DNA of 64,000 nt from an uncultured Bacilli bacterium (GTDB lineage Bacteria; Bacillota_I; Bacilli_A; RF39; UBA660). The stretch spans positions 154,765 through 218,764 of the forward strand of contig CANQFD010000002.1 in NCBI GenBank assembly GCA_947598325.1, read 5' to 3'. The notes beneath the pieces were generated by a model. It was not told the DNA's origin and ran no database searches. It worked only from the letters and a program-made list of their open reading frames with translations. A program made the translations under genes and the position numbers. Below are positions 1 through 64,000 of this stretch, in pieces. Every line of letters begins with the position of its first letter. The stretch's first letter is position 1.

Positions 1-570
1 ATCTAAATTTAAATTATTATCATAGTCTTTCAGATATTCATTTTTTATTACATCTTTAGGAATTATTTTAATTTGAATGCCTGAAATATTTTCATTTTTA
101 TTTCCACTAATTGCATCTTTCCCACAAGTCCACTCTAACCATTTATCTTTTTTATTATATGTTCTATAGCATATTTGATATTTTTTATCTATTTTTGTAT
201 CAGGAGAAAATCTTATCGCGCTGAAATTTTGATTTTTCATTTTTTGACTATTGCTTAAACGACTAAGCCATCCATTCTTTTTATTATAAACAGTATAACT
301 AAATGAACCTTTACTAAACATTCCAATCTTAAATTCAATATTCTTTATATTATATGATTTTTTTATATTTCCACTAGTCATTCCATTTTTTGACCATCTA
401 CTCCAACCATCTTCATTAGTATACGTCCTATAATATACATTAAATATACCAGCTTGTTGCATACCATCATTTTTTAAATTATTAAATACTAAAACTAAAA
501 ATATGATAATAACAAAACTTATAAATACTCCTATAAAAATTTTTTTATTTTTAGAATATTTTATTTTCAT
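1..570 (-). CDS. Membrane-anchored ChW-repeat protein (C-terminus lies beyond the window edge)
   Basis: Not in the ORF track because it runs off the window. The reverse complement from the ATG at 570 reads MKIKYSKNKKIFIGVFISFVIIIFLVLVF (TM anchor). At least three repeats follow carrying the ChW-type Y-x-x-Y..(G/K)W..W signature (YRTYTNEDGWSRWSKNG, YTVYNKKNGWLSRLSN, YRTYNKKDKWLEWTCGKD). Confidence 0.6.
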   Translation of the reverse strand, partial: MKIKYSKNKKIFIGVFISFVIIIFLVLVFNNLKNDGMQQAGIFNVYYRTYTNEDGWSRWSKNGMTSGNIKKSYNIKNIEFKIGMFSKGSFSYTVYNKKNGWLSRLSNSQKMKNQNFSAIRFSPDTKIDKKYQICYRTYNKKDKWLEWTCGKDAISGNKNENISGIQIKIIPKDVIKNEYLKDYDNNLNLD

Positions 571-892
571 AATATCATCCTCTACTATATAACTATAATA
601 ATTGTACTACATATTTTGTAAAAATAAAATACTAATCCATTATTTTTATACAAAAATTTCATTTTATACTTTAAAATTTTAAGTACATATAAATATTTTC
701 TCTAGATTTAATATCTTTTCACAATTATATTTTCAAATTCTAAACAATTAAATAATATTATATAAAATTATATAATTATATATAATAAAAAGTATAATAA
801 TTAATCACATAATAACTTCGTAATTAACTATTACACTTTTATATTATCAAATATATTAACGAAAAAATTAATTTTTCATAAAATATCCTGTT

Positions 893-2077
893 TTAATAAA
901 TTTTAATAAGTTTTTTTGATTTTATAGATTTTTCTGAAATATTACTTACATTTAACATGCCCATAACTCTAGGATTTGTACTTACTATTATTACATCTTC
1001 ATTAGGCGATTTCCACATTTCGTCAAAATTTGAAGGGAAGTATACAAAAGTTGATTTTATTATTTTATTTCCTTTATCATCTTGTGCATAAATATAAATA
1101 CATTTGTCCATCTTTACAGTTGTAGCGCATATTAATATACTATTTGAAATATCATTACCTTCTGAATCATATGCTCTAATTTTTCCATAATATTTTAAAT
1201 ATTTATAATTGTCAACAACATCATTAATTTCGTCACGTGGAAAATTTAAATTCATGTAGTCATTTTCAATAATAAGTTTTAGATTGCTATTATTTTCTTC
1301 AAGCGCCGGATTTAATAAATCAGCAATATTTTCATCACCAGTTACATTATATGTGTTATTATCAAATGTTATCTGTTTAATATCATAATTTGCGTAATCT
1401 TCTGGCATTGGCATTACTGGTGCATTTAGATATGGATCTTCAGTAGTTGCTGGTGCTTCCGTTGTAACTGGAGCACTAGTTGTTACTGGATTTTGAACTG
1501 TAACATTAGGTTTTTCTATTACATATGATGTTGGTGTTTCTGTTGTTTGTTTTTCATTTTCAATACTTTTTACTTTTATATATCTTTTCTTACTTGTTTT
1601 ATTTCCTGCTTTATCTTTTACTGTATATGTTATTACATATTCTCCAGCATTATTGAATGTAACACTTTTATTATTTTTTATTTTTTTAGCTATTGTTTTA
1701 TAATTTGTATTTCCTTTTTTTACTGTTACATTTATTTTTTTTGTTATATTTCCATCTTTATTATCTTTTGCTGTTACTTTTGGTATTTTTATGCTTTTTC
1801 CTTCTACAGTTGTCATTTTTGTTTTACCTTTAAATTTTAATACTGGTTTTTTCTTATCTTTCTTTGCTGCTTCTGTTTTTATTATTCCATCTTCCATTTT
1901 ACTTACTGGTGCATTTGTTGTTGCTAATACTAATGCTGTTGCTCCTATTAATGCTCCTTTTTTTAGATAATATTTACTACCTTTTTTTTCAATAGATAAG
2001 TCTATTATTTTTCCCTTTTCTTTCTTTTTTATTTGTTGTACTGCTTCTTTTAAACTCTCTAATATTTCTTTTTTCAT
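893..2077 (-). CDS. Type-II membrane-anchored surface protein with an Ig-like (DUF5011-type) domain, Thr/Pro linker and variable C-terminal domain (paralog 1)
   Basis: Start moved to the ATG at 2077 (GGAG 7 nt upstream, MKKEILESL). TM segment GALIGATALVLATT. The segment KPVLKFKG...AKDNKDGNIT...AGEYVITYTVKDKAGN...RYIKV fits the DUF5011 Ig-like pattern. The first 193 aa are identical to the 3151..4365 product. Confidence 0.6.
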   Translation of the reverse strand: MKKEILESLKEAVQQIKKKEKGKIIDLSIEKKGSKYYLKKGALIGATALVLATTNAPVSKMEDGIIKTEAAKKDKKKPVLKFKGKTKMTTVEGKSIKIPKVTAKDNKDGNITKKINVTVKKGNTNYKTIAKKIKNNKSVTFNNAGEYVITYTVKDKAGNKTSKKRYIKVKSIENEKQTTETPTSYVIEKPNVTVQNPVTTSAPVTTEAPATTEDPYLNAPVMPMPEDYANYDIKQITFDNNTYNVTGDENIADLLNPALEENNSNLKLIIENDYMNLNFPRDEINDVVDNYKYLKYYGKIRAYDSEGNDISNSILICATTVKMDKCIYIYAQDDKGNKIIKSTFVYFPSNFDEMWKSPNEDVIIVSTNPRVMGMLNVSNISEKSIKSKKLIKIY

Positions 2078-2083
2078 TTTAGA
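1499..2083 (-). repeat. Direct repeat copy 1 (core ~580 bp coding for identical protein; weaker similarity continues to ~1430 and ~2150)
   Basis: The two proteins are identical over aa 1-193. The antisense track ORFs 1547..1840 and 3835..4128 translate identically, so the DNA is identical over at least that stretch. Similarity resumes at the upstream tgtcaatagttttt motif. Confidence 0.85.
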
Positions 2084-2164
2084 GGTCTCCTTTCTTATCA
2101 TGCTTTATTTTAGTTATCTACTTGTAAATGTCAATAGTTTTTTTACCATTTTTTGGTAAAAATA

Positions 2165-3037
2165 CTATTTTAATCTAAGTATCAAATTTATAATTATTAC
2201 TGCATATACTAAAACTATTATAGTTAGTATAAATATGTCAGCAAAACCAGCTTTTTTTAAATCTTTATTTGGTTTTAATTCTAAATTTTTTTCTTGTTTT
2301 ATTTCTTCCTTTTTTTCTTCTTGTTTTGCTTCTTTATTTTCTTCTATTTGATTTGATAATCCATTTTTATTAATTGCAAATCTTACTCTAGTTATATATG
2401 ATTGTTTTGCTCTTAATATTTTTTCTTCACCATATACTTTTCCTTTTAATCTTGCTGCTTCTACATATAGTAATATATTATTAAAGCTATTATTTATTAC
2501 TTCTTCAAAATTAACTTTTTCAGTTATCTTTTGACTTTCTAATTTTTTTCCTGTTACATCATATTTTGTTAGATCGTTTGTAAATTCAGTATTATTTTTT
2601 ATACAATCAACGGCTTCATTTATTGTATTTCCTGTTACTATTCCAATTGCCCTTTCTTCATCTATTAATTTCGTTTCTGGATTTATAGCAAATGTACTTA
2701 ATATTTGATCTAGTTTACTAACATCCTTTTCATCAATTATCTTTTTTATATCATTTAATGTTTTTGTACTTTCTTCTTCATCAAGTATTTCTTCTGTTTC
2801 AACTGTTTCTGGTGTTTCTTGTTTTTTTGATTCTTGCATTTGTAAAAATTCTTCTACTTTTGAATAATCAACTGTATCATTTTCTATTTGATCAATAGTT
2901 ACAACTTGTTTATTCTTTAATATTACATTATTATTTGATGTATCTATTCCATATATATATTTATATTTATCTCTATTATTTGGATCTGAAAAATATTTTT
3001 GAATTCTATTTAGTACATCTTGATATCCATTTGCCAT
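2165..3037 (-). CDS. Hypothetical tail-anchored membrane protein (acidic/Lys-rich, single C-terminal TM)
   Basis: 290-aa ORF with a GGAGGA RBS upstream. C-terminal segment FADIFILTIIVLVYAVIIINLIL. No family recognised. Confidence 0.5.
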   Translation of the reverse strand: MANGYQDVLNRIQKYFSDPNNRDKYKYIYGIDTSNNNVILKNKQVVTIDQIENDTVDYSKVEEFLQMQESKKQETPETVETEEILDEEESTKTLNDIKKIIDEKDVSKLDQILSTFAINPETKLIDEERAIGIVTGNTINEAVDCIKNNTEFTNDLTKYDVTGKKLESQKITEKVNFEEVINNSFNNILLYVEAARLKGKVYGEEKILRAKQSYITRVRFAINKNGLSNQIEENKEAKQEEKKEEIKQEKNLELKPNKDLKKAGFADIFILTIIVLVYAVIIINLILRLK

Positions 3038-3150
3038 TTTATATCCTCCTCTATTATATATTGTATTATAACATATATAATAAAAAAAAAATAGTTTTCT
3101 CCTAAAAAAAGTTTTTATTTTTTAAGATAATTCTATTTTTTATTTGAATT

Positions 3151-4365
3151 TTAATAAGTTAATGTTAAACTTTTATCTTTTATTGAACTTTTTGTTAATG
3201 GATATCTATAATAGTAATACATAGCTCTTGGCTCTTCAATCTTTCTTATTATGTAATTTTCATCTCGAACACTTGAATCATATTGTTTAACAAAGTCTTC
3301 TTCTTTTACAATATTAAGATAAAGAACTCTTAGTGCTTTATTTTTATTCTCATCCTGTGCATATATGTATATATTATAATAACCATCAGTATTTACTTGT
3401 TTTTTTACATCTGGATATATAACTATACTTTCAAATATACTATTATCATCTTCGTCATATGCAAACACCTCACCTAATATGCATAATTCCTTATAATTAT
3501 CTATTATATCATCCATATCATTTTCTGAAATTGTTACCATATAGAAATCAAAGGATTTCATTAAATCTATTTTTTCAGAGTTATTTTCTTGTGCTTCTTC
3601 AATTAATTTAAAAAATTCTGGATCATTTGTAACTTTATAATAACTAGGACCTGCTTTAATAGTTTTGATATCATAATTTTTATATTCTTCTGGCGTTGGG
3701 ATTACTAATGTATCTGGATATGGATCTTCAGTAGTTGCTGGTGCTTCTGTTGTTACTGGTGCTTCTGTTGTTACTGGAGTTTGAGTTGTAACATTAGGTT
3801 TTTCTATTACATATGATGTTGGTGTTTCTGTTGTTTGTTTTTCATTTTCAATACTTTTTACTTTTATATATCTTTTCTTACTTGTTTTATTTCCTGCTTT
3901 ATCTTTTACTGTATATGTTATTACATATTCTCCAGCATTATTGAATGTAACACTTTTATTATTTTTTATTTTTTTAGCTATTGTTTTATAATTTGTATTT
4001 CCTTTTTTTACTGTTACATTTATTTTTTTTGTTATATTTCCATCTTTATTATCTTTTGCTGTTACTTTTGGTATTTTTATGCTTTTTCCTTCTACAGTTG
4101 TCATTTTTGTTTTACCTTTAAATTTTAATACTGGTTTTTTCTTATCTTTCTTTGCTGCTTCTGTTTTTATTATTCCATCTTCCATTTTACTTACTGGTGC
4201 ATTTGTTGTTGCTAATACTAATGCTGTTGCTCCTATTAATGCTCCTTTTTTTAGATAATATTTACTACCTTTTTTTTCAATAGATAAGTCTATTATTTTT
4301 CCCTTTTCTTTCTTTTTTATTTGTTGTACTGCTTCTTTTAAACTCTCTAATATTTCTTTTTTCAT
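3151..4365 (-). CDS. Type-II membrane-anchored Ig-like (DUF5011-type) surface protein (paralog 2, different C-terminal domain)
   Basis: Same N-terminal 193 aa as paralog 1, then a TTEAPVTTEAPATTEDPY linker. The ~190-aa C-terminal domain is only distantly similar to that of paralog 1. Confidence 0.6.
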   Translation of the reverse strand: MKKEILESLKEAVQQIKKKEKGKIIDLSIEKKGSKYYLKKGALIGATALVLATTNAPVSKMEDGIIKTEAAKKDKKKPVLKFKGKTKMTTVEGKSIKIPKVTAKDNKDGNITKKINVTVKKGNTNYKTIAKKIKNNKSVTFNNAGEYVITYTVKDKAGNKTSKKRYIKVKSIENEKQTTETPTSYVIEKPNVTTQTPVTTEAPVTTEAPATTEDPYPDTLVIPTPEEYKNYDIKTIKAGPSYYKVTNDPEFFKLIEEAQENNSEKIDLMKSFDFYMVTISENDMDDIIDNYKELCILGEVFAYDEDDNSIFESIVIYPDVKKQVNTDGYYNIYIYAQDENKNKALRVLYLNIVKEEDFVKQYDSSVRDENYIIRKIEEPRAMYYYYRYPLTKSSIKDKSLTLTY

Positions 4366-4371
4366 TTTAGG
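3787..4371 (-). repeat. Direct repeat copy 2 (partner of 1499..2083)
   Basis: See copy 1. Confidence 0.85.
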
Positions 4372-4440
4372 AGTCTCCTTTCTTATGTGCTTAGTTATAT
4401 TTTAGTTTATCTTTTATAATTGTCAATAGTTTTTATATAA

Positions 4441-4477
4441 AGAAAAGATGAACTATATATAATCATAGTTCATCTTT
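4441..4477 (-). terminator. Rho-independent terminator after the SASP gene
   Basis: 13-bp stem aaagatgaactat / atagttcatcttt with an 8-nt loop. On the minus strand it is followed by ttttctttat. Confidence 0.6.
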
Positions 4478-4504
4478 AATATATTTAAATAGTTGTTAAA
4501 CTAA

Positions 4505-4717
4505 TTATTTATTTTGCATGTTATATCCACCACTTATTTGTGATTGACCCATTTGTACTAATCTACGAGTTATTTCACCACCTACAGAACCATTAGCTCT
4601 TGCAGTAGCATCAGCACCTAATTTAACACCAAATTCATTAGCTATTTCATATTTCATTCTTTCGATAGCTTGTTTTGATTCAGGTGTAACTAATTTATTA
4701 CTTGATCCACTTGTCAT
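4505..4717 (-). CDS. Alpha/beta-type small acid-soluble spore protein
   Basis: 70 aa. The segment [12 protein letters not shown]...[17 protein letters not shown] matches the conserved SASP alpha/beta core. Strong RBS (taggaggtgaaaataaATG). Confidence 0.9.
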
Positions 4718-4741
4718 TTATTTTCACCTCCTATACATTAA

Positions 4742-4770
4742 TAGAATGTGAAAAATTTAACATATCATAC
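4742..4770 (-). promoter_or_regulatory. Forespore sigma-G-type promoter candidate for the SASP gene
   Basis: The minus strand reads GTATG-N17-CATTCTA, fitting GHATR-N17/18-CATxxTA. It lies ~20 nt upstream of the RBS. Confidence 0.45.
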
Positions 4771-4805
4771 GTTTTATTATATGGTAATTAGTGGAAAAGA
4801 GAGAA

Positions 4806-5804
4806 TTAAATTCTCTCTTCTTCAAATTCATTACTAATAGTTTTATTTGTATTAGTAGTTGTAGTATCTCCTTGAAGTACATTTATTATTCCATTCATTT
4901 TTTGTTGAACTCCATTTAATTGTTCTTCTAATTGACTACCTTTTTCTACCAATTCATCTTTTTCTTTTTTAAGTGATAGTGTTTCTTTTTGTTTTTCAAA
5001 CAAATCAAATTTTGTTTTTGATAATTCTTCTTCTAATGCTTCTATTTGTTGTTGTTGTTTAGTATAAACATTTAAAAGCAATGGTTCTACTTCTTTTTTA
5101 AATTTTTCTTTATACTTTTGTGTAGAATCACTTCCTACTTCTATATTTTCAATAACATCTTGTTTTTCTTCACTTACAATATTATTTACTGGATTCATAT
5201 TAGTACTAACATCTGGTTTTGAATTAAACATAACATTATCAACATGCTTATTTCTTGCTTGAAGTTCTTCAAAAGTTGGTATTTCTATTGTTTTATTTAA
5301 GATATCATCTTTTTCATTTGTTTGACTTTGATTTAATATAAAATCTGCTGGTGTATTTACAGCTGGTTCAACATTTAAATTATTAATTTTATTTACCATA
5401 ACTGGTTCTTCTTTAGTTTCCTCATATTTACTAGCTAAAGTATCTGCAAATTTTTTTGAAACTAAAAGTTTTTTAGGTCTTCTAACAGAAACTTCTTCAT
5501 TAGAAAATTTTAAATCACATTTTAAATTTTCTGGAATTTTTTCATTTATATCTCTTGCTAAAGTTTTCATTACATCTTTTATTTCATTCCATTCATCATT
5601 AGTTTGTATTTCCTTGTATGAATAAATTCCATTTTCTAAAACAACACCTGTTGAATATATTTTTATCATTTGGTTATCATTAATTTCACCATATGTATAT
5701 GTAATATAGTTATTATTGTTTGATAATTTATATTTTGCTAGTATTTGAGCTTCCTCTCTTATTCCTTCTTCATTAATTATATAAAATTTAACCTTATTGT
5801 CCAT
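4806..5804 (-). CDS. Hypothetical protein with a DUF1292-like N-terminal domain and C-terminal coiled coil
   Basis: Start moved to the ATG at 5804 (AGAGGTG 6 nt upstream). The N-terminus FYIINEEGIREEAQILAKY...YITYTY...TNDEWNEIKDV resembles the YrzB/DUF1292 pattern. The C-terminus has heptad-like EQ/K-rich sequence. Confidence 0.45.
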   Translation of the reverse strand: MDNKVKFYIINEEGIREEAQILAKYKLSNNNNYITYTYGEINDNQMIKIYSTGVVLENGIYSYKEIQTNDEWNEIKDVMKTLARDINEKIPENLKCDLKFSNEEVSVRRPKKLLVSKKFADTLASKYEETKEEPVMVNKINNLNVEPAVNTPADFILNQSQTNEKDDILNKTIEIPTFEELQARNKHVDNVMFNSKPDVSTNMNPVNNIVSEEKQDVIENIEVGSDSTQKYKEKFKKEVEPLLLNVYTKQQQQIEALEEELSKTKFDLFEKQKETLSLKKEKDELVEKGSQLEEQLNGVQQKMNGIINVLQGDTTTTNTNKTISNEFEEERI

Positions 5805-5837
5805 AAATAACACCTCTTTACTATAATAAAAATTATA

Positions 5838-6122
5838 TCATATATTAATTTTTTTAGCAACAAAATATTTACATCCATAAGCACAACTATTACTAATATA
5901 GTTTTTTAAATTACTTATTTTATTTATATCTTTTGCTTTTTTGTTATTATCTTCGTAAAAACCTTTTAATCTAAGTTTATCATAAGCCCAGTCACCAACA
6001 ACATAATCAAAATCATAAAAGTAATCTGTACACTTATCAATAAACTCACTTTGTACAAAGCCACCTTTATAATCTTCTATAATTTCATATTTAATTTCAT
6101 TTATACAAACTATATTTTTCAT
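5838..6122 (-). CDS. yutD: YutD-like protein (DUF1027)
   Basis: The segment YEIIEDYKGGF...DYVVGDWAYDKLRLKGFY......CAYGCKYFV matches my recollection of the YutD family core. Confidence 0.65.
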   Translation of the reverse strand: MKNIVCINEIKYEIIEDYKGGFVQSEFIDKCTDYFYDFDYVVGDWAYDKLRLKGFYEDNNKKAKDINKISNLKNYISNSCAYGCKYFVAKKINI

Positions 6123-6161
6123 ATATACTCTCCTACATATGATTTTATTATAACATATTAT

Positions 6162-6920
6162 TTATTTAGAACCAATTGGTATCGATAATATATTTGAATC
6201 TTTAGACAATTGTCCATTACTATAATATTCAGGAACCGTTCCTTGAACTATTTTAATAGCTATTGGAACATTATTTATAACTTTAATTCTTTCAGTTTGA
6301 AATGGAATTATAACTTCTTCAGTTACTTCAATTTTTGCATAAATCTCAACAATAGCACTATTTATTCCATAGTTATTAACACTAGTTTCTATACTACTAA
6401 CTACATTACCAACTAAATTAAGCTTTACAGGAACTTTTGGTCCTAAATTTGATAATAATACATTATTAGTTATTATTCCCATTGGTATTTCTGATATAAC
6501 ACCATTTTTTAATTTTTTTAAATCATAATCTTCAGCATTTAAAAAAGTTAGATTATCTATTTTTCCAGTTTCTATTTTTTTTAAATTATCACTTACTATA
6601 GAAGCTGTTTTAGATAATACTTTATTTACTATAACAGGATTAAAATCAATAGTTTGTATTTCACCTGAATTATTTTGAATAACATCAAAAATGTCGTCTT
6701 CTTTTAATATATTTAAAACATCGTCATTAACAGAGTCATTTATTATAAATATTGCCATTTTTTTACAATCTATTTTAGCTTGTTTCATTAAAACTGGAAA
6801 TGCTTTTTTACCGCAATAATTTAAAAATAACATTACAAAGATTATTATAAGTATAATAATGATTGAAATTTTTGTTGAAATTTTAATTTTTTTTCTAGAT
6901 TTTAATTTTATTTTTTTCAT
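6162..6920 (-). CDS. yunB: Sporulation protein YunB
   Basis: N-terminal TM. The C-terminal block IPMG..NNVLLSNLGPKVPVKLNLVGNV...GINSAIVEIYAKIEV...IPF...VPIAIKIVQGTVPEYY is the YunB signature as I recall it. Confidence 0.75.
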   Translation of the reverse strand: MKKIKLKSRKKIKISTKISIIIILIIIFVMLFLNYCGKKAFPVLMKQAKIDCKKMAIFIINDSVNDDVLNILKEDDIFDVIQNNSGEIQTIDFNPVIVNKVLSKTASIVSDNLKKIETGKIDNLTFLNAEDYDLKKLKNGVISEIPMGIITNNVLLSNLGPKVPVKLNLVGNVVSSIETSVNNYGINSAIVEIYAKIEVTEEVIIPFQTERIKVINNVPIAIKIVQGTVPEYYSNGQLSKDSNILSIPIGSK

Positions 6921-6968
6921 ATATGCACCTAGTTAAATATATGAAAAAAAAGAAAATTATATAATTTT

Positions 6969-7748
6969 CTAACTAATCAAATATTTGTTTATTAAAATTA
7001 TTCCCATAATAACTAATATAACTGTAACTATAAATATGAGAATTTTAATAAATAAATTTGTTCTTTTTACTTCATCCTTCATACTATTTATACTTTCAAA
7101 GTCTTTTGCATCAAACATAAATGTATCTGTGCTATATTCCGTAGAATCTTCATTGTTATCTACTTTTTTTATATTTAAAGACGTTTTAGTATTATCTATT
7201 GGTTTTGTAACTATAGTATCTCCACTAGGTTTTAAGTCTTCAAATAAATCTAAAGCTAAATCCGTTGTATTTACATTAGTTAATGTATTCATTATATTAA
7301 GTAATTGTTTTTCTTCTTTTACTAAATCTTGATATACTTTTCTGGTTTTAGCAAGTTCTTCTTCTATTTGTTTATTTGTTTTTAAATTATAATGTTCTCT
7401 TTTTCTTTTTTCATTTGCTTCTTCTATAATATCTCTTTTATTTTTTGCTTCTTTTAAAACCTCATTTATATCATATAATTTTTTTGGATAATCATCTTCA
7501 AATTTAGGTAAATCAGAGTATATATTAGGATCAATCTTTACATCTTTTTTTACCTTTTTATCTTTTCTTTCCATATCTATTATTTCTTTTATTTTTGATA
7601 TATCTATTTCATTAGAATCATCTATGACAACCATATTTGAATAATTTGTATTTGAATATAAATCTTCATACAATTCTTTATTTTTTTTTGAACGGCTTAA
7701 AGTATTATTATCATTAATATTATTATACCTGTCCATACGAGACATCAT
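6969..7748 (-). CDS. Hypothetical tail-anchored coiled-coil protein
   Basis: AGGTGA RBS 5 nt before the ATG at 7748 (MMSRMDRY). C-terminal TM LFIKILIFIVTVILVIMGIILI. No family recognised. Confidence 0.5.
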   Translation of the reverse strand: MMSRMDRYNNINDNNTLSRSKKNKELYEDLYSNTNYSNMVVIDDSNEIDISKIKEIIDMERKDKKVKKDVKIDPNIYSDLPKFEDDYPKKLYDINEVLKEAKNKRDIIEEANEKRKREHYNLKTNKQIEEELAKTRKVYQDLVKEEKQLLNIMNTLTNVNTTDLALDLFEDLKPSGDTIVTKPIDNTKTSLNIKKVDNNEDSTEYSTDTFMFDAKDFESINSMKDEVKRTNLFIKILIFIVTVILVIMGIILINKYLIS

Positions 7749-7856
7749 GATTATCACCTACTTTAATAAATAATAACATATTTTTTAATTTTTTTAAATA
7801 TTTTTATTTATATTTAACTTTATTAATAGTATAATTAATTATATGGAGGTATTTGT

Positions 7857-8054
7857 ATGAGGTATAAAGTTAATAAGGATAAATGCATAGGATGTGGAAT
7901 GTGCGTTGGAATAACAAATGGTACTGTATTTGATTTTGATGAAGATGATAATCTTGCAAAGGCAAACAATGATGAAATTAATGATGAAACTAAAGATTTA
8001 GCAATTGAAGCATGTAATTCTTGTCCTGTTGGAGCAATTGAAAAGGAAAATTAA
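7857..8054 (+). CDS. Small 4Fe-4S ferredoxin
   Basis: 65 aa. Contains CIGCGMC...C(N)SCPVGAI, the cysteine pattern of a single-cluster ferredoxin. GGAGG RBS. Confidence 0.8.
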   Translation: MRYKVNKDKCIGCGMCVGITNGTVFDFDEDDNLAKANNDEINDETKDLAIEACNSCPVGAIEKEN

Positions 8055-8060
8055 GATTTT

Positions 8061-8085
8061 AAAAACATCGAAAGATGTTTTTTAT
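8061..8085. terminator. Bidirectional hairpin between the convergent ferredoxin and rluB genes
   Basis: Sequence aaaaacatc-gaaa-gatgttttt, flanked by an A-tract and a T-tract. Confidence 0.6.
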
Positions 8086-8798
8086 TTATTAGTATAATTA
8101 TATAATTGTTTTATTTCTTTTGAAGTTAATTTTCTATATTTACCAGATGTTAAACCATTCAAAGTTATAAATGCATAAGATTCTCTTTTTAATTTAATAA
8201 CTTTATAACCAACTTCTTCAAATATTTTTTTAATTTCATGATTTTTACCTTCATGTATAACAATTTCAACAATACATGTATTACTTTTTTTATCTAATGA
8301 TTTTAATTTTATTTTATCAACAGTATATTTAGTTTTATCAATAATAAGACCTTGTTTTATTTTTTTTATTGAATAACCATCTATTATACCTTTTAATTTT
8401 GCTATATAAGTCTTTTGTATTTTATTTTTAGGATGCATCATTAAGTTTGCAAATTCTCCATCATTTGTAATTAATATTATACCGCTTGTATCATAATCTA
8501 ATCTACCTACTGGATACAATCTTTTATTCGAATCAAAAAAATCAATGACAGTCTTTCTACCTTTATCATCTTTTGTACTACTTATTACACCTCTTGGTTT
8601 ATATAATGCATAATATTCTTTATCTTGTTTTGATATAGCATTACCATCCACTATTATTTCATCCTTATTTGATACTTTAACACCAAGAGTAGATGTAATA
8701 ACCCCGTTAACTAAAACTTTATTATTTTTTATATACTCTTCTGCTTTTCTTCTAGAGCAAAAACCAGAATCCGCGATTGCTTTTTGTAATCTAATCAC
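8082..8798 (-). CDS. rluB: 23S rRNA pseudouridine synthase, RluB/RsuA family
   Basis: S4 domain (RLQKAIADSGFCSRRKAEEYI) plus the catalytic motif GRLDYDTSGIILITNDG. GTG start 5 nt after GAAGGTG. Confidence 0.85.
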   Translation of the reverse strand: MIRLQKAIADSGFCSRRKAEEYIKNNKVLVNGVITSTLGVKVSNKDEIIVDGNAISKQDKEYYALYKPRGVISSTKDDKGRKTVIDFFDSNKRLYPVGRLDYDTSGIILITNDGEFANLMMHPKNKIQKTYIAKLKGIIDGYSIKKIKQGLIIDKTKYTVDKIKLKSLDKKSNTCIVEIVIHEGKNHEIKKIFEEVGYKVIKLKRESYAFITLNGLTSGKYRKLTSKEIKQLYNYTNK

Positions 8799-8853
8799 AT
8801 TAACACCTTCAAACTAAATGAAAGTATAACATGTTTTACTAAATTAATCAAAA

Positions 8854-9873
8854 TTATTTTGTTTTAACATAAATAGGTTCTTTATGTACACTTTTATTTT
8901 TATAAAAAACTTCTATATATCCTACTTCATTATTATCGCTTTTTATATTTTTATATTCTATAACATTTATATTTATATTATCTCTTTCATTATTAGTCAT
9001 AGGATAGTAATAGTTATTTTTTACATATAATTTATTTTTATATTTTTTAGATTTAATTTTTATTTTATCTTTATTTATTATTAAATAATTTTTATAATTT
9101 GAAAAACCATATTCATATAATTTCTTATGAGTATCAAAATCATTTTTATCATTAAATGTTACTACAATCAAATTCATATTTTTCTTGGTCGCACTAGTTA
9201 CTAAAGTTCTTTTAGATTTGATAGTATAACCTGTTTTACCACCATTTGCATATTTATATGTAAATAATAATTTATTTTTATTTGTCCAAGAATATGTTTT
9301 TATATCTGTTTTAACAACTATCTTTTTTGTACTATCAATTATTCTAAAATCATATAGATTATTTGCATATTTCATTAGTAAAGCCATATCATAACATGTT
9401 GAATAGTTACCTGTTTCATCATCATCTAAACCACTTGAATTGTTAAAAATAGTGTTAGTCATTCCTATTTCTTTTGCTTTTTTATTCATAAGAGTGATAA
9501 ATTTTTCATGACCACCTAAATAATCTTCAATAGCAAGTGCTGCATCATTGCCACTTCTAAGAAGAAGTCCATAAACCAAATTCCTTAGACTAATTTTTTC
9601 ACCTACTGAAACATATATACCAGAACCATGTGATTTTAAAACACTATCATTTATAGTAATAATATTATCTAATTTACCTGATTCTATAGCAAGAACTGCT
9701 GTCATTATTTTTGTTGTACTTGCTATTAAATGTTTTTCTGATATATTTTTAGAATACAATATTCTCTTTGAATCTTCATCCATTAGTATTGCATTATTAC
9801 TTGGAACTGATATGGCAAGTGTATTTAAGGGAAATAAAAAAATCATAATTATAAAAATAATAATCTTTTTCAT
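8854..9873 (-). CDS. D-alanyl-D-alanine carboxypeptidase (peptidase S11)
   Basis: Start moved to the ATG at 9873 (signal peptide MKKIIIFIIMIFLF). SxxK motif (STTKIMT), SxN motif (SGND), KTG motif (GGKTGYT). Confidence 0.85.
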   Translation of the reverse strand: MKKIIIFIIMIFLFPLNTLAISVPSNNAILMDEDSKRILYSKNISEKHLIASTTKIMTAVLAIESGKLDNIITINDSVLKSHGSGIYVSVGEKISLRNLVYGLLLRSGNDAALAIEDYLGGHEKFITLMNKKAKEIGMTNTIFNNSSGLDDDETGNYSTCYDMALLMKYANNLYDFRIIDSTKKIVVKTDIKTYSWTNKNKLLFTYKYANGGKTGYTIKSKRTLVTSATKKNMNLIVVTFNDKNDFDTHKKLYEYGFSNYKNYLIINKDKIKIKSKKYKNKLYVKNNYYYPMTNNERDNININVIEYKNIKSDNNEVGYIEVFYKNKSVHKEPIYVKTK

Positions 9874-9942
9874 ATTAGTTACCTCAAAATAATATATGCT
9901 ATAAATATATAAAAAAGAATATAGTTTTAATTCTATATTCAA

Positions 9943-10602
9943 TTATCCTACATATATGCCATGTAATTTTTCTATATCAGCATTGCTTAATGGATCTAAT
10001 TGCCATTCATCATTAACTTTTGTTAAAGTAAATTCTATTGTATATTTTACTGTATCTTTTACTTTTTCCATCTCTTTTATTTTATATTCCATGAATTTAT
10101 CTTTATCATAATCAGATGTATTATTTTGTAACTCATCTTTAGCACCATCTATTGCGTCCTTAGCTCCATCTTTTATATCTTCAGCTGTATCTTCTGCTGC
10201 ATTTTTAATATCATTTGCTGTTTCAGACATTGTAGTATCAGAATCTTTTTTAAATTCATCAAGATGTTCATTCAAATATGTATTAGAATTCTTAAGTGAA
10301 GATGCATAATCATAAACTGTTATTTCAACTTCAACAACAGCATTATCATCTTCAACTATTTCATCTTTTATTTCATATTCCATATTTTTGTACTGATTTA
10401 GCATTAGTGTTTTATATCTTTCTTTTTGATCACTATCAGTTATTTCTGAATCTATTGTTTCATCAAGTTGAGCAATAATATCTGTGTTTTGGTTTTTATA
10501 TTTATCTAAAAACTCTGAAACTTTTTGTTTTGGTGTTACTGCTTTACCTAATGTACATGCTGACATTAATACTACAAGTAATGCTATTACTATTTTTTTC
10601 AT
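9943..10602 (-). CDS. Lipoprotein with an acidic low-complexity middle segment
   Basis: Start at the ATG at 10602 after AAGGAGGA. Lipobox LVVLMSAC. No family recognised. Confidence 0.6.
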   Translation of the reverse strand: MKKIVIALLVVLMSACTLGKAVTPKQKVSEFLDKYKNQNTDIIAQLDETIDSEITDSDQKERYKTLMLNQYKNMEYEIKDEIVEDDNAVVEVEITVYDYASSLKNSNTYLNEHLDEFKKDSDTTMSETANDIKNAAEDTAEDIKDGAKDAIDGAKDELQNNTSDYDKDKFMEYKIKEMEKVKDTVKYTIEFTLTKVNDEWQLDPLSNADIEKLHGIYVG

Positions 10603-10688
10603 ATTTTTCCTCCTTCTTTTAATAATTTGGAAAAATATTATTTTTTTATGCAAAAATACATAAAAAATTTTTTTATGTATTTATTAAA

Positions 10689-13307
10689 TTATTTTTTTAT
10701 TTTTTTATTTATTATAAATAGTGCAAAAAGAATTAATACTATAGATGAAATTATAAGAAGATAATTTATTCTATTTTGTCCTGTGGATATGTTTATAATA
10801 AGTTCCGCACTTGCTTGTGCTCCTTCACCAACAGTAATCTTTCTATTTATAATTGCTGTATCACCAATAACATATCCATTTTCATTTACTACAAATTCTG
10901 CATGGGTTTCACTTATCTTTGGAAGCACAAATCCTTCTGGTGCTTCTATTTCTACAATTCTATATTTTGATTTTGCACTCATATCAACAAATGTTGCTAT
11001 ACCATTTTTAGGAGTGAAAACAAATAAATCACTTTTACCTGTAGAATCAATAGTATATGTATTATCTTTATCATTATATAATAGTGGCACATCTTCATAT
11101 TTTGCCTTTTTAGTATTGTATTTTTGTAATTTAAATTTACCAGAACTTATGTAATTTCCATCCTCATCAATTTTATAAAAATTAAACATAGCTTTTTTAT
11201 TAATTATTGATTTTATTACTTTAGGAGCACTATCCCTAGTAACATTTACATCTATTTGTGTCCATTCAATATCTTGTGAAATAACATAATCATTATCTCC
11301 TGTGCTAACCTCTTTTAGCCAATATTGTCCAGCTGGTAAATACAATATTTTTGCTTTTCCATTTGTTGTTATTACTTGAATTGGAGTTCCTGTTTGACCA
11401 TTCGCATATTCATAGTTACCAGTTGCTTCATTTTTTATTAGAATTATTTGATTAGCTTTATTTGAATCATATAATTCAAATGAAACTTTGTCTAACAATT
11501 CTCCTTTATCTCCACTTTTAATTATTTCTACTTCTGTAGTAAAATTTTTTACTGTTACAGTTGCATTAGTTGTTTTGTCATATGCATTTGTAGTATAGTT
11601 ATATACCCATAAATCAGAGTTACTATCTATCTTTATTTTTGTTTCTCTATCAGATTGAGATCCTTGCAAACTAAACGGATATGGAACATTGATTTCTGTT
11701 AATATATACTCTCCTTCTGGAAGCAATGCTACATTATATAAATTTGTATTAGCATTATAAAGATCTGTTATTGTTCCAACATCTGAATATCTATAAATAC
11801 CTTCTATTAAATTAAATTTTAATGGTTGTCCATTTAATGTTCTAATTTGAAAAGTTGCACCATTTACAGGTTCATTATTAATACCGTTAATTTTATTAAT
11901 TGAAATTTGTTTAGGTTTATTTTCAACTACTAAACTATAGTATATTTTATTTTCTTCAATTTTTTGAACATTACCTAAATCACTATATACATTTTTAACT
12001 AATGCTTTATTACCATCAATAGAAAATTCAACTCTAAATTGTCCTATTGGTTCATATCCTTTTGGAACTTCAACTTCCTCAAATAAGTATTCACCTGATT
12101 TATTTATTGACACTTCAACAGTTTGAGCTTGACTTGTTAAATCTATTTCTTTTAAATATTCCTTAGTTGCGCAGTTGCTTCCAGAACATTTATATAGTTT
12201 AAATTTTGAACCTTTTAATACTTCTTTTGTTACAGCATCTACTTTTGATATTTTAAATATACCTGATTCAGTTTTAACTTTGAATGACTTCTTCTTTGTA
12301 ATTGAATAATCACCCATAACAACATCTTGTGCAAGTCCTTTTGAAATTGTTTGTCCATCTTTAGTCTTCTCAAATCTAAACCATCTAAACTCTGTACTAC
12401 CTTCTGTTGTATTTCCCTTTACTAATTTGGCATTTATTTCTTTTTCACCATTTATTTCTTTTGTAGATGATACAACAACTTCATTATTAGAATCTTTATT
12501 TGATATTGTTAAAGATGCAGTATTATCTGTAGTTATATTATATTTTCCAATATTTATTTTTTCTGAAACATATTTACTACTAGCATCACTCCATTTTAGT
12601 GTATATGTTTTACCAAATGATTTTGGAGTTTTTGTATCTGTAGCTAACTCCTCTGCATCGTCTAATATATTTTTATAGGCTGTTTTAAGTCCAGAATTTT
12701 TTTCAACTAGCAAATTATGTGGGCTATTAGTTGGATTAGATTTGTTTGGTGTATATTCATAATTTGTTCTTGCACCCGCGACTACTTCCCATATCAATAT
12801 TTGTGTTGCAAATACTTTTCTACATGCAGCATGATCTGTACATGTACCAACTTGATTACTATTACCAGTTAAAAACTTTAAATTTCCTTCACCATTTTGA
12901 TATCCACTAGCTAAAATATTTTTTAATACTGTTTGCTGAGTTTCAGTCATATCTTTACCATCTGAATTTGGTAAATCAGCAAATCCTTTATGTAATTCTA
13001 ATGTTGCATCTGCATATACTTCTTTCCCTACATGCAAACAATATCCATGATATTTTTTCTTTGAATCTTCTCCCTCAACTATATGAACGGTTTTATATCG
13101 TTTTCCATTTAATTCATGAATTGTTAGTTTATAGTTACCACTTACTGGCATTCCACTATCTAAAATTTGAGCACTTGGTAAAGATGATATTATATCACTA
13201 ATAGGCATTTTCATGAGTCTATATTTCCAAGTTTCTGCGGATGTTGAAGTAACAGGAATTAATAAAACTACTATAAATGTTAAAAATTTAACTAATATCT
13301 TTTTCAT
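10689..13307 (-). CDS. Thioester-domain (TQXA-type) adhesin with four SpaA/Cna-B-like prealbumin-fold domains and a C-terminal hydrophobic anchor
   Basis: Signal peptide ...TSTSAETW. The motifs HGYC(90)LHVG, NILASGYQNG and FATQ(169)ILIWEVV fit the TED Cys, GY(P) and TQxxIW motifs. Four repeats follow of the type F.I.K.D....L.G..F.L......Y...E...P.GY. The C-terminus is NISTG-QNRINY-LLIISSIVLILFALFII-NKKIKK. Confidence 0.7.
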   Translation of the reverse strand: MKKILVKFLTFIVVLLIPVTSTSAETWKYRLMKMPISDIISSLPSAQILDSGMPVSGNYKLTIHELNGKRYKTVHIVEGEDSKKKYHGYCLHVGKEVYADATLELHKGFADLPNSDGKDMTETQQTVLKNILASGYQNGEGNLKFLTGNSNQVGTCTDHAACRKVFATQILIWEVVAGARTNYEYTPNKSNPTNSPHNLLVEKNSGLKTAYKNILDDAEELATDTKTPKSFGKTYTLKWSDASSKYVSEKINIGKYNITTDNTASLTISNKDSNNEVVVSSTKEINGEKEINAKLVKGNTTEGSTEFRWFRFEKTKDGQTISKGLAQDVVMGDYSITKKKSFKVKTESGIFKISKVDAVTKEVLKGSKFKLYKCSGSNCATKEYLKEIDLTSQAQTVEVSINKSGEYLFEEVEVPKGYEPIGQFRVEFSIDGNKALVKNVYSDLGNVQKIEENKIYYSLVVENKPKQISINKINGINNEPVNGATFQIRTLNGQPLKFNLIEGIYRYSDVGTITDLYNANTNLYNVALLPEGEYILTEINVPYPFSLQGSQSDRETKIKIDSNSDLWVYNYTTNAYDKTTNATVTVKNFTTEVEIIKSGDKGELLDKVSFELYDSNKANQIILIKNEATGNYEYANGQTGTPIQVITTNGKAKILYLPAGQYWLKEVSTGDNDYVISQDIEWTQIDVNVTRDSAPKVIKSIINKKAMFNFYKIDEDGNYISSGKFKLQKYNTKKAKYEDVPLLYNDKDNTYTIDSTGKSDLFVFTPKNGIATFVDMSAKSKYRIVEIEAPEGFVLPKISETHAEFVVNENGYVIGDTAIINRKITVGEGAQASAELIINISTGQNRINYLLIISSIVLILFALFIINKKIKK

Positions 13308-13321
13308 TTTAATTCCTCCTA

Positions 13322-16300
13322 CTATTCAGTTTCTTCCTCTATTGGTTTATCTAATGATGGATCATAATTTGTTATTTGTATACCTTCAAGTAGATTTGCT
13401 GTTGTTTCCATTATTTTTAAATCTTGAGCTGCAACAAAATTAACAAAATCTCCACCACTGTCTGTTTTTAAATCTAAAACTATACTCATATAATATTTTT
13501 CATCTGGAAGTATATATGTTATAGCATAATTATTATAATATAAGAAGCCTCCTGATTCATACCAACCGTCATTTTCTGGAATTGATGGATCAAATGTCAT
13601 ACCATCTGGTATAGTTTCTATTATAGATCCAATTGTACCTGGGAAATATTTAGAATTTTCTATTTCAAATTTATAAGTTACTCTAAATGATGTATTTTTT
13701 AAGTTTTTAACATCAATTTTTACTTTTGTCTCGTTATTATAATCATATGATTGAGTTCCTCTATTTGAATTAACTATTACATTAGTTATATATTTTTTAA
13801 TATTTACATCAAAATTTTGCCTTATTCTTAAACCTAGATTAATATATTCTTGTTTAATATTATCATTATTAACAGTTACTATATTAGATATAGCAGAACA
13901 TGTACCCGCTACCATATCAGCATCTGAATCATTTTCTGTTAAATCACCCAAAGTATCATCAACTTTATTTTTATTTGTTACTGTATATTTATCACAATCA
14001 AATGTATATTTAACATAATAATTTCCTTGTTCTAAACCTTTAAATTTATAATTTCCATTTTTATCAGTAACTGTATCTGATACTTTTTTATCATTTTCAC
14101 TTATAGCTTGTAAAGGCGTATTTTTTTCAAAATCATCTTTAGATAACTTATATAATTCAACTACTATATCACTTAATTTATTTTCCCCTGTACCATATAT
14201 TCCATCATAATTATAATCCTCAAATGCAAAACCTGAAATTTGTCTATTGTAAACTGATGAATATGAAATATTAGATGCATAAGGGACTTTATCTTGAGGA
14301 GTGTCAGGACATCCACCTTCAATACCAGGATCACAGTTAACAGTATGATGATGTATTACATAAAAATTGTTATAATACTCATCTCCTTCTTCATTGCCTG
14401 ATGTAGTCATTATTAGATTAATTCCATTTGGACTAGCAAAATAACTTGCATTTGGTATGGTTGTATTTTTATCAGTCGTTATTTTTATTGCAGTAACACC
14501 TGTTATATCAGTAGTATAATTTGTCCATAAAGTCCACTTATTTGAGTTTGTTTGACTAAGTTCATTATTTATTATAGTCTTTGAACTATCTTTTGTATAA
14601 TAAACATTATAACCAGTTGGAAGATTCTCAGCAAGTTTAACAGATAATGCACCTTTAAAGTCAGAACCATCACTAATAGAATCTCCTGTATATGGTAATA
14701 TTTTAATAATTTCTAAATTTGCATCTTCTCCAGAAATATTAGATACTCTCATGTTATATGTCATAACCTGATTTCTTTCAAAATAAGTTGGAGTAACCTT
14801 ACCTAATGTACCAATGATTTTTGTATTCATAAGAGTTAAATCTTTAGTATTAGTTCTATATGAAACTGGTGTATTAGAATTATATGTTGTTACCGCATCT
14901 ATATTAGGTTTTAATGTTGCATCAACTATTGATTTAACAGTAACATTTTTTTCACTAGATAAACTAATATCTACATATGCATGTAATACTAGTTTTGGAA
15001 TAATTCCACCCTGATCTCCATATTTTATTTCATCTTCTGTATATTCATATATTAATTCATTATATAAACCATCTTGAGTTTTGTTAGTTGAAATTGGAGT
15101 TTTATCACCTTTCTCAATAGATAATTCAAGTTCAACTGGCAAATAAACCGCTACCGTTGCTTTTGTAAATGTTGCATTCATATCTGACTTATATAAAATA
15201 GGTGTTATATTTATTGATATAGGATCATTTAAACCAGAATATATTGTTGTTTTTTCACTATCATTGTTATCTTTTACAACTATATCATCAATTTGTGATC
15301 TAAATGGTGTTACTAATAAAGTATTACCATATTTATTTGATGGTGAATCTTCACTAGTTATTTCCTTTGTATCTTTATTATATACTGTTTTAGCATAATT
15401 TAAATCACTGCTTTGTTCAGATACAGATTTATATTCAACTTCTGATAAGTAATAAGCTGAATCTTTAAATACTGTTTCTGCTCTAGACATAACTGCCGCA
15501 GTTTCATTAATTATATTAAGATCTGATTTAACTTGCCCTCTTAATCTTATAGTTGTTGTAGTACCTGGATAATAATCTTCTTTAAAATCAAATTTAAATA
15601 GCATTATTTCTCCATTATTTGCATCTATTACTTCTGATATTGAATCATACCAAGTTATAGAATTAGCTTTTTCTTCAATACAAGGGCCTCCATAATAATT
15701 CATTAACTGATCTTTTGTTAAATTTGTTACACTACTTGGACAATAAGAAGGTTTATTTGATTTAACTTGGAAATTTGATGGAGTCCATGTACCAACACCA
15801 TATTTAACTTCAAAATCAGGATTAGTAATATTTTGTTTTTCATCAGAAGATGTCATTTCTGCATAATAATCCTTTGTTTCATCACTTATATTACCAACAT
15901 CTACTAATTTAATAATATCATTATCAACTTTAATATAATTAGTTAAACCATTTTCCAAAGTATCCCCAGATGTATATGTGATTGTATCTTGTATATAAAA
16001 GTTTTCATTATAATTATATGATGCTTTTCCAGGATCTGTAAATTTTATATCCTCATTAGCACCTACGGTAATATTAGATTCATCAATAAAATCAATTTTA
16101 CTTAAATATTTACCAACGAATTTTTCATAATTATCAATAACAGATAGTGTAGATAATTCACTTCCATTTTGTTTTGCTTTAAATGTCAAAGTAACATCCT
16201 GGTTTCCTTTTTTAGTAGAAATTAGAGATATTACTTTAGTAGATATATATGTTACAGAATTTTCTTCAGATTCTTCAACACCTTCATTTAAATTAACCTG

Positions 16301-17239
16301 ATTTGAATTATATTTTAAATTAGTATATTTTAATTTAATTGTATCTCCATTGCTTTCGTAACCTAAATTTCCATTATTATTAGTATATGAAACAGGTAGA
16401 TTTTGAACAGTATAAGATTTTTCATCATAATTAACGGTTTCAAAAACTCGTATATCAGTTTCTCTATCTTTGCTTATTTCTAAATCAGCATTAAATGATG
16501 ATGGTATTGATGCACCTTTTATTCCTTTTTCTCCTTCATTTGGAATATATAATAAAAGCCCAATTGGAATTGTTGTATCTCCTGAATCTTTTTTCATTGT
16601 TCCTTCATATAATTTTATTGATAATCTATCTTTTGCACTAACTGTAACAGAATCTACATTTAATGCAGTTATAGAATTAAATTCAGTTGTATCAGTTTTT
16701 TCTTTTATTTTTATTGTTGGAGTTATTTTTGTTCCATTACTTGAATTTATTTGTTTTATATAAATATTTAAAGTATTTTCAGTACCATATGATGCATTGC
16801 TATAGTCTAATTGATAGTGTGTTATATTATTTTCATCAGATACTTTTGAAGCAGCAGTTTCTGAATCTAATCCACTTGAAATTTTTACATCTAAATTACT
16901 AGGAAGAGCAACATCTACTGTTACAAATCTTCCTGAAGGATTACCCATTGTAGAAGTATCTTTAAAAGCTAAATTATAATTAATAGTATATTTTATACTA
17001 TCAAAGTTTCTAACTACCTTATTACCAGCAGAACTATCGTTTCCTGCAGTATCGTCACTATCAAAAGGAAGAGTTCCATCTTGTATTGTAACTGAAGCGT
17101 TTTCTATTTTAATTTTATCTGCAAATTCATCATCTGCTGCACTTGCAAAATTATATATTAAAAAAGATACTAAAAATAATAGAGCTAAAGCTATCAAATA
17201 TTTATAATTTTTTTTAATAAATTCTATTATTGTATTCAT
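13322..17239 (-). CDS. Giant (1305-aa) secreted surface protein with an SdrD B-like (Cna-B type) domain
   Basis: Start at the ATG at 17239 (GGAGG upstream). Signal/anchor LIALALLFLVSFLIYNFASA. The segment ISGFAFEDYNYDGIYGTGENKLSDIVVELY...TDKNGNYKFKGLEQGNYYVKYTF fits the SdrD_B pattern. No C-terminal anchor. It ends 14 nt before the thioester adhesin gene, so the two are probably an operon. Confidence 0.7.
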   Translation of the reverse strand: MNTIIEFIKKNYKYLIALALLFLVSFLIYNFASAADDEFADKIKIENASVTIQDGTLPFDSDDTAGNDSSAGNKVVRNFDSIKYTINYNLAFKDTSTMGNPSGRFVTVDVALPSNLDVKISSGLDSETAASKVSDENNITHYQLDYSNASYGTENTLNIYIKQINSSNGTKITPTIKIKEKTDTTEFNSITALNVDSVTVSAKDRLSIKLYEGTMKKDSGDTTIPIGLLLYIPNEGEKGIKGASIPSSFNADLEISKDRETDIRVFETVNYDEKSYTVQNLPVSYTNNNGNLGYESNGDTIKLKYTNLKYNSNQVNLNEGVEESEENSVTYISTKVISLISTKKGNQDVTLTFKAKQNGSELSTLSVIDNYEKFVGKYLSKIDFIDESNITVGANEDIKFTDPGKASYNYNENFYIQDTITYTSGDTLENGLTNYIKVDNDIIKLVDVGNISDETKDYYAEMTSSDEKQNITNPDFEVKYGVGTWTPSNFQVKSNKPSYCPSSVTNLTKDQLMNYYGGPCIEEKANSITWYDSISEVIDANNGEIMLFKFDFKEDYYPGTTTTIRLRGQVKSDLNIINETAAVMSRAETVFKDSAYYLSEVEYKSVSEQSSDLNYAKTVYNKDTKEITSEDSPSNKYGNTLLVTPFRSQIDDIVVKDNNDSEKTTIYSGLNDPISINITPILYKSDMNATFTKATVAVYLPVELELSIEKGDKTPISTNKTQDGLYNELIYEYTEDEIKYGDQGGIIPKLVLHAYVDISLSSEKNVTVKSIVDATLKPNIDAVTTYNSNTPVSYRTNTKDLTLMNTKIIGTLGKVTPTYFERNQVMTYNMRVSNISGEDANLEIIKILPYTGDSISDGSDFKGALSVKLAENLPTGYNVYYTKDSSKTIINNELSQTNSNKWTLWTNYTTDITGVTAIKITTDKNTTIPNASYFASPNGINLIMTTSGNEEGDEYYNNFYVIHHHTVNCDPGIEGGCPDTPQDKVPYASNISYSSVYNRQISGFAFEDYNYDGIYGTGENKLSDIVVELYKLSKDDFEKNTPLQAISENDKKVSDTVTDKNGNYKFKGLEQGNYYVKYTFDCDKYTVTNKNKVDDTLGDLTENDSDADMVAGTCSAISNIVTVNNDNIKQEYINLGLRIRQNFDVNIKKYITNVIVNSNRGTQSYDYNNETKVKIDVKNLKNTSFRVTYKFEIENSKYFPGTIGSIIETIPDGMTFDPSIPENDGWYESGGFLYYNNYAITYILPDEKYYMSIVLDLKTDSGGDFVNFVAAQDLKIMETTANLLEGIQITNYDPSLDKPIEEETE

Positions 17240-17311
17240 ATAGAAATCCTCCATATTATATATAATATTAAACCATTTTTTTAATAAAAAATCAATTATA
17301 TAATAAAAAAA

Positions 17312-17977
17312 TTATGGATTGTTACTCATAATTTTTTTATTTTCCATCAAATTTAAAATTTCTTTTAATTTTTTTAACTTATTATCGTTATTTTTTATAA
17401 TATTTAATATCTTATTATATATTTTTTCCTCATCGTCTAGTTTTTCATTATATAATTCATAAAATATATATTTTAGTTTTATTTTTTCATTATTTTGATG
17501 CATTTCACTAATTTTTTTTCTAACGTAATTTTCTGTATCTAATTCCTCTCTTGTTAAAAAGCGTACTTTATTTGAACTTTTATTCTTAATTTTATAATCA
17601 ATTATGGAATATTTCATAAGTCTAACACACTCTAATACTTCATTTTCTTCATCAATGCTTAAATTACTTTTCATATAAGTATTTCCATCCGAATCAAATT
17701 CAATTGCAACTGTACTAGTTTCAGAAGAGAATAAACATGCATATCTTATTAAATTTACAGAGTTTGGAGTATATACCTCAGTTTTATCAAATATATTTAA
17801 TAAATGATCTTTTGATATTATTACATTACTAAATTTTAAATCATATAATGTATCATTATCAACCTTATATACTGGTATTTTTAAAATAAATTCAGGAACA
17901 TCTTCTTCTCTCCATTCATAAAATTCATATAAGTTATTTTTGTTAAAATTTAATGTAATATCATAAATATAATTCAT
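17312..17977 (-). CDS. Hypothetical protein, possibly YqhG/DUF3603-like
   Basis: The N-terminus YIYDITLNF....YEFYEWREEDVPEFILKIPVYKV resembles my recollection of B. subtilis YqhG (YVHDVWVNW...FHEWRKDD..ELLDQVPLLKV). The family assignment is tentative. Confidence 0.4.
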   Translation of the reverse strand: MNYIYDITLNFNKNNLYEFYEWREEDVPEFILKIPVYKVDNDTLYDLKFSNVIISKDHLLNIFDKTEVYTPNSVNLIRYACLFSSETSTVAIEFDSDGNTYMKSNLSIDEENEVLECVRLMKYSIIDYKIKNKSSNKVRFLTREELDTENYVRKKISEMHQNNEKIKLKYIFYELYNEKLDDEEKIYNKILNIIKNNDNKLKKLKEILNLMENKKIMSNNP

Positions 17978-18182
17978 CTTTTCCTCCTTTTGTAAAGATA
18001 ACTATTGATATAATTAGTAAACCAAAAATTACATTTATACATTCTATACGTCTACTAATAAATTTTACATAATCTAAAAAATTATACCCTAAAGATAGTA
18101 AATTTAAATAAATAATTATATAAGAAAAACCAATAACAGTAAGTCCAAAACCAAATAAAAATAATAAAAATCTAAATGACAA
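17961..18182 (-). CDS. Small two-TM membrane protein
   Basis: 73-aa ORF with two hydrophobic helices. It overlaps the next gene by 17 nt. Confidence 0.4.
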   Translation of the reverse strand: MSFRFLLFLFGFGLTVIGFSYIIIYLNLLSLGYNFLDYVKFISRRIECINVIFGLLIISIVIFTKGGKDELYL

Positions 18183-18255
18183 AAAAACATCACCTACATA
18201 ATTGTATTTATTATTTTTAGAAAATATTATATAATTATAATAAGAGGTGATTGAA

Positions 18256-19056
18256 ATGTTATTACTAGAATATATAATTTTAGGAATTATTCAAGGGTTT
18301 ACTGAACCACTACCAATTTCATCTAGTGGACATTTAAAAATTTTTAAATCTATATTTAATAATGAAGTTTTAAGTGATATGAATTTTGAAATAATTGCTA
18401 ATTTTGGATCACTTATTGCTATATTAATACTTTTTAGAAAAGAAATATTAAATATAATAAAAGACTTTTTTTATTATATTAAAACAAAAAATAAAAAATA
18501 TAAGGTTAATTATAATTATGCATGGTTAATAGTAATAGGAACTATTCCCGCAGCAGTATGTGGTTTAATTGCTAAAGATTTTATTGAAAAATATTTCACA
18601 ACAAAATTAGTAGGTTTAATGCTTATAATAACAGCTATTTTATTATTTATGATAAAAGATATAAAAGGTGAAAAAGAAAAAAAGGATATAAGTTATAAGG
18701 ACGCAATTAAAATAGGTTTATTCCAAGTAATTGCACTTCTTCCTGGAATAAGTAGAAGTGGTGCAACAATTGTTGGAGGTATGAAATCTAATTTAAAAAG
18801 GGACATAGCTCTTAACTATTCTTTTATGTTATATATTCCAGTAAGTATTGCAAGTATGATACTGGGTATTAGTGATTTAATGAATATGAGCAATTTAAAT
18901 GAATTACTTATACCATATTTAGTTAGTATGATAGTTACAGGAATTGTTACTTATTATTCCGCTAAATTATTTATTGATATTATGAAAAAAGGAAAACTTA
19001 TATATTTTTCCATATACTGTATTATTGTTGGATTAATCGTATTTATTATGTTTTAA
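18256..19056 (+). CDS. uppP: Undecaprenyl-diphosphate phosphatase
   Basis: Contains FTEPLPISSSGHL and PGISRSGATI, the BacA/UppP motifs. Start moved to the ATG after AGAGGTGA. Confidence 0.9.
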   Translation: MLLLEYIILGIIQGFTEPLPISSSGHLKIFKSIFNNEVLSDMNFEIIANFGSLIAILILFRKEILNIIKDFFYYIKTKNKKYKVNYNYAWLIVIGTIPAAVCGLIAKDFIEKYFTTKLVGLMLIITAILLFMIKDIKGEKEKKDISYKDAIKIGLFQVIALLPGISRSGATIVGGMKSNLKRDIALNYSFMLYIPVSIASMILGISDLMNMSNLNELLIPYLVSMIVTGIVTYYSAKLFIDIMKKGKLIYFSIYCIIVGLIVFIMF

Positions 19057-20114
19057 TCACTTTTTTTATCTAATTCAACACTATTTATATTATTAAACCT
19101 TTTTGTTATTTTATCTGTAGTAGTATGTATATCTTCCACATCTTTACTTACAGTTTGAATACTTCTTGATAATTTATCCCATCTATCTTTATATCTAGAA
19201 AACTCAATAGATAATTTAGATAATTCTTCTTGAATAACTTTTGTATATTTATCTCTTTCAATATTTTTAATTATTACTTGTATTGTTGTAAGTGTACTCA
19301 TAAGAGTAGTAGGAGATGTTATCCATACTCTTTTTTTATATGCGTATTCTATAATATCATTATGATAGGCATTGAGTTCAGCAAATATTGCTTCTGCAGG
19401 CAAGAACATTATTGCCTGATTACTTGTTACACCAGGTATTATATATTTATTTGCAATGGCATCTATATGTTTTTTTACGTCATTTTTAAATAATTTTGCT
19501 GCAGTTTCTCTATCTGAAGAGCTAAATTTTTTATCAACCATTATTCTATAATTTTCAAGAGGAAACTTTGAATCTATTGCAACTACTCCAAGAGGTTCCG
19601 GTGCAAATAATACTGCATCTGCTATTGTACCATTATCAAATGAATATTGAAGTTTATATATTGAATCATTTTTACTTCCAAAAACACTTGATAATATATG
19701 ATTTAAATTTACCTCACCATATATTCCACGACTCTTTTTATCAGTCAATATTCCTTGAAGTGATACTATATCGTTTGATAAACTATCTATTTTCTTCTGC
19801 GCTTCATCTATTTTACTAAGTCTCTCTAATACATTATTAAAAGTCTTATTAGTCTTTTCAAAATTTTGATCTAATCTTTCATTTACTTTATCATTTATTA
19901 GATTTAATCTAAATTCTATTTTTTCATTTAAATTATTAAAATCATTATTTAAATTTCTATTTATATTTTCTCTAAATTCTCCAAGTTCCTTGGTTATACT
20001 ATTCTCTACTCTACCAAGTCTTTCCGTTATATTTCCTTCATTTATATTTTTAAATAAACTTATCGTAACTAGTATTATTATTAATACTAATAATCCTATG
20101 ATTATATACTCCAT
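19053..20114 (-). CDS. rmuC: DNA recombination protein RmuC
   Basis: N-terminal TM plus a long coiled coil. C-terminal block VVAIDSKFPLENY...MFLPAEAIFAE...VWITSPTTLM is typical of RmuC. Confidence 0.8.
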   Translation of the reverse strand: MEYIIIGLLVLIIILVTISLFKNINEGNITERLGRVENSITKELGEFRENINRNLNNDFNNLNEKIEFRLNLINDKVNERLDQNFEKTNKTFNNVLERLSKIDEAQKKIDSLSNDIVSLQGILTDKKSRGIYGEVNLNHILSSVFGSKNDSIYKLQYSFDNGTIADAVLFAPEPLGVVAIDSKFPLENYRIMVDKKFSSSDRETAAKLFKNDVKKHIDAIANKYIIPGVTSNQAIMFLPAEAIFAELNAYHNDIIEYAYKKRVWITSPTTLMSTLTTIQVIIKNIERDKYTKVIQEELSKLSIEFSRYKDRWDKLSRSIQTVSKDVEDIHTTTDKITKRFNNINSVELDKKSD

Positions 20115-20123
20115 TACTTCCTC

Positions 20124-20690
20124 CTATTTTATAAATTTATTTATAACTTTAGATGCTAAATACGCAAGTATAAGCATAACTATTATTTGTGCTATTACAT
20201 ATGGATCTGATATACTTTCTAAAAAACTCTTACCAATAAATCCCCAAAAGTATACCATTGGTATTTTTCCAACCATAAGAGCTGAAAAATATTTTTTTTG
20301 ATCTATATCAGATAAACCTGCACCTATATTAACTGCAAATGCTGGTGTAAATGGCATAGCAATTAAAAGAACTAAATTAGTATATGATATTTTTCCTATA
20401 TATTTTTTAAACTTCATTACATTTGGTTTAGATCCATATCTTTTATCAAATTTTTCTCTTAATTTTCTAGAGCAAAAAAACGAAATCATACATCCAATCA
20501 CGGTAGCAATCCAAGAGACAATAAAACCAAACAATGAACCAAATGATATTACATTAATTGCTATAAAAACTGAAAGGGGTAATACCGGAATTATTGATTC
20601 AAGAATTATTAAGATAAAACCTGATAATATTCCAAAAGATGTCATTAAATTAGTTAAATACTCTATTATTTGTGATATATATTGTTCCAT
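20124..20690 (-). CDS. TVP38/TMEM64 (DedA/SNARE-associated) family membrane protein
   Basis: Start at the ATG at 20690 after GGAGG. Polytopic. The core FGSLFGFIVSWIATVIGCMISFFCSRKL is typical of the VTT domain. Confidence 0.7.
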   Translation of the reverse strand: MEQYISQIIEYLTNLMTSFGILSGFILIILESIIPVLPLSVFIAINVISFGSLFGFIVSWIATVIGCMISFFCSRKLREKFDKRYGSKPNVMKFKKYIGKISYTNLVLLIAMPFTPAFAVNIGAGLSDIDQKKYFSALMVGKIPMVYFWGFIGKSFLESISDPYVIAQIIVMLILAYLASKVINKFIK

Positions 20691-20784
20691 ATAATCCTCC
20701 ATTGTTATTATAACCATATATTAAAAAAAAATAAAGTTTTAACTTTATTTATTTAAAAAATAAATGTAAACATATATCTTCCAT

Positions 20785-21057
20785 CTATGATATATATTTA
20801 TCGTATCCACCTATTACATCAACTACATCATACCCTAATATTTCTAATAATTCACAACATTTTTTACTCTTATACCCTGAAGTACAATATATATAATATG
20901 TTTCATTTTTATTTAAATATTTACTATGTAAATCAAGTAAAGTATCCATATCAATATTTTTTGCATTATATATATGCCCCTTTAAATATAATTTTTTGCT
21001 TCTTATATCAATTATATTAAAGTTAGGTCTTAAATCAGTAGGATTTATTTTTTTCAT
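20785..21057 (-). CDS. Rhodanese-like single-domain protein
   Basis: Contains IIDIRS...Y..GHI..A.NI and the active-site loop YCTSGYKS. Start moved to the ATG at 21057. Confidence 0.8.
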   Translation of the reverse strand: MKKINPTDLRPNFNIIDIRSKKLYLKGHIYNAKNIDMDTLLDLHSKYLNKNETYYIYCTSGYKSKKCCELLEILGYDVVDVIGGYDKYIS

Positions 21058-21084
21058 ATTATTCACCAATATATAATATGAAAA

Positions 21085-21125
21085 AAGAAAAAATTGGTTA
21101 TATCTTGTGAAAAATTAACCAATTT
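21085..21125 (-). terminator. Terminator at the end of the T4SS operon
   Basis: 10-bp stem aaattggtta / taaccaattt with a 15-nt loop. On the minus strand it is followed by tttcttttttc. It overlaps the T4CP stop codon. Confidence 0.5.
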
Positions 21126-23373
21126 ATTCTTCAAAGAAGAAATCATCAAAAAAGTCATCATAATCATCTTCTTTAGAAGTGCTAGTATCATCTTTATCAT
21201 CGTTAATATTATTATCTGAAACACCAGCATGAGTTTTAATAGTTTCATCGTTATTTGGAGTTTCCTTGATATTAAATGATTCAAAGTCTAACATATTACT
21301 AGGAATAATATTATCTTCTGTCTTTTTAGTTATTTCTTTTTCTTTTTCCTTATCTATATTTTCAATAGAACTAGGTAATGGAAGTTCATTTTTTATATTT
21401 TCATCATTTTTTAAAGTAGTATCTGTTTCCTGAATAACTGAAGATGTTTTTTCCTTTTCTTTTTGTTTTTCTTTTTCTTCTTCTTTTTCTAGTCTTGCTA
21501 TTTCAGCATCTATTTCTTTTATCATTTTATCTATATCAAAATTAGATGGATTAGGATTTGGCATTCCTGGGAATGGTGGAAATGGCATACTTGGCATTAC
21601 TCCACCATTATTTGATGAATCATTATTTTCTATATTTTTTAACATTTCTTGTTTTTTATTTCTAACAAACTCTTTTATATCAAATGTTTTAATTTCAGTC
21701 ATTTCTCTCTCTGGATAAATAACATTTTTTCCATAATGATCTACACCTTTTCCAAAACCAAAGTCTGTCTCAAAATCTTTCTTTAATTTTCCTCTAAATG
21801 GTGGACATCTATGTTTTATTAAAACAATCTCATCATCTTTCATTCTTTGAAGTTCTGATATAGTAACAAGTGGTCTTGTTTCTTCTTTTTTATCTTTACC
21901 AACTTTAACAAGTTTATCACCACATAGTTTACTAATTTCTTCAAGAGCAGATAATTCACCTGTTAATAAGTATATTAAGTTCCCACAGTTACCACGAATT
22001 GTTTCAGCATCATGATCACCATATACTTCTTTTATTTGTGCAAAGTTTTGTATTATAAATAAAAATCTTATTCTTCTTGAACGTGCTGCAGTTACCATTG
22101 TAGTTATATCTTTAAATTTAGGCATATTAGCAAACTCATCTAGTAGGAAATTTACTCTAACTGGAAGAGCACCGCCATGTTTATGCGCAACGCTTATTAG
22201 TGATTCATAACACTGCTTAACAAATATAGTAGCAAGTGAATGATATGTTGTTTTCTCATCTTGTATTATCATAAATACTGCGGTTGGTCTTTCACCTATT
22301 GTATCCATCTCAAAATCATTTTTAGAAAGCATCTCTGATAGATTTTTAGTAACAGCTAATGTCTTAACTTTTTGTTTTAAAACTGATACTATACCACCTT
22401 TTGTCTCATTTGGAGCATTTACAGTTCCAAGAGCATTAACACACGCTGGTGATGCAGGATCTTTAGCATTAAAATATTCTTTTAAATAATTTGATGCACC
22501 ATATCTATCTTCTCCAGTTGTCATCATTAAATTAACACTATTTATATTTATTTCTTCAGGTTTTGCATCTTCAAACATAGCAAGAGAAAGACCTGTTAGA
22601 TAACTAGCTGCAGAATCTTGCCAAAATGGATCTTGTGCTTTACCATCAACAACTATATTAGATGACAAATCATCTAAAAGTTCATTTGCTTTATCAAAGT
22701 TACCTTCTTTTTGAAATTTATATGGTAAATGATATGGATTCCAACAATTACCTTTTTGAGGATCACGAAAATTTAATATTATAATATCGTAACCTAATTC
22801 TCTTAAAAGTCCAGAGTTATCTTCATATATCTCGCCTTTTGGATCTGATACAATCATTGACTCTTTTGCTTTCATAAGCATCTTCATAGTTGGATTAATT
22901 ATTCCTGCTGTTTTACCTGAACCTGTAGCACCAAGTACTAATGTATGACTTTCACCGTTATCAACATACGCAGCATCTTTATCATAAACAAGTGGTACTC
23001 CACCATATTTAGACTCTTTATCTACAAATGGAACTCTTTCTACTCCTTTTGAGTTTTTTATTTCTTCTGCTTTAGCCCATCTAGAATAACCATCTTCTTT
23101 TTTTTCACTTACATATCCAAAACCTTTTTCTCTAGTAAAAAAATATGATGATGTTGAAGTAAATAAAAATGCTATAGAAAAAAACCAAAATAATAATGTA
23201 GAAATTATATACCTAGGAGTAAAAGCCAAAAATGGATTAAGTCCCCAAGGTGTTCCTTCTTGAACTATAAATGATACGTTCAAAATACATACTGCTACTA
23301 AATAAAGCATAAAGAATGCAACACATACAAAAGCAATAACATCCTTTTTTTCTGCTCTAAACTTTAATTTCAT
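21124..23373 (-). CDS. virD4: Type IV coupling protein (VirD4/TraG family) with a long Pro-rich and acidic C-terminal extension
   Basis: Two N-terminal TMs. Walker A LVLGATGSGKT. Walker B/TraG motif FLLDEFANMPKF. Start moved to the ATG at 23373 (the GTG at 23382 is part of AAGGTGA). Confidence 0.9.
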   Translation of the reverse strand: MKLKFRAEKKDVIAFVCVAFFMLYLVAVCILNVSFIVQEGTPWGLNPFLAFTPRYIISTLLFWFFSIAFLFTSTSSYFFTREKGFGYVSEKKEDGYSRWAKAEEIKNSKGVERVPFVDKESKYGGVPLVYDKDAAYVDNGESHTLVLGATGSGKTAGIINPTMKMLMKAKESMIVSDPKGEIYEDNSGLLRELGYDIIILNFRDPQKGNCWNPYHLPYKFQKEGNFDKANELLDDLSSNIVVDGKAQDPFWQDSAASYLTGLSLAMFEDAKPEEININSVNLMMTTGEDRYGASNYLKEYFNAKDPASPACVNALGTVNAPNETKGGIVSVLKQKVKTLAVTKNLSEMLSKNDFEMDTIGERPTAVFMIIQDEKTTYHSLATIFVKQCYESLISVAHKHGGALPVRVNFLLDEFANMPKFKDITTMVTAARSRRIRFLFIIQNFAQIKEVYGDHDAETIRGNCGNLIYLLTGELSALEEISKLCGDKLVKVGKDKKEETRPLVTISELQRMKDDEIVLIKHRCPPFRGKLKKDFETDFGFGKGVDHYGKNVIYPEREMTEIKTFDIKEFVRNKKQEMLKNIENNDSSNNGGVMPSMPFPPFPGMPNPNPSNFDIDKMIKEIDAEIARLEKEEEKEKQKEKEKTSSVIQETDTTLKNDENIKNELPLPSSIENIDKEKEKEITKKTEDNIIPSNMLDFESFNIKETPNNDETIKTHAGVSDNNINDDKDDTSTSKEDDYDDFFDDFFFEE

Positions 23374-23429
23374 AATATTCACCTTTTTTCATTTATTATT
23401 ATATCAAAAAGATAAGTATTTTTGAATAC

Positions 23430-26400
23430 TTATTTTACTCGCAATATTTTTACAATTTGAGATATCGTATGACCTGAACTTGTTATTCCTGGAATTCTAA
23501 TAGAAGCTGTCGAACCAGCATTATATACTTTTAAAATACCATTTGAGTATCCTGCATAAATTTCAACATGCCCTTGATATATTAGTATATCTCCTGGTTG
23601 TAGATTGTTTTTATTTACTTCAGGAAATTTCCAAGAATTTGCATAAAAGGTTCTATCATTTTGCTGATAACCACAAAAATTATCATATCCTGCATCACAT
23701 AAAACCCAAGAAACATATGAAGAACAATCTATTGTTTTTGTTCTATAATTTGGTACAACTATACCTGATTGAGAATAATAATATGAATTTTGTGCTATAT
23801 ATTTTTTTATTTTTATAGCACTTGGAATTATTTTATTAGATCCACCAGTAGTACCAGAAACAGTTGATGTTGATGGTGCATTTGCATCTTTATATTTTTT
23901 ATATATAGATTTTGCTGAAGATATTCTGCTATCGATATGTGGAACACCTGGTTTTTCAAATCCCTTACAAAATAATGTAGTAGCAGAAGCTATATCATCT
24001 TCAGAACTAGCATTATACCATGATTTATACCAAGATTCATTTTTATGACCACTTAATTCTTTAATTAAATACTCCATTTGCATTTGCAAATCACCTATAC
24101 TAGTTTTCTTTCTTTTAGCATAATTATATAATGATTGTTTTCTAGTATAATATGTCCACTGTGCAAGTCCATAACCTATAGAATCATTTATAAAAGTTTT
24201 TGAAGATAATTTCCCACTATCAACATTTTCAGTATATGTTTTACTTAATTTATAATCTTGGCTTCCATCATCGCCTTGTTTCCTATATGATATTAAGCCA
24301 GACTCTGCATTTAAGTTTCCCATTGCTGCTGCCGTTGCCTCTTTAGAATAACCTAAATTTCTAAAATACCACCATATTTTATCAATATCACTATCACCAG
24401 TTAATACTGAAGAATTACAAGCAACAAATAAATTAATTGGATCTACTGAAACTCCATTATCACTACCATCATCACTTCTGTATTCAAAATGAAGATGAGG
24501 CTCTTTTGAATCTCCTGTATTTCCTATTTTTCCTATTATATCTCCCTTTTGAACTTTATCTCCTACTTTTGGTTGTCCACTATTTTCTTTTAAATGCATA
24601 TATACACTAATAAATTCATATTTATTACCATCTACCATTATTGAATGTTTTATTCTTACCCACGCACCATAACTACTTGTACAATTTGGATCAGAATTAG
24701 TATTACAACTATTATTAGGTTCAGATGATATAACCTTACCACTCGCAATGGCATATACATTATCTCCTTCATTATTTCCTGTAGTTTCTTTATTTATATC
24801 AACCCCATTATGCATAACACCATTTCTTATTCCGTATGGATATGGTTCGCTAAACGAAACTTGTCTATTAGCTGGTATATCTACAGGAACTCTAAGTTCT
24901 GATACCAAATCCTCTGGTATACCTCCTGAACATGCAGGATTATAAGATTCTGCTGGTTTTTCTGTTTGTCCATAAACACTTGTATACCAACTAGCATGAT
25001 CATATATTTCATTAATAATATTATCTATTTCTCTATCTAAAGATAAACCTTCTAAACCTTTAAGATATGGTTTAAACTCTGGCATTTTTTTAATATAAAA
25101 ACTAGATAAATAACCTTTAAATTTTTCCTCATCATAACGTTTCGAATATACAGTTAAATAAATTTGTTCTTGACCATTCTCATCTACCCCATATTCCATA
25201 CTTGAAATACTTTTTAAACCCATAGAATATGTTTCTAATTGTCTAGATAAAGCAGTATATACTGAATCACCTGCAGTTATAAAAGTTGGTCCAAATACAA
25301 AATTGAATGCGCTTTTAAATAAATCTATTGAGTTTTGAAGTGGATTTGCAGACATTAACATTCCTATTAAAGCATCTTTAGTATTTTCCAAATCACTTGT
25401 TAATATCTCTCCATATCTCCTTTTAAATTCATCTAAAGTTATTCTTTCTCCCTGATTTGATCCCTCAAGCATTCCTGAATTAAGCATTCTAAGTCTCAAT
25501 ATCATACCTTGTGTATATTGATTATTTTTATTATACTGACTAACAATATCTTTAAAAATTTGTTTAGAATTATCACTATCATCTAATTGAGAATAATCCG
25601 TTGTATAATCATTTCTTGTTTCAGAATAATATAAAGCACTCATAACTAAAGGAAGATTAAGTTCTCCTGCACTTTTATTATATAAATACTCCATTTCTTC
25701 ATAAAAAGCTTCTTCCGTTGTCTTATATCCAAGACCAGAATATAAGTTACCTGCTTTTTCTGCTGTTTTAACCGTACCATTTAAAAATTCTGCAAATTTA
25801 TCCAAACTATCTATTACTGGACTCATAATAAAATAAAAGACCATTATTATCATAAATATAATTCCAATAGTTAAGAAAAAATATAATTTCCAATGTTTTA
25901 ATACTTTTTTTATCTGATTGGGAGGAGTTACATCATTTCCCTTAAATACAGATGATGATGTTTTACCTGGAGAAGACAAAGCATTCTTTTTCATATCAGC
26001 TGCTTCTTTTTTTATTTTATCTCCTGTTTTAGATAATTTATCACTAGCCTGCTTTGTTTTATCACCAGCCTTTTCAAGGCCTTTACTAGTTTTATCTACA
26101 CCTTTTCCTGCAAGCTCAGTTCCTTTACCTAATGCACTAACTCCTCCACCTGCTAGTTTACCTGCACCGCTTACAACTGAGCCAAGTGGAGCACCAATAT
26201 ATGGAATAGCTGATAAGGCAGATCCAGCAGCTGATGAAGCAGAGCTTATACCTTTCCCTGCACTTTGTAATCCTTTTCCGGCAGTTTGCATTCCTTTTCC
26301 AGCAAGCTGACCACCTTTTCCAGCGCCTTTCATTGCTGATCCTGCTGCTTTACCAGCATTACCTACACCTTTTGTAACATTTCCAGCAGTATTAACAGTA

Positions 26401-26543
26401 TCTGCAGCTTTTTCGGTCGCAGATTTAGTTTCTTTTTTTTGTTGAGATTGTGGATTAACTTTAGTATAAGGTTCTTCATAGGGCTCATCATAAGATTCTT
26501 CTTCTAATGTTTCTTCTTCTAAAATCTCCTCATTTTCATCCAT
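23430..26543 (-). CDS. T4SS cell-wall hydrolase: acidic N-terminus, Gly/Lys/Ala repeat, TM, then M23 peptidase + lysozyme-like + NlpC/P60 domains
   Basis: M23 motifs HNGVDI and GDSKEPHLHFEY. AAAMGNLNAESGL resembles the phage-tail-type lysozyme motif. NlpC/P60 Cys (IDCSSYVSWVL) and His (GHVEIYAG). TM LYFFLTIGIIFMIIMVFYFIM. Confidence 0.85.
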   Translation of the reverse strand: MDENEEILEEETLEEESYDEPYEEPYTKVNPQSQQKKETKSATEKAADTVNTAGNVTKGVGNAGKAAGSAMKGAGKGGQLAGKGMQTAGKGLQSAGKGISSASSAAGSALSAIPYIGAPLGSVVSGAGKLAGGGVSALGKGTELAGKGVDKTSKGLEKAGDKTKQASDKLSKTGDKIKKEAADMKKNALSSPGKTSSSVFKGNDVTPPNQIKKVLKHWKLYFFLTIGIIFMIIMVFYFIMSPVIDSLDKFAEFLNGTVKTAEKAGNLYSGLGYKTTEEAFYEEMEYLYNKSAGELNLPLVMSALYYSETRNDYTTDYSQLDDSDNSKQIFKDIVSQYNKNNQYTQGMILRLRMLNSGMLEGSNQGERITLDEFKRRYGEILTSDLENTKDALIGMLMSANPLQNSIDLFKSAFNFVFGPTFITAGDSVYTALSRQLETYSMGLKSISSMEYGVDENGQEQIYLTVYSKRYDEEKFKGYLSSFYIKKMPEFKPYLKGLEGLSLDREIDNIINEIYDHASWYTSVYGQTEKPAESYNPACSGGIPEDLVSELRVPVDIPANRQVSFSEPYPYGIRNGVMHNGVDINKETTGNNEGDNVYAIASGKVISSEPNNSCNTNSDPNCTSSYGAWVRIKHSIMVDGNKYEFISVYMHLKENSGQPKVGDKVQKGDIIGKIGNTGDSKEPHLHFEYRSDDGSDNGVSVDPINLFVACNSSVLTGDSDIDKIWWYFRNLGYSKEATAAAMGNLNAESGLISYRKQGDDGSQDYKLSKTYTENVDSGKLSSKTFINDSIGYGLAQWTYYTRKQSLYNYAKRKKTSIGDLQMQMEYLIKELSGHKNESWYKSWYNASSEDDIASATTLFCKGFEKPGVPHIDSRISSAKSIYKKYKDANAPSTSTVSGTTGGSNKIIPSAIKIKKYIAQNSYYYSQSGIVVPNYRTKTIDCSSYVSWVLCDAGYDNFCGYQQNDRTFYANSWKFPEVNKNNLQPGDILIYQGHVEIYAGYSNGILKVYNAGSTASIRIPGITSSGHTISQIVKILRVK

Positions 26544-26577
26544 AATCTCACCACCTAACTTCTATTTTTTTAATATT

Positions 26578-28368
26578 TTATAGTCCACCTTTTGACCCAA
26601 ATGAATCAAGTTCTGATTCTGTTGCAATTACACTTATTTGCATACGTTTATTACCACATACGAATAACGCATCACCTTGATTATATCTTTTAATATTTTC
26701 TTTTTCATTATCATTTAAGTCAATTAATTTACTTAAATCTTCTACAGCCTGTTTTCTAAGACCCATTACTAAATAATAAGATGAATTATCAAATATTGCT
26801 TTACCTTGCATTAACACATCTGGTGCTGCAAAATCACTAGGTTGTTGTGTTATTACTATTGTTCCAGTATTATATTTACGAGCACGTCTTTGAACATTTG
26901 CTAAGAAATCAGCACCTAAAGTATTATTATTGCCTAATAAAGTATGAGCCTCATCTACCATAAGAACTGTATTAATTGATGTATCTAAACACAAACTCCA
27001 TGCATGTTTTAATATATTGAAGAATAATGCATTTTTTATATTTTTTTCAGCATTCATAAGTTCTCTTATATTAAATACTATAAAATTTGATTTTGGGGCT
27101 ATTGTAGTATGGCCATCAAAATAATGTTCTAAACCACCAAAAGTAAGTGGTCTAACTTTTAACTCAAGTCTTTCCATTATATCTCTTTCACGAGTAGCTT
27201 CACCATATGATAAAATTCTTCCTCTTATTGTTTTATACACATCACTAAATGTTGGAAAATCCTCTGATGATAATTCCGAAAAGTTTGTATTAACATTTAT
27301 ATTAAATCTCTGATATGTTTCTACTACTACCTCATTAAATAAAGTAAGTACGTCTTCTTCTATAGATGGATCATAATATCTCATAAATGCTTTTAATGTT
27401 TGAAGTGTTTTTGTTAAAACTGCATATCCTACACCTCTAGAAGATTCTTCATCATCTGAATCTGGAACTATTTCAAGTGGATTTATCATTCCAAATTCTC
27501 CACCTCTACCTAAATCTATAAAATCACCATCATATAATCTAGCCATAGGTTCAAGTTCACCTTCTGGGTCTATTGCAACTATTTTATAATTATTTCTTAT
27601 ATGTGATCTTAATAATAGTTTTGCTGCGGTTGACTTACCTGATCCAGATGTACCAAGTATAATCATATTTGCATTATTTCTATTATATTCTTTCTTTATC
27701 TGATACAAAAATTGATTAAATAGTATAATACCTCCAGAAAAGTCCACTCCAAGAAGACATGATAATCCTTGATCTTTAATACTATCAAAAATAAATGGAT
27801 ACATTGCTGCAAGTGTTGGTGATGGAATTGGAGTACCTATTCTATCTTCAATATCTTGCTTATCAAATATAGGTAAACATGATTTTAGAACTTTTTCCTG
27901 TTCAAATCTAAGAGGTATAGCTCTCATTTCCATTGCTTCTAAAACTGATTTTATTTGTAATTTTCTTTTTTCTAGCTCATCTTTTGTATCTGCGGTAATC
28001 ATTATATGAAGTTGAAAATCAAACACCTTAGATTGGTTTGTTGTAATAACTTTAATAAAATTTTCAAGTGATTCATAATCTTGTCTTATTCTCTCTTGAA
28101 GAGTTGGATCATTTTCATGTTGATATTTATCTTTTAATTCTATAAGTTGTTTATTTAACATTTTAGATACCATTTCAAAACCAACAGGAATGTGTTTTGC
28201 TACTATTTTAACACCTGTTACACCTGTTGTTAGATTTGCTAAATAACCATGATTAATATATTTTGGATAGGAAATAACAGTTAATATAGTTGCATACTTA
28301 TCACTTATAAAAAATTCATTTGCATTAAATGTCATTCCTTTTGGTGCTACTTCTTTTTTTAAACTCAT
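26578..28368 (-). CDS. virB4: VirB4-family T4SS ATPase (C-terminal two thirds)
   Basis: Walker A IILGTSGSGKST and Walker B VLMVDEAHTLL. At 596 aa it is shorter than the usual ~650-830-aa Gram-positive VirB4. Confidence 0.9.
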   Translation of the reverse strand: MSLKKEVAPKGMTFNANEFFISDKYATILTVISYPKYINHGYLANLTTGVTGVKIVAKHIPVGFEMVSKMLNKQLIELKDKYQHENDPTLQERIRQDYESLENFIKVITTNQSKVFDFQLHIMITADTKDELEKRKLQIKSVLEAMEMRAIPLRFEQEKVLKSCLPIFDKQDIEDRIGTPIPSPTLAAMYPFIFDSIKDQGLSCLLGVDFSGGIILFNQFLYQIKKEYNRNNANMIILGTSGSGKSTAAKLLLRSHIRNNYKIVAIDPEGELEPMARLYDGDFIDLGRGGEFGMINPLEIVPDSDDEESSRGVGYAVLTKTLQTLKAFMRYYDPSIEEDVLTLFNEVVVETYQRFNINVNTNFSELSSEDFPTFSDVYKTIRGRILSYGEATRERDIMERLELKVRPLTFGGLEHYFDGHTTIAPKSNFIVFNIRELMNAEKNIKNALFFNILKHAWSLCLDTSINTVLMVDEAHTLLGNNNTLGADFLANVQRRARKYNTGTIVITQQPSDFAAPDVLMQGKAIFDNSSYYLVMGLRKQAVEDLSKLIDLNDNEKENIKRYNQGDALFVCGNKRMQISVIATESELDSFGSKGGL

Positions 28369-28949
28369 TATGAAATCACCGTCCTATTTTCAGTTTTTAC
28401 CCCACCATTTAAAAAGTTATCAAGAATCATTCTTAAATCCTCATTTGATGTTTGAGAAGCAATTAAACCACAAGATGCAAGACCATTAATAAGTGTTCTA
28501 ACTGTTTTCTGAAGCAAATCATTATCACTTTCCTTAAATAAAATATAATATTCTGTATCAACAACATTATTATTGATAAAAAATTCTGCTTTATTTATAT
28601 CATCTATTATTAATTTTCTAAGAACAGGATTAGCTGTATCATTTAATTGTAACTGTAACTGTGATATATATAAATTAATATCTACAGGTCTATCAGCTAC
28701 TATAAGCCAAAATTCAAAATCAATAAGATTGTAAAATGTCTTTAAAGACTCAATAATATTATTCTGTGACATTTCATCTAATATAAAGATATTTTTAGGC
28801 TGTATTTTTACACCTGATACCATTTTCTTATCATCTAAATATATAATATTATTTGTAATCGATTTTACTGTTATCCAATTTTCTGTAAAAGCACTATTTG
28901 TATTCATCTGTATAGCACCAACCTTTCCATTTATAATTTCTTCTTCCAT
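28368..28949 (-). CDS. Probable detached N-terminal domain of VirB4
   Basis: 193 aa. Its stop overlaps the VirB4 ATG (TAATG). The sequence ...IKSITNNIIYLDDKKMVSGVKIQPKNIFILDEMSQNNIIESLKTFYN...FWLIV resembles the N-terminal region of TrsE/PrgJ-type proteins as I recall them. The start codon is uncertain (28949 or 28907). Confidence 0.45.
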   Translation of the reverse strand: MEEEIINGKVGAIQMNTNSAFTENWITVKSITNNIIYLDDKKMVSGVKIQPKNIFILDEMSQNNIIESLKTFYNLIDFEFWLIVADRPVDINLYISQLQLQLNDTANPVLRKLIIDDINKAEFFINNNVVDTEYYILFKESDNDLLQKTVRTLINGLASCGLIASQTSNEDLRMILDNFLNGGVKTENRTVIS

Positions 28950-29199
28950 AAAAGAAACTTATCATTTCTTTAATAACTGTAAGTATATTATGATAATTAG
29001 GAACTGGAATAACTAAAAATGAACATGTTAAACCAGGAGCCAAACATATTATTGATGTTGATAAACTCTCTGGAGATATTACTACCAGTAATATTATTGA
29101 AACTAGTATTCCAACTCCAAATAATATTAAATCAAACCAGGTAAATATATTAAATATTAAATTACCATTTTTTGAATTAGCAGGTATTAAATAATTCAC
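28894..29199 (-). CDS. VirB3/PrgI/TcpE-like small membrane protein
   Basis: 101 aa with two TM helices, immediately upstream of the VirB4 genes, as PrgI is to PrgJ. GTG start 11 nt after AGGAG. Confidence 0.5.
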   Translation of the reverse strand: MNYLIPANSKNGNLIFNIFTWFDLILFGVGILVSIILLVVISPESLSTSIICLAPGLTCSFLVIPVPNYHNILTVIKEMISFFYGRRNYKWKGWCYTDEYK

Positions 29200-29220
29200 T
29201 ATATATCACACTCCTTTTTA

Positions 29221-31854
29221 TTAATCATTTAAATTTGAATCTATAATCCTAGAATATACATCACTATATTCACGTTTCAATTCTTCAAGTTCATTTCTTT
29301 CATCAGCTGTTAAGAAATCCTTATCTTGTAATTCTTTTATTCTATCACTTATTCTAGTTAATCTTTCCTGTAGACTAACATTAGAAGCTTTTCTTTGAGG
29401 TTGTTCAATAGGTTCAATTCTTGGTGGTGTTGATGAATCTGTATTTGACGTTTGAGTATTAGAATTACTACGTGGGATATAAATTCCACTATCTGTTTGA
29501 GTTAAATTTGAATCTTGTGCCCATGTAGGTAAATCCTGACTACTTCTTTGATTTACATTATTATAACCACCTTGAGAATATGAATTATTTGCATTTTGAA
29601 TTAAGGATTCATTTGGTCTATTTGTACTTGAATGAGAATTTTGGTTTGAATTTAGATTTTGTCTATTTGTACTTGAAGAATTTTGATTTGAATTTAGATT
29701 TTGTCTATTTGTATCTGGAGAAGGAGTTTGGGTATAATCATTACTTGGACCAACATATTGATTCTTATATCCACTGCTACCCTTTGATGCCATAGAAGCA
29801 TTTTTTTTGTTAATAATATTAGAAGCTTCCATATACCTATCAATTACAGATTTTTCTTTATCACTAGATTGATTATATGAAGCATCATACATCTTCTTTG
29901 CATACTCAACTTGTTGCTCAGCAGCACTCAAATTTTGTTTTATTCCTTTAACACTTATTTTTCCATTTTCTATCAATTTATCGCCTAAACCTGTTGAAGA
30001 TGCAATATTTAATATATTATCTAAATTACCGCTTATACTTCTTGCAGCTGAAGTTGATATTTCCCCATTAGAAACCATTTGATTTAATCTATTTGCAAAT
30101 TCTCTATGAGTAATATTTCCACTGCTAAAATCATCTTCTAAATTTTCTAATTTTTGTTTTAATTGAATAGATTTTGTATTATCTCTTGCATCTAATAATT
30201 TTTCAGATATTTTATCAGCACTTGTTTTCATTTTTTCAGCTGTCATTTTATTTTTATTAGCTACATTTAGTTTTCTTATATTTTCTTTAGTATTACCATT
30301 TAATGTTGAATTACTTAAACTTCTATCAAATCTACTTTGAGTATCTGCCAAATTCTGTATTTCATGATTTTCTGGATCTATTCCCATTTTACTATATAAT
30401 TTATCTGTAGCTTGTTGTTCTTTAATTTCAGCTGCTGATATTTTACTTAATTGAGCCTGTGACGAACTACTAAATGCTTTTGCACCAGAAACAATACCTT
30501 TACCATATGAACCTGCTTTCATGCCGGCACCTATAGTGCTTCCTGCTCTTCCAAGACCAGATTTAATAGCTGACGGAGCATTTCTAACTCCTTTTTCAAG
30601 TGAAGTTTGAGCATTTCTTAACTTTCTTTTTAAATCCTCTTTTGCTGTACCATTTCTCAAAGATTCTATCATATTTGGAATGGATTTTGCACCACCTACT
30701 GCTGCTTTTCCTGCTCCTAAAGCTGCTGCACCTAAAGCACCTCCGCCTAAAGCCAAAGCTGCTCCACCGGCACCTCTCACAGCACCCCAAGCTCTTTGTG
30801 CAAGTCCTCCAACTGCTGCCATACTACCAAGTCTACCTGCAATTCCACCTTTTTGTGAAATACTAACACCAAATATTCTTTCTATTAATTTTGTAGATTC
30901 ATTAACAAACATTAATAAGCCCATAATAATTAATAATTTAGCAAGCCAGTCCCATGAATTCTTAAAATTATCATCAATAAATGATGGAAGTATACTCATA
31001 ATATATATCATAAGAGCTAAAGCTGCGATTCTAATAAATATGCTTACTGCTGTACTTCCAACCTCTTTAAACCACTTTTTAAGAATGTCATCCCCAGCAT
31101 AAATATATGCAATTACTATCATTGGTGAAATCAATTCTAAAAATGTCATTTTTATTAATCTTACAGCCGTATCTATACAAAATAAAACTAAAAAATATAC
31201 AATTAAACCACCAGAAACTATTGCTATTAACCATTCAAATTCAAGAACATATTCTTCATCATCTTCAGAACCATCTGTTTTTTCATTTATACTTTTTCCT
31301 ACTTGTTTTATTTTACTTATATCCTTTTCTACCATTTTTGAATAATTATTTGCTAACGTTTCAGATGACGTTTCAATATTATCAGAAGATGGATATAGTA
31401 CCGCTGATATTGCTGTACCAGCTAATATTTGTCCACCTCCACTTTTTTCTGCTAAATTTTCTCCTTGATTAATTTGTACTCCTACTAAAACTTTTTCAAT
31501 CAAATTATTATCTAAAACCTGTGTTTGAAATTTATAAAAATAATTAAAAAGAAACGGAATAGCAACTATTAAACACATTGATATAACTGATCTTTTAATA
31601 ACAGAAGTAAAACCTTTTTTTGAATCAAAAAGAAGATCTGGATTAATTATTGATTCTATAGCCTTTACTGCAAAGGCAAATAACATTATAACACTAACTA
31701 AAACATAGATGTTTTGTGAAAAACTTTGTACTTCCTCCGTTGTTAATAATCTTGTTGAGGCAAGATCATAAAATAATCCATATAATTTTGGAATCAAAGG
31801 ATATAATACAGAACAAATTGTAATAGCTAATGATCTAAAAAAATTAGTTAACAA
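29221..31854 (-). CDS. VirB6-like polytopic T4SS membrane protein with a Gly/Ala-rich segment and long hydrophilic C-terminal region
   Basis: About 7 predicted TMs in the first ~330 aa. A GGIAGRLGSMAAVGGLAQRAWGAVRGAGGAALALGGGALGAAALGAGKAAVGGAK tract follows, then a coiled-coil and Asn/Ser/Gln-rich tail. TTG start 5 nt after GGGGAGTGA. Position equals that of PrgH/Orf15-type proteins. Confidence 0.6.
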   Translation of the reverse strand: MLTNFFRSLAITICSVLYPLIPKLYGLFYDLASTRLLTTEEVQSFSQNIYVLVSVIMLFAFAVKAIESIINPDLLFDSKKGFTSVIKRSVISMCLIVAIPFLFNYFYKFQTQVLDNNLIEKVLVGVQINQGENLAEKSGGGQILAGTAISAVLYPSSDNIETSSETLANNYSKMVEKDISKIKQVGKSINEKTDGSEDDEEYVLEFEWLIAIVSGGLIVYFLVLFCIDTAVRLIKMTFLELISPMIVIAYIYAGDDILKKWFKEVGSTAVSIFIRIAALALMIYIMSILPSFIDDNFKNSWDWLAKLLIIMGLLMFVNESTKLIERIFGVSISQKGGIAGRLGSMAAVGGLAQRAWGAVRGAGGAALALGGGALGAAALGAGKAAVGGAKSIPNMIESLRNGTAKEDLKRKLRNAQTSLEKGVRNAPSAIKSGLGRAGSTIGAGMKAGSYGKGIVSGAKAFSSSSQAQLSKISAAEIKEQQATDKLYSKMGIDPENHEIQNLADTQSRFDRSLSNSTLNGNTKENIRKLNVANKNKMTAEKMKTSADKISEKLLDARDNTKSIQLKQKLENLEDDFSSGNITHREFANRLNQMVSNGEISTSAARSISGNLDNILNIASSTGLGDKLIENGKISVKGIKQNLSAAEQQVEYAKKMYDASYNQSSDKEKSVIDRYMEASNIINKKNASMASKGSSGYKNQYVGPSNDYTQTPSPDTNRQNLNSNQNSSSTNRQNLNSNQNSHSSTNRPNESLIQNANNSYSQGGYNNVNQRSSQDLPTWAQDSNLTQTDSGIYIPRSNSNTQTSNTDSSTPPRIEPIEQPQRKASNVSLQERLTRISDRIKELQDKDFLTADERNELEELKREYSDVYSRIIDSNLND
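29612..29716 (-). repeat. In-frame tandem repeat (45 + 42 + partial unit) inside the VirB6-like gene
   Basis: The unit gtctatttgtacttgaa(tga)gaattttg(g/a)tttgaatttagatttt occurs ~2.3 times. It encodes TNRQNLNSNQNS(S/H)S repeats. Confidence 0.8.
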
Positions 31855-31859
31855 TTAAA

Positions 31860-33299
31860 TCACTCCCCACTTATTATACATTTCAGTAATGACACATCAC
31901 TCGAACTTTCATCTGTACTAAATGATGAAAGAAAAATGTTAATTAATGTTGGTATAAGAAATAAAAGTATTACTGCTAATAATCTTCTTGGAAATTTTTT
32001 CCAACATTCTTTAATCTTTACTTCATCACCAGCTATTACTGCTTTACTGAAATCAAGAACACCAAACAATATAGTTAAAACTGGTGCAATAATAAGTGCC
32101 AAAATCCATAAATCATGAAGTATTGATACATCTGAACATTTTAACTTATATGGTTTAAATTTTACGCTAATTGTACCAACTTTTCCCTTATTTAATTTAT
32201 ATTTTACTTGTTCCAAAGAATCTTGTAAATCTGACATTGTTTTATTGTATTTTTCTGTGAGCTGTGCATATTCTTCTTTGCCCATAATATTTTCTAAACA
32301 CGCAGTTTTAGCAGTTGTATCTTGAATATTTTCGCAGCTATTAAATGCAGTAATGCATTTGCTATAAGATTCAGAACTAGATTTACAAGCTGATGTTGAA
32401 GTTGAATTTTCATTCATGCATAAAACTTCACATCTGTTGGCATTTAAAGAATTTATATCTTCAACTAAAGATTCTTCTAATTCTTCATTTTCATATAGTT
32501 TGCTTATACTTTTTGACCCTTTTCTTGGTAACTTAGCAAATTCATATATTTCATCATATTTAGTGCCACCAAATCTCTTTGCTATATCTCTTAAATCTGA
32601 ATTTTGTTCAAAAACAGAAACATAATTATTTGCTTGTTTTGAATAATTAGCATAAGTTACTCTAGCTCCCCAGCAATCTTCAGACATATTTTTATCCATT
32701 GCTTCCTTAGAAACATTACCATATCTAGAAGATATATATGATGTAAAATTTTCAACGTTATAATTATCTTTATCAATATATTTTTTATAATCTGAACCGC
32801 AAGCTTGCTTTAATGATTTTTCTACCCTATCAAATGTAGAGTTAATGTTATTTATCGTATTTTTTAAATATATCTTATATGTTTCCTCATATGAATTTTT
32901 CGTTGCTGAATCTACTTTAGAAGAATATAAAGGCATTATTGTTACTGTATCTAATGGTTTACTTTTAAGTTGATCTATAAATTTGCTTTCACTTGATTTT
33001 TTTAAAGTTTTATTTATCACGTAACTAGAAAAATCAACATATTTAGGACACTTATTATCTGCTATTACTTCTTTATTAAAGCCATTATCTTTAAAATTAG
33101 AAGCCTTACCATCTTTAACAACTTTTAGATTATATTCAGATCCCCCACTTGTAGTGCTATATATAACTTCAGTATATTTTGCATTTTCATAAGGATACAA
33201 ATATCTACAAGTTATTTCTTGTGCTGCATATGTATTATTAATATTTATAAAAAATGAAATAAATAATATTATCATTACATAGATACACTTTTTTTTCAT
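31860..33299 (-). CDS. Secreted Cys-rich protein ending in a VirB2/pilin-like two-TM module
   Basis: Signal peptide ...NNTYA-AQE. At least 14 Cys lie in the extracytoplasmic part. The C-terminal ~95 aa (LALIIAPVLTILFGVLDFSKAVIAGDEVKIKECWKKFPRRLLAVILLFLIPTLINIFL) is paralogous to the 119-aa protein encoded upstream. Confidence 0.6.
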   Translation of the reverse strand: MKKKCIYVMIILFISFFININNTYAAQEITCRYLYPYENAKYTEVIYSTTSGGSEYNLKVVKDGKASNFKDNGFNKEVIADNKCPKYVDFSSYVINKTLKKSSESKFIDQLKSKPLDTVTIMPLYSSKVDSATKNSYEETYKIYLKNTINNINSTFDRVEKSLKQACGSDYKKYIDKDNYNVENFTSYISSRYGNVSKEAMDKNMSEDCWGARVTYANYSKQANNYVSVFEQNSDLRDIAKRFGGTKYDEIYEFAKLPRKGSKSISKLYENEELEESLVEDINSLNANRCEVLCMNENSTSTSACKSSSESYSKCITAFNSCENIQDTTAKTACLENIMGKEEYAQLTEKYNKTMSDLQDSLEQVKYKLNKGKVGTISVKFKPYKLKCSDVSILHDLWILALIIAPVLTILFGVLDFSKAVIAGDEVKIKECWKKFPRRLLAVILLFLIPTLINIFLSSFSTDESSSDVSLLKCIISGE

Positions 33300-33383
33300 A
33301 CTAAAACGCCTTTCTTATTCTATATTAATAATACCATAGTTTTTTTAAAAAATATAGATTTTTATATGAATTTACAAAAAAAT

Positions 33384-33404
33384 AAAAGAGTTTAAAACTC
33401 TTTT
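33384..33404 (-). terminator. Intra-operon hairpin after the small pilin-like gene
   Basis: Stem aaaagagtt / aactctttt with a 3-nt loop. On the minus strand it is followed by atttttttg. Confidence 0.45.
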
Positions 33405-33421
33405 TAAAAATACTTGTTTAT

Positions 33422-33781
33422 TTACTTTGTTTTGTCTTCTAATGTTTTAGAATTAATTTTTTCATATTGTTTATCACTATTCCAACAGTCTTTCCATTCT
33501 GAAGCATCACTAACAAATATATTTATAACCCAGTTAACAATAAATGGTATTAAGAAAACAATTACTGCAGAAACTAGTCTCCAAATAAAAGGTTTTTGTC
33601 TTTCTTTTATCTTTTTTTCATCACCAGCGATTACTGCTCTACCCATATCAACTGTACCCCACAAAATTAGAGCAATTGGTATTATCATTTGTAAAAATGT
33701 AATAACTTTCTTTAAAATAGAAGTTATAGTCGCAGCTTCATCAGTACATTTCATAAAATCTAATAAATTTAATAATTCCAT
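33422..33781 (-). CDS. VirB2/TrbC-like (pilin-like) two-TM T4SS protein
   Basis: 119 aa with a perfect RBS (AAGGAGGAattcgaaATG). Two TM helices flank a basic loop DMGRAVIAGDEKKIKERQK. First gene of the operon, as for pilin-like genes in other T4SS loci. Confidence 0.5.
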   Translation of the reverse strand: MELLNLLDFMKCTDEAATITSILKKVITFLQMIIPIALILWGTVDMGRAVIAGDEKKIKERQKPFIWRLVSAVIVFLIPFIVNWVINIFVSDASEWKDCWNSDKQYEKINSKTLEDKTK

Positions 33782-33807
33782 TTCGAATTCCTCCTTAATA
33801 TATTACT

Positions 33808-33836
33808 ATTTTATATTTATTTATAATAATTGTCAA
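33808..33836 (-). promoter_or_regulatory. Near-consensus sigma-A promoter of the T4SS operon
   Basis: The minus strand reads TTGACA-17 nt-TAAAAT, ending ~14 nt before the AAGGAGG RBS. Confidence 0.55.
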
Positions 33837-33886
33837 GAAGATATATTTTAATTTAAATAATTTCATTTAATATTGTAAAATTTAAT

Positions 33887-33915
33887 TTGTATTTTTAATG
33901 TTTATATGATAATAT
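33887..33915 (+). promoter_or_regulatory. Candidate sigma-A promoter for the thioredoxin-like lipoprotein gene
   Basis: TTGTAT-17 nt-TAATAT, ~20 nt upstream of the ATG at 33935. Confidence 0.4.
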
Positions 33916-33934
33916 TTATATGGAGATGATAGTT

Positions 33935-34345
33935 ATGAAATTAATAAAAAAAATTTTTATATTATCCTTATTTGTAATGATCCTTTCAGGATGTGGTAAG
34001 AGTTATATTATTGATTCATCAATTGAAGATATAGTTAAAAAAGTTAATAACAACGAATCTTTTATTTTATATATTGGAAGCAGTAATTGTTCTCATTGTA
34101 AAACATTTAGACCAAAATTAGAAAAAATAGTTAATAATAATAAAATAGAAGTTTATTATGTTGATATATCTAAACTTGATCAAGATGAACTTAGTATTCT
34201 TTCTAGTATTTCTAGTTATTCTGGAACTCCTAATACAGCATTTATAGTAAATGGAGAGGATCCAGGATCCCAGACACATATTGATGGAGATGTAGATGAA
34301 AGTTATATAAAACAAGCTCTAAAAGATAATGGTTATTTAAAATAA
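33935..34345 (+). CDS. Thioredoxin-fold lipoprotein (CxxC)
   Basis: Lipobox MILSGC. The segment ILYIGSSNCSHCKTFRPKLEKI is a thioredoxin-like active-site context. Confidence 0.75.
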   Translation: MKLIKKIFILSLFVMILSGCGKSYIIDSSIEDIVKKVNNNESFILYIGSSNCSHCKTFRPKLEKIVNNNKIEVYYVDISKLDQDELSILSSISSYSGTPNTAFIVNGEDPGSQTHIDGDVDESYIKQALKDNGYLK

Positions 34346-34352
34346 CCATTTT

Positions 34353-34859
34353 TTATTTTATTAAATAATCCTCACCCTTATGAGGTTCTTTAGTTAATAA
34401 ATCATTAAAATTTTGCTGTCTTAATACTTCATATATTACAATTGCAGCAGAATTAGCTAAATTTAATGCTCTTACTTTATCAGTCATTGGAATTCTCATA
34501 CAACTATCTAAATTATCTTTTAGTATTTCTTTTGGAATTCCTGTACTTTCTTTTCCAAATATTAAATATATATTTTCTTCTTTATTTGTATAATCGAATG
34601 ATGTATGTGGTTTTTTTCCATATCTTGTAAAAAAATAATATTTTCCCTTGTTTTTAGATTTAAAATCTGCATAACTATCATATACCTCATAATTTAAATT
34701 TTCCATATAATTAGTTGCACTTCTCTTTACATATTTATCATCAAGTGAAAAGCCAAGTGGTTTTATTAAATGTAATTTTGTATTAGTTGCAACGCAAGTT
34801 CTCATTATATTACCTGTATTACCTGGTATTTCTGGTTCAAATAGTACTATATTATTCAT
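34353..34859 (-). CDS. trmL: tRNA (cytidine/uridine-2'-O)-methyltransferase TrmL (SpoU family)
   Basis: Contains IVLFEPEIPGNTGNIMRTC and the C-terminal SPOUT knot IPM...RALNLANSAAIVIYE. Start moved to the ATG at 34859. Confidence 0.85.
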   Translation of the reverse strand: MNNIVLFEPEIPGNTGNIMRTCVATNTKLHLIKPLGFSLDDKYVKRSATNYMENLNYEVYDSYADFKSKNKGKYYFFTRYGKKPHTSFDYTNKEENIYLIFGKESTGIPKEILKDNLDSCMRIPMTDKVRALNLANSAAIVIYEVLRQQNFNDLLTKEPHKGEDYLIK

Positions 34860-34934
34860 ATCAATCACCTCTTTTTATTATATATGAATATTTAGGTTTT
34901 GAAAAGAATATATTTTAATGAAAGGATGAATAAT

Positions 34935-35288
34935 ATGAACAATGGTTATTATCAAAACACTAATATTCCAACATCATCTGGATATCCAAATCAACAATAT
35001 GCCCCAACAGTAGGTATGACTGAATTCCCTATGGAACAGTCTTATGTTGAAAATATATTAAGACTTAACAAAGGAAAGTATGGTAAATTTTATGTTTCAT
35101 TTCCAGATTCAAATGAATGGAAGGATAAAATATTCACTGGAGTAATAGAACAGGCAGGAAGAGATCATCTGATAATTAGTGATCCTTCAACAGGTAAATG
35201 GTATCTAATTTTAATGATATATTTAAATTATGTTGAATTTGAAGAAAAGGTAAATTATAGTCCTGATTTTTCTTTAAAAGGATTGTAA
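34935..35288 (+). CDS. gerQ: Spore coat protein GerQ
   Basis: The block SYVENILRLNKGKYGKFYVSFPDSNEWKDKIFTGVIEQAGRDHLIISDPSTGKWYLILMIYLNYVEF closely follows the GerQ (YwdL) core. The start could also be 34926. Confidence 0.75.
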   Translation: MNNGYYQNTNIPTSSGYPNQQYAPTVGMTEFPMEQSYVENILRLNKGKYGKFYVSFPDSNEWKDKIFTGVIEQAGRDHLIISDPSTGKWYLILMIYLNYVEFEEKVNYSPDFSLKGL

Positions 35289-35334
35289 GATCCTTTTTTA
35301 TTTGCTATAATTTTTATATTAGAGGTGGTATATA

Positions 35335-35880
35335 ATGAATGTTTCCATTATTATATTAATATTAATTATTATATTTTTTACTATTTTTATATTGTATAGT
35401 ATTACATACAATAAATTTCAATATTATATTATTAAAATAAATGAAGTAGAAGGAAAAATAGACGAAACATTAAGAGCAAAATATGATAGTATTATAGAAG
35501 TAAATAATATTATAAAAGAATGTATAAAAACAAAAAAAGAAATAGTAGATGATATTTCTAAATTAAAAAAAGAAGAAATTAGTAGTTTTGAACTTGATAG
35601 AGTATTATCCTCTGCGCTTAGTAAAATAAATTTCATAAAAAATCAATATGATGAACTAAAGAAAAATGAAAGACTAGGAAAACTTATATATGAAATAGAA
35701 GATATGAATGAATCTTTACAAGCATATAAAAAGTTTTATAATGAAACAATAGTTTTATATAATAAACTAATAAGAATATTTCCATATAATGTATTAGGTA
35801 TTATACTAAAATATAAAGAAAAGACTTTCTTTGATGGAAAAGATATGAATGATGATAATATAAAGGATTTTAAATTATAA
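35335..35880 (+). CDS. LemA family protein
   Basis: N-terminal TM, YNKF...ID..LRAKYD, and the C-terminal block YKKFYNETIVLYNKLIRIFPYNVLG typical of LemA. Confidence 0.65.
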   Translation: MNVSIIILILIIIFFTIFILYSITYNKFQYYIIKINEVEGKIDETLRAKYDSIIEVNNIIKECIKTKKEIVDDISKLKKEEISSFELDRVLSSALSKINFIKNQYDELKKNERLGKLIYEIEDMNESLQAYKKFYNETIVLYNKLIRIFPYNVLGIILKYKEKTFFDGKDMNDDNIKDFKL

Positions 35881-35907
35881 AAATTAAAATACATAAAAAA
35901 ATAAATT

Positions 35908-36558
35908 TTACCAATTTATTTTTTTTATGTTATTTTTTTCTAAAAAAGCATTTGTTTTTGAAAAAGGTTTGCTACCAAAAAAACCATTATTTGCAGAAAA
36001 TGGGGATGGGTGAGCTGATTCAATTATTAAATGTTTTGGATTAGTTATATATTTTTTCTTTTCTCTAGCATTATTTCCCCATAAAATAAATACAACTGGT
36101 CTTTCTTTCTCATTTAATTTTTTTATAACTGTATCAGTAAATTCATGCCACCCTATATCTTTATGTGAATTAGGTTTATCTTTTTCAACAGTTAAACCAG
36201 TATTTAGAAGCATTACACCTTGTTTTACCCAATCAAATAAATTTCCATTATTATAATCTTTTTTAATTCCTAGATCATTATATAATTCTTTATAAATATT
36301 TTTAAGTGATGGAGGTAGTTTTGTATTTAATGTTGAAAATGCAAAACCATGTGCTTCTCCTTCACCATGATATGGATCTTGTCCAAGTATTACTACTTTT
36401 ACATCTTTATATGATAGTCTAAATGCATTAAATACATCTTTTTTAGGAGGATATATTATTTTTTCTTTATATAAATTACTAACATTATTTAATAAATTCT
36501 TAAAATATTCTTTATTAAGTTCTTCATTTAGAACTATATCCCAATCATTATAAAACAT
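35908..36558 (-). CDS. ung: Uracil-DNA glycosylase
   Basis: Contains VVILGQDPYHGEGEAHGFAFS and HPSPFSA. Start moved to the ATG at 36558 (AAGGTGA upstream). Confidence 0.9.
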   Translation of the reverse strand: MFYNDWDIVLNEELNKEYFKNLLNNVSNLYKEKIIYPPKKDVFNAFRLSYKDVKVVILGQDPYHGEGEAHGFAFSTLNTKLPPSLKNIYKELYNDLGIKKDYNNGNLFDWVKQGVMLLNTGLTVEKDKPNSHKDIGWHEFTDTVIKKLNEKERPVVFILWGNNAREKKKYITNPKHLIIESAHPSPFSANNGFFGSKPFSKTNAFLEKNNIKKINW

Positions 36559-36636
36559 ATTATTCACCTTTAATCATTATATATTATTTATTATTTTTAA
36601 GCAACCTAGTAAAGTTTATATTAAGATTAAATTATT

Positions 36637-36669
36637 AAAAAAATATACCATATAATTGGTATATTTTTT
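36637..36669 (-). terminator. Terminator after rlmH
   Basis: Sequence aaaaaaatatacca-tataat-tggtatatttttt, with an A-tract and a T-tract. Confidence 0.55.
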
Positions 36670-36691
36670 CCTAATTTAACAATGAAAATAC

Positions 36692-37144
36692 TTATTTATG
36701 ATATGATTCATTATTATTAATTTTATATGCTCTATATATTTGTTCTAATAACATAACTCTAAATAACTGATGCGGGAATGTCATTTTTGAAAATGAAAGA
36801 CTAAAATTACTTTTATTTTTTATATCTTCATGTAAGCCATACGATCCACCTATTACAAAACATATATTGCTATAGTTAACAAATATTTCATCAATCTTTT
36901 TTGCAAATTCTAAACTTGATATATTTTTTCCTTCAATATCTAGAGTTATAATATAATCTTTTTCATTTATATACTTTAGTATACTATCTCTTTCTTTTAC
37001 TAATGTTTTAGCAATATCATAGTTTTCATCAGGAAGTTCTATTATATTTATTTTGGTAAATTTATTTATTCTTTTTGTATATTCATCTATTGCATCAATC
37101 AAATACTTTTCTTTTAATTTTCCAATACATATTATTTTTATCAT
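36692..37144 (-). CDS. rlmH: 23S rRNA (pseudouridine1915-N3)-methyltransferase RlmH
   Basis: Contains MIKIICIGKLKEKY...Y.KRI and the C-terminal S.MTFPHQL.R.ML.EQIYRA. Confidence 0.9.
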   Translation of the reverse strand: MIKIICIGKLKEKYLIDAIDEYTKRINKFTKINIIELPDENYDIAKTLVKERDSILKYINEKDYIITLDIEGKNISSLEFAKKIDEIFVNYSNICFVIGGSYGLHEDIKNKSNFSLSFSKMTFPHQLFRVMLLEQIYRAYKINNNESYHK

Positions 37145-37908
37145 ACTTCTATTAACTCCGTATTTTCATTTTGTTTAGCTATTTGTATATTTGAAAAAGA
37201 TATATTATTTTTTCTTAATTCTTCATTAAATGTTTCTATTACTTTTTCCTCAGTATTATTATGTTCACTTATATGAGCAAAAATTATTTTTTTTGTATTA
37301 TTACCAATAAATTTACATAGGTAAGAACTTGCTTGTTTATTTGATAAATGCCCTTTATCACTATTTACTCTTTGTTTTAAGTAATATGGATATGGTCCAT
37401 CCATAAGCATTTTTACATCATGATTGCTTTCTAGTATATAAACGTTATTATTTTTTAATATATCAAAATATTTCTTATTTATATATCCTGTATCAGTTAT
37501 ATATACAAGAGAAGCTGATTCATGTTTTATTATAAATCCTATACTTTCTTCTGCATCATGTGATGTTTTAATAACATTTATTTCTAAATCTTCTATATAT
37601 TCTTTTACTCCATTATATAGTTTATATCTAAAACTACCTATTTCTTTTTCTAATAATGGTAATAATTTTTCTGTTACATATATAACTGGATCATATTTTT
37701 TTATAAATACTTTTAAACCTTTGATATGATCCATGTGGATATGTGTTACTAATATTCCAGATATTTCATTTGCATCTATGTTTATTTTTTGAAGTGTTTT
37801 TTCTATATATGCACATGTTGTGCCTAAATCAATAAGTATTTTTATTTTATTAGTGGTAATTAGTGTTGAGTTTCCCTTACTACCACTTGATAATACACAA
37901 ACTTTCAT
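37141..37908 (-). CDS. MBL-fold metallo-hydrolase (YycJ/WalJ-like)
   Basis: Contains GSKGNS...VTHIHMDHIKG. It lies directly upstream of rlmH, as yycJ does in Bacillus. Confidence 0.8.
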   Translation of the reverse strand: MKVCVLSSGSKGNSTLITTNKIKILIDLGTTCAYIEKTLQKINIDANEISGILVTHIHMDHIKGLKVFIKKYDPVIYVTEKLLPLLEKEIGSFRYKLYNGVKEYIEDLEINVIKTSHDAEESIGFIIKHESASLVYITDTGYINKKYFDILKNNNVYILESNHDVKMLMDGPYPYYLKQRVNSDKGHLSNKQASSYLCKFIGNNTKKIIFAHISEHNNTEEKVIETFNEELRKNNISFSNIQIAKQNENTELIEV

Positions 37909-39389
37909 TATCTATACACACTAAGTGGATTAATTGGTGATCCGCCTCTATATGGTTCTCCTCCTACATATATTCCAAGATGCAAATGTGTTCCTGTTGA
38001 TCTACCTGAATTTCCCATTGTACCTATAACTTGACCTCTTTTTACAGTTTGACCAGATCTTGCGATTACAGACGCCATATGCATATATATTGAATAATAT
38101 CCATCACCATGATCTATAATTGCATATATACCATCTGCTCCTGGATTATTTCCAGTTCTTACTACTACTCCATCTCTTACTGCATAAACAGGTGATCCAT
38201 ATCCACAACCTGATATATCTATACCAGCATGAAGTTTACCCCAACGATATTTAAACTCACTAGTTATTATATATGGTGAAATTGTTGGCCATCCCCACAT
38301 TCCAGATGTTGTTGCTGGTACTCCTCCACCTATATATGCTCCTCCTATATAAGATTTTGTTCCTTTAAGAACAACTTTATTTATAGGTTCTTTTATTACT
38401 TCTACATTAGTTATAATTGCTGGTTGTGCTTCACCATTAACATATTTAACTTTTTGAGTAACCCTTTGAACACCATTAACTCCTTCTGTTTCTGTTTTAG
38501 TTGTACCAACATATAAACTTGAATCTTCCTTTTCTATTGTTTCAAATTGTTTATCCATATCTTCAACAATATGTTTTTCAACAACAATATTTAAAATTGG
38601 ATCAATTAACGCAACACTTACAGTTTGTCCTACACTAAGAAGATTATTACTACTTGTAAATTCTGGATTAACTATTAAAAATTCTTCAACACCAAGGCTA
38701 TTGTTAAAAGCAACTGTTTCAATTGTATCACCAGGTTTTACTACATATTCCTGATCTTTATCCAACGATCCAAATAATAAATACTTAGTTAAAGTTGTTT
38801 CATCTTGAAAAATAAGTTCATCTGTTGAAATATATGATTCTTTTATTGTTACTGTTTGATCTATATAAATATTTTCTATAAGACTCCCTGTTGTTTCAAT
38901 TTTCGCTTGTGTATCATTTTTGTAATCATTTACTTGTTTTGAATCAACAAAAGCATTTAATACTTTTTTAACAGCCTTATCAAATAAATCTTTCTTTAAT
39001 ATATTAATTTTTATCTCTTTACCTTCTGAATCAACAATACTAACTACATACCCCTTTATAGTAAAGCTTTTCTTCTTTTTTATTTTATTATAAATCTGAT
39101 CTTCTGTTAATATAGTTCCTTTGTGTGTAAGACATTTTTCTATATCTATTCCATTTGGAACGTATATTTTTTTTACACCATATTCTTCCTTTAAATCCTT
39201 TTGTTCCCTATTAATATGATTTTCTAAATCCTCTTTGGATTTTATTGCTCCTAATAATTTACCATCAAGATATACTTTATATACCTCTTTAACAGCATCA
39301 TCATTATTTGAATTATATCCAACACCAATTATTAAAAACGAAATTATTAAAGATATCACAACAGGAATATAAGATTTTAACTTATTCAT
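37908..39389 (-). CDS. M23 metallopeptidase with LysM and G5 domains
   Basis: LysM (YVVKPGDTIETVAFNN...VGQTVSV). G5 (TETEGVNGVQRVTQKVKYVNGE...LKGTK). M23 (HAGIDISG, GRSTGTHLHLGI). Confidence 0.8.
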   Translation of the reverse strand: MNKLKSYIPVVISLIISFLIIGVGYNSNNDDAVKEVYKVYLDGKLLGAIKSKEDLENHINREQKDLKEEYGVKKIYVPNGIDIEKCLTHKGTILTEDQIYNKIKKKKSFTIKGYVVSIVDSEGKEIKINILKKDLFDKAVKKVLNAFVDSKQVNDYKNDTQAKIETTGSLIENIYIDQTVTIKESYISTDELIFQDETTLTKYLLFGSLDKDQEYVVKPGDTIETVAFNNSLGVEEFLIVNPEFTSSNNLLSVGQTVSVALIDPILNIVVEKHIVEDMDKQFETIEKEDSSLYVGTTKTETEGVNGVQRVTQKVKYVNGEAQPAIITNVEVIKEPINKVVLKGTKSYIGGAYIGGGVPATTSGMWGWPTISPYIITSEFKYRWGKLHAGIDISGCGYGSPVYAVRDGVVVRTGNNPGADGIYAIIDHGDGYYSIYMHMASVIARSGQTVKRGQVIGTMGNSGRSTGTHLHLGIYVGGEPYRGGSPINPLSVYR

Positions 39390-39409
39390 ATATTACCTCC
39401 TACTTAAAT

Positions 39410-40747
39410 TTATTCTTCTTTTAAATAATTTGAAAATGTACTTGTATTTTTCTTAAACAAAAGCTCTATAGTTGCTGTTGGACCAGTTCTATTTTTAGCA
39501 ATTATAAACTCACTTATACTTATATTTCCATCCATTTTTGCTTCCTTATTATAGTAATCATCTCTATATAGAAATGCTACCATATCAGCATCTTGTTCTA
39601 TAGAACCAGATTCCCTTAAATCACTCATTAACGGTCTTTTATCATCTCTTCCCTCAACCGCACGGGAAAGTTGTGCAAGTGCTATAACTGGAACCCCTAA
39701 TTCCATTGCCATCATTTTTAAACCCCTTGATATTTCTGAAACTTCTTGTTGCCTATTACCTACTGATTTATTTGATCCTGAAATAAGTTGCAAATAGTCA
39801 ATTATAACAATACCAAGTTCATTTTTTGATGCCGAAAGCCTTCTGCATTTACTTCTTATGTCCCCAATAGTAATACCTGGTGTATCATCTATAAAAATAT
39901 TAGTATCAGATAATTGACTAACACCTTCACTTAATTTTTTCCAATCATCATTATCCAACCTACCAGTTCTAAATTTTGTACCTTCTATTTGTGATAGTGA
40001 TGAAAACATACGCATAACTAATTGTTCTGCACTCATTTCTAAGTTAAATAATGCAACTGCTTTTTTTGTAGTTTTAGCTATATTTGTTGCAATATTAAGT
40101 GCTAATGCTGTTTTACCCATTGCAGGTCTTGCAGCTAATATAATAAGCTCGTTTTCATGAAGACCAGAAGTTAGTCTATCAAGTTCACAAAAGCCCGTTG
40201 GAAGACCTGTTATTTCATTCCTTGTTTCAGATAATTTTTCAAGATCAGATTGAGCTTTTGTTACTACTTCTTGTATTTTATGAAATTCTGATGACTTTCT
40301 TTTTTTAATAACGTCAAGTATTTTCATTTCAGCACTATCTAAAATATCATTTATATTTCCATCTTCATTATATGATATATTAGCTATATCATTTGCTACA
40401 TTAATTAATCTTCTAAGTAATGCTTTTTCACGCACAATACTTATATAATAATCAACATTATGTGCGCTTGGAACTGAATTTATTATCTCAACTAAATATT
40501 CAATATTACCTACGCTTGATAGAACTTTATTTTTCTCTAATCTATCTGTCACTATAGTAATATCTATTGGAACTCCCTCATCATTTAATTCTTCTAATAC
40601 ATCAAATATCTTCATATGAGATTCTAAATAAAAATCATCCCTAGATAATTCATCACAAATTTTTTTAAGTGCATATTTAGAAAGAAATGAAGACCCAAGA
40701 ACAGATTGCTCTGCCTCTAAACTATATGGCATATTTCTTTTATTCAT
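39410..40747 (-). CDS. dnaB: Replicative DNA helicase
   Basis: Contains PYSLEAEQSVLGS, Walker A AARPAMGKTA, IIDYLQL and the SRAVE...P..SDLRESGSIEQDAD motifs. Confidence 0.95.
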   Translation of the reverse strand: MNKRNMPYSLEAEQSVLGSSFLSKYALKKICDELSRDDFYLESHMKIFDVLEELNDEGVPIDITIVTDRLEKNKVLSSVGNIEYLVEIINSVPSAHNVDYYISIVREKALLRRLINVANDIANISYNEDGNINDILDSAEMKILDVIKKRKSSEFHKIQEVVTKAQSDLEKLSETRNEITGLPTGFCELDRLTSGLHENELIILAARPAMGKTALALNIATNIAKTTKKAVALFNLEMSAEQLVMRMFSSLSQIEGTKFRTGRLDNDDWKKLSEGVSQLSDTNIFIDDTPGITIGDIRSKCRRLSASKNELGIVIIDYLQLISGSNKSVGNRQQEVSEISRGLKMMAMELGVPVIALAQLSRAVEGRDDKRPLMSDLRESGSIEQDADMVAFLYRDDYYNKEAKMDGNISISEFIIAKNRTGPTATIELLFKKNTSTFSNYLKEE

Positions 40748-40751
40748 TATA

Positions 40752-41195
40752 CTACTCCTTTATTAAGTTTACTTTAATTTTTGCTACAACTTTTGGATGT
40801 AATTCTATTTTAACTTCATATGAACCAAGTGAACTAAGACTAACATCACAACTTATTTTTTTCTTATCGATTTTATAACCTCTTTTGTTTAATTCTTCAG
40901 AAATTTGTTTTGTAGATATAACTCCAAAAGCTTTACCACCTATACCAGATTTTACCTTAAAAGTTATATTACTTTTTTCTAATTTTTCCTTAATGTTGTT
41001 GCATTCTTTTATTTTTAATTCTTCTTTTTTATTTCTATCATTTATTTGATTAGTAAGTATTTCATTACCTCTATTTGTATATTTAATTGCATAGCCATTT
41101 TTTATTAAATAATTTTGTGCATAACCATCTTTAACCTCTTTTATTTCATCTTTTTTTCCCTGTCCTTTTACATCTTTTAAAAATATAACTTTCAT
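40752..41195 (-). CDS. rplI: 50S ribosomal protein L9
   Basis: Contains [31 protein letters not shown]. Confidence 0.95.
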
Positions 41196-41341
41196 AAAAT
41201 GACCTTCTTTCTAAAAATAATTATGCATATTTATTATACAACATTTTTAACTTTGTGTCAGTATTTAAGTAAAAGAAAAACACTCTATTTGTTTTTAATA
41301 TTATTATATTTTAAATAGGCATATACTAAATTTTCAAACTC

Positions 41342-41368
41342 AAAAAAAATCAACTAAAAAGTTGATTA
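41342..41368 (-). terminator. Terminator after rpsR
   Basis: Stem aatcaac / gttgatt with a 6-nt loop. On the minus strand it is followed by a T8 run. It overlaps the rpsR stop codon. Confidence 0.5.
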
Positions 41369-41581
41369 TTTTACAAATGGTAATATAGCCATCATACGTG
41401 CTCTTTTTATTTGTTGTGCTACAAATCTTTGATGCTTTGCACAAGTTCCTGTAACTCTTCTTGGTAATATTTTACCTTTTTCATTAATAAATCTACGTAA
41501 ATCTTCTGCATTCTTATAATCTAATTCTTTTCCTGCACATAATTGACATACTTTTTTTCTCTTTCTTCTAAATTCAGCCAA
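41366..41581 (-). CDS. rpsR: 30S ribosomal protein S18
   Basis: Contains KKVC..C......DYKN...LRRFI.E.GKILPRR.TG.CAKHQR. Confidence 0.95.
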
Positions 41582-41608
41582 GATTCACCCTCCTATCTAT
41601 AAATTTAA

Positions 41609-42070
41609 TTAAAATGCTATATCGTCATCACTAATTTCGATTGAATCACCAAAATCAGCAAATACTTCTTCACTCATATCAGTTGTTTTATCACTATCAT
41701 TAGTAAATGCAAAATCTGCTGGAGTTACATCATCAGTTGTTTTATTTTGAGATTGTAATTTTGATTCTAAAAATTGAACATTATCAGCAACTACATCAGT
41801 TGTATATATCCTTTGTCCATCTTTTTCATAACTACCAGTTTGAATTCTACCTTCAACTGCTATTAAGCTTCCTTTTGAAACATACTTTTTAACATTTTCA
41901 GCTTGTTTTCTCCAAACAACAACATTAATAAAATCTGCTTCTCTCTCTCCATTTTGATTTTCAAATGGTCTATTAACTGCTAATGTAAATCTAACATTTG
42001 GCACATTACTAGCAGTATATCTTAATTCTGGATCTCTTGTTATTCTTCCAATTAGTACTACTTTATTCAT
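41609..42070 (-). CDS. ssb: Single-stranded DNA-binding protein
   Basis: Contains [19 protein letters not shown]...[15 protein letters not shown] and the acidic tip DDDIAF. Confidence 0.95.
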
Positions 42071-42088
42071 ACAGCACCTACTTCCTGA

Positions 42089-42373
42089 TTATTTATCTAA
42101 TTTTACAATTAAATGACGTATTACTTCTTCACTAATTAATGCTAATCTATCAAATTCATTTATTGCATCAATATCAGATTCAACATTAATTAAAAAATAA
42201 TATCCACTTTTATGATTTTTTATTTCATAAGCTAATTCCTTTTGTCCCATATCTTTAGAACTCAATATTTTAGCACCATGTTTTGTTAATATATCTTCAA
42301 ATTTCTTAGATATCTCCTTAATAGATGCTTCTTCTAAATCAGGTCTTACAATGAATAAAATTTCATATTTCAT
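42089..42373 (-). CDS. rpsF: 30S ribosomal protein S6
   Basis: Contains MKYEILFIVRPDLEE...L.Y.I.....GYY. Confidence 0.95.
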   Translation of the reverse strand: MKYEILFIVRPDLEEASIKEISKKFEDILTKHGAKILSSKDMGQKELAYEIKNHKSGYYFLINVESDIDAINEFDRLALISEEVIRHLIVKLDK

Positions 42374-42380
42374 TTTTTCG

Positions 42381-42419
42381 CCTCCCTCTGGTCTAATGGC
42401 CTAATAAATAGGCAGAGAG
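42381..42419 (-). promoter_or_regulatory. Candidate rpsF 5'-leader hairpin that sequesters the region abutting the SD
   Basis: The minus strand reads CTCTCTGCC-tatttatta-GGCCattagaCCAGAGGGAGG. CTCTCTG pairs with CAGAGGG (one G-U) and GCC pairs with GGC. A TATAAT box lies ~20 nt upstream. Confidence 0.3.
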
Positions 42420-42528
42420 TAAATTAATACTCAGTTTGTATTATAACAAATAGTTTAATTATTGTAAACAAATATTGTTGATTTTTAATGTTAATAATGT
42501 TATACTTTTAATGATTGTGGGTGATGCT

Positions 42529-42789
42529 ATGAAAAAAAAGGTGATTGAATATCTAATAATTCTTTTATTTGTTCCTCTTCTAGCAAGTATAGTAATAGCA
42601 ATAACTACAGACCAAAATAAACTTAATAACATTGAAGAATCCACGGAAATTAGTATTTCAGATTATAATGAAGAAAGTGTTGATAATGAAATTAAAAAAA
42701 GTGATACTTATATATATTTTAGTATTTTTGTATTCGTAACAGTATCAGGTGGAATATTATTTTTTATAAAGAAAGAAAGAGGTATTTAA
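42529..42789 (+). CDS. Small two-TM membrane protein
   Basis: MKKKVIEYLIILLFVPLLASIVIAI... plus a second C-terminal TM. The RBS is weak. Confidence 0.4.
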   Translation: MKKKVIEYLIILLFVPLLASIVIAITTDQNKLNNIEESTEISISDYNEESVDNEIKKSDTYIYFSIFVFVTVSGGILFFIKKERGI

Positions 42790-42812
42790 GAATGTTCTTA
42801 AATACCTTTTTT
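42781..42812 (+). terminator. Terminator of the small membrane-protein gene
   Basis: Stem ggtatttaagaa / ttcttaaatacc followed by tttttt. Confidence 0.5.
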
Positions 42813-43908
42813 ATACATTAAACCTAAATAAACATATATCTCCATCCTGCATTATATATTCCTTGCCTTCAAGTCTCATTTTACCAGCTTCTCTTGCACC
42901 TTTTTCTCCACCTAGTTCTTTGTAATCATTAAATGAAATTACTTCAGCTTTAATAAAACCTTTTTCAAAATCACTATGGATTATACCTGCGCATTCTGGT
43001 GCTTTCATTCCTTTTTTAAATGTCCATGCTTTAACTTCTTTAGGTCCAGCAGTAAAATATGTAGCAAGGCCTAGAAGAGAATATGTAGCCTTTATTAATT
43101 TATCTAAACCACTTTCTTTGATTCCAAGATCCTCTAAAAACATTTTTTTATCTTCCTCTTCAAGTTCACTTAATTCACTTTCAGTTTTAGCACATAACAT
43201 AACAACTTTTGCATTTTCTTTTGTTGCATAATCTTCTACTAATTTGACATAATTATTTCCATTTACAATATCATTTTCTGAAACATTTGCCATATATATT
43301 ATTGGTTTTTTAGTTAATAAATTAAAAGCCTTTAATATTTTTTCCTCATCTTCAGAATATTCTAATCTTCTTGCAGGAATATTTTCCTCAAGTGCAGATT
43401 TAATTCTCTTTAATAAATTTACTTCAAATAATGCTTCTTTATCTTTTGTAGAGATTGCCTTTTTTTCTATTTTACCTATTCTATTTTCAATAACTTCCAT
43501 ATCAGAAAATATTAATTCAAGATTTATAATTTCTATATCTCTAATTGGATCTGTACTACCCTCAACATGAGTTATATTAGCATCATCAAAGCATCTGACA
43601 ACTTCACATATGGCATCAACTTCTCTTATGTGAGATAAAAATTTATTACCTAGTCCCTCTCCTTTTGATGCTCCTTTTACAAGTCCAGCAATATCAGTAA
43701 ATTCAAAGCAAGTTGGTACAACTTTTTCTGGTAATACCATATTTTCTAAAACTTCAAGTCTTTTATCTGGAACTGTAACTACACCGACGTTTGGATCAAT
43801 AGTAGCAAAAGGATAATTAGCTGCTAAAATATTTTTCTTTGTTATTGCATTAAATAATGTTGATTTACCTACATTTGGAAGTCCAACAATTCCTGCAGTT
43901 AAACTCAT
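42811..43908 (-). CDS. ychF: Ribosome-binding ATPase YchF
   Basis: Start moved to the ATG at 43908 (MSLTAGIVGLPNVGKSTLFNA). Contains the C-terminal TGS-like block AGIIHSDFEKGFI.AEV. Confidence 0.95.
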   Translation of the reverse strand: MSLTAGIVGLPNVGKSTLFNAITKKNILAANYPFATIDPNVGVVTVPDKRLEVLENMVLPEKVVPTCFEFTDIAGLVKGASKGEGLGNKFLSHIREVDAICEVVRCFDDANITHVEGSTDPIRDIEIINLELIFSDMEVIENRIGKIEKKAISTKDKEALFEVNLLKRIKSALEENIPARRLEYSEDEEKILKAFNLLTKKPIIYMANVSENDIVNGNNYVKLVEDYATKENAKVVMLCAKTESELSELEEEDKKMFLEDLGIKESGLDKLIKATYSLLGLATYFTAGPKEVKAWTFKKGMKAPECAGIIHSDFEKGFIKAEVISFNDYKELGGEKGAREAGKMRLEGKEYIMQDGDICLFRFNV

Positions 43909-43970
43909 AATAATACCTCTTTTCATATATAAGTATATCATATTATTAATTTTTGTTATATAAAAATTAA

Positions 43971-43995
43971 TAAAAAAAGAAGCAATAAAGCTTCT
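43971..43995 (-). terminator. Terminator after the AbgT-family gene
   Basis: Stem agaagc / gcttct with a 6-nt loop. On the minus strand it is followed by a T7 run. Confidence 0.5.
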
Positions 43996-45508
43996 ATATT
44001 GTTGGATAAACATTAGGTCCTATTGGAGCTCTTAATACATACCAACTTATTATAATAAATAACCATAAAATTGTGATTGCAATGAAATATGGTATTATCA
44101 ATTTATAACATTTCTTTATACTAAAATCATTTCTACTATAAAGTCCAACAAATCCTAAAAATATACAAAAATATGGAAGTAATGGTGTTATCATATTCGT
44201 TGTTGATGAAGCAAGTCTAAATATTGCTCCAGTAAATTCTGGTGTTATATTTGATTTCATAAATACCGGTATTAAGCTTGGAACAAATAAAGTCCATTTT
44301 GTTGAAATAGATGTTAAAAATAAATTAGATAAAGCTACTCCTACAAATGACAATATTATTAATACTATAAAAGAAAATTCATTATATTTTAGAAAATTGA
44401 ATATATTAACTGTAATGACATTACCTATATTAGTATATTTAAATAAAGCAATAAACTGTGATGAAACAAATATTAATAATAACATTTCTCCAATTCCATT
44501 TAAGCTATTACTAAATGCTTTAATAATATCATTATCTGATTTAAATTGTTTTGTTGTAAAGCCATATATTAATCCACATACTATAAACCCTAATGAAACT
44601 ATATACAAAATTCCATTAACAAATGGTGCATTAACACTAAACAATTGATTAACATAAAATTGTTGACTTGAATCTAATAAAGCTCCTGATAAAGGAAGAC
44701 CTGGAATTATAGAATATGTGAATATTATAATCATAATAAATAATGCTATTAAACTATTTTTTAATCCTTTTTTGTCTAATTTACTATTTATTTTAATTTC
44801 CTCTTCACCTATTCTTACAGGTTTAGTCCTTGCCATTATTTCAGTTACTGTAGATATCAAAAGTGCTAATAGTAAAGTAGATACAACTATAAAAAATAAA
44901 TTACCACTATATCCATATTTATAATCAGAATCTATTATATTTACAGATGACTTTGCAAGTTCTATAAGACTATAGTCTAAAGATGTTATAAATAAATTTA
45001 TATTTGCTCCCGCTGCAGTACTAACAAATGCCATAGTCATACCAAGCATTTGACTTCTCTTATATTCAGTAAATAAAATGGCAGCTACTGGTATCATAAT
45101 AACAAATGATAAGTCAGAACTAAATCCCATTACTATACATAACAACGAAAACACAAAAAACATTGTTCTTCTTGGTAATATTTTAGAAACTTTTGAAAAT
45201 AAAGATTTTAAAAAGCCAGTTTTAAGCGCAATACCTATTCCTATTAATCCAATAATAAGTGTCCCAAGTGGCATAAACTTTAAAAAATTATTAATACTTT
45301 CTCCAAAAATAAATTTAAAACCTTCTGCACTTAATAACGATTCAACAGTCACAACAGATGTTGATGATTTTAATGATGATGATATTTCAATGGCAGTTCC
45401 TTGAAAATTAAATAACGATAATATTGCACTTAAAACTATTGTAAGCAATATTAATATCAAAAAAAACCATGTTGGATGTAATCCTTTTTTTCTATTTTCA
45501 ATATCCAT
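43994..45508 (-). CDS. AbgT-family transporter
   Basis: 504-aa polytopic protein. The N-terminus KKGLHPTWFFLILILL resembles the AbgT N-terminal LPHP..LF motif. Confidence 0.6.
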   Translation of the reverse strand: MDIENRKKGLHPTWFFLILILLTIVLSAILSLFNFQGTAIEISSSLKSSTSVVTVESLLSAEGFKFIFGESINNFLKFMPLGTLIIGLIGIGIALKTGFLKSLFSKVSKILPRRTMFFVFSLLCIVMGFSSDLSFVIMIPVAAILFTEYKRSQMLGMTMAFVSTAAGANINLFITSLDYSLIELAKSSVNIIDSDYKYGYSGNLFFIVVSTLLLALLISTVTEIMARTKPVRIGEEEIKINSKLDKKGLKNSLIALFIMIIIFTYSIIPGLPLSGALLDSSQQFYVNQLFSVNAPFVNGILYIVSLGFIVCGLIYGFTTKQFKSDNDIIKAFSNSLNGIGEMLLLIFVSSQFIALFKYTNIGNVITVNIFNFLKYNEFSFIVLIILSFVGVALSNLFLTSISTKWTLFVPSLIPVFMKSNITPEFTGAIFRLASSTTNMITPLLPYFCIFLGFVGLYSRNDFSIKKCYKLIIPYFIAITILWLFIIISWYVLRAPIGPNVYPTI

Positions 45509-45696
45509 TATTTTTCCTCCATTACTTTCTTTATTTTTTTATTAAATTCAACTCTAGGCATCATTATAACTCTTCCACAGTTAATACATTTTATTTTTAT
45601 ATCAACGCCCGTTCTAATTATCTCCCATTCATTAAATCCGCATGGATGTCCTTTCTTCATAATTACCCTAGATCCTATTTCATAATTATTTTTCAT
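45508..45696 (-). CDS. DUF951 (YyzM-like) small protein
   Basis: 62 aa. The segment G.RV.MKKGHPCG.NEWEIIR.G.DIKIKC..CGR fits DUF951. The family sits in the same origin-proximal neighbourhood in Bacillus. Confidence 0.7.
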   Translation of the reverse strand: MKNNYEIGSRVIMKKGHPCGFNEWEIIRTGVDIKIKCINCGRVIMMPRVEFNKKIKKVMEEK

Positions 45697-46492
45697 ATCT
45701 AACCTCTATTTGAGGAAAAGGAATATTTATTTTATTCTTATCTAAAGCAACTTTAATTTCTTTAAGAATTCGTCTTTTAACTACTGCAACATTTTTTGCA
45801 CTACAATTACATGAAAGTCTAAAGATAACAGCTGAATCCCCAAGTGAATCAATTCCATCTAAAATAACATCACTTTTTATTTCTTTTATTTCATCATTTA
45901 ATTTAATACATAATTCACTTAAAACACTTTCTACCTTTTTTAAATCAGTATCATATGATACACCTATGTTAACAGCAACTAAAGAATCAGATAAACTATA
46001 ATTAGTAACTTTACTTATTGTTCTATTTGATATTATACATACTTCACCATTAGATGATTTTATTCTTGTTGATTTTAAACTTAATCCTATTACCTCACCT
46101 TTAAAACCATTAATTTCAACAATTTCTCCAATGGCAAATTGACTTTCAAGTATTATAGCAGCTCCTACTAGAAAGTCTTTTAATAAATCTTGAAATGCTA
46201 AACCTATTACTAAACTTGCTGCTCCAACTCCTGCAACTAATGCTGTTGTATTTACACCAAATATTTGTAATATAATCAAAACTGATATGATAATAGTAAC
46301 TACTTTTATACTATTTTTAACAAGTAAAATAACTGTTTTTCTACTTCTTTGTTCATGCTTCGATAACTTTTGATTAATTTTTATTTTTTTTGTAACTATA
46401 CTATTAAGAAATATGTTAAATATTAAAACTACTATTATAACTATTATAGGTAAATATATTTTTTCTGATATTTGTAAACCCAATATATTCAT
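45686..46492 (-). CDS. Small-conductance mechanosensitive channel (MscS family)
   Basis: Three TMs, then LKDFLVGAAIILESQFAIGEIVEINGFKGEVIGLSLKSTRIKSSNGEV..I.N. Confidence 0.8.
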   Translation of the reverse strand: MNILGLQISEKIYLPIIVIIVVLIFNIFLNSIVTKKIKINQKLSKHEQRSRKTVILLVKNSIKVVTIIISVLIILQIFGVNTTALVAGVGAASLVIGLAFQDLLKDFLVGAAIILESQFAIGEIVEINGFKGEVIGLSLKSTRIKSSNGEVCIISNRTISKVTNYSLSDSLVAVNIGVSYDTDLKKVESVLSELCIKLNDEIKEIKSDVILDGIDSLGDSAVIFRLSCNCSAKNVAVVKRRILKEIKVALDKNKINIPFPQIEVRYEK

Positions 46493-46502
46493 ATAAACAC
46501 TC

Positions 46503-47384
46503 CTAATCTATTACAATATCCATAATTTCAAGTATTCTATTAAGATCTTGTACATTTGCAAACTTAATAGTAACTTTATTATTACTAACTTTTACTCCTG
46601 TTCCAAATTTTTCTTTTAAATAATCCTCTATATATTTATACTCATTATTATTTGTATGTTTTTTTGATACACTATTTGTTTTTTTATATCCACTAGATAC
46701 AATATCCTCAAGCTCATGAACACTTATGTTTTCTTCTAAAATTTTTTCAGATAATTCTTCTATTTGTTTTTTATCACTTAATTTGCTTAAAACTCTTGCA
46801 TGTGCCATAGATATTTTATTATATAAAACCATATCTTGTACTGAGCTAGGCAATTTTAATAAACCTAACATGTTAGTAACATGGCTCCTACTTTTACCTA
46901 TTATTTTTGCTAAAGCTTCTTGAGTAATACCCATTGAATTTATGATATCTCTATATGCTCTCGCTTCTTCAATAGCAGACAAATTCTCTCTTTGAAGATT
47001 TTCAAGTAAAGCTATTTGCATCATATCATTATCAGAAAAATCCTTTACAATCGCAGGAATTGTTTCAAGACCTGCCATTTTTGATGCTCTAAATCTTCTT
47101 TCACCTGCAACTATTTCATATCCTTTTATACTCTTTTTAACAATGATTGGTTGGAATACTCCATGTTCTTTTATAGAATTTGAAAGTTCATTTAGTGCAT
47201 TTTCATCAAATACTTTTCTTGGTTGATATGGATTTGGTCTTAATTCTTCTAATTTTAAGTTTACTATCGAATCATTTGTTTTAGCTTCTTGTATTATTGA
47301 CTCCTCAATAGAATTAAAATCTAAATTTTCTTCATCAAACAATTGCTCTAACCCTTTACCTAGAGCTCTTCTCTTCTCTTGCAT
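46503..47384 (-). CDS. parB: Chromosome partitioning protein ParB/Spo0J
   Basis: Contains LRPNPYQPRK.FDE, IVAGERRFRASK and an HTH (TQEALAKIIGKSRSHVTNMLGLL). The start is taken as the ATG at 47384 and overlaps the parA end by 29 nt. Confidence 0.9.
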   Translation of the reverse strand: MQEKRRALGKGLEQLFDEENLDFNSIEESIIQEAKTNDSIVNLKLEELRPNPYQPRKVFDENALNELSNSIKEHGVFQPIIVKKSIKGYEIVAGERRFRASKMAGLETIPAIVKDFSDNDMMQIALLENLQRENLSAIEEARAYRDIINSMGITQEALAKIIGKSRSHVTNMLGLLKLPSSVQDMVLYNKISMAHARVLSKLSDKKQIEELSEKILEENISVHELEDIVSSGYKKTNSVSKKHTNNNEYKYIEDYLKEKFGTGVKVSNNKVTIKFANVQDLNRILEIMDIVID

Positions 47385-48159
47385 TTCTTTCAATTACCTC
47401 CTTTGCTAAATTCATATAAGCTTCAGTTCCTCTGCTTGTTGGATCATAATTTGCTATTGGCTTACCATGAGATGGTGCCTCTGTTAATCTTATAAGTCTT
47501 GGAATAATGGTATCATAAACTCTTTCTCTAAAAAATCCTCTTACATTTTCTACTACTTCTAATCCTAAATTTGTTCTAGAGTCAAGCATTGTCAGAACTA
47601 CTCCTTCTATTTCTAACTTTGGATTAAGTTTTTTTCTAGCAAGTGTTATAGTATTTAATAGTTGCATTATTCCCTCTAACGCAAAATATTCACATTGTAC
47701 TGGTATTAATACTGAATCGCTCGCAGTTAACGCATTTGTTGTCAATATTCCTAATGATGGCGGACAATCAATTAAAATAAAGTCATAATTATCTCTAATT
47801 TTAAACAAAACTCTTTTTAATTGGGATCCTTTTGAAAAATTAGGATTATCTTTTGATTTATCTAAAAACTCTATATCAATTCCCGCTAAATTTATATTGG
47901 CAGGGATAACATCTAAATTCTTAAACCTAGTTTTTTTTATTGCTTCCTCAGGTGATACATTTTCTATTAAGGCATCATAAATACTACTACTTAAATCTCC
48001 TTTTTCTATTCCAATACCAGTTGTAGTATTACCTTGTGGATCTAAATCAACTAGTAAAACCTTCTTTTCAAGCAATCCTAAAGATGAAGCTAAATTAATA
48101 CTTGTTGTTGTTTTACCTACACCACCCTTTTGATTAACCATTGAAATAATCTTACCCAT
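47356..48159 (-). CDS. parA: ParA/Soj ATPase
   Basis: Contains the deviant Walker A NQKGGVGKTT and DCPPSLG. Confidence 0.9.
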   Translation of the reverse strand: MGKIISMVNQKGGVGKTTTSINLASSLGLLEKKVLLVDLDPQGNTTTGIGIEKGDLSSSIYDALIENVSPEEAIKKTRFKNLDVIPANINLAGIDIEFLDKSKDNPNFSKGSQLKRVLFKIRDNYDFILIDCPPSLGILTTNALTASDSVLIPVQCEYFALEGIMQLLNTITLARKKLNPKLEIEGVVLTMLDSRTNLGLEVVENVRGFFRERVYDTIIPRLIRLTEAPSHGKPIANYDPTSRGTEAYMNLAKEVIERNAREEKSSR

Positions 48160-48313
48160 TTAAAACACATCCTTGTAATTTATACTCACTATATAACATT
48201 TTATCAAAATTTAATAATTTTTTAAATGATTAATTGAAAAAAAACAAAATAAATATGAAGATTTTACTTTTAGTATTATATATGTTATATTAAATTTGAA
48301 ATTAGGAGGATAT

Positions 48314-49297
48314 ATGGCTGGAACTATAACTCATGCTTATTTTACAATTGATATTTATAATAATCTTGATAAACACACAAAAAATATACTAAAAGATTAT
48401 AAAGAAAATCTAAAAACATATGGACAAGGACATGATATTTTTTATTTTTGCTATATGATTAATTTTATAAAAAGTAAGAAAATTAGAAAATATGGAAAAG
48501 TATTTCATAAAGAAAAGACAAAAGCATTTTTTAAAAATATGATTCAATACATTATAGATAATAAATTACAATATAATCCAGAAGTATTATCATTTTTATA
48601 TGGATATATTTGTCATTACATTCTAGATTTAAATATTCATCCATATATAACATATAAAGCAGGAATATTTAAAAAAAATAAAAAAAGCACATATAAATAT
48701 AATTCAAAACATAGTGATTTGGAAAGCTACATAGATGCATATATGATAAAACAAAGAGAAAATATTGATCCAAAAGATTTTAAATGTTATAAATTTTGCT
48801 TTAATAATAACAAAATTAGTAAAAATTTATCTAATTTAATTAATTATACTTTTTATAAAACATATAACATTAAAAATATTTCAAAATATTATAAAAAAAG
48901 TATTTTAGATATGAAAATATTGTATAGAATATGTAGATATGATCCAATTGGAATAAAGAAAAATATATATAAATTTATTGATAAAATTACTACAAATAAA
49001 ATAATTAAATTATATCCAGTATCATATGCATATAAGTTAGATAACAATAATTATTATCTTAACTTAGATCATAAGACATGGAATCATCCAAGAGATAAGC
49101 ATGAAACTTACAATTACTCTGTTTTAGATTTATATGATAAATCTAAAATGGAGGCACTTAAAATAATTGATGCGGTTAATTGTGTATTATATGAAAACAG
49201 AAATATAGCTTATTTAGATAATTATTTTCTTGATTTATCTTATTCAAGTGGAAAACCATGTAACGATAAAAATAAAAATAAATATTTTGAATATTAA
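48314..49297 (+). CDS. Putative zinc-dependent phospholipase C-like family protein
   Basis: GGAGGA RBS. The N-terminus MAGTITHAYF plus later H-rich positions (GQGHDIFYF, CHYILDLNIHPY) resemble this family. The assignment is tentative. Confidence 0.45.
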   Translation: MAGTITHAYFTIDIYNNLDKHTKNILKDYKENLKTYGQGHDIFYFCYMINFIKSKKIRKYGKVFHKEKTKAFFKNMIQYIIDNKLQYNPEVLSFLYGYICHYILDLNIHPYITYKAGIFKKNKKSTYKYNSKHSDLESYIDAYMIKQRENIDPKDFKCYKFCFNNNKISKNLSNLINYTFYKTYNIKNISKYYKKSILDMKILYRICRYDPIGIKKNIYKFIDKITTNKIIKLYPVSYAYKLDNNNYYLNLDHKTWNHPRDKHETYNYSVLDLYDKSKMEALKIIDAVNCVLYENRNIAYLDNYFLDLSYSSGKPCNDKNKNKYFEY

Positions 49298-49331
49298 TTC
49301 AAATATAAGCCATTATATTAATGGTGATGAT

Positions 49332-49562
49332 ATGTTTAACGGTTTTAAAATTATTAATAATGATTATATATACTTATATTTAGACAATAATTATGAATTT
49401 GCAAATGATATAAGTACCAAAGAACAAAAACAAAGAGAGATAATAAATAGTTCAAGAAAATTTTTAATCGAGCATAATATAAATTTTAATAATAAACTAT
49501 ATTATGTTTCTAATGGAGTTGTTATTGGTTATATTAATAAAAATAATTTATTTAGATATTAA
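49332..49562 (+). CDS. Small hypothetical protein
   Basis: 76-aa ORF from the ATG after GGTGA. The upstream part of the track ORF overlaps the preceding gene. No family recognised. Confidence 0.3.
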   Translation: MFNGFKIINNDYIYLYLDNNYEFANDISTKEQKQREIINSSRKFLIEHNINFNNKLYYVSNGVVIGYINKNNLFRY

Positions 49563-49573
49563 TCTAAAATATA

Positions 49574-49606
49574 AAAAGAATATCCAAATGAATGGATATT
49601 CTTTTT
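49574..49606. terminator. Bidirectional terminator between convergent genes
   Basis: Stem agaatatcca / tggatattct with a 6-nt loop, flanked by A5 and T5. Confidence 0.65.
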
Positions 49607-50021
49607 AACGTTTTGAAAATTGTGGTGCTTTACGTGCTTTTTTAAGACCAGGTTTCTTACGTTCTTTTATTCTAGAATCTCTTGTAATAAATCCTTTTGC
49701 CTTTAGTATTTTTCTAAATGAAGAATCTGAATTAGGATCAGTATTTTTATCATATTCTAATAATGCTTTTGTTATACCTAAACGAATTGCTCCTGTTTGA
49801 CCAGAAAAGCCTCCACCTTTTACATCTACTACAATATCAAATTTATCAAGCATTTTAGTAGCTTCAAGTGGTTGTTTTAAATCCATTATTAACGTAGCAA
49901 ATGGTAAATATTCATTAACATCTTTTCCATTTACAGTTATTTTTCCTTTACCTGATGTCATTCTTACTCTTGCAACTGAAGTTTTACGACGACCAGTTCC
50001 ATAATAAATTTTATTTGCCAT
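49605..50021 (-). CDS. rpsI: 30S ribosomal protein S9
   Basis: Contains [14 protein letters not shown] and the C-terminal [18 protein letters not shown]. Confidence 0.95.
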
Positions 50022-50033
50022 AATTAATCCTCC

Positions 50034-50465
50034 CTAGTCTACTTTCATTTCTTTTGGTTGTTGAGCAGAATGTTTATGTTCAGATCCTCTATAAACAAAT
50101 AACTTTTTGCCCATCTTACGACCAAGTCTATTATGAGGAAGCATTCCTTTAATAGCTCTTTCCATCATTTCTTCTGGATATTTTTCAAGCATTATTTTTG
50201 CAGTTCTTTCTCTTAAACCGCCAGTATAACCACTATGATTATAATACATTTTTTGTTCTAGTTTGTTACCAGTAAGTTTTACCTTATCAGCATTAACTAT
50301 AATTACATAATCTCCACAATCAACATTAGGTGTATATATTGCCTTATGTTTTCCACGTAATACACTAGCTGCTTTAGTCGCTACACGACCTAAAGTTTTA
50401 TCAGCAGCATCTATAACATACCAATTACGTTTAATTTCTGCTGATTTAGCCATAAATGTTTTCAT
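50034..50465 (-). CDS. rplM: 50S ribosomal protein L13
   Basis: Contains WYVIDA..K.LGR.A...A..LRGKHK..YTP..D.GD. Confidence 0.95.
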
Positions 50466-50544
50466 TTTATTTCCCTTTCTTTCTATAAATCAACTTTCCC
50501 AAGGTTAACTTATATGTGGGTTTCTTTTAAATGTACCAGTTGTA

Positions 50545-50573
50545 ATTTTACTAAATTTTATTCACAATGTCAA
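50545..50573 (-). promoter_or_regulatory. Sigma-A promoter of rplM-rpsI
   Basis: The minus strand reads TTGACA-17 nt-TAAAAT, leaving an ~80-nt leader before the rplM ATG. Confidence 0.6.
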
Positions 50574-50695
50574 TAAGTATGAAAACCAAAAAGCAAAAAA
50601 GAGTTTTTTTAAATAATTCAATAAATTTTTGTTATAAACGTGAAAAAGTTATTTTTATATAAACTATCTTTATATTATGTACTTAAAAACTAATA

Positions 50696-50722
50696 AAAAT
50701 CGCTATTTTTCTGCGATTTTTA
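50696..50722 (-). terminator. Terminator overlapping the cdaR stop codon
   Basis: Stem aaaaatcgc / gcgattttt with a 9-nt loop. On the minus strand it is followed by attagttttt. Confidence 0.45.
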
Positions 50723-52046
50723 TAGTTATCTTCTTTACTTTTGAAGAATATTTAACTGTTGAATCTACACCTTTTACTTTTATTTCTACATCATGTTCTC
50801 CAGGCATTAAATTTTTCAAATCAACATATGCTTCTACATCAGTAGGATTAATATTCTTAATTACAGATTCTACACCTTTTAATATTACAGATACCTCTGT
50901 ATTGCTTGCAGATGTAGCTTGAACAGTATAATTCTCACCAAGATTTATATATCCAAGTCTTACTCCTGATAATTCAGTTGTAACTTCATCATCAAGTTCT
51001 ATACCTATATTTATTGTCTTTGTTGATATTTCTCTTATTCCAGAAGGTTTTTTAATTGTTTTTGTATATTGTTTATTTGATTTTAAATCACTAACATCAA
51101 CGCTAACTTCAATGCTATTAGTTTTTTCTAATATATCTGAATTGCCATAAATAGTTACCCTGTCAACACTTGTAGTTATCTTCTTAATTGCCTTACCAAA
51201 TACTACATCACCTGTAGTAATAACTTTTATTGGTACTTCCTTGCTTGGAGATTCAATTTCTATTGATGAGTTTACCTTATTAGGTACCATCTCAACATTC
51301 ATTACTTTTCCATCTTCATCATATGCAACTAATGGTACATCCTTTAATTCATTAGTACCAGATTTAGGTTCTATCATATCACTAACATTGACTAAAGCCT
51401 TAATCTTTGAAACTTTCTTTAGATCATCTTCTGCACCTTTTATTATTACTTCGTTTGTATCTAATTTTACATCACTTATAGCAAGCTTTGTATCTAATTT
51501 ATCCAAATTAACTACATCATATTCAATATTTCTTGTTTCTGATTTTTTAGAATTTATTACAACAGTAGCTACAGATGGGTCTAACTTATATTCAACAGAT
51601 GTTATTGCTTGTTTATATTTTAAATTAACTTTATGTACTCCTGGTTTCAAATCACTCAAATCAACTATTACATCCTGTGCTGGTAACTGTTTTGCTAAAT
51701 ATAAATTTGCTTTTGTTCCAATTAAAGTAATATCAACAGTTTCTGGTAATCCATCTATTACATATTCTTCATCATTATATGTTGCTTTAACTGGTCTATT
51801 ATATATAACCTCAGCATTTGTTTCTAAAAGTGTAGTATTTTTTGTATCTATTATAAAAAATATTACAAGTGCTAATAATAATGATATTATTATCATACTA
51901 CTTTTTTTTGTTAACAAAATATCGAAAGGTTTTTGTTTTGCCTTTATTTTTTCACCAATAAACACAAAAAATTTAGTTATTGGAAGAATTATATGTTTAT
52001 CTATAAATTTATATATTCCTTTAAAAAATCTTTTAATCAATTTCAT
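50703..52046 (-). CDS. cdaR: CdaA regulatory protein CdaR (YbbR-domain repeats)
   Basis: N-terminal TM and repeated YbbR-like beta modules (V.V.G......V......P..V.V.G). It lies immediately downstream of cdaA and overlaps it. Start at the ATG at 52046 after GAGGAGGA. Confidence 0.8.
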   Translation of the reverse strand: MKLIKRFFKGIYKFIDKHIILPITKFFVFIGEKIKAKQKPFDILLTKKSSMIIISLLLALVIFFIIDTKNTTLLETNAEVIYNRPVKATYNDEEYVIDGLPETVDITLIGTKANLYLAKQLPAQDVIVDLSDLKPGVHKVNLKYKQAITSVEYKLDPSVATVVINSKKSETRNIEYDVVNLDKLDTKLAISDVKLDTNEVIIKGAEDDLKKVSKIKALVNVSDMIEPKSGTNELKDVPLVAYDEDGKVMNVEMVPNKVNSSIEIESPSKEVPIKVITTGDVVFGKAIKKITTSVDRVTIYGNSDILEKTNSIEVSVDVSDLKSNKQYTKTIKKPSGIREISTKTINIGIELDDEVTTELSGVRLGYINLGENYTVQATSASNTEVSVILKGVESVIKNINPTDVEAYVDLKNLMPGEHDVEIKVKGVDSTVKYSSKVKKITIKIAEK

Positions 52047-52854
52047 CAATATCATCCTCCTCATAACTTTCAGTAACAAAAGTTTCTGATTTTGGCATTA
52101 ATTCATCAAGTATCATTATTTTTAATTCATCTATAGATAAATTATAATTTAACTTTCCACCAATAGCTAACGATACCCTGCCTGTTTCCTCTGAAACAAC
52201 TATAGCTAAACAATCAGATTCTTCCGAAATTCCAATAGCTGCTCTATGTCTTGTTCCAAGTCTTTTGCTAAACTTCATATCAACTGTTGTTGGAAAAACA
52301 GCCCCAGCACAAGTAATTTTATCACCCTGTATTATTACACCACCATCATGAAGTGGATTATCTGGGAAAAATATTGCATCTAATAGCTCATTAGAAATTT
52401 CAGCATATATTTTTTTTGATCTTTCAATATATTCAGATAAACTAGTATCTCTTTCAATTACAATTAATGCACCTATTCTATTCTTTCTTAAATAATCAAC
52501 TGCAATTCCAATTTCAGAAACTAATTTTTCTCTTTCTGTAACTGACAAAACCTTATGTCTACCAAGCAATTGAGTTCTACCAAGTTGTTCTAATACAGTT
52601 CTTATTTCTGGTTGGAATATTATTATTATCGCAATAGGTCCCCAAGCTATAATATATTCAAATAACAAGCCTATTGTTACAAGTCCAAAATAATCACTTA
52701 ATATTTTTATTAAAACTATAGCCAAAATACCCTTAAATAGCATAGAAAATTTTACATTTTTTCTAATATTTTTCAAAATATAATACAATATTATCCAAAC
52801 TAAACATATATCAATTACCTTTTTTACAATAGTTAAAATACCTTCTAAATTCAT
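52033..52854 (-). CDS. cdaA: Diadenylate cyclase CdaA
   Basis: Three N-terminal TMs plus DisA_N motifs GALIVIERD, PLHDGGVII and GTRHRAAIGISEESD...VVSEETG. Confidence 0.9.
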   Translation of the reverse strand: MNLEGILTIVKKVIDICLVWIILYYILKNIRKNVKFSMLFKGILAIVLIKILSDYFGLVTIGLLFEYIIAWGPIAIIIIFQPEIRTVLEQLGRTQLLGRHKVLSVTEREKLVSEIGIAVDYLRKNRIGALIVIERDTSLSEYIERSKKIYAEISNELLDAIFFPDNPLHDGGVIIQGDKITCAGAVFPTTVDMKFSKRLGTRHRAAIGISEESDCLAIVVSEETGRVSLAIGGKLNYNLSIDELKIMILDELMPKSETFVTESYEEDDIDEID

Positions 52855-52862
52855 ATTTCCTC

Positions 52863-53567
52863 CTAAACAACATTATTCTTTTTATTATTAATCATAACAA
52901 ATATTACAATTGATAATATTAAAACTACACCTACACCCAATATTAAATATTCATAACTAAAATTATATTTTTTATCATTGATTGAAACCGTAGCTTTATT
53001 CTTTATACTTTTATCTTTATATGTAATTTCAATAGTTTTTACTTCACTATCTTTATTTATATTCCAAGTATAGACATTTCCTTTCACATTATCAGCATTA
53101 CTGTTTATAACATCAAAAGGAATTTTTATATTTACATTTATTTCATCATATATTAAAGATGATGAGCCATAACCACCAAGCTTTTGCTTCTGATTAGCGT
53201 ATATAGTTATCTTATCATTATCTTTAGCAATGTTTATTTTATCAAAAACATCACTTGAAAACTTTGATATGTATTCATCAATATTTTCATATACATAACT
53301 AACTGTAGCTTCTGTAGTATTATTTTCTTCTTTATAATCTAATGAATATTCATCGTTAGGAACAAACATATTATATAAATAATTAATTGCCTGCTCTCCT
53401 TTTAACTTAGTTCTAGCTTCCATTCTATCAGTTTGTTCACTAGCAATAATATTCTCATTTATAGAAGAATCTTCATTTATCGTTAAATTATAATCAATTG
53501 AACAGCCAGATGTAAATAATAATAAGCAAAATACGAATAAAAATTTAAAAATTATTACTCTTTTCAT
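52863..53567 (-). CDS. Lipoprotein with an additional C-terminal TM
   Basis: Lipobox LLFTSGC. C-terminal segment LILGVGVVLILSIVIFVMI. No family recognised. Confidence 0.5.
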   Translation of the reverse strand: MKRVIIFKFLFVFCLLLFTSGCSIDYNLTINEDSSINENIIASEQTDRMEARTKLKGEQAINYLYNMFVPNDEYSLDYKEENNTTEATVSYVYENIDEYISKFSSDVFDKINIAKDNDKITIYANQKQKLGGYGSSSLIYDEINVNIKIPFDVINSNADNVKGNVYTWNINKDSEVKTIEITYKDKSIKNKATVSINDKKYNFSYEYLILGVGVVLILSIVIFVMINNKKNNVV

Positions 53568-53682
53568 GAATCACATCCTCAATACTATAAAATTATAACA
53601 TATTTTCAAAAATATTAATATAGTTTACGTTTAGAAAAAAAAAGACTTTTAAAAATTATAACATTTTTAAAGCTTTATATTG

Positions 53683-54528
53683 TTAAAATATATTTGTATA
53701 ATCATCATCAATTGGATTAAGATTATTAACATTTTCTAACTTTTTCATAATTTTATCTAATTCAGTATTTTTTTCTTCTATTTCAACTGAAGTTGGCTCC
53801 TTAGAAATATCAATTGGATTTTTTTTATCATCATTATCAAATATATTACTTGGAGATGAATTATCTAAACCTTGACTTTTACTATTATCAAATAAAATTT
53901 CAGATAATTTTTTATCATTTTTATAAGCAACATCCACATTATCCAATGAATTATTTTGAACTTTATCATCATTTAATGAATCGGAAACTTTATAATTATT
54001 AATATCATTCAAAATATCTGGTGTTATAACATTATTATCTTTAGGCTGAATTTCATCTGTTTCAGTAGAAATATCATCTAAAGGGATAGTTTCAACTTGA
54101 ATATTTCCCTCTATTTTTTCATTATTATCTAAACTAGAATCTGTTAATATGTTATCCACAGTCAAATCTTCCAATGTATTAGTATTTTCATTATTAGAAA
54201 TAGAATTAATTCTATTTAATTCATCGTTTACTGCCTTATCAAGATCAATGCTGTAATCTATCTTCTTACTATTCTCTGTTGATATAATATCAATAGATTT
54301 ATCATTATTATTAGTTTTAATATCTGGTGTTATTGTGTTTTCTTCTTTAACATTAACTTGATCAGAAGAAATAGTATTATTTTTAGCCTCTTTTTTATAT
54401 TTTCTAGTTTTTATGCTATTGTCTATTAAATAACCAATCAAAACAAATATTAAAAATAAACATATTCCTATTAATATATTAGTATTTTCATTAATAAATA
54501 CCATTATATTTTCTAAAGTTTCATTCAT
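53683..54528 (-). CDS. Hypothetical N-terminally anchored Asn/Asp-rich protein
   Basis: TM ILIGICLFLIFVLIGYLI, then low-complexity sequence. Confidence 0.4.
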   Translation of the reverse strand: MNETLENIMVFINENTNILIGICLFLIFVLIGYLIDNSIKTRKYKKEAKNNTISSDQVNVKEENTITPDIKTNNNDKSIDIISTENSKKIDYSIDLDKAVNDELNRINSISNNENTNTLEDLTVDNILTDSSLDNNEKIEGNIQVETIPLDDISTETDEIQPKDNNVITPDILNDINNYKVSDSLNDDKVQNNSLDNVDVAYKNDKKLSEILFDNSKSQGLDNSSPSNIFDNDDKKNPIDISKEPTSVEIEEKNTELDKIMKKLENVNNLNPIDDDYTNIF

Positions 54529-54619
54529 AACAATCCCTCTTTTTATCCTATTATATATTATAAATACATTCTATCATTAATTATTTATTTTTTCAAGGAT
54601 AAATTTAAAAAAGAATTTA

Positions 54620-55150
54620 TTAATTCATAAATTCTTCCATTAAAACAACTTTTTTTTGATTTAAACTCTTTTTTACATTAATAATTCTTTGGTTACTAGA
54701 ACCTCTAAATTTTAATCCTAAATTTTTATTTTCTATTTCAAATTTACCATCTACTATAACATCTATATAGTTTAAAAGTTCACCTGTAACAGATTGCTCT
54801 TTTGTCATTCTTTCATTTATATCTTTATCAAATAAATATCCGGAAAATACCCATATTGATTTGTTTGGATACTCATTCTTAATTCTTTTTAGTAATGGTA
54901 ATATTCCTTTTTGATTAACATATTCAAAAGGTTCTCCTCCCAATACAGTTATACCAGAAACAAAATCATTTTTTAAATAATCTATTATCTCTTGTTCTTC
55001 TTTCTTAGTAAATTTGTTGCCATATGTAAAATCCCATGCAGCTTCATTAAAACACCCTTTGCAATGATGTGTACATCCGCTAACAAACAAGGAAATTCTA
55101 ATTCCTGGTCCATTAGCCACATCATATTTTTTTATATCAGCATAATACAT
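54620..55150 (-). CDS. nrdG: Anaerobic ribonucleotide reductase activating protein
   Basis: Radical-SAM motif CTHHCKGCFN. It lies directly downstream of nrdD. Confidence 0.9.
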   Translation of the reverse strand: MYYADIKKYDVANGPGIRISLFVSGCTHHCKGCFNEAAWDFTYGNKFTKKEEQEIIDYLKNDFVSGITVLGGEPFEYVNQKGILPLLKRIKNEYPNKSIWVFSGYLFDKDINERMTKEQSVTGELLNYIDVIVDGKFEIENKNLGLKFRGSSNQRIINVKKSLNQKKVVLMEEFMN

Positions 55151-55162
55151 AATAAATCTCCA

Positions 55163-57289
55163 TTATAAATGAGTAACTCTAGCTTTTATTTCCTTTGTCT
55201 TTCCAGTATTCCAGAAATTTTCACCTAAATATCCACAAGTTCTTCTTGTTACATTCATTTTAGAATGATCCTTATTACCACAATTAGGACATTCCCATTC
55301 ATTTTGATCATTTATAATTATTTCTCCATCAAATCCACATTCATGACAATAATCTGATTTTGTATTAAATTCAGCATATTGAATATTTTCATAGATAAAT
55401 TTAACTAATTCTTTGATTGCATCTAAATTTTTAGTAATATTTGGAATTTCAACATATGATATACATCCTCCAGATGATATAGGTTGAAATTGACTTTCAA
55501 ATTTTAATTTACTAAATGCATCAATCTTTTCTCTAACATCAACATGATATGAATTTGTATAATAACCTTTGTCAGTAACGTCTTTAATATCACCGTATTT
55601 TTCTTTATCTATTTTTGCAAATCTATAACATAAACTTTCTGCTGGCGTTCCATATAGTGCAAAACCTAAACCTGTTTCTTTTTTCCAAGTATCACAAGCG
55701 CTTCTTAAATGTTTCATAAGCTTAACTGCAAATTTTTCACCAACTGGATCTGTATGAGAAACGCCTTTTACTAGTTTAGTTGCTTCATATACACCTATAT
55801 AACCAAGTGATAATGTTGAATATCCCCCTTTTAATAATTTATCGATTTTTTCTCCTTTTTTAAGTCTTGCTATTGCTCCATATTGCCAATGTATTGGAGA
55901 TACATCTGAAACAGTACCAAGAAGAGAATGATGTCTACACATTAATGCTTCTTTACAGATTTCTAATCTTTCATCTAAAATTTGGAAAAATTTCTTTTCA
56001 TCATTTTGAGATAATATTCCTATTTGTGGTAAATTTATTGAAACTACTCCTTGATTAAATCTACCTTCCCATTTATAATTTCCTTTTTCATCTTTCCAAG
56101 GTGATAAGAAACTTCTACATCCCATTGGGCTAAATACATTATTTTCGTATATTTCTTTCATTTTCTTAGCTGAAATATAATCTGGATACATTCTCTTTGA
56201 TGAACATTTACATGCAAGTTCAGTTAAATAATCATATTCTCCGCCCTTTAAACAATTGTGTTCATCTAATACATATACAAGTTTTGGGAATGCAGGTGTA
56301 ATATATACTCCTTTTTCATTTTTTATTCCCTCATATCTTTGTTTTAATATTTCTTCTATAATCATTGCATTTTCTTTTATATAAGGATCATCTTTCTCAA
56401 GATGTAAGAATAAAGTAACAAAAGGTGATTGTCCATTTGTAGTCATTAATGTATTTATTTGATATTGTATAGTTTGAATACCTGCAGATAATTCATCTTT
56501 TAATCTATCCATTGTCAAACATTCTATAGTTTTTTTATCTAATTTATCCTTATACTTATCTGTTATTTTCTTTTTAAATTTATCATAACTTTTTCTTAAA
56601 TATTTACCTAAATGTTTCATATCAACAGATTGACCACCATATTGATTACTGGCTACTGCTGCGATTATTTGTGTAGTTACTGTACATGCAACTTGAAATG
56701 ATTTTGGACTTTCTATCATTTTTCCATTCATAACAGTACCATTATCAAGCATATCAGATATATTTATTAAACAACAATTGAATATTGGTTGAATAAAATA
56801 ATCTGCATCATGAAAGTGTATCATACCTTCTTTATGAGCATTTGATATTTTTTCTGGTAAAAGAATTCTATTTGTTAAATCTCTTGAAACTTCACCAGCA
56901 ATATAATCTCTTTGTGTTGAAGCAAGCATTGTATTTTTATTAGAATTTTCTTCCGCTAACTCTTTGTTTTCATTTCTTATTAATCTAAGTATAGACTCAT
57001 CTGTTGTATTTGCTTTTCTAACTAAAGCTCTATTATATCTATAAACAATATACTCTTTAGCCAAATGATATCTTTTATTTTCCATTAATTTTATTTCAAT
57101 TTCATCTTGTATATCTTCAACTAACATTCTTTTCTTTTTTTGATCTTCAATATATTTTATAATGCTATCTATTTGCTTACTTGAAGCTTGTTGTTTCTTA
57201 TCAACATCTTCATTTGCTTTTTCTATAGCAATCCTTATTTTACTACTATCATAATCTACTGTTTTACCATCTCTCTTAACTACTAACAT
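55163..57289 (-). CDS. nrdD: Anaerobic ribonucleoside-triphosphate reductase
   Basis: N-terminal ATP-cone (VVKRDGK.V.YD..KI). C-terminal Zn site C..CG...C..CG and glycyl-radical motif RRTCGYLG. Confidence 0.95.
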   Translation of the reverse strand: MLVVKRDGKTVDYDSSKIRIAIEKANEDVDKKQQASSKQIDSIIKYIEDQKKKRMLVEDIQDEIEIKLMENKRYHLAKEYIVYRYNRALVRKANTTDESILRLIRNENKELAEENSNKNTMLASTQRDYIAGEVSRDLTNRILLPEKISNAHKEGMIHFHDADYFIQPIFNCCLINISDMLDNGTVMNGKMIESPKSFQVACTVTTQIIAAVASNQYGGQSVDMKHLGKYLRKSYDKFKKKITDKYKDKLDKKTIECLTMDRLKDELSAGIQTIQYQINTLMTTNGQSPFVTLFLHLEKDDPYIKENAMIIEEILKQRYEGIKNEKGVYITPAFPKLVYVLDEHNCLKGGEYDYLTELACKCSSKRMYPDYISAKKMKEIYENNVFSPMGCRSFLSPWKDEKGNYKWEGRFNQGVVSINLPQIGILSQNDEKKFFQILDERLEICKEALMCRHHSLLGTVSDVSPIHWQYGAIARLKKGEKIDKLLKGGYSTLSLGYIGVYEATKLVKGVSHTDPVGEKFAVKLMKHLRSACDTWKKETGLGFALYGTPAESLCYRFAKIDKEKYGDIKDVTDKGYYTNSYHVDVREKIDAFSKLKFESQFQPISSGGCISYVEIPNITKNLDAIKELVKFIYENIQYAEFNTKSDYCHECGFDGEIIINDQNEWECPNCGNKDHSKMNVTRRTCGYLGENFWNTGKTKEIKARVTHL

Positions 57290-57317
57290 ACTTCTTTCTC
57301 CTATTCTTTATAATTTG

Positions 57318-57359
57318 ATTATATCAAATTTTTTTGCAATATGGTGTTGCATTTGCAAC
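57318..57359 (-). promoter_or_regulatory. nrdDG extended -10 promoter plus an upstream 14-bp palindrome (candidate Crp/Fnr-type operator)
   Basis: The minus strand has TGaTATAAT (57326..57318). A perfect palindrome GTTGCA-TT-TGCAAC lies at 57346..57359. A further TTGCAA lies at 57334..57339. Confidence 0.4.
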
Positions 57360-57413
57360 AAAAATAAAATATAATTAAATTATATTTTTTGAGACTATCG
57401 GGAGGCCTTATAA

Positions 57414-58046
57414 ATGAACGAAATTAGTATTTTTTATGGTATACAAAATGATGACGTAAAAAAAATGTTAAACTGCTTTCAAGCTAAAACTATTAACTAT
57501 AAAAAGGACACTACTATAATTTCAAATTTAGCAAATACAAATATAATAGGAATAATAATAGAAGGAACTGCAAACCTAATTAGAAACGATTATAACGGAA
57601 ATAAAACGGTTATTGAAAAACTTAATAAAGGTTCTATATTTGGAGAAGTTTTTTCATCATATAGTGATGAATTATCAGTAATAGCAACTAGTAAATGTAT
57701 TATAATAACTTTTGATTATGATCATGTTATAAATAGATGTAAAAAGTCGTGCCCATATCATAATACATTAATAGATAATATGCTTCAATTACTTGCTAAT
57801 AAAATTGTTATAATGAATAATAGATTAGATATACTTTCAAAAAAAACTATTAGAGAAAAATTATTAGAATATTTCTCAATTTTAGAAAAAGAAAAATTAT
57901 CTAAAAATATAACGCTAGATTTAAATTATACTGAACTTGCAGACTATTTTGGAACTGATAGAAGTGCCCTTATGAGGGAAATAAAAAATTTAAGAGAAGA
58001 TGGTCTTATTGAGACAAAAGGTAAAAATATAAAATTATTATATTAA
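57414..58046 (+). CDS. Crp/Fnr family transcriptional regulator
   Basis: cNMP-binding-like beta-roll (G.IFGE) and a C-terminal HTH (ELADYFGTDRSALMREIKNLREDGLI). GGGAGG RBS. Confidence 0.85.
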   Translation: MNEISIFYGIQNDDVKKMLNCFQAKTINYKKDTTIISNLANTNIIGIIIEGTANLIRNDYNGNKTVIEKLNKGSIFGEVFSSYSDELSVIATSKCIIITFDYDHVINRCKKSCPYHNTLIDNMLQLLANKIVIMNNRLDILSKKTIREKLLEYFSILEKEKLSKNITLDLNYTELADYFGTDRSALMREIKNLREDGLIETKGKNIKLLY

Positions 58047-58549
58047 ATCTTAATTTTAAATAAAAGAGTAAAAAATAAATCAATTATGAATAATACTATA
58101 AATATATAAGTTATCCAATTAGGTATTTTTCTAACTATTTTATCCATCCAAGGTTTAACTAAATATAAGAATATAATTGCACATATTCCCCAGATTAAAG
58201 ATATATCTAGTGCTATATATTTTCCAAAATGATATTTGTGATCGGAATAATTCCAAAATTCTTTTTTAAATATTAATTCAAGCAGGTTACCTCCTATAAA
58301 TTCGATAAATGTCAATACAAATGTTATTATTATAGTAAATATTATAATTTCTAATAATTTGTTCAATTTTAATTTTTTAAATAAATAATTCGATATAAAA
58401 ATTATAAGTACTATGCCAACTCCATAAACAGGAGTCCAATATCCATACAAAAACCCACTTTGTAAATTCCAATTAAATATATTAAAAAGTGTTGTTTCAA
58501 GTAAATGACCAAATATTGAAAAAATAAAAAAATAATTCAAATAATACAT
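58043..58549 (-). CDS. Polytopic membrane protein, possibly of the 'putative ABC-transporter type IV' (DUF1113) family
   Basis: The segment FFIFSIFGHLLETTL....GYWTPVYGVGIVLII resembles that family's N-terminal motif. Tentative. Confidence 0.4.
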   Translation of the reverse strand: MYYLNYFFIFSIFGHLLETTLFNIFNWNLQSGFLYGYWTPVYGVGIVLIIFISNYLFKKLKLNKLLEIIIFTIIITFVLTFIEFIGGNLLELIFKKEFWNYSDHKYHFGKYIALDISLIWGICAIIFLYLVKPWMDKIVRKIPNWITYIFIVLFIIDLFFTLLFKIKI

Positions 58550-58576
58550 ATAATCACCTAATATTATTATTTGTAA

Positions 58577-59776
58577 TTATTTTTTTACTATTCTAAATAT
58601 ACAAATTATTTCTAAAATTGTGAACAATATAAATAAAGAAACAAGTATAATATTTTCCTTGATAAAAAATATTAAATCAAATTTAACATCTTCAGGAGAA
58701 ATAATATCTTTTTTATATAAAATATCATCACCATATTTAATATAATAAGTGCCTACTTTTTCATTTTTTATTATATTTTTATCAAGCTTCTTTTTACCTT
58801 TATATTCATATATTAAATCAGATTTTTCTACTGATTTATTTAAATAACTTTTATAAGTTTCTTCCGATTTAATCTCATATTTCTTACCATATACAGTTTC
58901 TAAGGTTACTATCTTATCATTTTTTGATATTATTTTTTTATATTCGTAGTTGTTAAAAAAATATTCATATATGTTTTTAGAATCCTCCATATGCTGTTTT
59001 TTATTTTCATAATTTGCACCTATTGTAACAAGTAAATAATTAACATTATTATAGGATGCTATACTAGCTAAACATAATCCTGCTTTACTCGTATATCCTG
59101 TTTTTGCCCCCTTAATATAATTCATATTCATTTCTTCTTTTGAAGTTAAATACTTAAGAGGTCCATTCATTTCATGTTCTTTATTAGTACTTATGTAATT
59201 TTTTGTTTTAAAAACTTCCATGAATTTTTTATTTTTGATCGCATATTTTAAAAGTTTAGATATATCCCTTGCTGATGAATAATGATTATCTCCTTCTATT
59301 CCTATTGTATTTGAAAAACTACTATTATTCATTTCTAATTCTTTTGCTTTATTATTCATAAGTTTCACAAATTCTTCTATAGAACCGCTAATACTAATAG
59401 CTAAAATATTAGTAGCATCTGCTCCAGACTTTAATAATACACCATATAATAAATCATTATATGTTACAATTTCACCTTGTTTAAAGCCTGCTTTCGACAA
59501 ATCATAAGAAAGATTTTCAAGCATTTTACCTGTTATTAAAACTTTTTCATCAAAATCTCTTATATTTTCTATTGCCACTATTGCAGTCATTATTTTAGTT
59601 AAACTTGCAATGTTAACTTTTTCGTCAGCTGATTTTTCATATATTACCTTATTATCATTTAAATTATACATTATTATATTTTTAGATGATACTATAGGTA
59701 TTTGTTCCGCTTTTACACTTAATATGGGAAAAAGCAATAATATAAAAATAATAAAATATTTATTTATTTTTTCCAT
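58577..59776 (-). CDS. D-alanyl-D-alanine carboxypeptidase (peptidase S11) with a C-terminal membrane anchor
   Basis: Signal peptide. SxxK motif (ASLTKIMT), KSGADA, and KTG motif (GAKTGYT). Confidence 0.85.
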   Translation of the reverse strand: MEKINKYFIIFILLLFPILSVKAEQIPIVSSKNIIMYNLNDNKVIYEKSADEKVNIASLTKIMTAIVAIENIRDFDEKVLITGKMLENLSYDLSKAGFKQGEIVTYNDLLYGVLLKSGADATNILAISISGSIEEFVKLMNNKAKELEMNNSSFSNTIGIEGDNHYSSARDISKLLKYAIKNKKFMEVFKTKNYISTNKEHEMNGPLKYLTSKEEMNMNYIKGAKTGYTSKAGLCLASIASYNNVNYLLVTIGANYENKKQHMEDSKNIYEYFFNNYEYKKIISKNDKIVTLETVYGKKYEIKSEETYKSYLNKSVEKSDLIYEYKGKKKLDKNIIKNEKVGTYYIKYGDDILYKKDIISPEDVKFDLIFFIKENIILVSLFILFTILEIICIFRIVKK

Positions 59777-59843
59777 AATTATCCACCTACTATTATTATA
59801 ACATAGAACAAAATATACTAGGATATTTTTATAATATGTGTTT

Positions 59844-60788
59844 TTATTTTACTAAAAAAGTACTTTCATCTATAAAAGTATAATTTGTTTTATATTTTAA
59901 TTCTCTAACTAATCTAAATAGAGCATCATCCTTTGCCTTTGCCTCTAACATTATATCAGCATTTTTTGTATATTTATTTATAGTTTCTATAAAATTTACA
60001 AAATCATCAGAATTTATATAATCGTGGTGACTCCTAAAATCTTTTTTTGTTTTATTTTTGGGAGATGAAAAATGAAATTTTGGAATATTATTAATCCAAG
60101 TGTTTATAATAGCTTTTAAATAATATTTTATATCATTATTTGATGGATTACATATATGATGATGATAATCAAGCACCATAGGAATACTTAAATCATTACA
60201 CAATCTTAAAACATCGGAAACATTATATACTTTATCGTCATTTTCAAGAGCAATTGTTTTTTGAATATATGTTGGTAATTTATAAAAATTATTTTTAAAC
60301 CTTTGTATAGATTTAGCTTTGCCAAAAACACTACTTCCAACATGTAATATTATAATTGGATTTTCTATTTTTAAAGCGGTTAAGATATTATAATGATATT
60401 CAAGTATTCTAAATGTATTATCTAATACTTCTTTATTGGTACTATTAAGTACGCAAAACTGATCCGGGTGTACATCAATTCTAATATTATTATTTTTTAT
60501 CATAGTTCCTATTTTATCGTAATACGATTTATATTTTTCTATATATTCAAAATTTACTTCACTATGTGTTGCAAGAGGAATTAACTTAGATGTTAATCTA
60601 TAAAAATGAATATTATTTTTTATATTATAGTTTAATATTTTTATCAAATTTTCCAAGTTAGATTTTATAATTGATTCTATCTTTTCATCCTTGTTTTCTA
60701 TTTTTTTATAATTTGTATATGTTATTGTACCTGACGAAGTAACATTTAAAGTTTTACTTAAGGCAACATAACCTAATCTAACAATCAT
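59844..60788 (-). CDS. uvsE: UV DNA damage endonuclease UvsE/UvdE
   Basis: Contains RLGYVALS... and HFYRLTSKLIPLATH, as in B. subtilis UvsE. Start at the ATG at 60788 after AGGTGA. Confidence 0.85.
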   Translation of the reverse strand: MIVRLGYVALSKTLNVTSSGTITYTNYKKIENKDEKIESIIKSNLENLIKILNYNIKNNIHFYRLTSKLIPLATHSEVNFEYIEKYKSYYDKIGTMIKNNNIRIDVHPDQFCVLNSTNKEVLDNTFRILEYHYNILTALKIENPIIILHVGSSVFGKAKSIQRFKNNFYKLPTYIQKTIALENDDKVYNVSDVLRLCNDLSIPMVLDYHHHICNPSNNDIKYYLKAIINTWINNIPKFHFSSPKNKTKKDFRSHHDYINSDDFVNFIETINKYTKNADIMLEAKAKDDALFRLVRELKYKTNYTFIDESTFLVK

Positions 60789-60966
60789 GATAATCACCTA
60801 ATATTATTATTAGCAAAATATAATTTAATATTATTATAAATTTAAAAAGGTAAGCTAAAAGACCCTTTTTAACTAAAATAACTCTTATATATATTACTTA
60901 TGGATATTTATTATGTCATTATTAACAATAGTTTAATATAATATTATAGAAAGGAGAGATGATTTT

Positions 60967-61125
60967 ATGTATGGATATGCTTATCCTGTTTATGGATATC
61001 AAGATAATAACAATGGATATGGTTTTATATGGGGTATCATAATAGTTGTTGTTATACTTTTCTTATTATTCTGGGGTTTTGGTTCTAACAATAACAATAA
61101 TTATGGTAATAATTATTGTAAATAA
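60967..61125 (+). CDS. YjcZ-like small sporulation membrane peptide (52 aa; absent from the ORF track)
   Basis: RBS AAAGGAGAG. MYGYAYPVYGYQDNNNGYGFIWGIIIVVVILFLLFWGFGSNNNNNYGNNYCK has Gly/Tyr-rich ends around one TM, as in the YjcZ family. Confidence 0.5.
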   Translation: MYGYAYPVYGYQDNNNGYGFIWGIIIVVVILFLLFWGFGSNNNNNYGNNYCK

Positions 61126-61147
61126 AGAGATTACCTCTCCATCTTTT

Positions 61148-61173
61148 AGCACATTTTAATATGTGCTTTTTAT
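61148..61173 (+). terminator. Terminator after the YjcZ-like ORF
   Basis: Stem agcacat / atgtgct with a 6-nt loop, followed by ttttta. Confidence 0.5.
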
Positions 61174-61255
61174 ATTGGTAATTTATATAAAAAAAGAACT
61201 ATTATTTAGTTCGTCCTTTCATAGTTATCGAATCTTCAAATTCTATATTTAACAC

Positions 61256-61729
61256 CTATTTCAATTTCATGTGAACATTTTCCTTTGAAAATCCATCACC
61301 ATCAATCTTAAATCCCAACTTTTCATAACAATGAATTGCATTAAAATTAGTTTTATACACATATAATCCATATTCTTTAATATTATATTTTTCTTCATGA
61401 AACTTTAATGTTGCTTTAATAGCCTCAGTTCCATAATGTTGATTTTGCATGTTTGGAACTATTGCTAACATTATAGTTGCTACATTATCTTTAATAATTA
61501 GTTCTATATTTCCCAAAAATGAATGATTATCTTTTGAAACCATAACATAATTATTATTATTCCCTTTTAATATATTTTCCACCCATTTTGTAATTTGATC
61601 TTCACTATATTTTTCTATAAACATTTTTTGTTGTATTTTTTCATCTAAATACATTTTTATATAATCCGATTTATATTTATCATTTAATTTTATAAATCCA
61701 ATGCGATCAGATTCATATATATAATTCAT
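61256..61729 (-). CDS. GNAT family N-acetyltransferase
   Basis: Contains the acetyl-CoA motif NMQNQHYGTEAIKA. Start at the ATG at 61729 after GGTGA. Confidence 0.8.
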   Translation of the reverse strand: MNYIYESDRIGFIKLNDKYKSDYIKMYLDEKIQQKMFIEKYSEDQITKWVENILKGNNNNYVMVSKDNHSFLGNIELIIKDNVATIMLAIVPNMQNQHYGTEAIKATLKFHEEKYNIKEYGLYVYKTNFNAIHCYEKLGFKIDGDGFSKENVHMKLK

Positions 61730-61894
61730 ATAATCACCGTCTTTTATATACAATTGTATCATATTAATAAAAATAGTACCAACTATTTAAGTCGGTACTA
61801 AACTGAAATAATTTTAGGATAGTACCTAACTCGTCATAATTAGGTATTCCTTTTTTATTTTATGCAAGTTCCCTTGACAAATGCATAATAACAT

Positions 61895-61918
61895 AAAAAA
61901 GAACTTTTTGCAAGTTCT
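61895..61918 (-). terminator. Terminator after the upstream GNAT gene
   Basis: Stem agaactt / aagttct with a 5-nt loop. On the minus strand it is followed by a T6 run. Confidence 0.45.
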
Positions 61919-61977
61919 CTATATCAAAGTTCGAATAGATTTCCAAATTGTGTCCTAAAGGAAGGAGTATAACAACT

Positions 61978-62427
61978 TTATAAATTAATAGTTAATGTTT
62001 CACTTGTTGTTTTGAAATTGCTTTTTTCATATAAGTGTTTAGCTTTAACATTATTACTCCATACGTTTACTTCTATTTTATGGGCATTTTTGGATATAGC
62101 CCACTTTTTAAAATGTTCTATTAAAGATGTAGCAATTCCCTTATTACGATAATTATTATCAATGTATAATGCATCTAATTTAGCAATTATGTATTTATAT
62201 GTATCATCAGTTGGTTTAATAATTCCATATAAATAACCTACAATTTGATCATTTTCTTCGGCAACAATAAGATATTTATTAGAATCTTCAATATAATTTT
62301 CATACATATTAGTGACAATAAAGTTTTCATCAATTCCTAAGTCATATTGTCTTTCATCTCTTATTAAAAGCGTTAAAAATTTATTTAATATTTTTACATC
62401 ATCATAATCTGCTTTTCTAATTATCAT
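61978..62427 (-). CDS. GNAT family N-acetyltransferase
   Basis: Contains YIDNNYRNKGIATSLIEHF (the R/Q-x-x-G-x-A motif). Confidence 0.85.
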   Translation of the reverse strand: MIIRKADYDDVKILNKFLTLLIRDERQYDLGIDENFIVTNMYENYIEDSNKYLIVAEENDQIVGYLYGIIKPTDDTYKYIIAKLDALYIDNNYRNKGIATSLIEHFKKWAISKNAHKIEVNVWSNNVKAKHLYEKSNFKTTSETLTINL

Positions 62428-62501
62428 TCGTATACCTCCACTAATAAATACTCACATTGTCTATGATAATATGCAAGTGTGTTTTCTAAATTGACAAATA
62501 T

Positions 62502-63349
62502 TCATTTACTTTCAATTAAATATTTATTAATATTTTCTAATTCTTTTATTCCATTATTATTTTTTAAGATTTTCATTTGATTTCTAGCAGAATCATTAAG
62601 TCTTATTAATCTTTCTTTTTGTGATAATCCTAATTTAATAAATTCTGCATTAGAGTTTTCTAAATTGTTTAATATGACTAAATGCACTAAATCTGTGTAA
62701 TCTCTAATATTTCCTTCTTTAGCCAATTTTGGATTAATTTCTCTCCATTCCTTTGCTGTCATTCCAAACAAAGCAACATTTAATACATCAGCCTCTTCTG
62801 CATATACAAATTGTTTTTGTTTTTCTGTTAACAATTTGTTTTAGCTAAAACTCTATTAGCATGCCATTCAATTTTTTCTTGATATGCTTCATTCTTTTTT
62901 AACCTTTCAAATTCTTTAATCAGATATAATTTAAAAGTAGGACTTAACCAACTTGCAAATTCAAATGCTATATCAGGATGAGCAAATGTTCCTATGCTAT
63001 ATTTTCCACCTTTAGAATATATTCCTATGGCGTTTGTCCTATCAATCCATCTTTTGGGGCTTAAAGTAAATGATGAATATCCAACTTCATTATTTTTAAT
63101 TTCACGGAATTCCGTGAAATTAAAATTTTCATTATTTAATTGTTCCCATAATCCTATATAATCAAATGTTCCTTTATTGCTCATCCAATGTATAATAACA
63201 TTAGCAGGATTTTCAGGATTAGAATACTTTGCTAAATCAGTTAATGATATATAGTCGGTGTCACCAATTCTTAAAATACCTATTTTATTGTTATTAACAT
63301 TTATTTTTGTTTTAATTAACTCTTTTTTCATATTCACCCCCTTAATCAC
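62502..63349 (-). pseudogene. Disrupted KilA-N domain gene (two overlapping ORFs in different frames)
   Basis: ORF 62828..63349 carries the KilA-N part and ends ...WHANRVLAKTNC*. ORF 62502..62834 begins LTEKQKQFVYAEEADVLNVALFGMTAKEWRE, the usual C-terminal half of the same family. The normally intervening ~15 aa (Y.IHTDAIK..LIP) are missing and the frame shifts. Confidence 0.6.
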
Positions 63350-63573
63350 TAAAATTATTTTATCATAAATTGAAGTATATTAAAACTCGAACTTATCAAA
63401 TAATTTAAAAAGTCCGAGTTTGGTATCTATCTGGTGCGAGTGACGTAGTAATCTACAACTTTTCGCAAAATCAACAACATGATATATAAATATCAATCAT
63501 TACTAGTATTTTACCACAAATTGTTCAAAATGTTACAAAAAATGTTATAATAGTAATGATTGGAAGTGAAAAG

Positions 63574-64000
63574 ATGAAATATTTATTAGCAACAACAAAT
63601 AAAGCAAAAATTAGATATTATGGAACAAAATTAAAAGAAAAAGGCATTGATATAGTATCTTTAAGTGATTTAAATATCAATGTTGATGTTGATGAAACTG
63701 GCAAAAATCCTGTAGAAAATGCTATCATTAAAGCTACTGCATATAATAATTTGAGTAACATGCCTACTATTGCTTTAGATGAGGGATTATTTTTAAAAAA
63801 TGTGCCAGATGATATACAACCTGGCACACATGTAAGAAGAGTTAATGGAAAAAGATTAGATGATAAAGAAATGATAGAATACTATATTTCTTTAGTAAAT
63901 AAATATGGGAGTAATGGGAGATTATCTGGTTATTTTTTAAAAGGTGTAGCAATTGTTAACGATGATAATACATTCACATTTGAGTATAAAGCTAATCGTG
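63574..64000 (+). CDS. HAM1/RdgB-like non-canonical NTP pyrophosphatase (divergent; C-terminus lies beyond the window edge)
   Basis: Not in the track. ATG after GGAAGTGA. Contains LLATTNKAK, DETGKNPVENAIIKA and IALDEGL (compare ATHNPGK, ETG..F.ENA..KA and ADDSGL). A TGtTATAAT promoter lies at 63543..63551. Confidence 0.5.
   Translation, partial: MKYLLATTNKAKIRYYGTKLKEKGIDIVSLSDLNINVDVDETGKNPVENAIIKATAYNNLSNMPTIALDEGLFLKNVPDDIQPGTHVRRVNGKRLDDKEMIEYYISLVNKYGSNGRLSGYFLKGVAIVNDDNTFTFEYKANR

Follow-up and report, generated by a model that had tools for sequence, protein, structure and literature searches.

At positions 33781-21124 of the window, the whole stretch of 64,000 nucleotides analysed here, eight intact open reading frames on the minus strand encode a minimal type IV secretion system (T4SS). 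Reading frames and coordinates were checked on the sequence and agree with the original prediction, and the gene identities that it had proposed are borne out by Pfam and NCBIfam matches, by the solved structure 4AG5 and by transmembrane (TM) helices. The host belongs to RF39, an uncultured, small-genome gut order within the class Bacilli. The features of the locus are the following.

33808..33836, minus strand: sigma-A-type promoter, TTGACA-17 nt-TAAAAT (best promoter-like match, 11/12)
33422..33781, minus strand: VirB2-like T4SS pilin, 119 aa, two TM helices (PF18895)
31860..33299, minus strand: Cys-rich secreted protein with a C-terminal pilin module, 479 aa (alignment to the 119-aa pilin)
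29221..31854, minus strand: VirB6-like polytopic channel protein, 877 aa (NCBIfam models and TM helices)
28894..29199, minus strand: VirB3/PrgI-like protein, 101 aa, two TM helices (NF045975 match)
28368..28949, minus strand: VirB4 N-terminal domain as a separate, TraC-like protein, 193 aa (NF045975, PF26593)
26578..28368, minus strand: VirB4 ATPase, 596 aa (Pfam, NF045975, PDB 4AG5)
23430..26543, minus strand: three-domain cell-wall hydrolase, 1037 aa (PF01551, PF18013, PF00877)
21124..23382, minus strand: VirD4-type coupling protein (T4CP), 752 aa (PF02534, PF10412, PF12696)
21136..21153, minus strand: FFDDFF C-terminal motif of the T4CP (alignment)
33920..34345, plus strand: thioredoxin-like (PedC-like) lipoprotein, divergent from the operon (PF00085)
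19053..21069, minus strand: block of rhodanese (20785-21069), DedA (20124-20717) and rmuC (19053-20114) (Pfam)

The promoter outscores all other promoter-like sites in the 13.7 kb scanned (20700-34400) and is followed on its 3' side by an AAGGAGG ribosome-binding site and then by the pilin ATG at 33781. In eight species of the same family its -35 hexamer is invariant and its -10 hexamer conserved, while the adjacent intergenic DNA diverges; the near-consensus sigma-A promoter read from the sequence alone thus stands. At the other end, no terminator-like site was found between the T4CP stop (21124) and the rhodanese gene (21069), and rhodanese, DedA and rmuC lie downstream of the T4CP in the same orientation as the operon. 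Pfam matches and an order that recurs across related loci support this assignment of the flank. The three genes mark the ancestral chromosomal site and need not be functional parts of the T4SS. The operon had also been described as AT-rich to the same degree as its surroundings, which is true of GC3 (0.116 against 0.106 elsewhere in the window) but not of total GC (28.9% against 24.9% in the rest of the window).

The membrane channel and its motor are recognisable at differing depths of similarity. The 877-aa VirB6-like protein, whose gene is present in 72 loci including the window, has at least five TM helices within its N-terminal residues 44-282 and a long low-complexity C-terminal region, with 42-nt tandem repeats at 29590-29718. 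Its matches to the NCBIfam models MMCAP2_0566 (3e-20), pLS20_p028 (4e-18) and Mbov_0396 (3e-10) all fall under the cut-offs of those models, and Pfam yields a weak TrbL_4. The next three genes are best read together against NF045975, the model of a VirB3-VirB4 fusion of a Mycoplasma ICE: the 101-aa protein matches positions 3-96 (E 1.2e-4), the 193-aa protein positions 98-282 (E 3e-15) and the 596-aa protein positions 294-890 (361 bits). Given that the three tile a single model, the earlier reading of a VirB3-like protein followed by a two-piece VirB4 is correct. The genes are physically interlocked, as the VirB3-like gene overlaps the 193-aa gene by 56 nt and the stop codon of the latter overlaps the VirB4 start (ATGA). 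The VirB3-like gene, which sits where the plasmid pBMB68 has its PrgI-family gene, occurs in 75 loci including the window (dN/dS 0.11-0.20), and the 193-aa gene, precomputed as PF26593 (TraC-like) in Pfam, in 79 loci including the window (dN/dS 0.11). VirB4 itself carries the Pfam domains P-loop_TraG, AAA_10 and DUF87, has the Thermoanaerobacter VirB4 C-terminal domain (4AG5, 7e-53) as its best solved structure, and is 67-88% identical across 80 species with a dN/dS of 0.05-0.06; its Walker A (GTSGSGKST) and Walker B (MVDEAH) motifs are invariant in 80/80 aligned sequences.

The hydrolase consists of a Gly/Ala/Lys-rich N-terminal region, a TM helix (217-235), a domain without an assigned fold, and then M23, lysozyme-like and NlpC/P60 domains, matched by PF01551 (Peptidase_M23) at 4e-20, PF18013 (Phage_lysozyme2) at 4e-28 and, weakly, PF00877 (NlpC/P60) at 1.4e-4. 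In related loci its gene always follows VirB4, although the domain make-up differs, SpoIID-containing forms being one example; its dN/dS is 0.34-0.38. The coupling protein, which would be 749 aa long if started at the ATG at 23373, matches PF02534 at 2.8e-58 as well as PF10412 and PF12696, and scores 313 bits against NCBIfam conju_CD1115, above the equivalog cut-off of 250. Two N-terminal TM helices precede the ATPase domain, which carries GATGSGKT and LLDEFAN, and a variable linker of considerable length comes next. Across the 69 sequences aligned, the Walker motifs are conserved; dN/dS is 0.12-0.15. Past the hypervariable linker, always within about the last 10 residues, lies an FFDDFF-like tail that is exact in 67 of the 69 sequences and reads LFDDFF or YFDDFF in the other two; it is not present in pBMB68 VirD4. 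From this pattern of conservation we infer that the tail may serve as a docking site for a conserved partner.

The surface components evolve very differently from the motors. The 119-aa pilin, with TM helices at 21-39 and 63-81, matches PF18895 (T4SS_pilin) at 32.1 bits (cut-off 26.6) and shows a dN/dS of 0.43-0.48; a pilin-family gene occupies its position in 63 of 80 other-species loci. The 479-aa protein, with 12 invariant cysteines, begins with a signal peptide, continues with some 360 aa of ectodomain and ends, as had been predicted, in a pilin module with two TM helices; this module aligns with the 119-aa pilin at 43% identity across 74 aa (E 1e-15). Only four homologues are detectable among 5.8 billion proteins searched, its dN/dS is 0.26-0.54, and no fold match was obtained with its low-confidence AF2 model. 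It is probably a surface or tip component. The divergent lipoprotein (PF00085 at 7e-8; PedC-like in precomputed annotation) adjoins the pilin gene in loci L004, L088 and L089 and not in L002, and is possibly a helper for the disulfides of the Cys-rich fusion.

Prominent, diversifying pilin and pilin-fusion genes might point to a machine that works inward or at the surface only, for DNA uptake (H. pylori ComB, archaeal Ced) or for the assembly of a pilus or adhesin without cytoplasmic cargo. In 43 of 59 related loci, further, a Tad-like pilus module (a T2SSE ATPase, two polytopic proteins, pseudopilin-like proteins and a SAF protein) lies directly upstream of the operon, and DNA scavenging would suit an auxotrophic lineage. 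We nevertheless consider this unlikely. A VirD4 whose ATPase motifs do not vary and whose tail is conserved is kept in 69/69 aligned sequences, and ComB-type uptake and pilus-only systems do not need a VirD4 (PMC12857230). Likewise, matches to the NCBIfam models of CedB and CedD are weak and confined to P-loop regions.

The distribution of the locus is central to its interpretation. At least 80 species-level genomes of uncultured Bacilli carry this operon with its gene order unchanged and rhodanese-(DedA)-rmuC alongside, a lower bound given that relatives were gathered through shared exact peptide words. The carriers, among them Clostridium sp. CAG:433 and Ca. Coprosoma (genus CAG-822), span at least the RF39 families CAG-433 and CAG-822. 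Where the flank was long enough to judge, 50 of 52 loci have the complete set of six core families. Pairwise distances of VirB4 and rmuC are correlated (Pearson 0.86; means 0.264 and 0.292, respectively), dS is 0.65-1.2 for T4SS genes and flanking genes alike, and purifying selection on the motors is that of their neighbours (dN/dS 0.056 for VirB4 vs 0.063 for rmuC; 0.145 for the T4CP vs 0.152 for ung). The operon is flanked by core genes close to the origin (rpsF-ssb-rpsR, rplI-dnaB, parAB). The RF39 VirB4 clade forms one cluster at 50% identity, with the next relatives at 43% and 39% and the rest at or below 35%. The nearest relatives outside RF39, at 35% identity or less, belong to true mobile elements with a relaxase or integrase, among them a Thomasclavelia ramosa ICE with a serine recombinase and the B. 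thuringiensis plasmid pBMB68, in which a MobP3 relaxase lies beside VirD4.

It is therefore very probable that the operon is fixed and vertically inherited at one chromosomal spot, and we are confident, if somewhat less so, that the T4SS is still a working translocation machine. The suggestion that the operon is an ICE remnant, which the original prediction had offered beside that of a domesticated T4SS, draws on a locus without relaxase and integrase and would require the operon to be intact here by chance. Co-divergence with the flanks, intact synteny and purifying selection on the motor proteins (dN/dS 0.05-0.15) reject decay; with intact core families across the related loci, invariant catalytic motifs and a conserved promoter, the comparative data refute a remnant, and its probability is close to negligible. 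The alternative fares well: on sequence comparison, this is a domesticated T4SS, lineage-wide in RF39. Given vertical inheritance at the same spot in so many species, the hosts appear to keep a conjugation-type machine for their own use.

Absence of mobility genes had been part of the original claim, and it holds for the window, in which a Pfam search of every ORF of at least 100 aa found no relaxase, Rep_trans, recombinase, transposase or excisionase. Nor were tRNA genes, Rfam matches or att-like flanking repeats found there. The pBMB68 relaxase gave zero tblastn matches in the window and 81 related loci, and no oriT or relaxase belonging to the locus was found in any of 80 species; the statement that there is no relaxase covers the window and +-10 kb around the operon in 80 other species rather than whole genomes. 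It does not hold for the genome: on the source contig, a serine recombinase and a MOBV (Mob_Pre) relaxase lie about 0.9 kb past the right end of the window, separated from each other by a GC-rich inverted-repeat region. The MOBV ORF is without a canonical start codon, and the part of this mobilizable element that precedes the end of the contig, roughly 5.5 kb, has neither a T4SS nor a T4CP gene.

Could this pair be the other module of a larger mobile ICE, with the operon as its mating-pore half? They share a contig, about 31 kb from the operon promoter. The 31 kb are filled, however, by core genes (trmL, ung, rlmH, rplI-dnaB, rpsF-ssb-rpsR, ychF, parAB, rplM-rpsI, cdaA-cdaR, nrdDG), single-copy and in canonical order, part of them syntenic in distant relatives. 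In the 80 other species, homologues of the neighbour's relaxase and recombinase are missing from the +-10 kb around the operon. The operon itself has the dS and GC3 of its flanking genes, and no att-like repeats were found. A larger ICE is thus very improbable. Given its distance behind core genes, the mobilizable element is not part of the T4SS, and is instead a possible client.

The account we prefer, to which we give an even chance, is that of a host-owned T4SS captured by an RF39 ancestor and now a resident mating pore with DNA-protein cargo. Its steps are drawn from homology. The ancestor would have acquired a monoderm conjugation apparatus of pAW63/Mycoplasma-ICE type, the relaxase and integrase would have been lost from the locus, and the machine would then have passed down vertically at a single origin-proximal chromosomal site. 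Driven by a constitutive-looking sigma-A promoter, the operon would supply a hydrolase to open the cell wall, a membrane channel built and powered by the VirB6-like, VirB3-like and split VirB4 proteins, and a fast-evolving surface structure of VirB2-like pilin and Cys-rich fusion to touch the target cell. VirD4 would recruit cytoplasmic cargo, probably via its FFDDFF tail, and this cargo would most likely be DNA-protein complexes. Mobilizable elements that bring their own relaxase, the one at a distance of 31 kb for example, might use the pore in trans, and chromosomal DNA might be exchanged as in mycoplasma chromosomal transfer.

For the cargo taken alone, DNA falls just short of an even chance and proteins are a serious contender at slightly lower probability. 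DNA is favoured given that the T4CP clears the equivalog threshold for a conjugal family, that the best VirB4 and VirB6 models are proteins of the Mycoplasma ICE, whose pore supports chromosomal transfer (PMC12857230), and that the mobilizable element on the contig has a relaxase and a recombinase with no T4SS or T4CP gene in its recovered part. Against DNA, conjugative relatives normally have the T4CP gene beside a relaxase gene, and the RF39 locus has none. The client role, in turn, is weakened by an element that other species do not keep near the operon and whose relaxase ORF has no canonical start codon; further, helping selfish elements brings no obvious host benefit and so cannot alone explain order-wide purifying selection at housekeeping level.

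Such selection implies a direct host benefit, and it lends weight to an exapted, non-conjugative T4SS that delivers proteins (effectors, toxins, adhesion factors) or sustains an obligate interaction with gut bacteria or host cells. The lack of a cis relaxase in 80 other species fits this possibility, as do surface parts that evolve very fast beside frozen motors, expected for variable targets or an arms race, and a T4CP tail whose conservation implies a conserved, host-encoded partner. RF39 genomes are highly reduced, with many auxotrophies and no fatty-acid synthesis (PMC6784871), and features are held in common with the T4SS of Patescibacteria (PMC12102498, PMC12857230). Yet no candidate effector was found within or adjoining the operon, every sequence relative of known function is conjugative, and by its score the T4CP remains within a conjugal family. 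The gut lumen is, moreover, nutrient-rich, hence auxotrophies do not require a partner cell. Exaptation is accordingly a tentative, though substantial, rival to the resident mating pore.

Among known systems, the pCF10 region prgH-I-J-K...pcfC and the pIP501 tra region share with the RF39 operon the general order VirB6-VirB3-VirB4-hydrolase, and the multidomain hydrolase is comparable to PrgK. The likeness once drawn to them is sound at this level and does not extend to sequence, where no close relationship was found and the nearest plasmid matches are Bacillus plasmids; unlike the RF39 operon, both reside on plasmids, encode MOB relaxases and VirB8-like proteins, and are tightly regulated. 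The pAW63/pBMB68-type plasmids of the Bacillus cereus group are nearer, with a VirD4 of the CD1115 family, a small protein at the pilin position, TrbL-like and PrgI-like proteins, a split VirB4 (227 aa plus DUF87), an NlpC/P60 hydrolase and a Tad-like set (SAF, AAA, T2SSE ATPase, two membrane proteins). They hold the closest plasmid VirB4, at only about 30% identity, and differ in being plasmid-borne, with the MobP3 relaxase directly upstream of a VirD4 that lacks the FFDDFF tail.

The Mycoplasma ICE pore (CDS17 VirB4 of the Mbov_0397 family, CDS16 of the Mbov_0396 family, CDS5 VirD4), whose role extends to mycoplasma chromosomal transfer (PMC12857230), shares its minimal make-up with the RF39 operon and also comes from a genome-reduced relative of Bacilli. 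It provides the best NCBIfam match for the RF39 VirB4 and one of the best for the VirB6-like protein, although 361 bits against a cut-off of 590 means that the RF39 VirB4 is not a member of the family. Mycoplasma has one fused protein in a mobile ICE without a cell-wall hydrolase, whereas the RF39 genes are split, chromosome-fixed and accompanied by a large hydrolase and pilins. The S. suis 89K system, a Gram-positive T4SS for which effector export beyond conjugation has been proposed (PMC12857230), had been put forward as comparator and is a poor one, being an accessory pathogenicity island of particular strains in contrast to a lineage-wide, vertically inherited locus; the plasmids and the Mycoplasma pore serve better, as does the T4SS of Patescibacteria (PMC12102498).

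The last of these, relaxase-less and chromosomal, is by analogy the closest parallel. Patescibacteria/CPR T4SS (Quinonero-Coronel et al. 2025, PMC12102498) are monoderm, MPF_FATA-derived systems, mostly without a relaxase and often near the replication origin, with several divergent VirB2-like pilins detected with PF18895 (PMC12102498). As summarized in PMC12857230, the Saccharibacteria T4SS is essential for epibiotic growth (Wang et al. 2023). The RF39 host is a member of the Bacillota, no VirB8-like component was recognised among its operon genes with Pfam or NCBIfam, and most RF39 species have a Tad-like module beside the operon. Both systems nonetheless combine VirB4, VirB6, VirB3, VirB1-like and VirD4 components, a likeness of gene content, and both are chromosomal and lineage-wide in auxotrophic hosts with small genomes.

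The eight type IV secretion system (T4SS) genes form an intact operon on the minus strand, their ORFs set head to tail in the window from 33781 to 21124, and both the ORF coordinates and the profile searches agree on this point with what had been proposed from the sequence alone.

Genes of the T4SS operon, from 33781 to 21124
VirB2-like pilin, 119 aa, minus strand; PF18895 (T4SS_pilin), above the gathering score
Pilin fusion, 479 aa, secreted and Cys-rich; the pilin module recurs in its last ~90 residues
VirB6-like polytopic protein, 877 aa; matches the MMCAP2_0566, pLS20_p028 and Mbov_0396 models, and TrbL_4 weakly
VirB3-like two-TM protein, 101 aa; NF045975 positions 3-96
TraC-like protein (separately encoded VirB4 N-terminal domain), 193 aa; NF045975 positions 98-282
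VirB4 ATPase, 596 aa; NF045975 positions 294-890
Cell-wall hydrolase, 1037 aa; M23, lysozyme-like and NlpC/P60 domains
VirD4 coupling protein (T4CP), 752 aa, 21124-23382; NCBIfam CD1115 conjugal family NF045973

The near-consensus sigma-A promoter of the original prediction is the best promoter-like match of the scanned region, TTGACA-17-TAAAAT at 33836-33808, lying 27 nt 5' of the pilin ATG with an AAGGAGG between promoter and start codon. Across eight species its -35 box is invariant and its -10 box conserved, with a diverging spacer around them. No terminator-like site was found between the T4CP stop and the rhodanese gene. The 119-aa pilin scores 32.1 bits against PF18895 (threshold 26.6) and has the two TM helices that a pilin hairpin requires; the C-terminus of the pilin fusion is 43% identical to it (E 1e-15). 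Twelve cysteines are invariant in the fusion. An AF2 model of this protein, from a 4-sequence alignment, reached pLDDT 63.5 and pTM 0.37, and its Foldseek comparison with the PDB gave zero matches at E 0.001 or better; all that it teaches is a predicted ectodomain, mostly helical, joined to two TM helices. Divergent from the T4SS promoter stands a thioredoxin/PedC-like lipoprotein gene (33920-34345, plus strand), whose pairing with the pilin fusion is kept in some close relatives and not in others, and a role of this lipoprotein in disulfide formation of the 12-Cys fusion is possible. Within the VirB6-like gene a 42-nt unit is present in three tandem copies (29590-29718) that encode STNRQNLNSNQNS-like peptides, repeated in the low-complexity C-terminal region of the protein.

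NF045975, a single model of the VirB3-VirB4 of Mycoplasma ICEs, is tiled jointly by three separate ORFs of the window, which bears out the earlier view of a VirB4 in two pieces accompanied by a VirB3-like gene. Between the VirB3-like and TraC-like ORFs there is a 56-nt overlap (28894-28949), with the two read in different frames, and close relatives keep it; the Mycoplasma counterparts of the two ORFs are parts of one polypeptide. The ATPase belongs to the VirB4 family by its Pfam, NCBIfam and PDB matches and has intact Walker motifs. Scoring 361 bits, short of the 590 cut-off, and with the match divided among three ORFs, it falls outside the Mbov_0397 family that NF045975 describes. With a whole-protein score of 313.2 bits against the NF045973 equivalog cut-off of 250, the T4CP belongs to the CD1115 VirD4 family. 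The VirB6-like and VirB3-like proteins, the hydrolase (in the VirB1 role) and VirD4 are all clustered with VirB4, as in the core of a monoderm conjugative-type T4SS. Pfam and NCBIfam sequence profiles matched no VirB8-like component (PrgL/TraM/TcpC-type) among the eight proteins, leaving hydrolase residues ~236-575 unassigned. Mycoplasma ICEs lack such a component (PMC12857230). Judged by its parts, the RF39 system would work like a monoderm conjugative T4SS, whose core it possesses except for a recognisable VirB8-like part.

Pfam scans of every window ORF of at least 100 aa detected no relaxase, Rep_trans protein, recombinase, transposase or excisionase in the 64 kb, in line with the claim that mobility genes of relaxase, recombinase or replication type are lacking there. 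The genes on either side are those of ordinary origin-proximal chromosome, and the housekeeping setting originally described is thereby upheld.

Genes flanking the operon
Flank 1: trmL, gerQ, LemA, ung, rlmH, rplI-dnaB, rpsF-ssb-rpsR, ychF, parAB, rplM-rpsI, cdaA-cdaR, nrdDG
Flank 2: rhodanese, DedA, rmuC, uppP

The further claim that the cluster is as AT-rich as its surroundings holds for third codon positions (GC3 0.116 in T4SS genes versus 0.106 elsewhere, range 0.05-0.17) but not for total GC, which is slightly higher in the cluster, the source being codon positions 1 and 2. ORFs, mobility scans, flanks and GC3 together confirm the original observation. Neither in the window nor in the related loci was a relaxase or oriT belonging to the operon found, and the window shows neither the integrase nor the att features of a self-transmissible element: there is no recombinase, no att-like direct repeats were found around the cluster, and searches of the window returned no tRNA genes and no Rfam matches. 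The MobP3 relaxase of plasmid pBMB68 had no tblastn match in the window or in 81 loci, and the 75 unannotated in-cluster ORFs of related loci gave no strong relaxase match in Pfam among the 25 of 53 matched families listed. The neighbouring rmuC was considered as a DNA-processing partner; because nothing but its conserved position beside the T4CP gene speaks for this, it is noted as a neighbour only.

Whether the operon is a decaying relic or a maintained apparatus is decided by its relatives. For each GTDB species one genome was scanned, with a search that needs shared exact peptide words; this retrieved related loci through their VirB4 in 108 stretches, the best 80 of which were analysed. 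In these best 80 of 108 loci, each from a different species-level genome, VirB4 is 67-88% identical, and the hosts are all uncultured gut Bacilli, including Clostridium sp. CAG:433 and Ca. Coprosoma (GTDB genus CAG-822), so that the operon spans at least the families CAG-433 and CAG-822, both within order RF39. Gene order is constant: pilin(s), a variable secreted or pilin-fusion protein, VirB6-like, VirB3-like, TraC-like, VirB4, a variable hydrolase and T4CP, followed by rhodanese, (DedA) and rmuC. All six core families are intact ORFs in 50 of the 52 loci with enough flank, and the Walker motifs are invariant in 80 VirB4 and 69 T4CP sequences. Pairwise distances of VirB4 correlate with those of rmuC (Pearson 0.86; mean 0.264 versus 0.292), VirB4 being if anything the more conserved. 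Between the window and a closer relative with 94% identical VirB4, T4SS genes and flanking genes share a dS range of 0.65-1.2; dN/dS is 0.056 for VirB4, 0.063 for rmuC, 0.11 for the TraC-like and VirB3-like genes, 0.145 for T4CP and 0.152 for ung, and reaches 0.48 in the pilin, 0.54 in the pilin fusion, 0.50 in the VirB6-like gene and 0.38 in the hydrolase.

The comparison with related genomes that had been suggested thus finds the locus present and syntenic in the 80 species-level genomes sampled (retrieved via VirB4), with no sign there of variable presence. From these alignments the operon is best described as vertically inherited under strong purifying selection, and not as a remnant or an island gained on repeated occasions; its fixation and vertical descent can be regarded as very likely. 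Of the two readings initially offered, that of an ICE remnant fails on the intact loci, the invariant motifs and the VirB4 ratio, and that of a domesticated T4SS stands, in the form of a fixed, vertically inherited system under purifying selection with no relaxase at the locus. Lineage-wide vertical inheritance, a chromosomal site, purifying selection and the missing cis relaxase are together the features of an exapted T4SS. Some local variability was seen beside and within the block. In a close relative (locus L088, 19456-21479) rmuC and uppP are separated by an inserted Abi_2 abortive-infection gene and HtrA-like protease gene, directly beside the fixed T4SS genes, and in two species opposite-strand ORFs of 416-450 aa, which may be insertion sequences, break the hydrolase-T4CP interval (L012 15062-16414 and L068 16293-17543, both minus strand).

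The original statement that no relaxase is present is correct for the window but not for the genome. The source contig (ENA ERZ27249228, NODE_13, 225 kb) runs ~6.4 kb past the window's right end and carries there an element of its own, within the stretch L092.

Features of the element in L092
L092 1998-5452 (window-equivalent ~64.9-68.4 kb): IME-like module, 31 kb from the T4SS promoter
Large serine recombinase, 643 aa
GC-rich stretch between the module's genes, with two inverted repeats, CTAAGG-CGAG-CCTTAG and ATGACAAAAT...ATTTTGTCAT
MOBV (Mob_Pre) relaxase, with motifs HNCR and HYDESCPHLH

The GC-rich inverted-repeat region looks like an oriT. The relaxase frame runs upstream to ~L092 4097 without a canonical start codon, and past the relaxase two small ORFs with no assigned function precede the contig end; the ~5.5 kb recovered up to that point contain no T4SS or T4CP gene. 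Given the MOBV relaxase, the genome is not relaxase-free. Yet the module was rejected as the missing half of an ICE, since the 31 kb between it and the operon are occupied by core genes, single-copy and canonically ordered, in a block that is partly syntenic in distant relatives, and since no homologues of its relaxase or serine recombinase were found within 10 kb of the operon in 80 other species. The module looks like a separate, accessory mobilizable element, which could plausibly be a client of the chromosomal T4SS. A metagenome scan with the relaxase returned one trivial fragment. Close to the element, genes for a KilA-N domain protein and for an unassigned 110-aa protein (62502-63349, minus strand) sit between GNAT acetyltransferases and a Ham1-like/UDG pair.

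Outside RF39, relatives of this VirB4 are distant. The RF39 VirB4 clade collapses to one representative at 50% clustering; beyond it are only two rare metagenomic clusters at 43% and 39% VirB4 identity, with no other sequence above 35%. Erysipelotrichales (Thomasclavelia ramosa, Solobacterium) and a Mycoplasmatota plasmid are the outgroups that bear names. In T. ramosa the homologue belongs to a classical ICE that has a sortase, SpaA adhesins, an SSB, a Toprim protein and, at its end, a serine recombinase, and that shares with RF39 the order pilin-sized protein, VirB6-like, VirB3-like, TraC-like, VirB4 and hydrolase. The closest plasmid systems, at 30% identity, are those of pAW63/pBMB68-type B. 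thuringiensis plasmids. Unlike the RF39 locus, pBMB68 has its MobP3 relaxase directly upstream of a CD1115-family VirD4, after which come TrbL-like and PrgI-like proteins, a split VirB4 and an NlpC/P60 hydrolase. Farther along the plasmid there is a Tad-like set made up of SAF, AAA, a T2SSE ATPase and two membrane proteins. Homologues of this set stand directly upstream of the pilin gene in 43 of the 59 RF39 loci with enough upstream DNA; the set is missing in the window's own family and has no homologue in the window. The RF39 module (for example related loci L013 1-5500, L040 1-5600 and L071 1-6000) encodes a SAF protein, a T2SSE ATPase and two polytopic proteins, along with two pseudopilin-like proteins of ~150 aa and further proteins of 74 and 330 aa. 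In the simplest history, an element of this kind would have been captured by an ancestor of these RF39 families, and only its transfer apparatus would have survived.

Several neighbouring genes encode surface proteins. Very large ones lie 4-25 kb downstream of the operon (window 10689-17254, minus strand; L093 13068-18410 and 20310-20873), among them an SdrD-B-like protein of 1310 aa and SpaA-like giants of 1780 and 1538 aa, together with a thioester-domain and SpaA protein of 872 aa that has a C-terminal TM anchor and no LPXTG; adhesins of this sort also border the T4SS of the T. ramosa ICE. Two paralogues of ~400 aa with bacterial Ig-like surface domains and near-identical N-termini (893-2101 and 3151-4365, minus strand) enclose a 290-aa tail-anchored protein. 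The gene at 52863-53567 (minus strand), in a conserved housekeeping context, was rejected as a relocated T4SS lipoprotein: it is LppM-like and lies upstream of cdaA in relatives too, so that the family members found between hydrolase and T4CP in 31 other RF39 species are paralogues.

The T4CP ends, after a hypervariable linker and within its last ~10 residues, in the motif FFDDFF (21136-21153), which is exact in 67 of 69 aligned RF39 sequences, the rest being one-residue variants, and absent from the plasmid homologue. Conservation in the one group and absence from the other imply a conserved host-encoded binding partner. In the F plasmid the acidic C-terminal tail of TraD docks TraM, and by analogy the FFDDFF tail is likely a docking site for cargo or an adaptor. 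Mimicry of the SSB C-terminal tail (the window's SSB ends ...DDDIAF) was dropped because the T4CP lacks the hydrophobic residue at its very end.

By homology, the promoter would drive the operon, the hydrolase would open the cell wall, the VirB6-like, VirB3-like and split VirB4 proteins would build and energise a membrane channel, the pilin and its Cys-rich fusion would form an exposed structure, and the coupling protein would pick the cargo. The operon is probably a working translocation machine. That its cargo is DNA has, in our view, a little under an even chance: the T4CP still scores as a conjugal-family member, every relative with known function is conjugative, the best profile models are Mycoplasma ICE proteins, and a mobilizable element with no T4SS gene lies on the same contig. 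The Mycoplasma ICE pore also mediates chromosomal transfer (PMC12857230). A non-conjugative role, in protein delivery or another interaction, is a tentative but real possibility, and although the conjugal kinship of T4CP and relatives speaks against it, a cis relaxase is missing in all species sampled, the surface parts evolve fast, the parallel with the Patescibacteria T4SS is close, and selection is at housekeeping level, which implies a direct benefit to the host. RF39 genomes are, further, highly reduced with many auxotrophies (PMC6784871). The probability that remains falls to DNA uptake or a pilus-only role.

A full-text search found no literature linking RF39 with VirB4, and RF39 and type IV secretion are co-mentioned in three papers, each term only in passing, as judged by titles and term counts, with no substantive link found. 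RF39 bacteria are common in human guts, uncultured, and without fatty-acid and several amino-acid and vitamin pathways (PMC6784871); a conserved, putatively contact-dependent machine in such auxotrophs is thus a concrete lead to their lifestyle, gene exchange and cultivation. The nearest concept is the exapted T4SS of Patescibacteria, to which the RF39 system is likened by setting and parts, not by sequence. Patescibacteria T4SSs are mostly without relaxase, often origin-proximal and rich in VirB2-like pilins, and are essential for Saccharibacteria epibiotic growth (PMC12102498, PMC12857230). The existence of non-conjugative Gram-positive T4SSs was called a long-standing open question in a 2025 review, according to which Gram-positive T4SSs otherwise have no VirB2-type pilins (PMC12857230). 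The RF39 system adds VirB2-like pilins and a lineage-specific, conserved T4CP tail with a putative docking function. To our knowledge, Patescibacteria are so far the sole lineage-wide monoderm example; the RF39 locus would be a second, in Bacillota, at the level of an order, vertically inherited and without relaxase at the locus. More speculative, and on balance unlikely, is that RF39, whose members are prevalent in the guts of humans and animals, depends on the T4SS, with the Tad-like pilus module in most species, as a core organelle for obligate cell contact. If true, the RF39 T4SS would be the Bacillota counterpart of the essential Patescibacteria T4SS, and a conjugation machine would have become, independently or ancestrally, a lifestyle-defining apparatus in two small-genome monoderm lineages.
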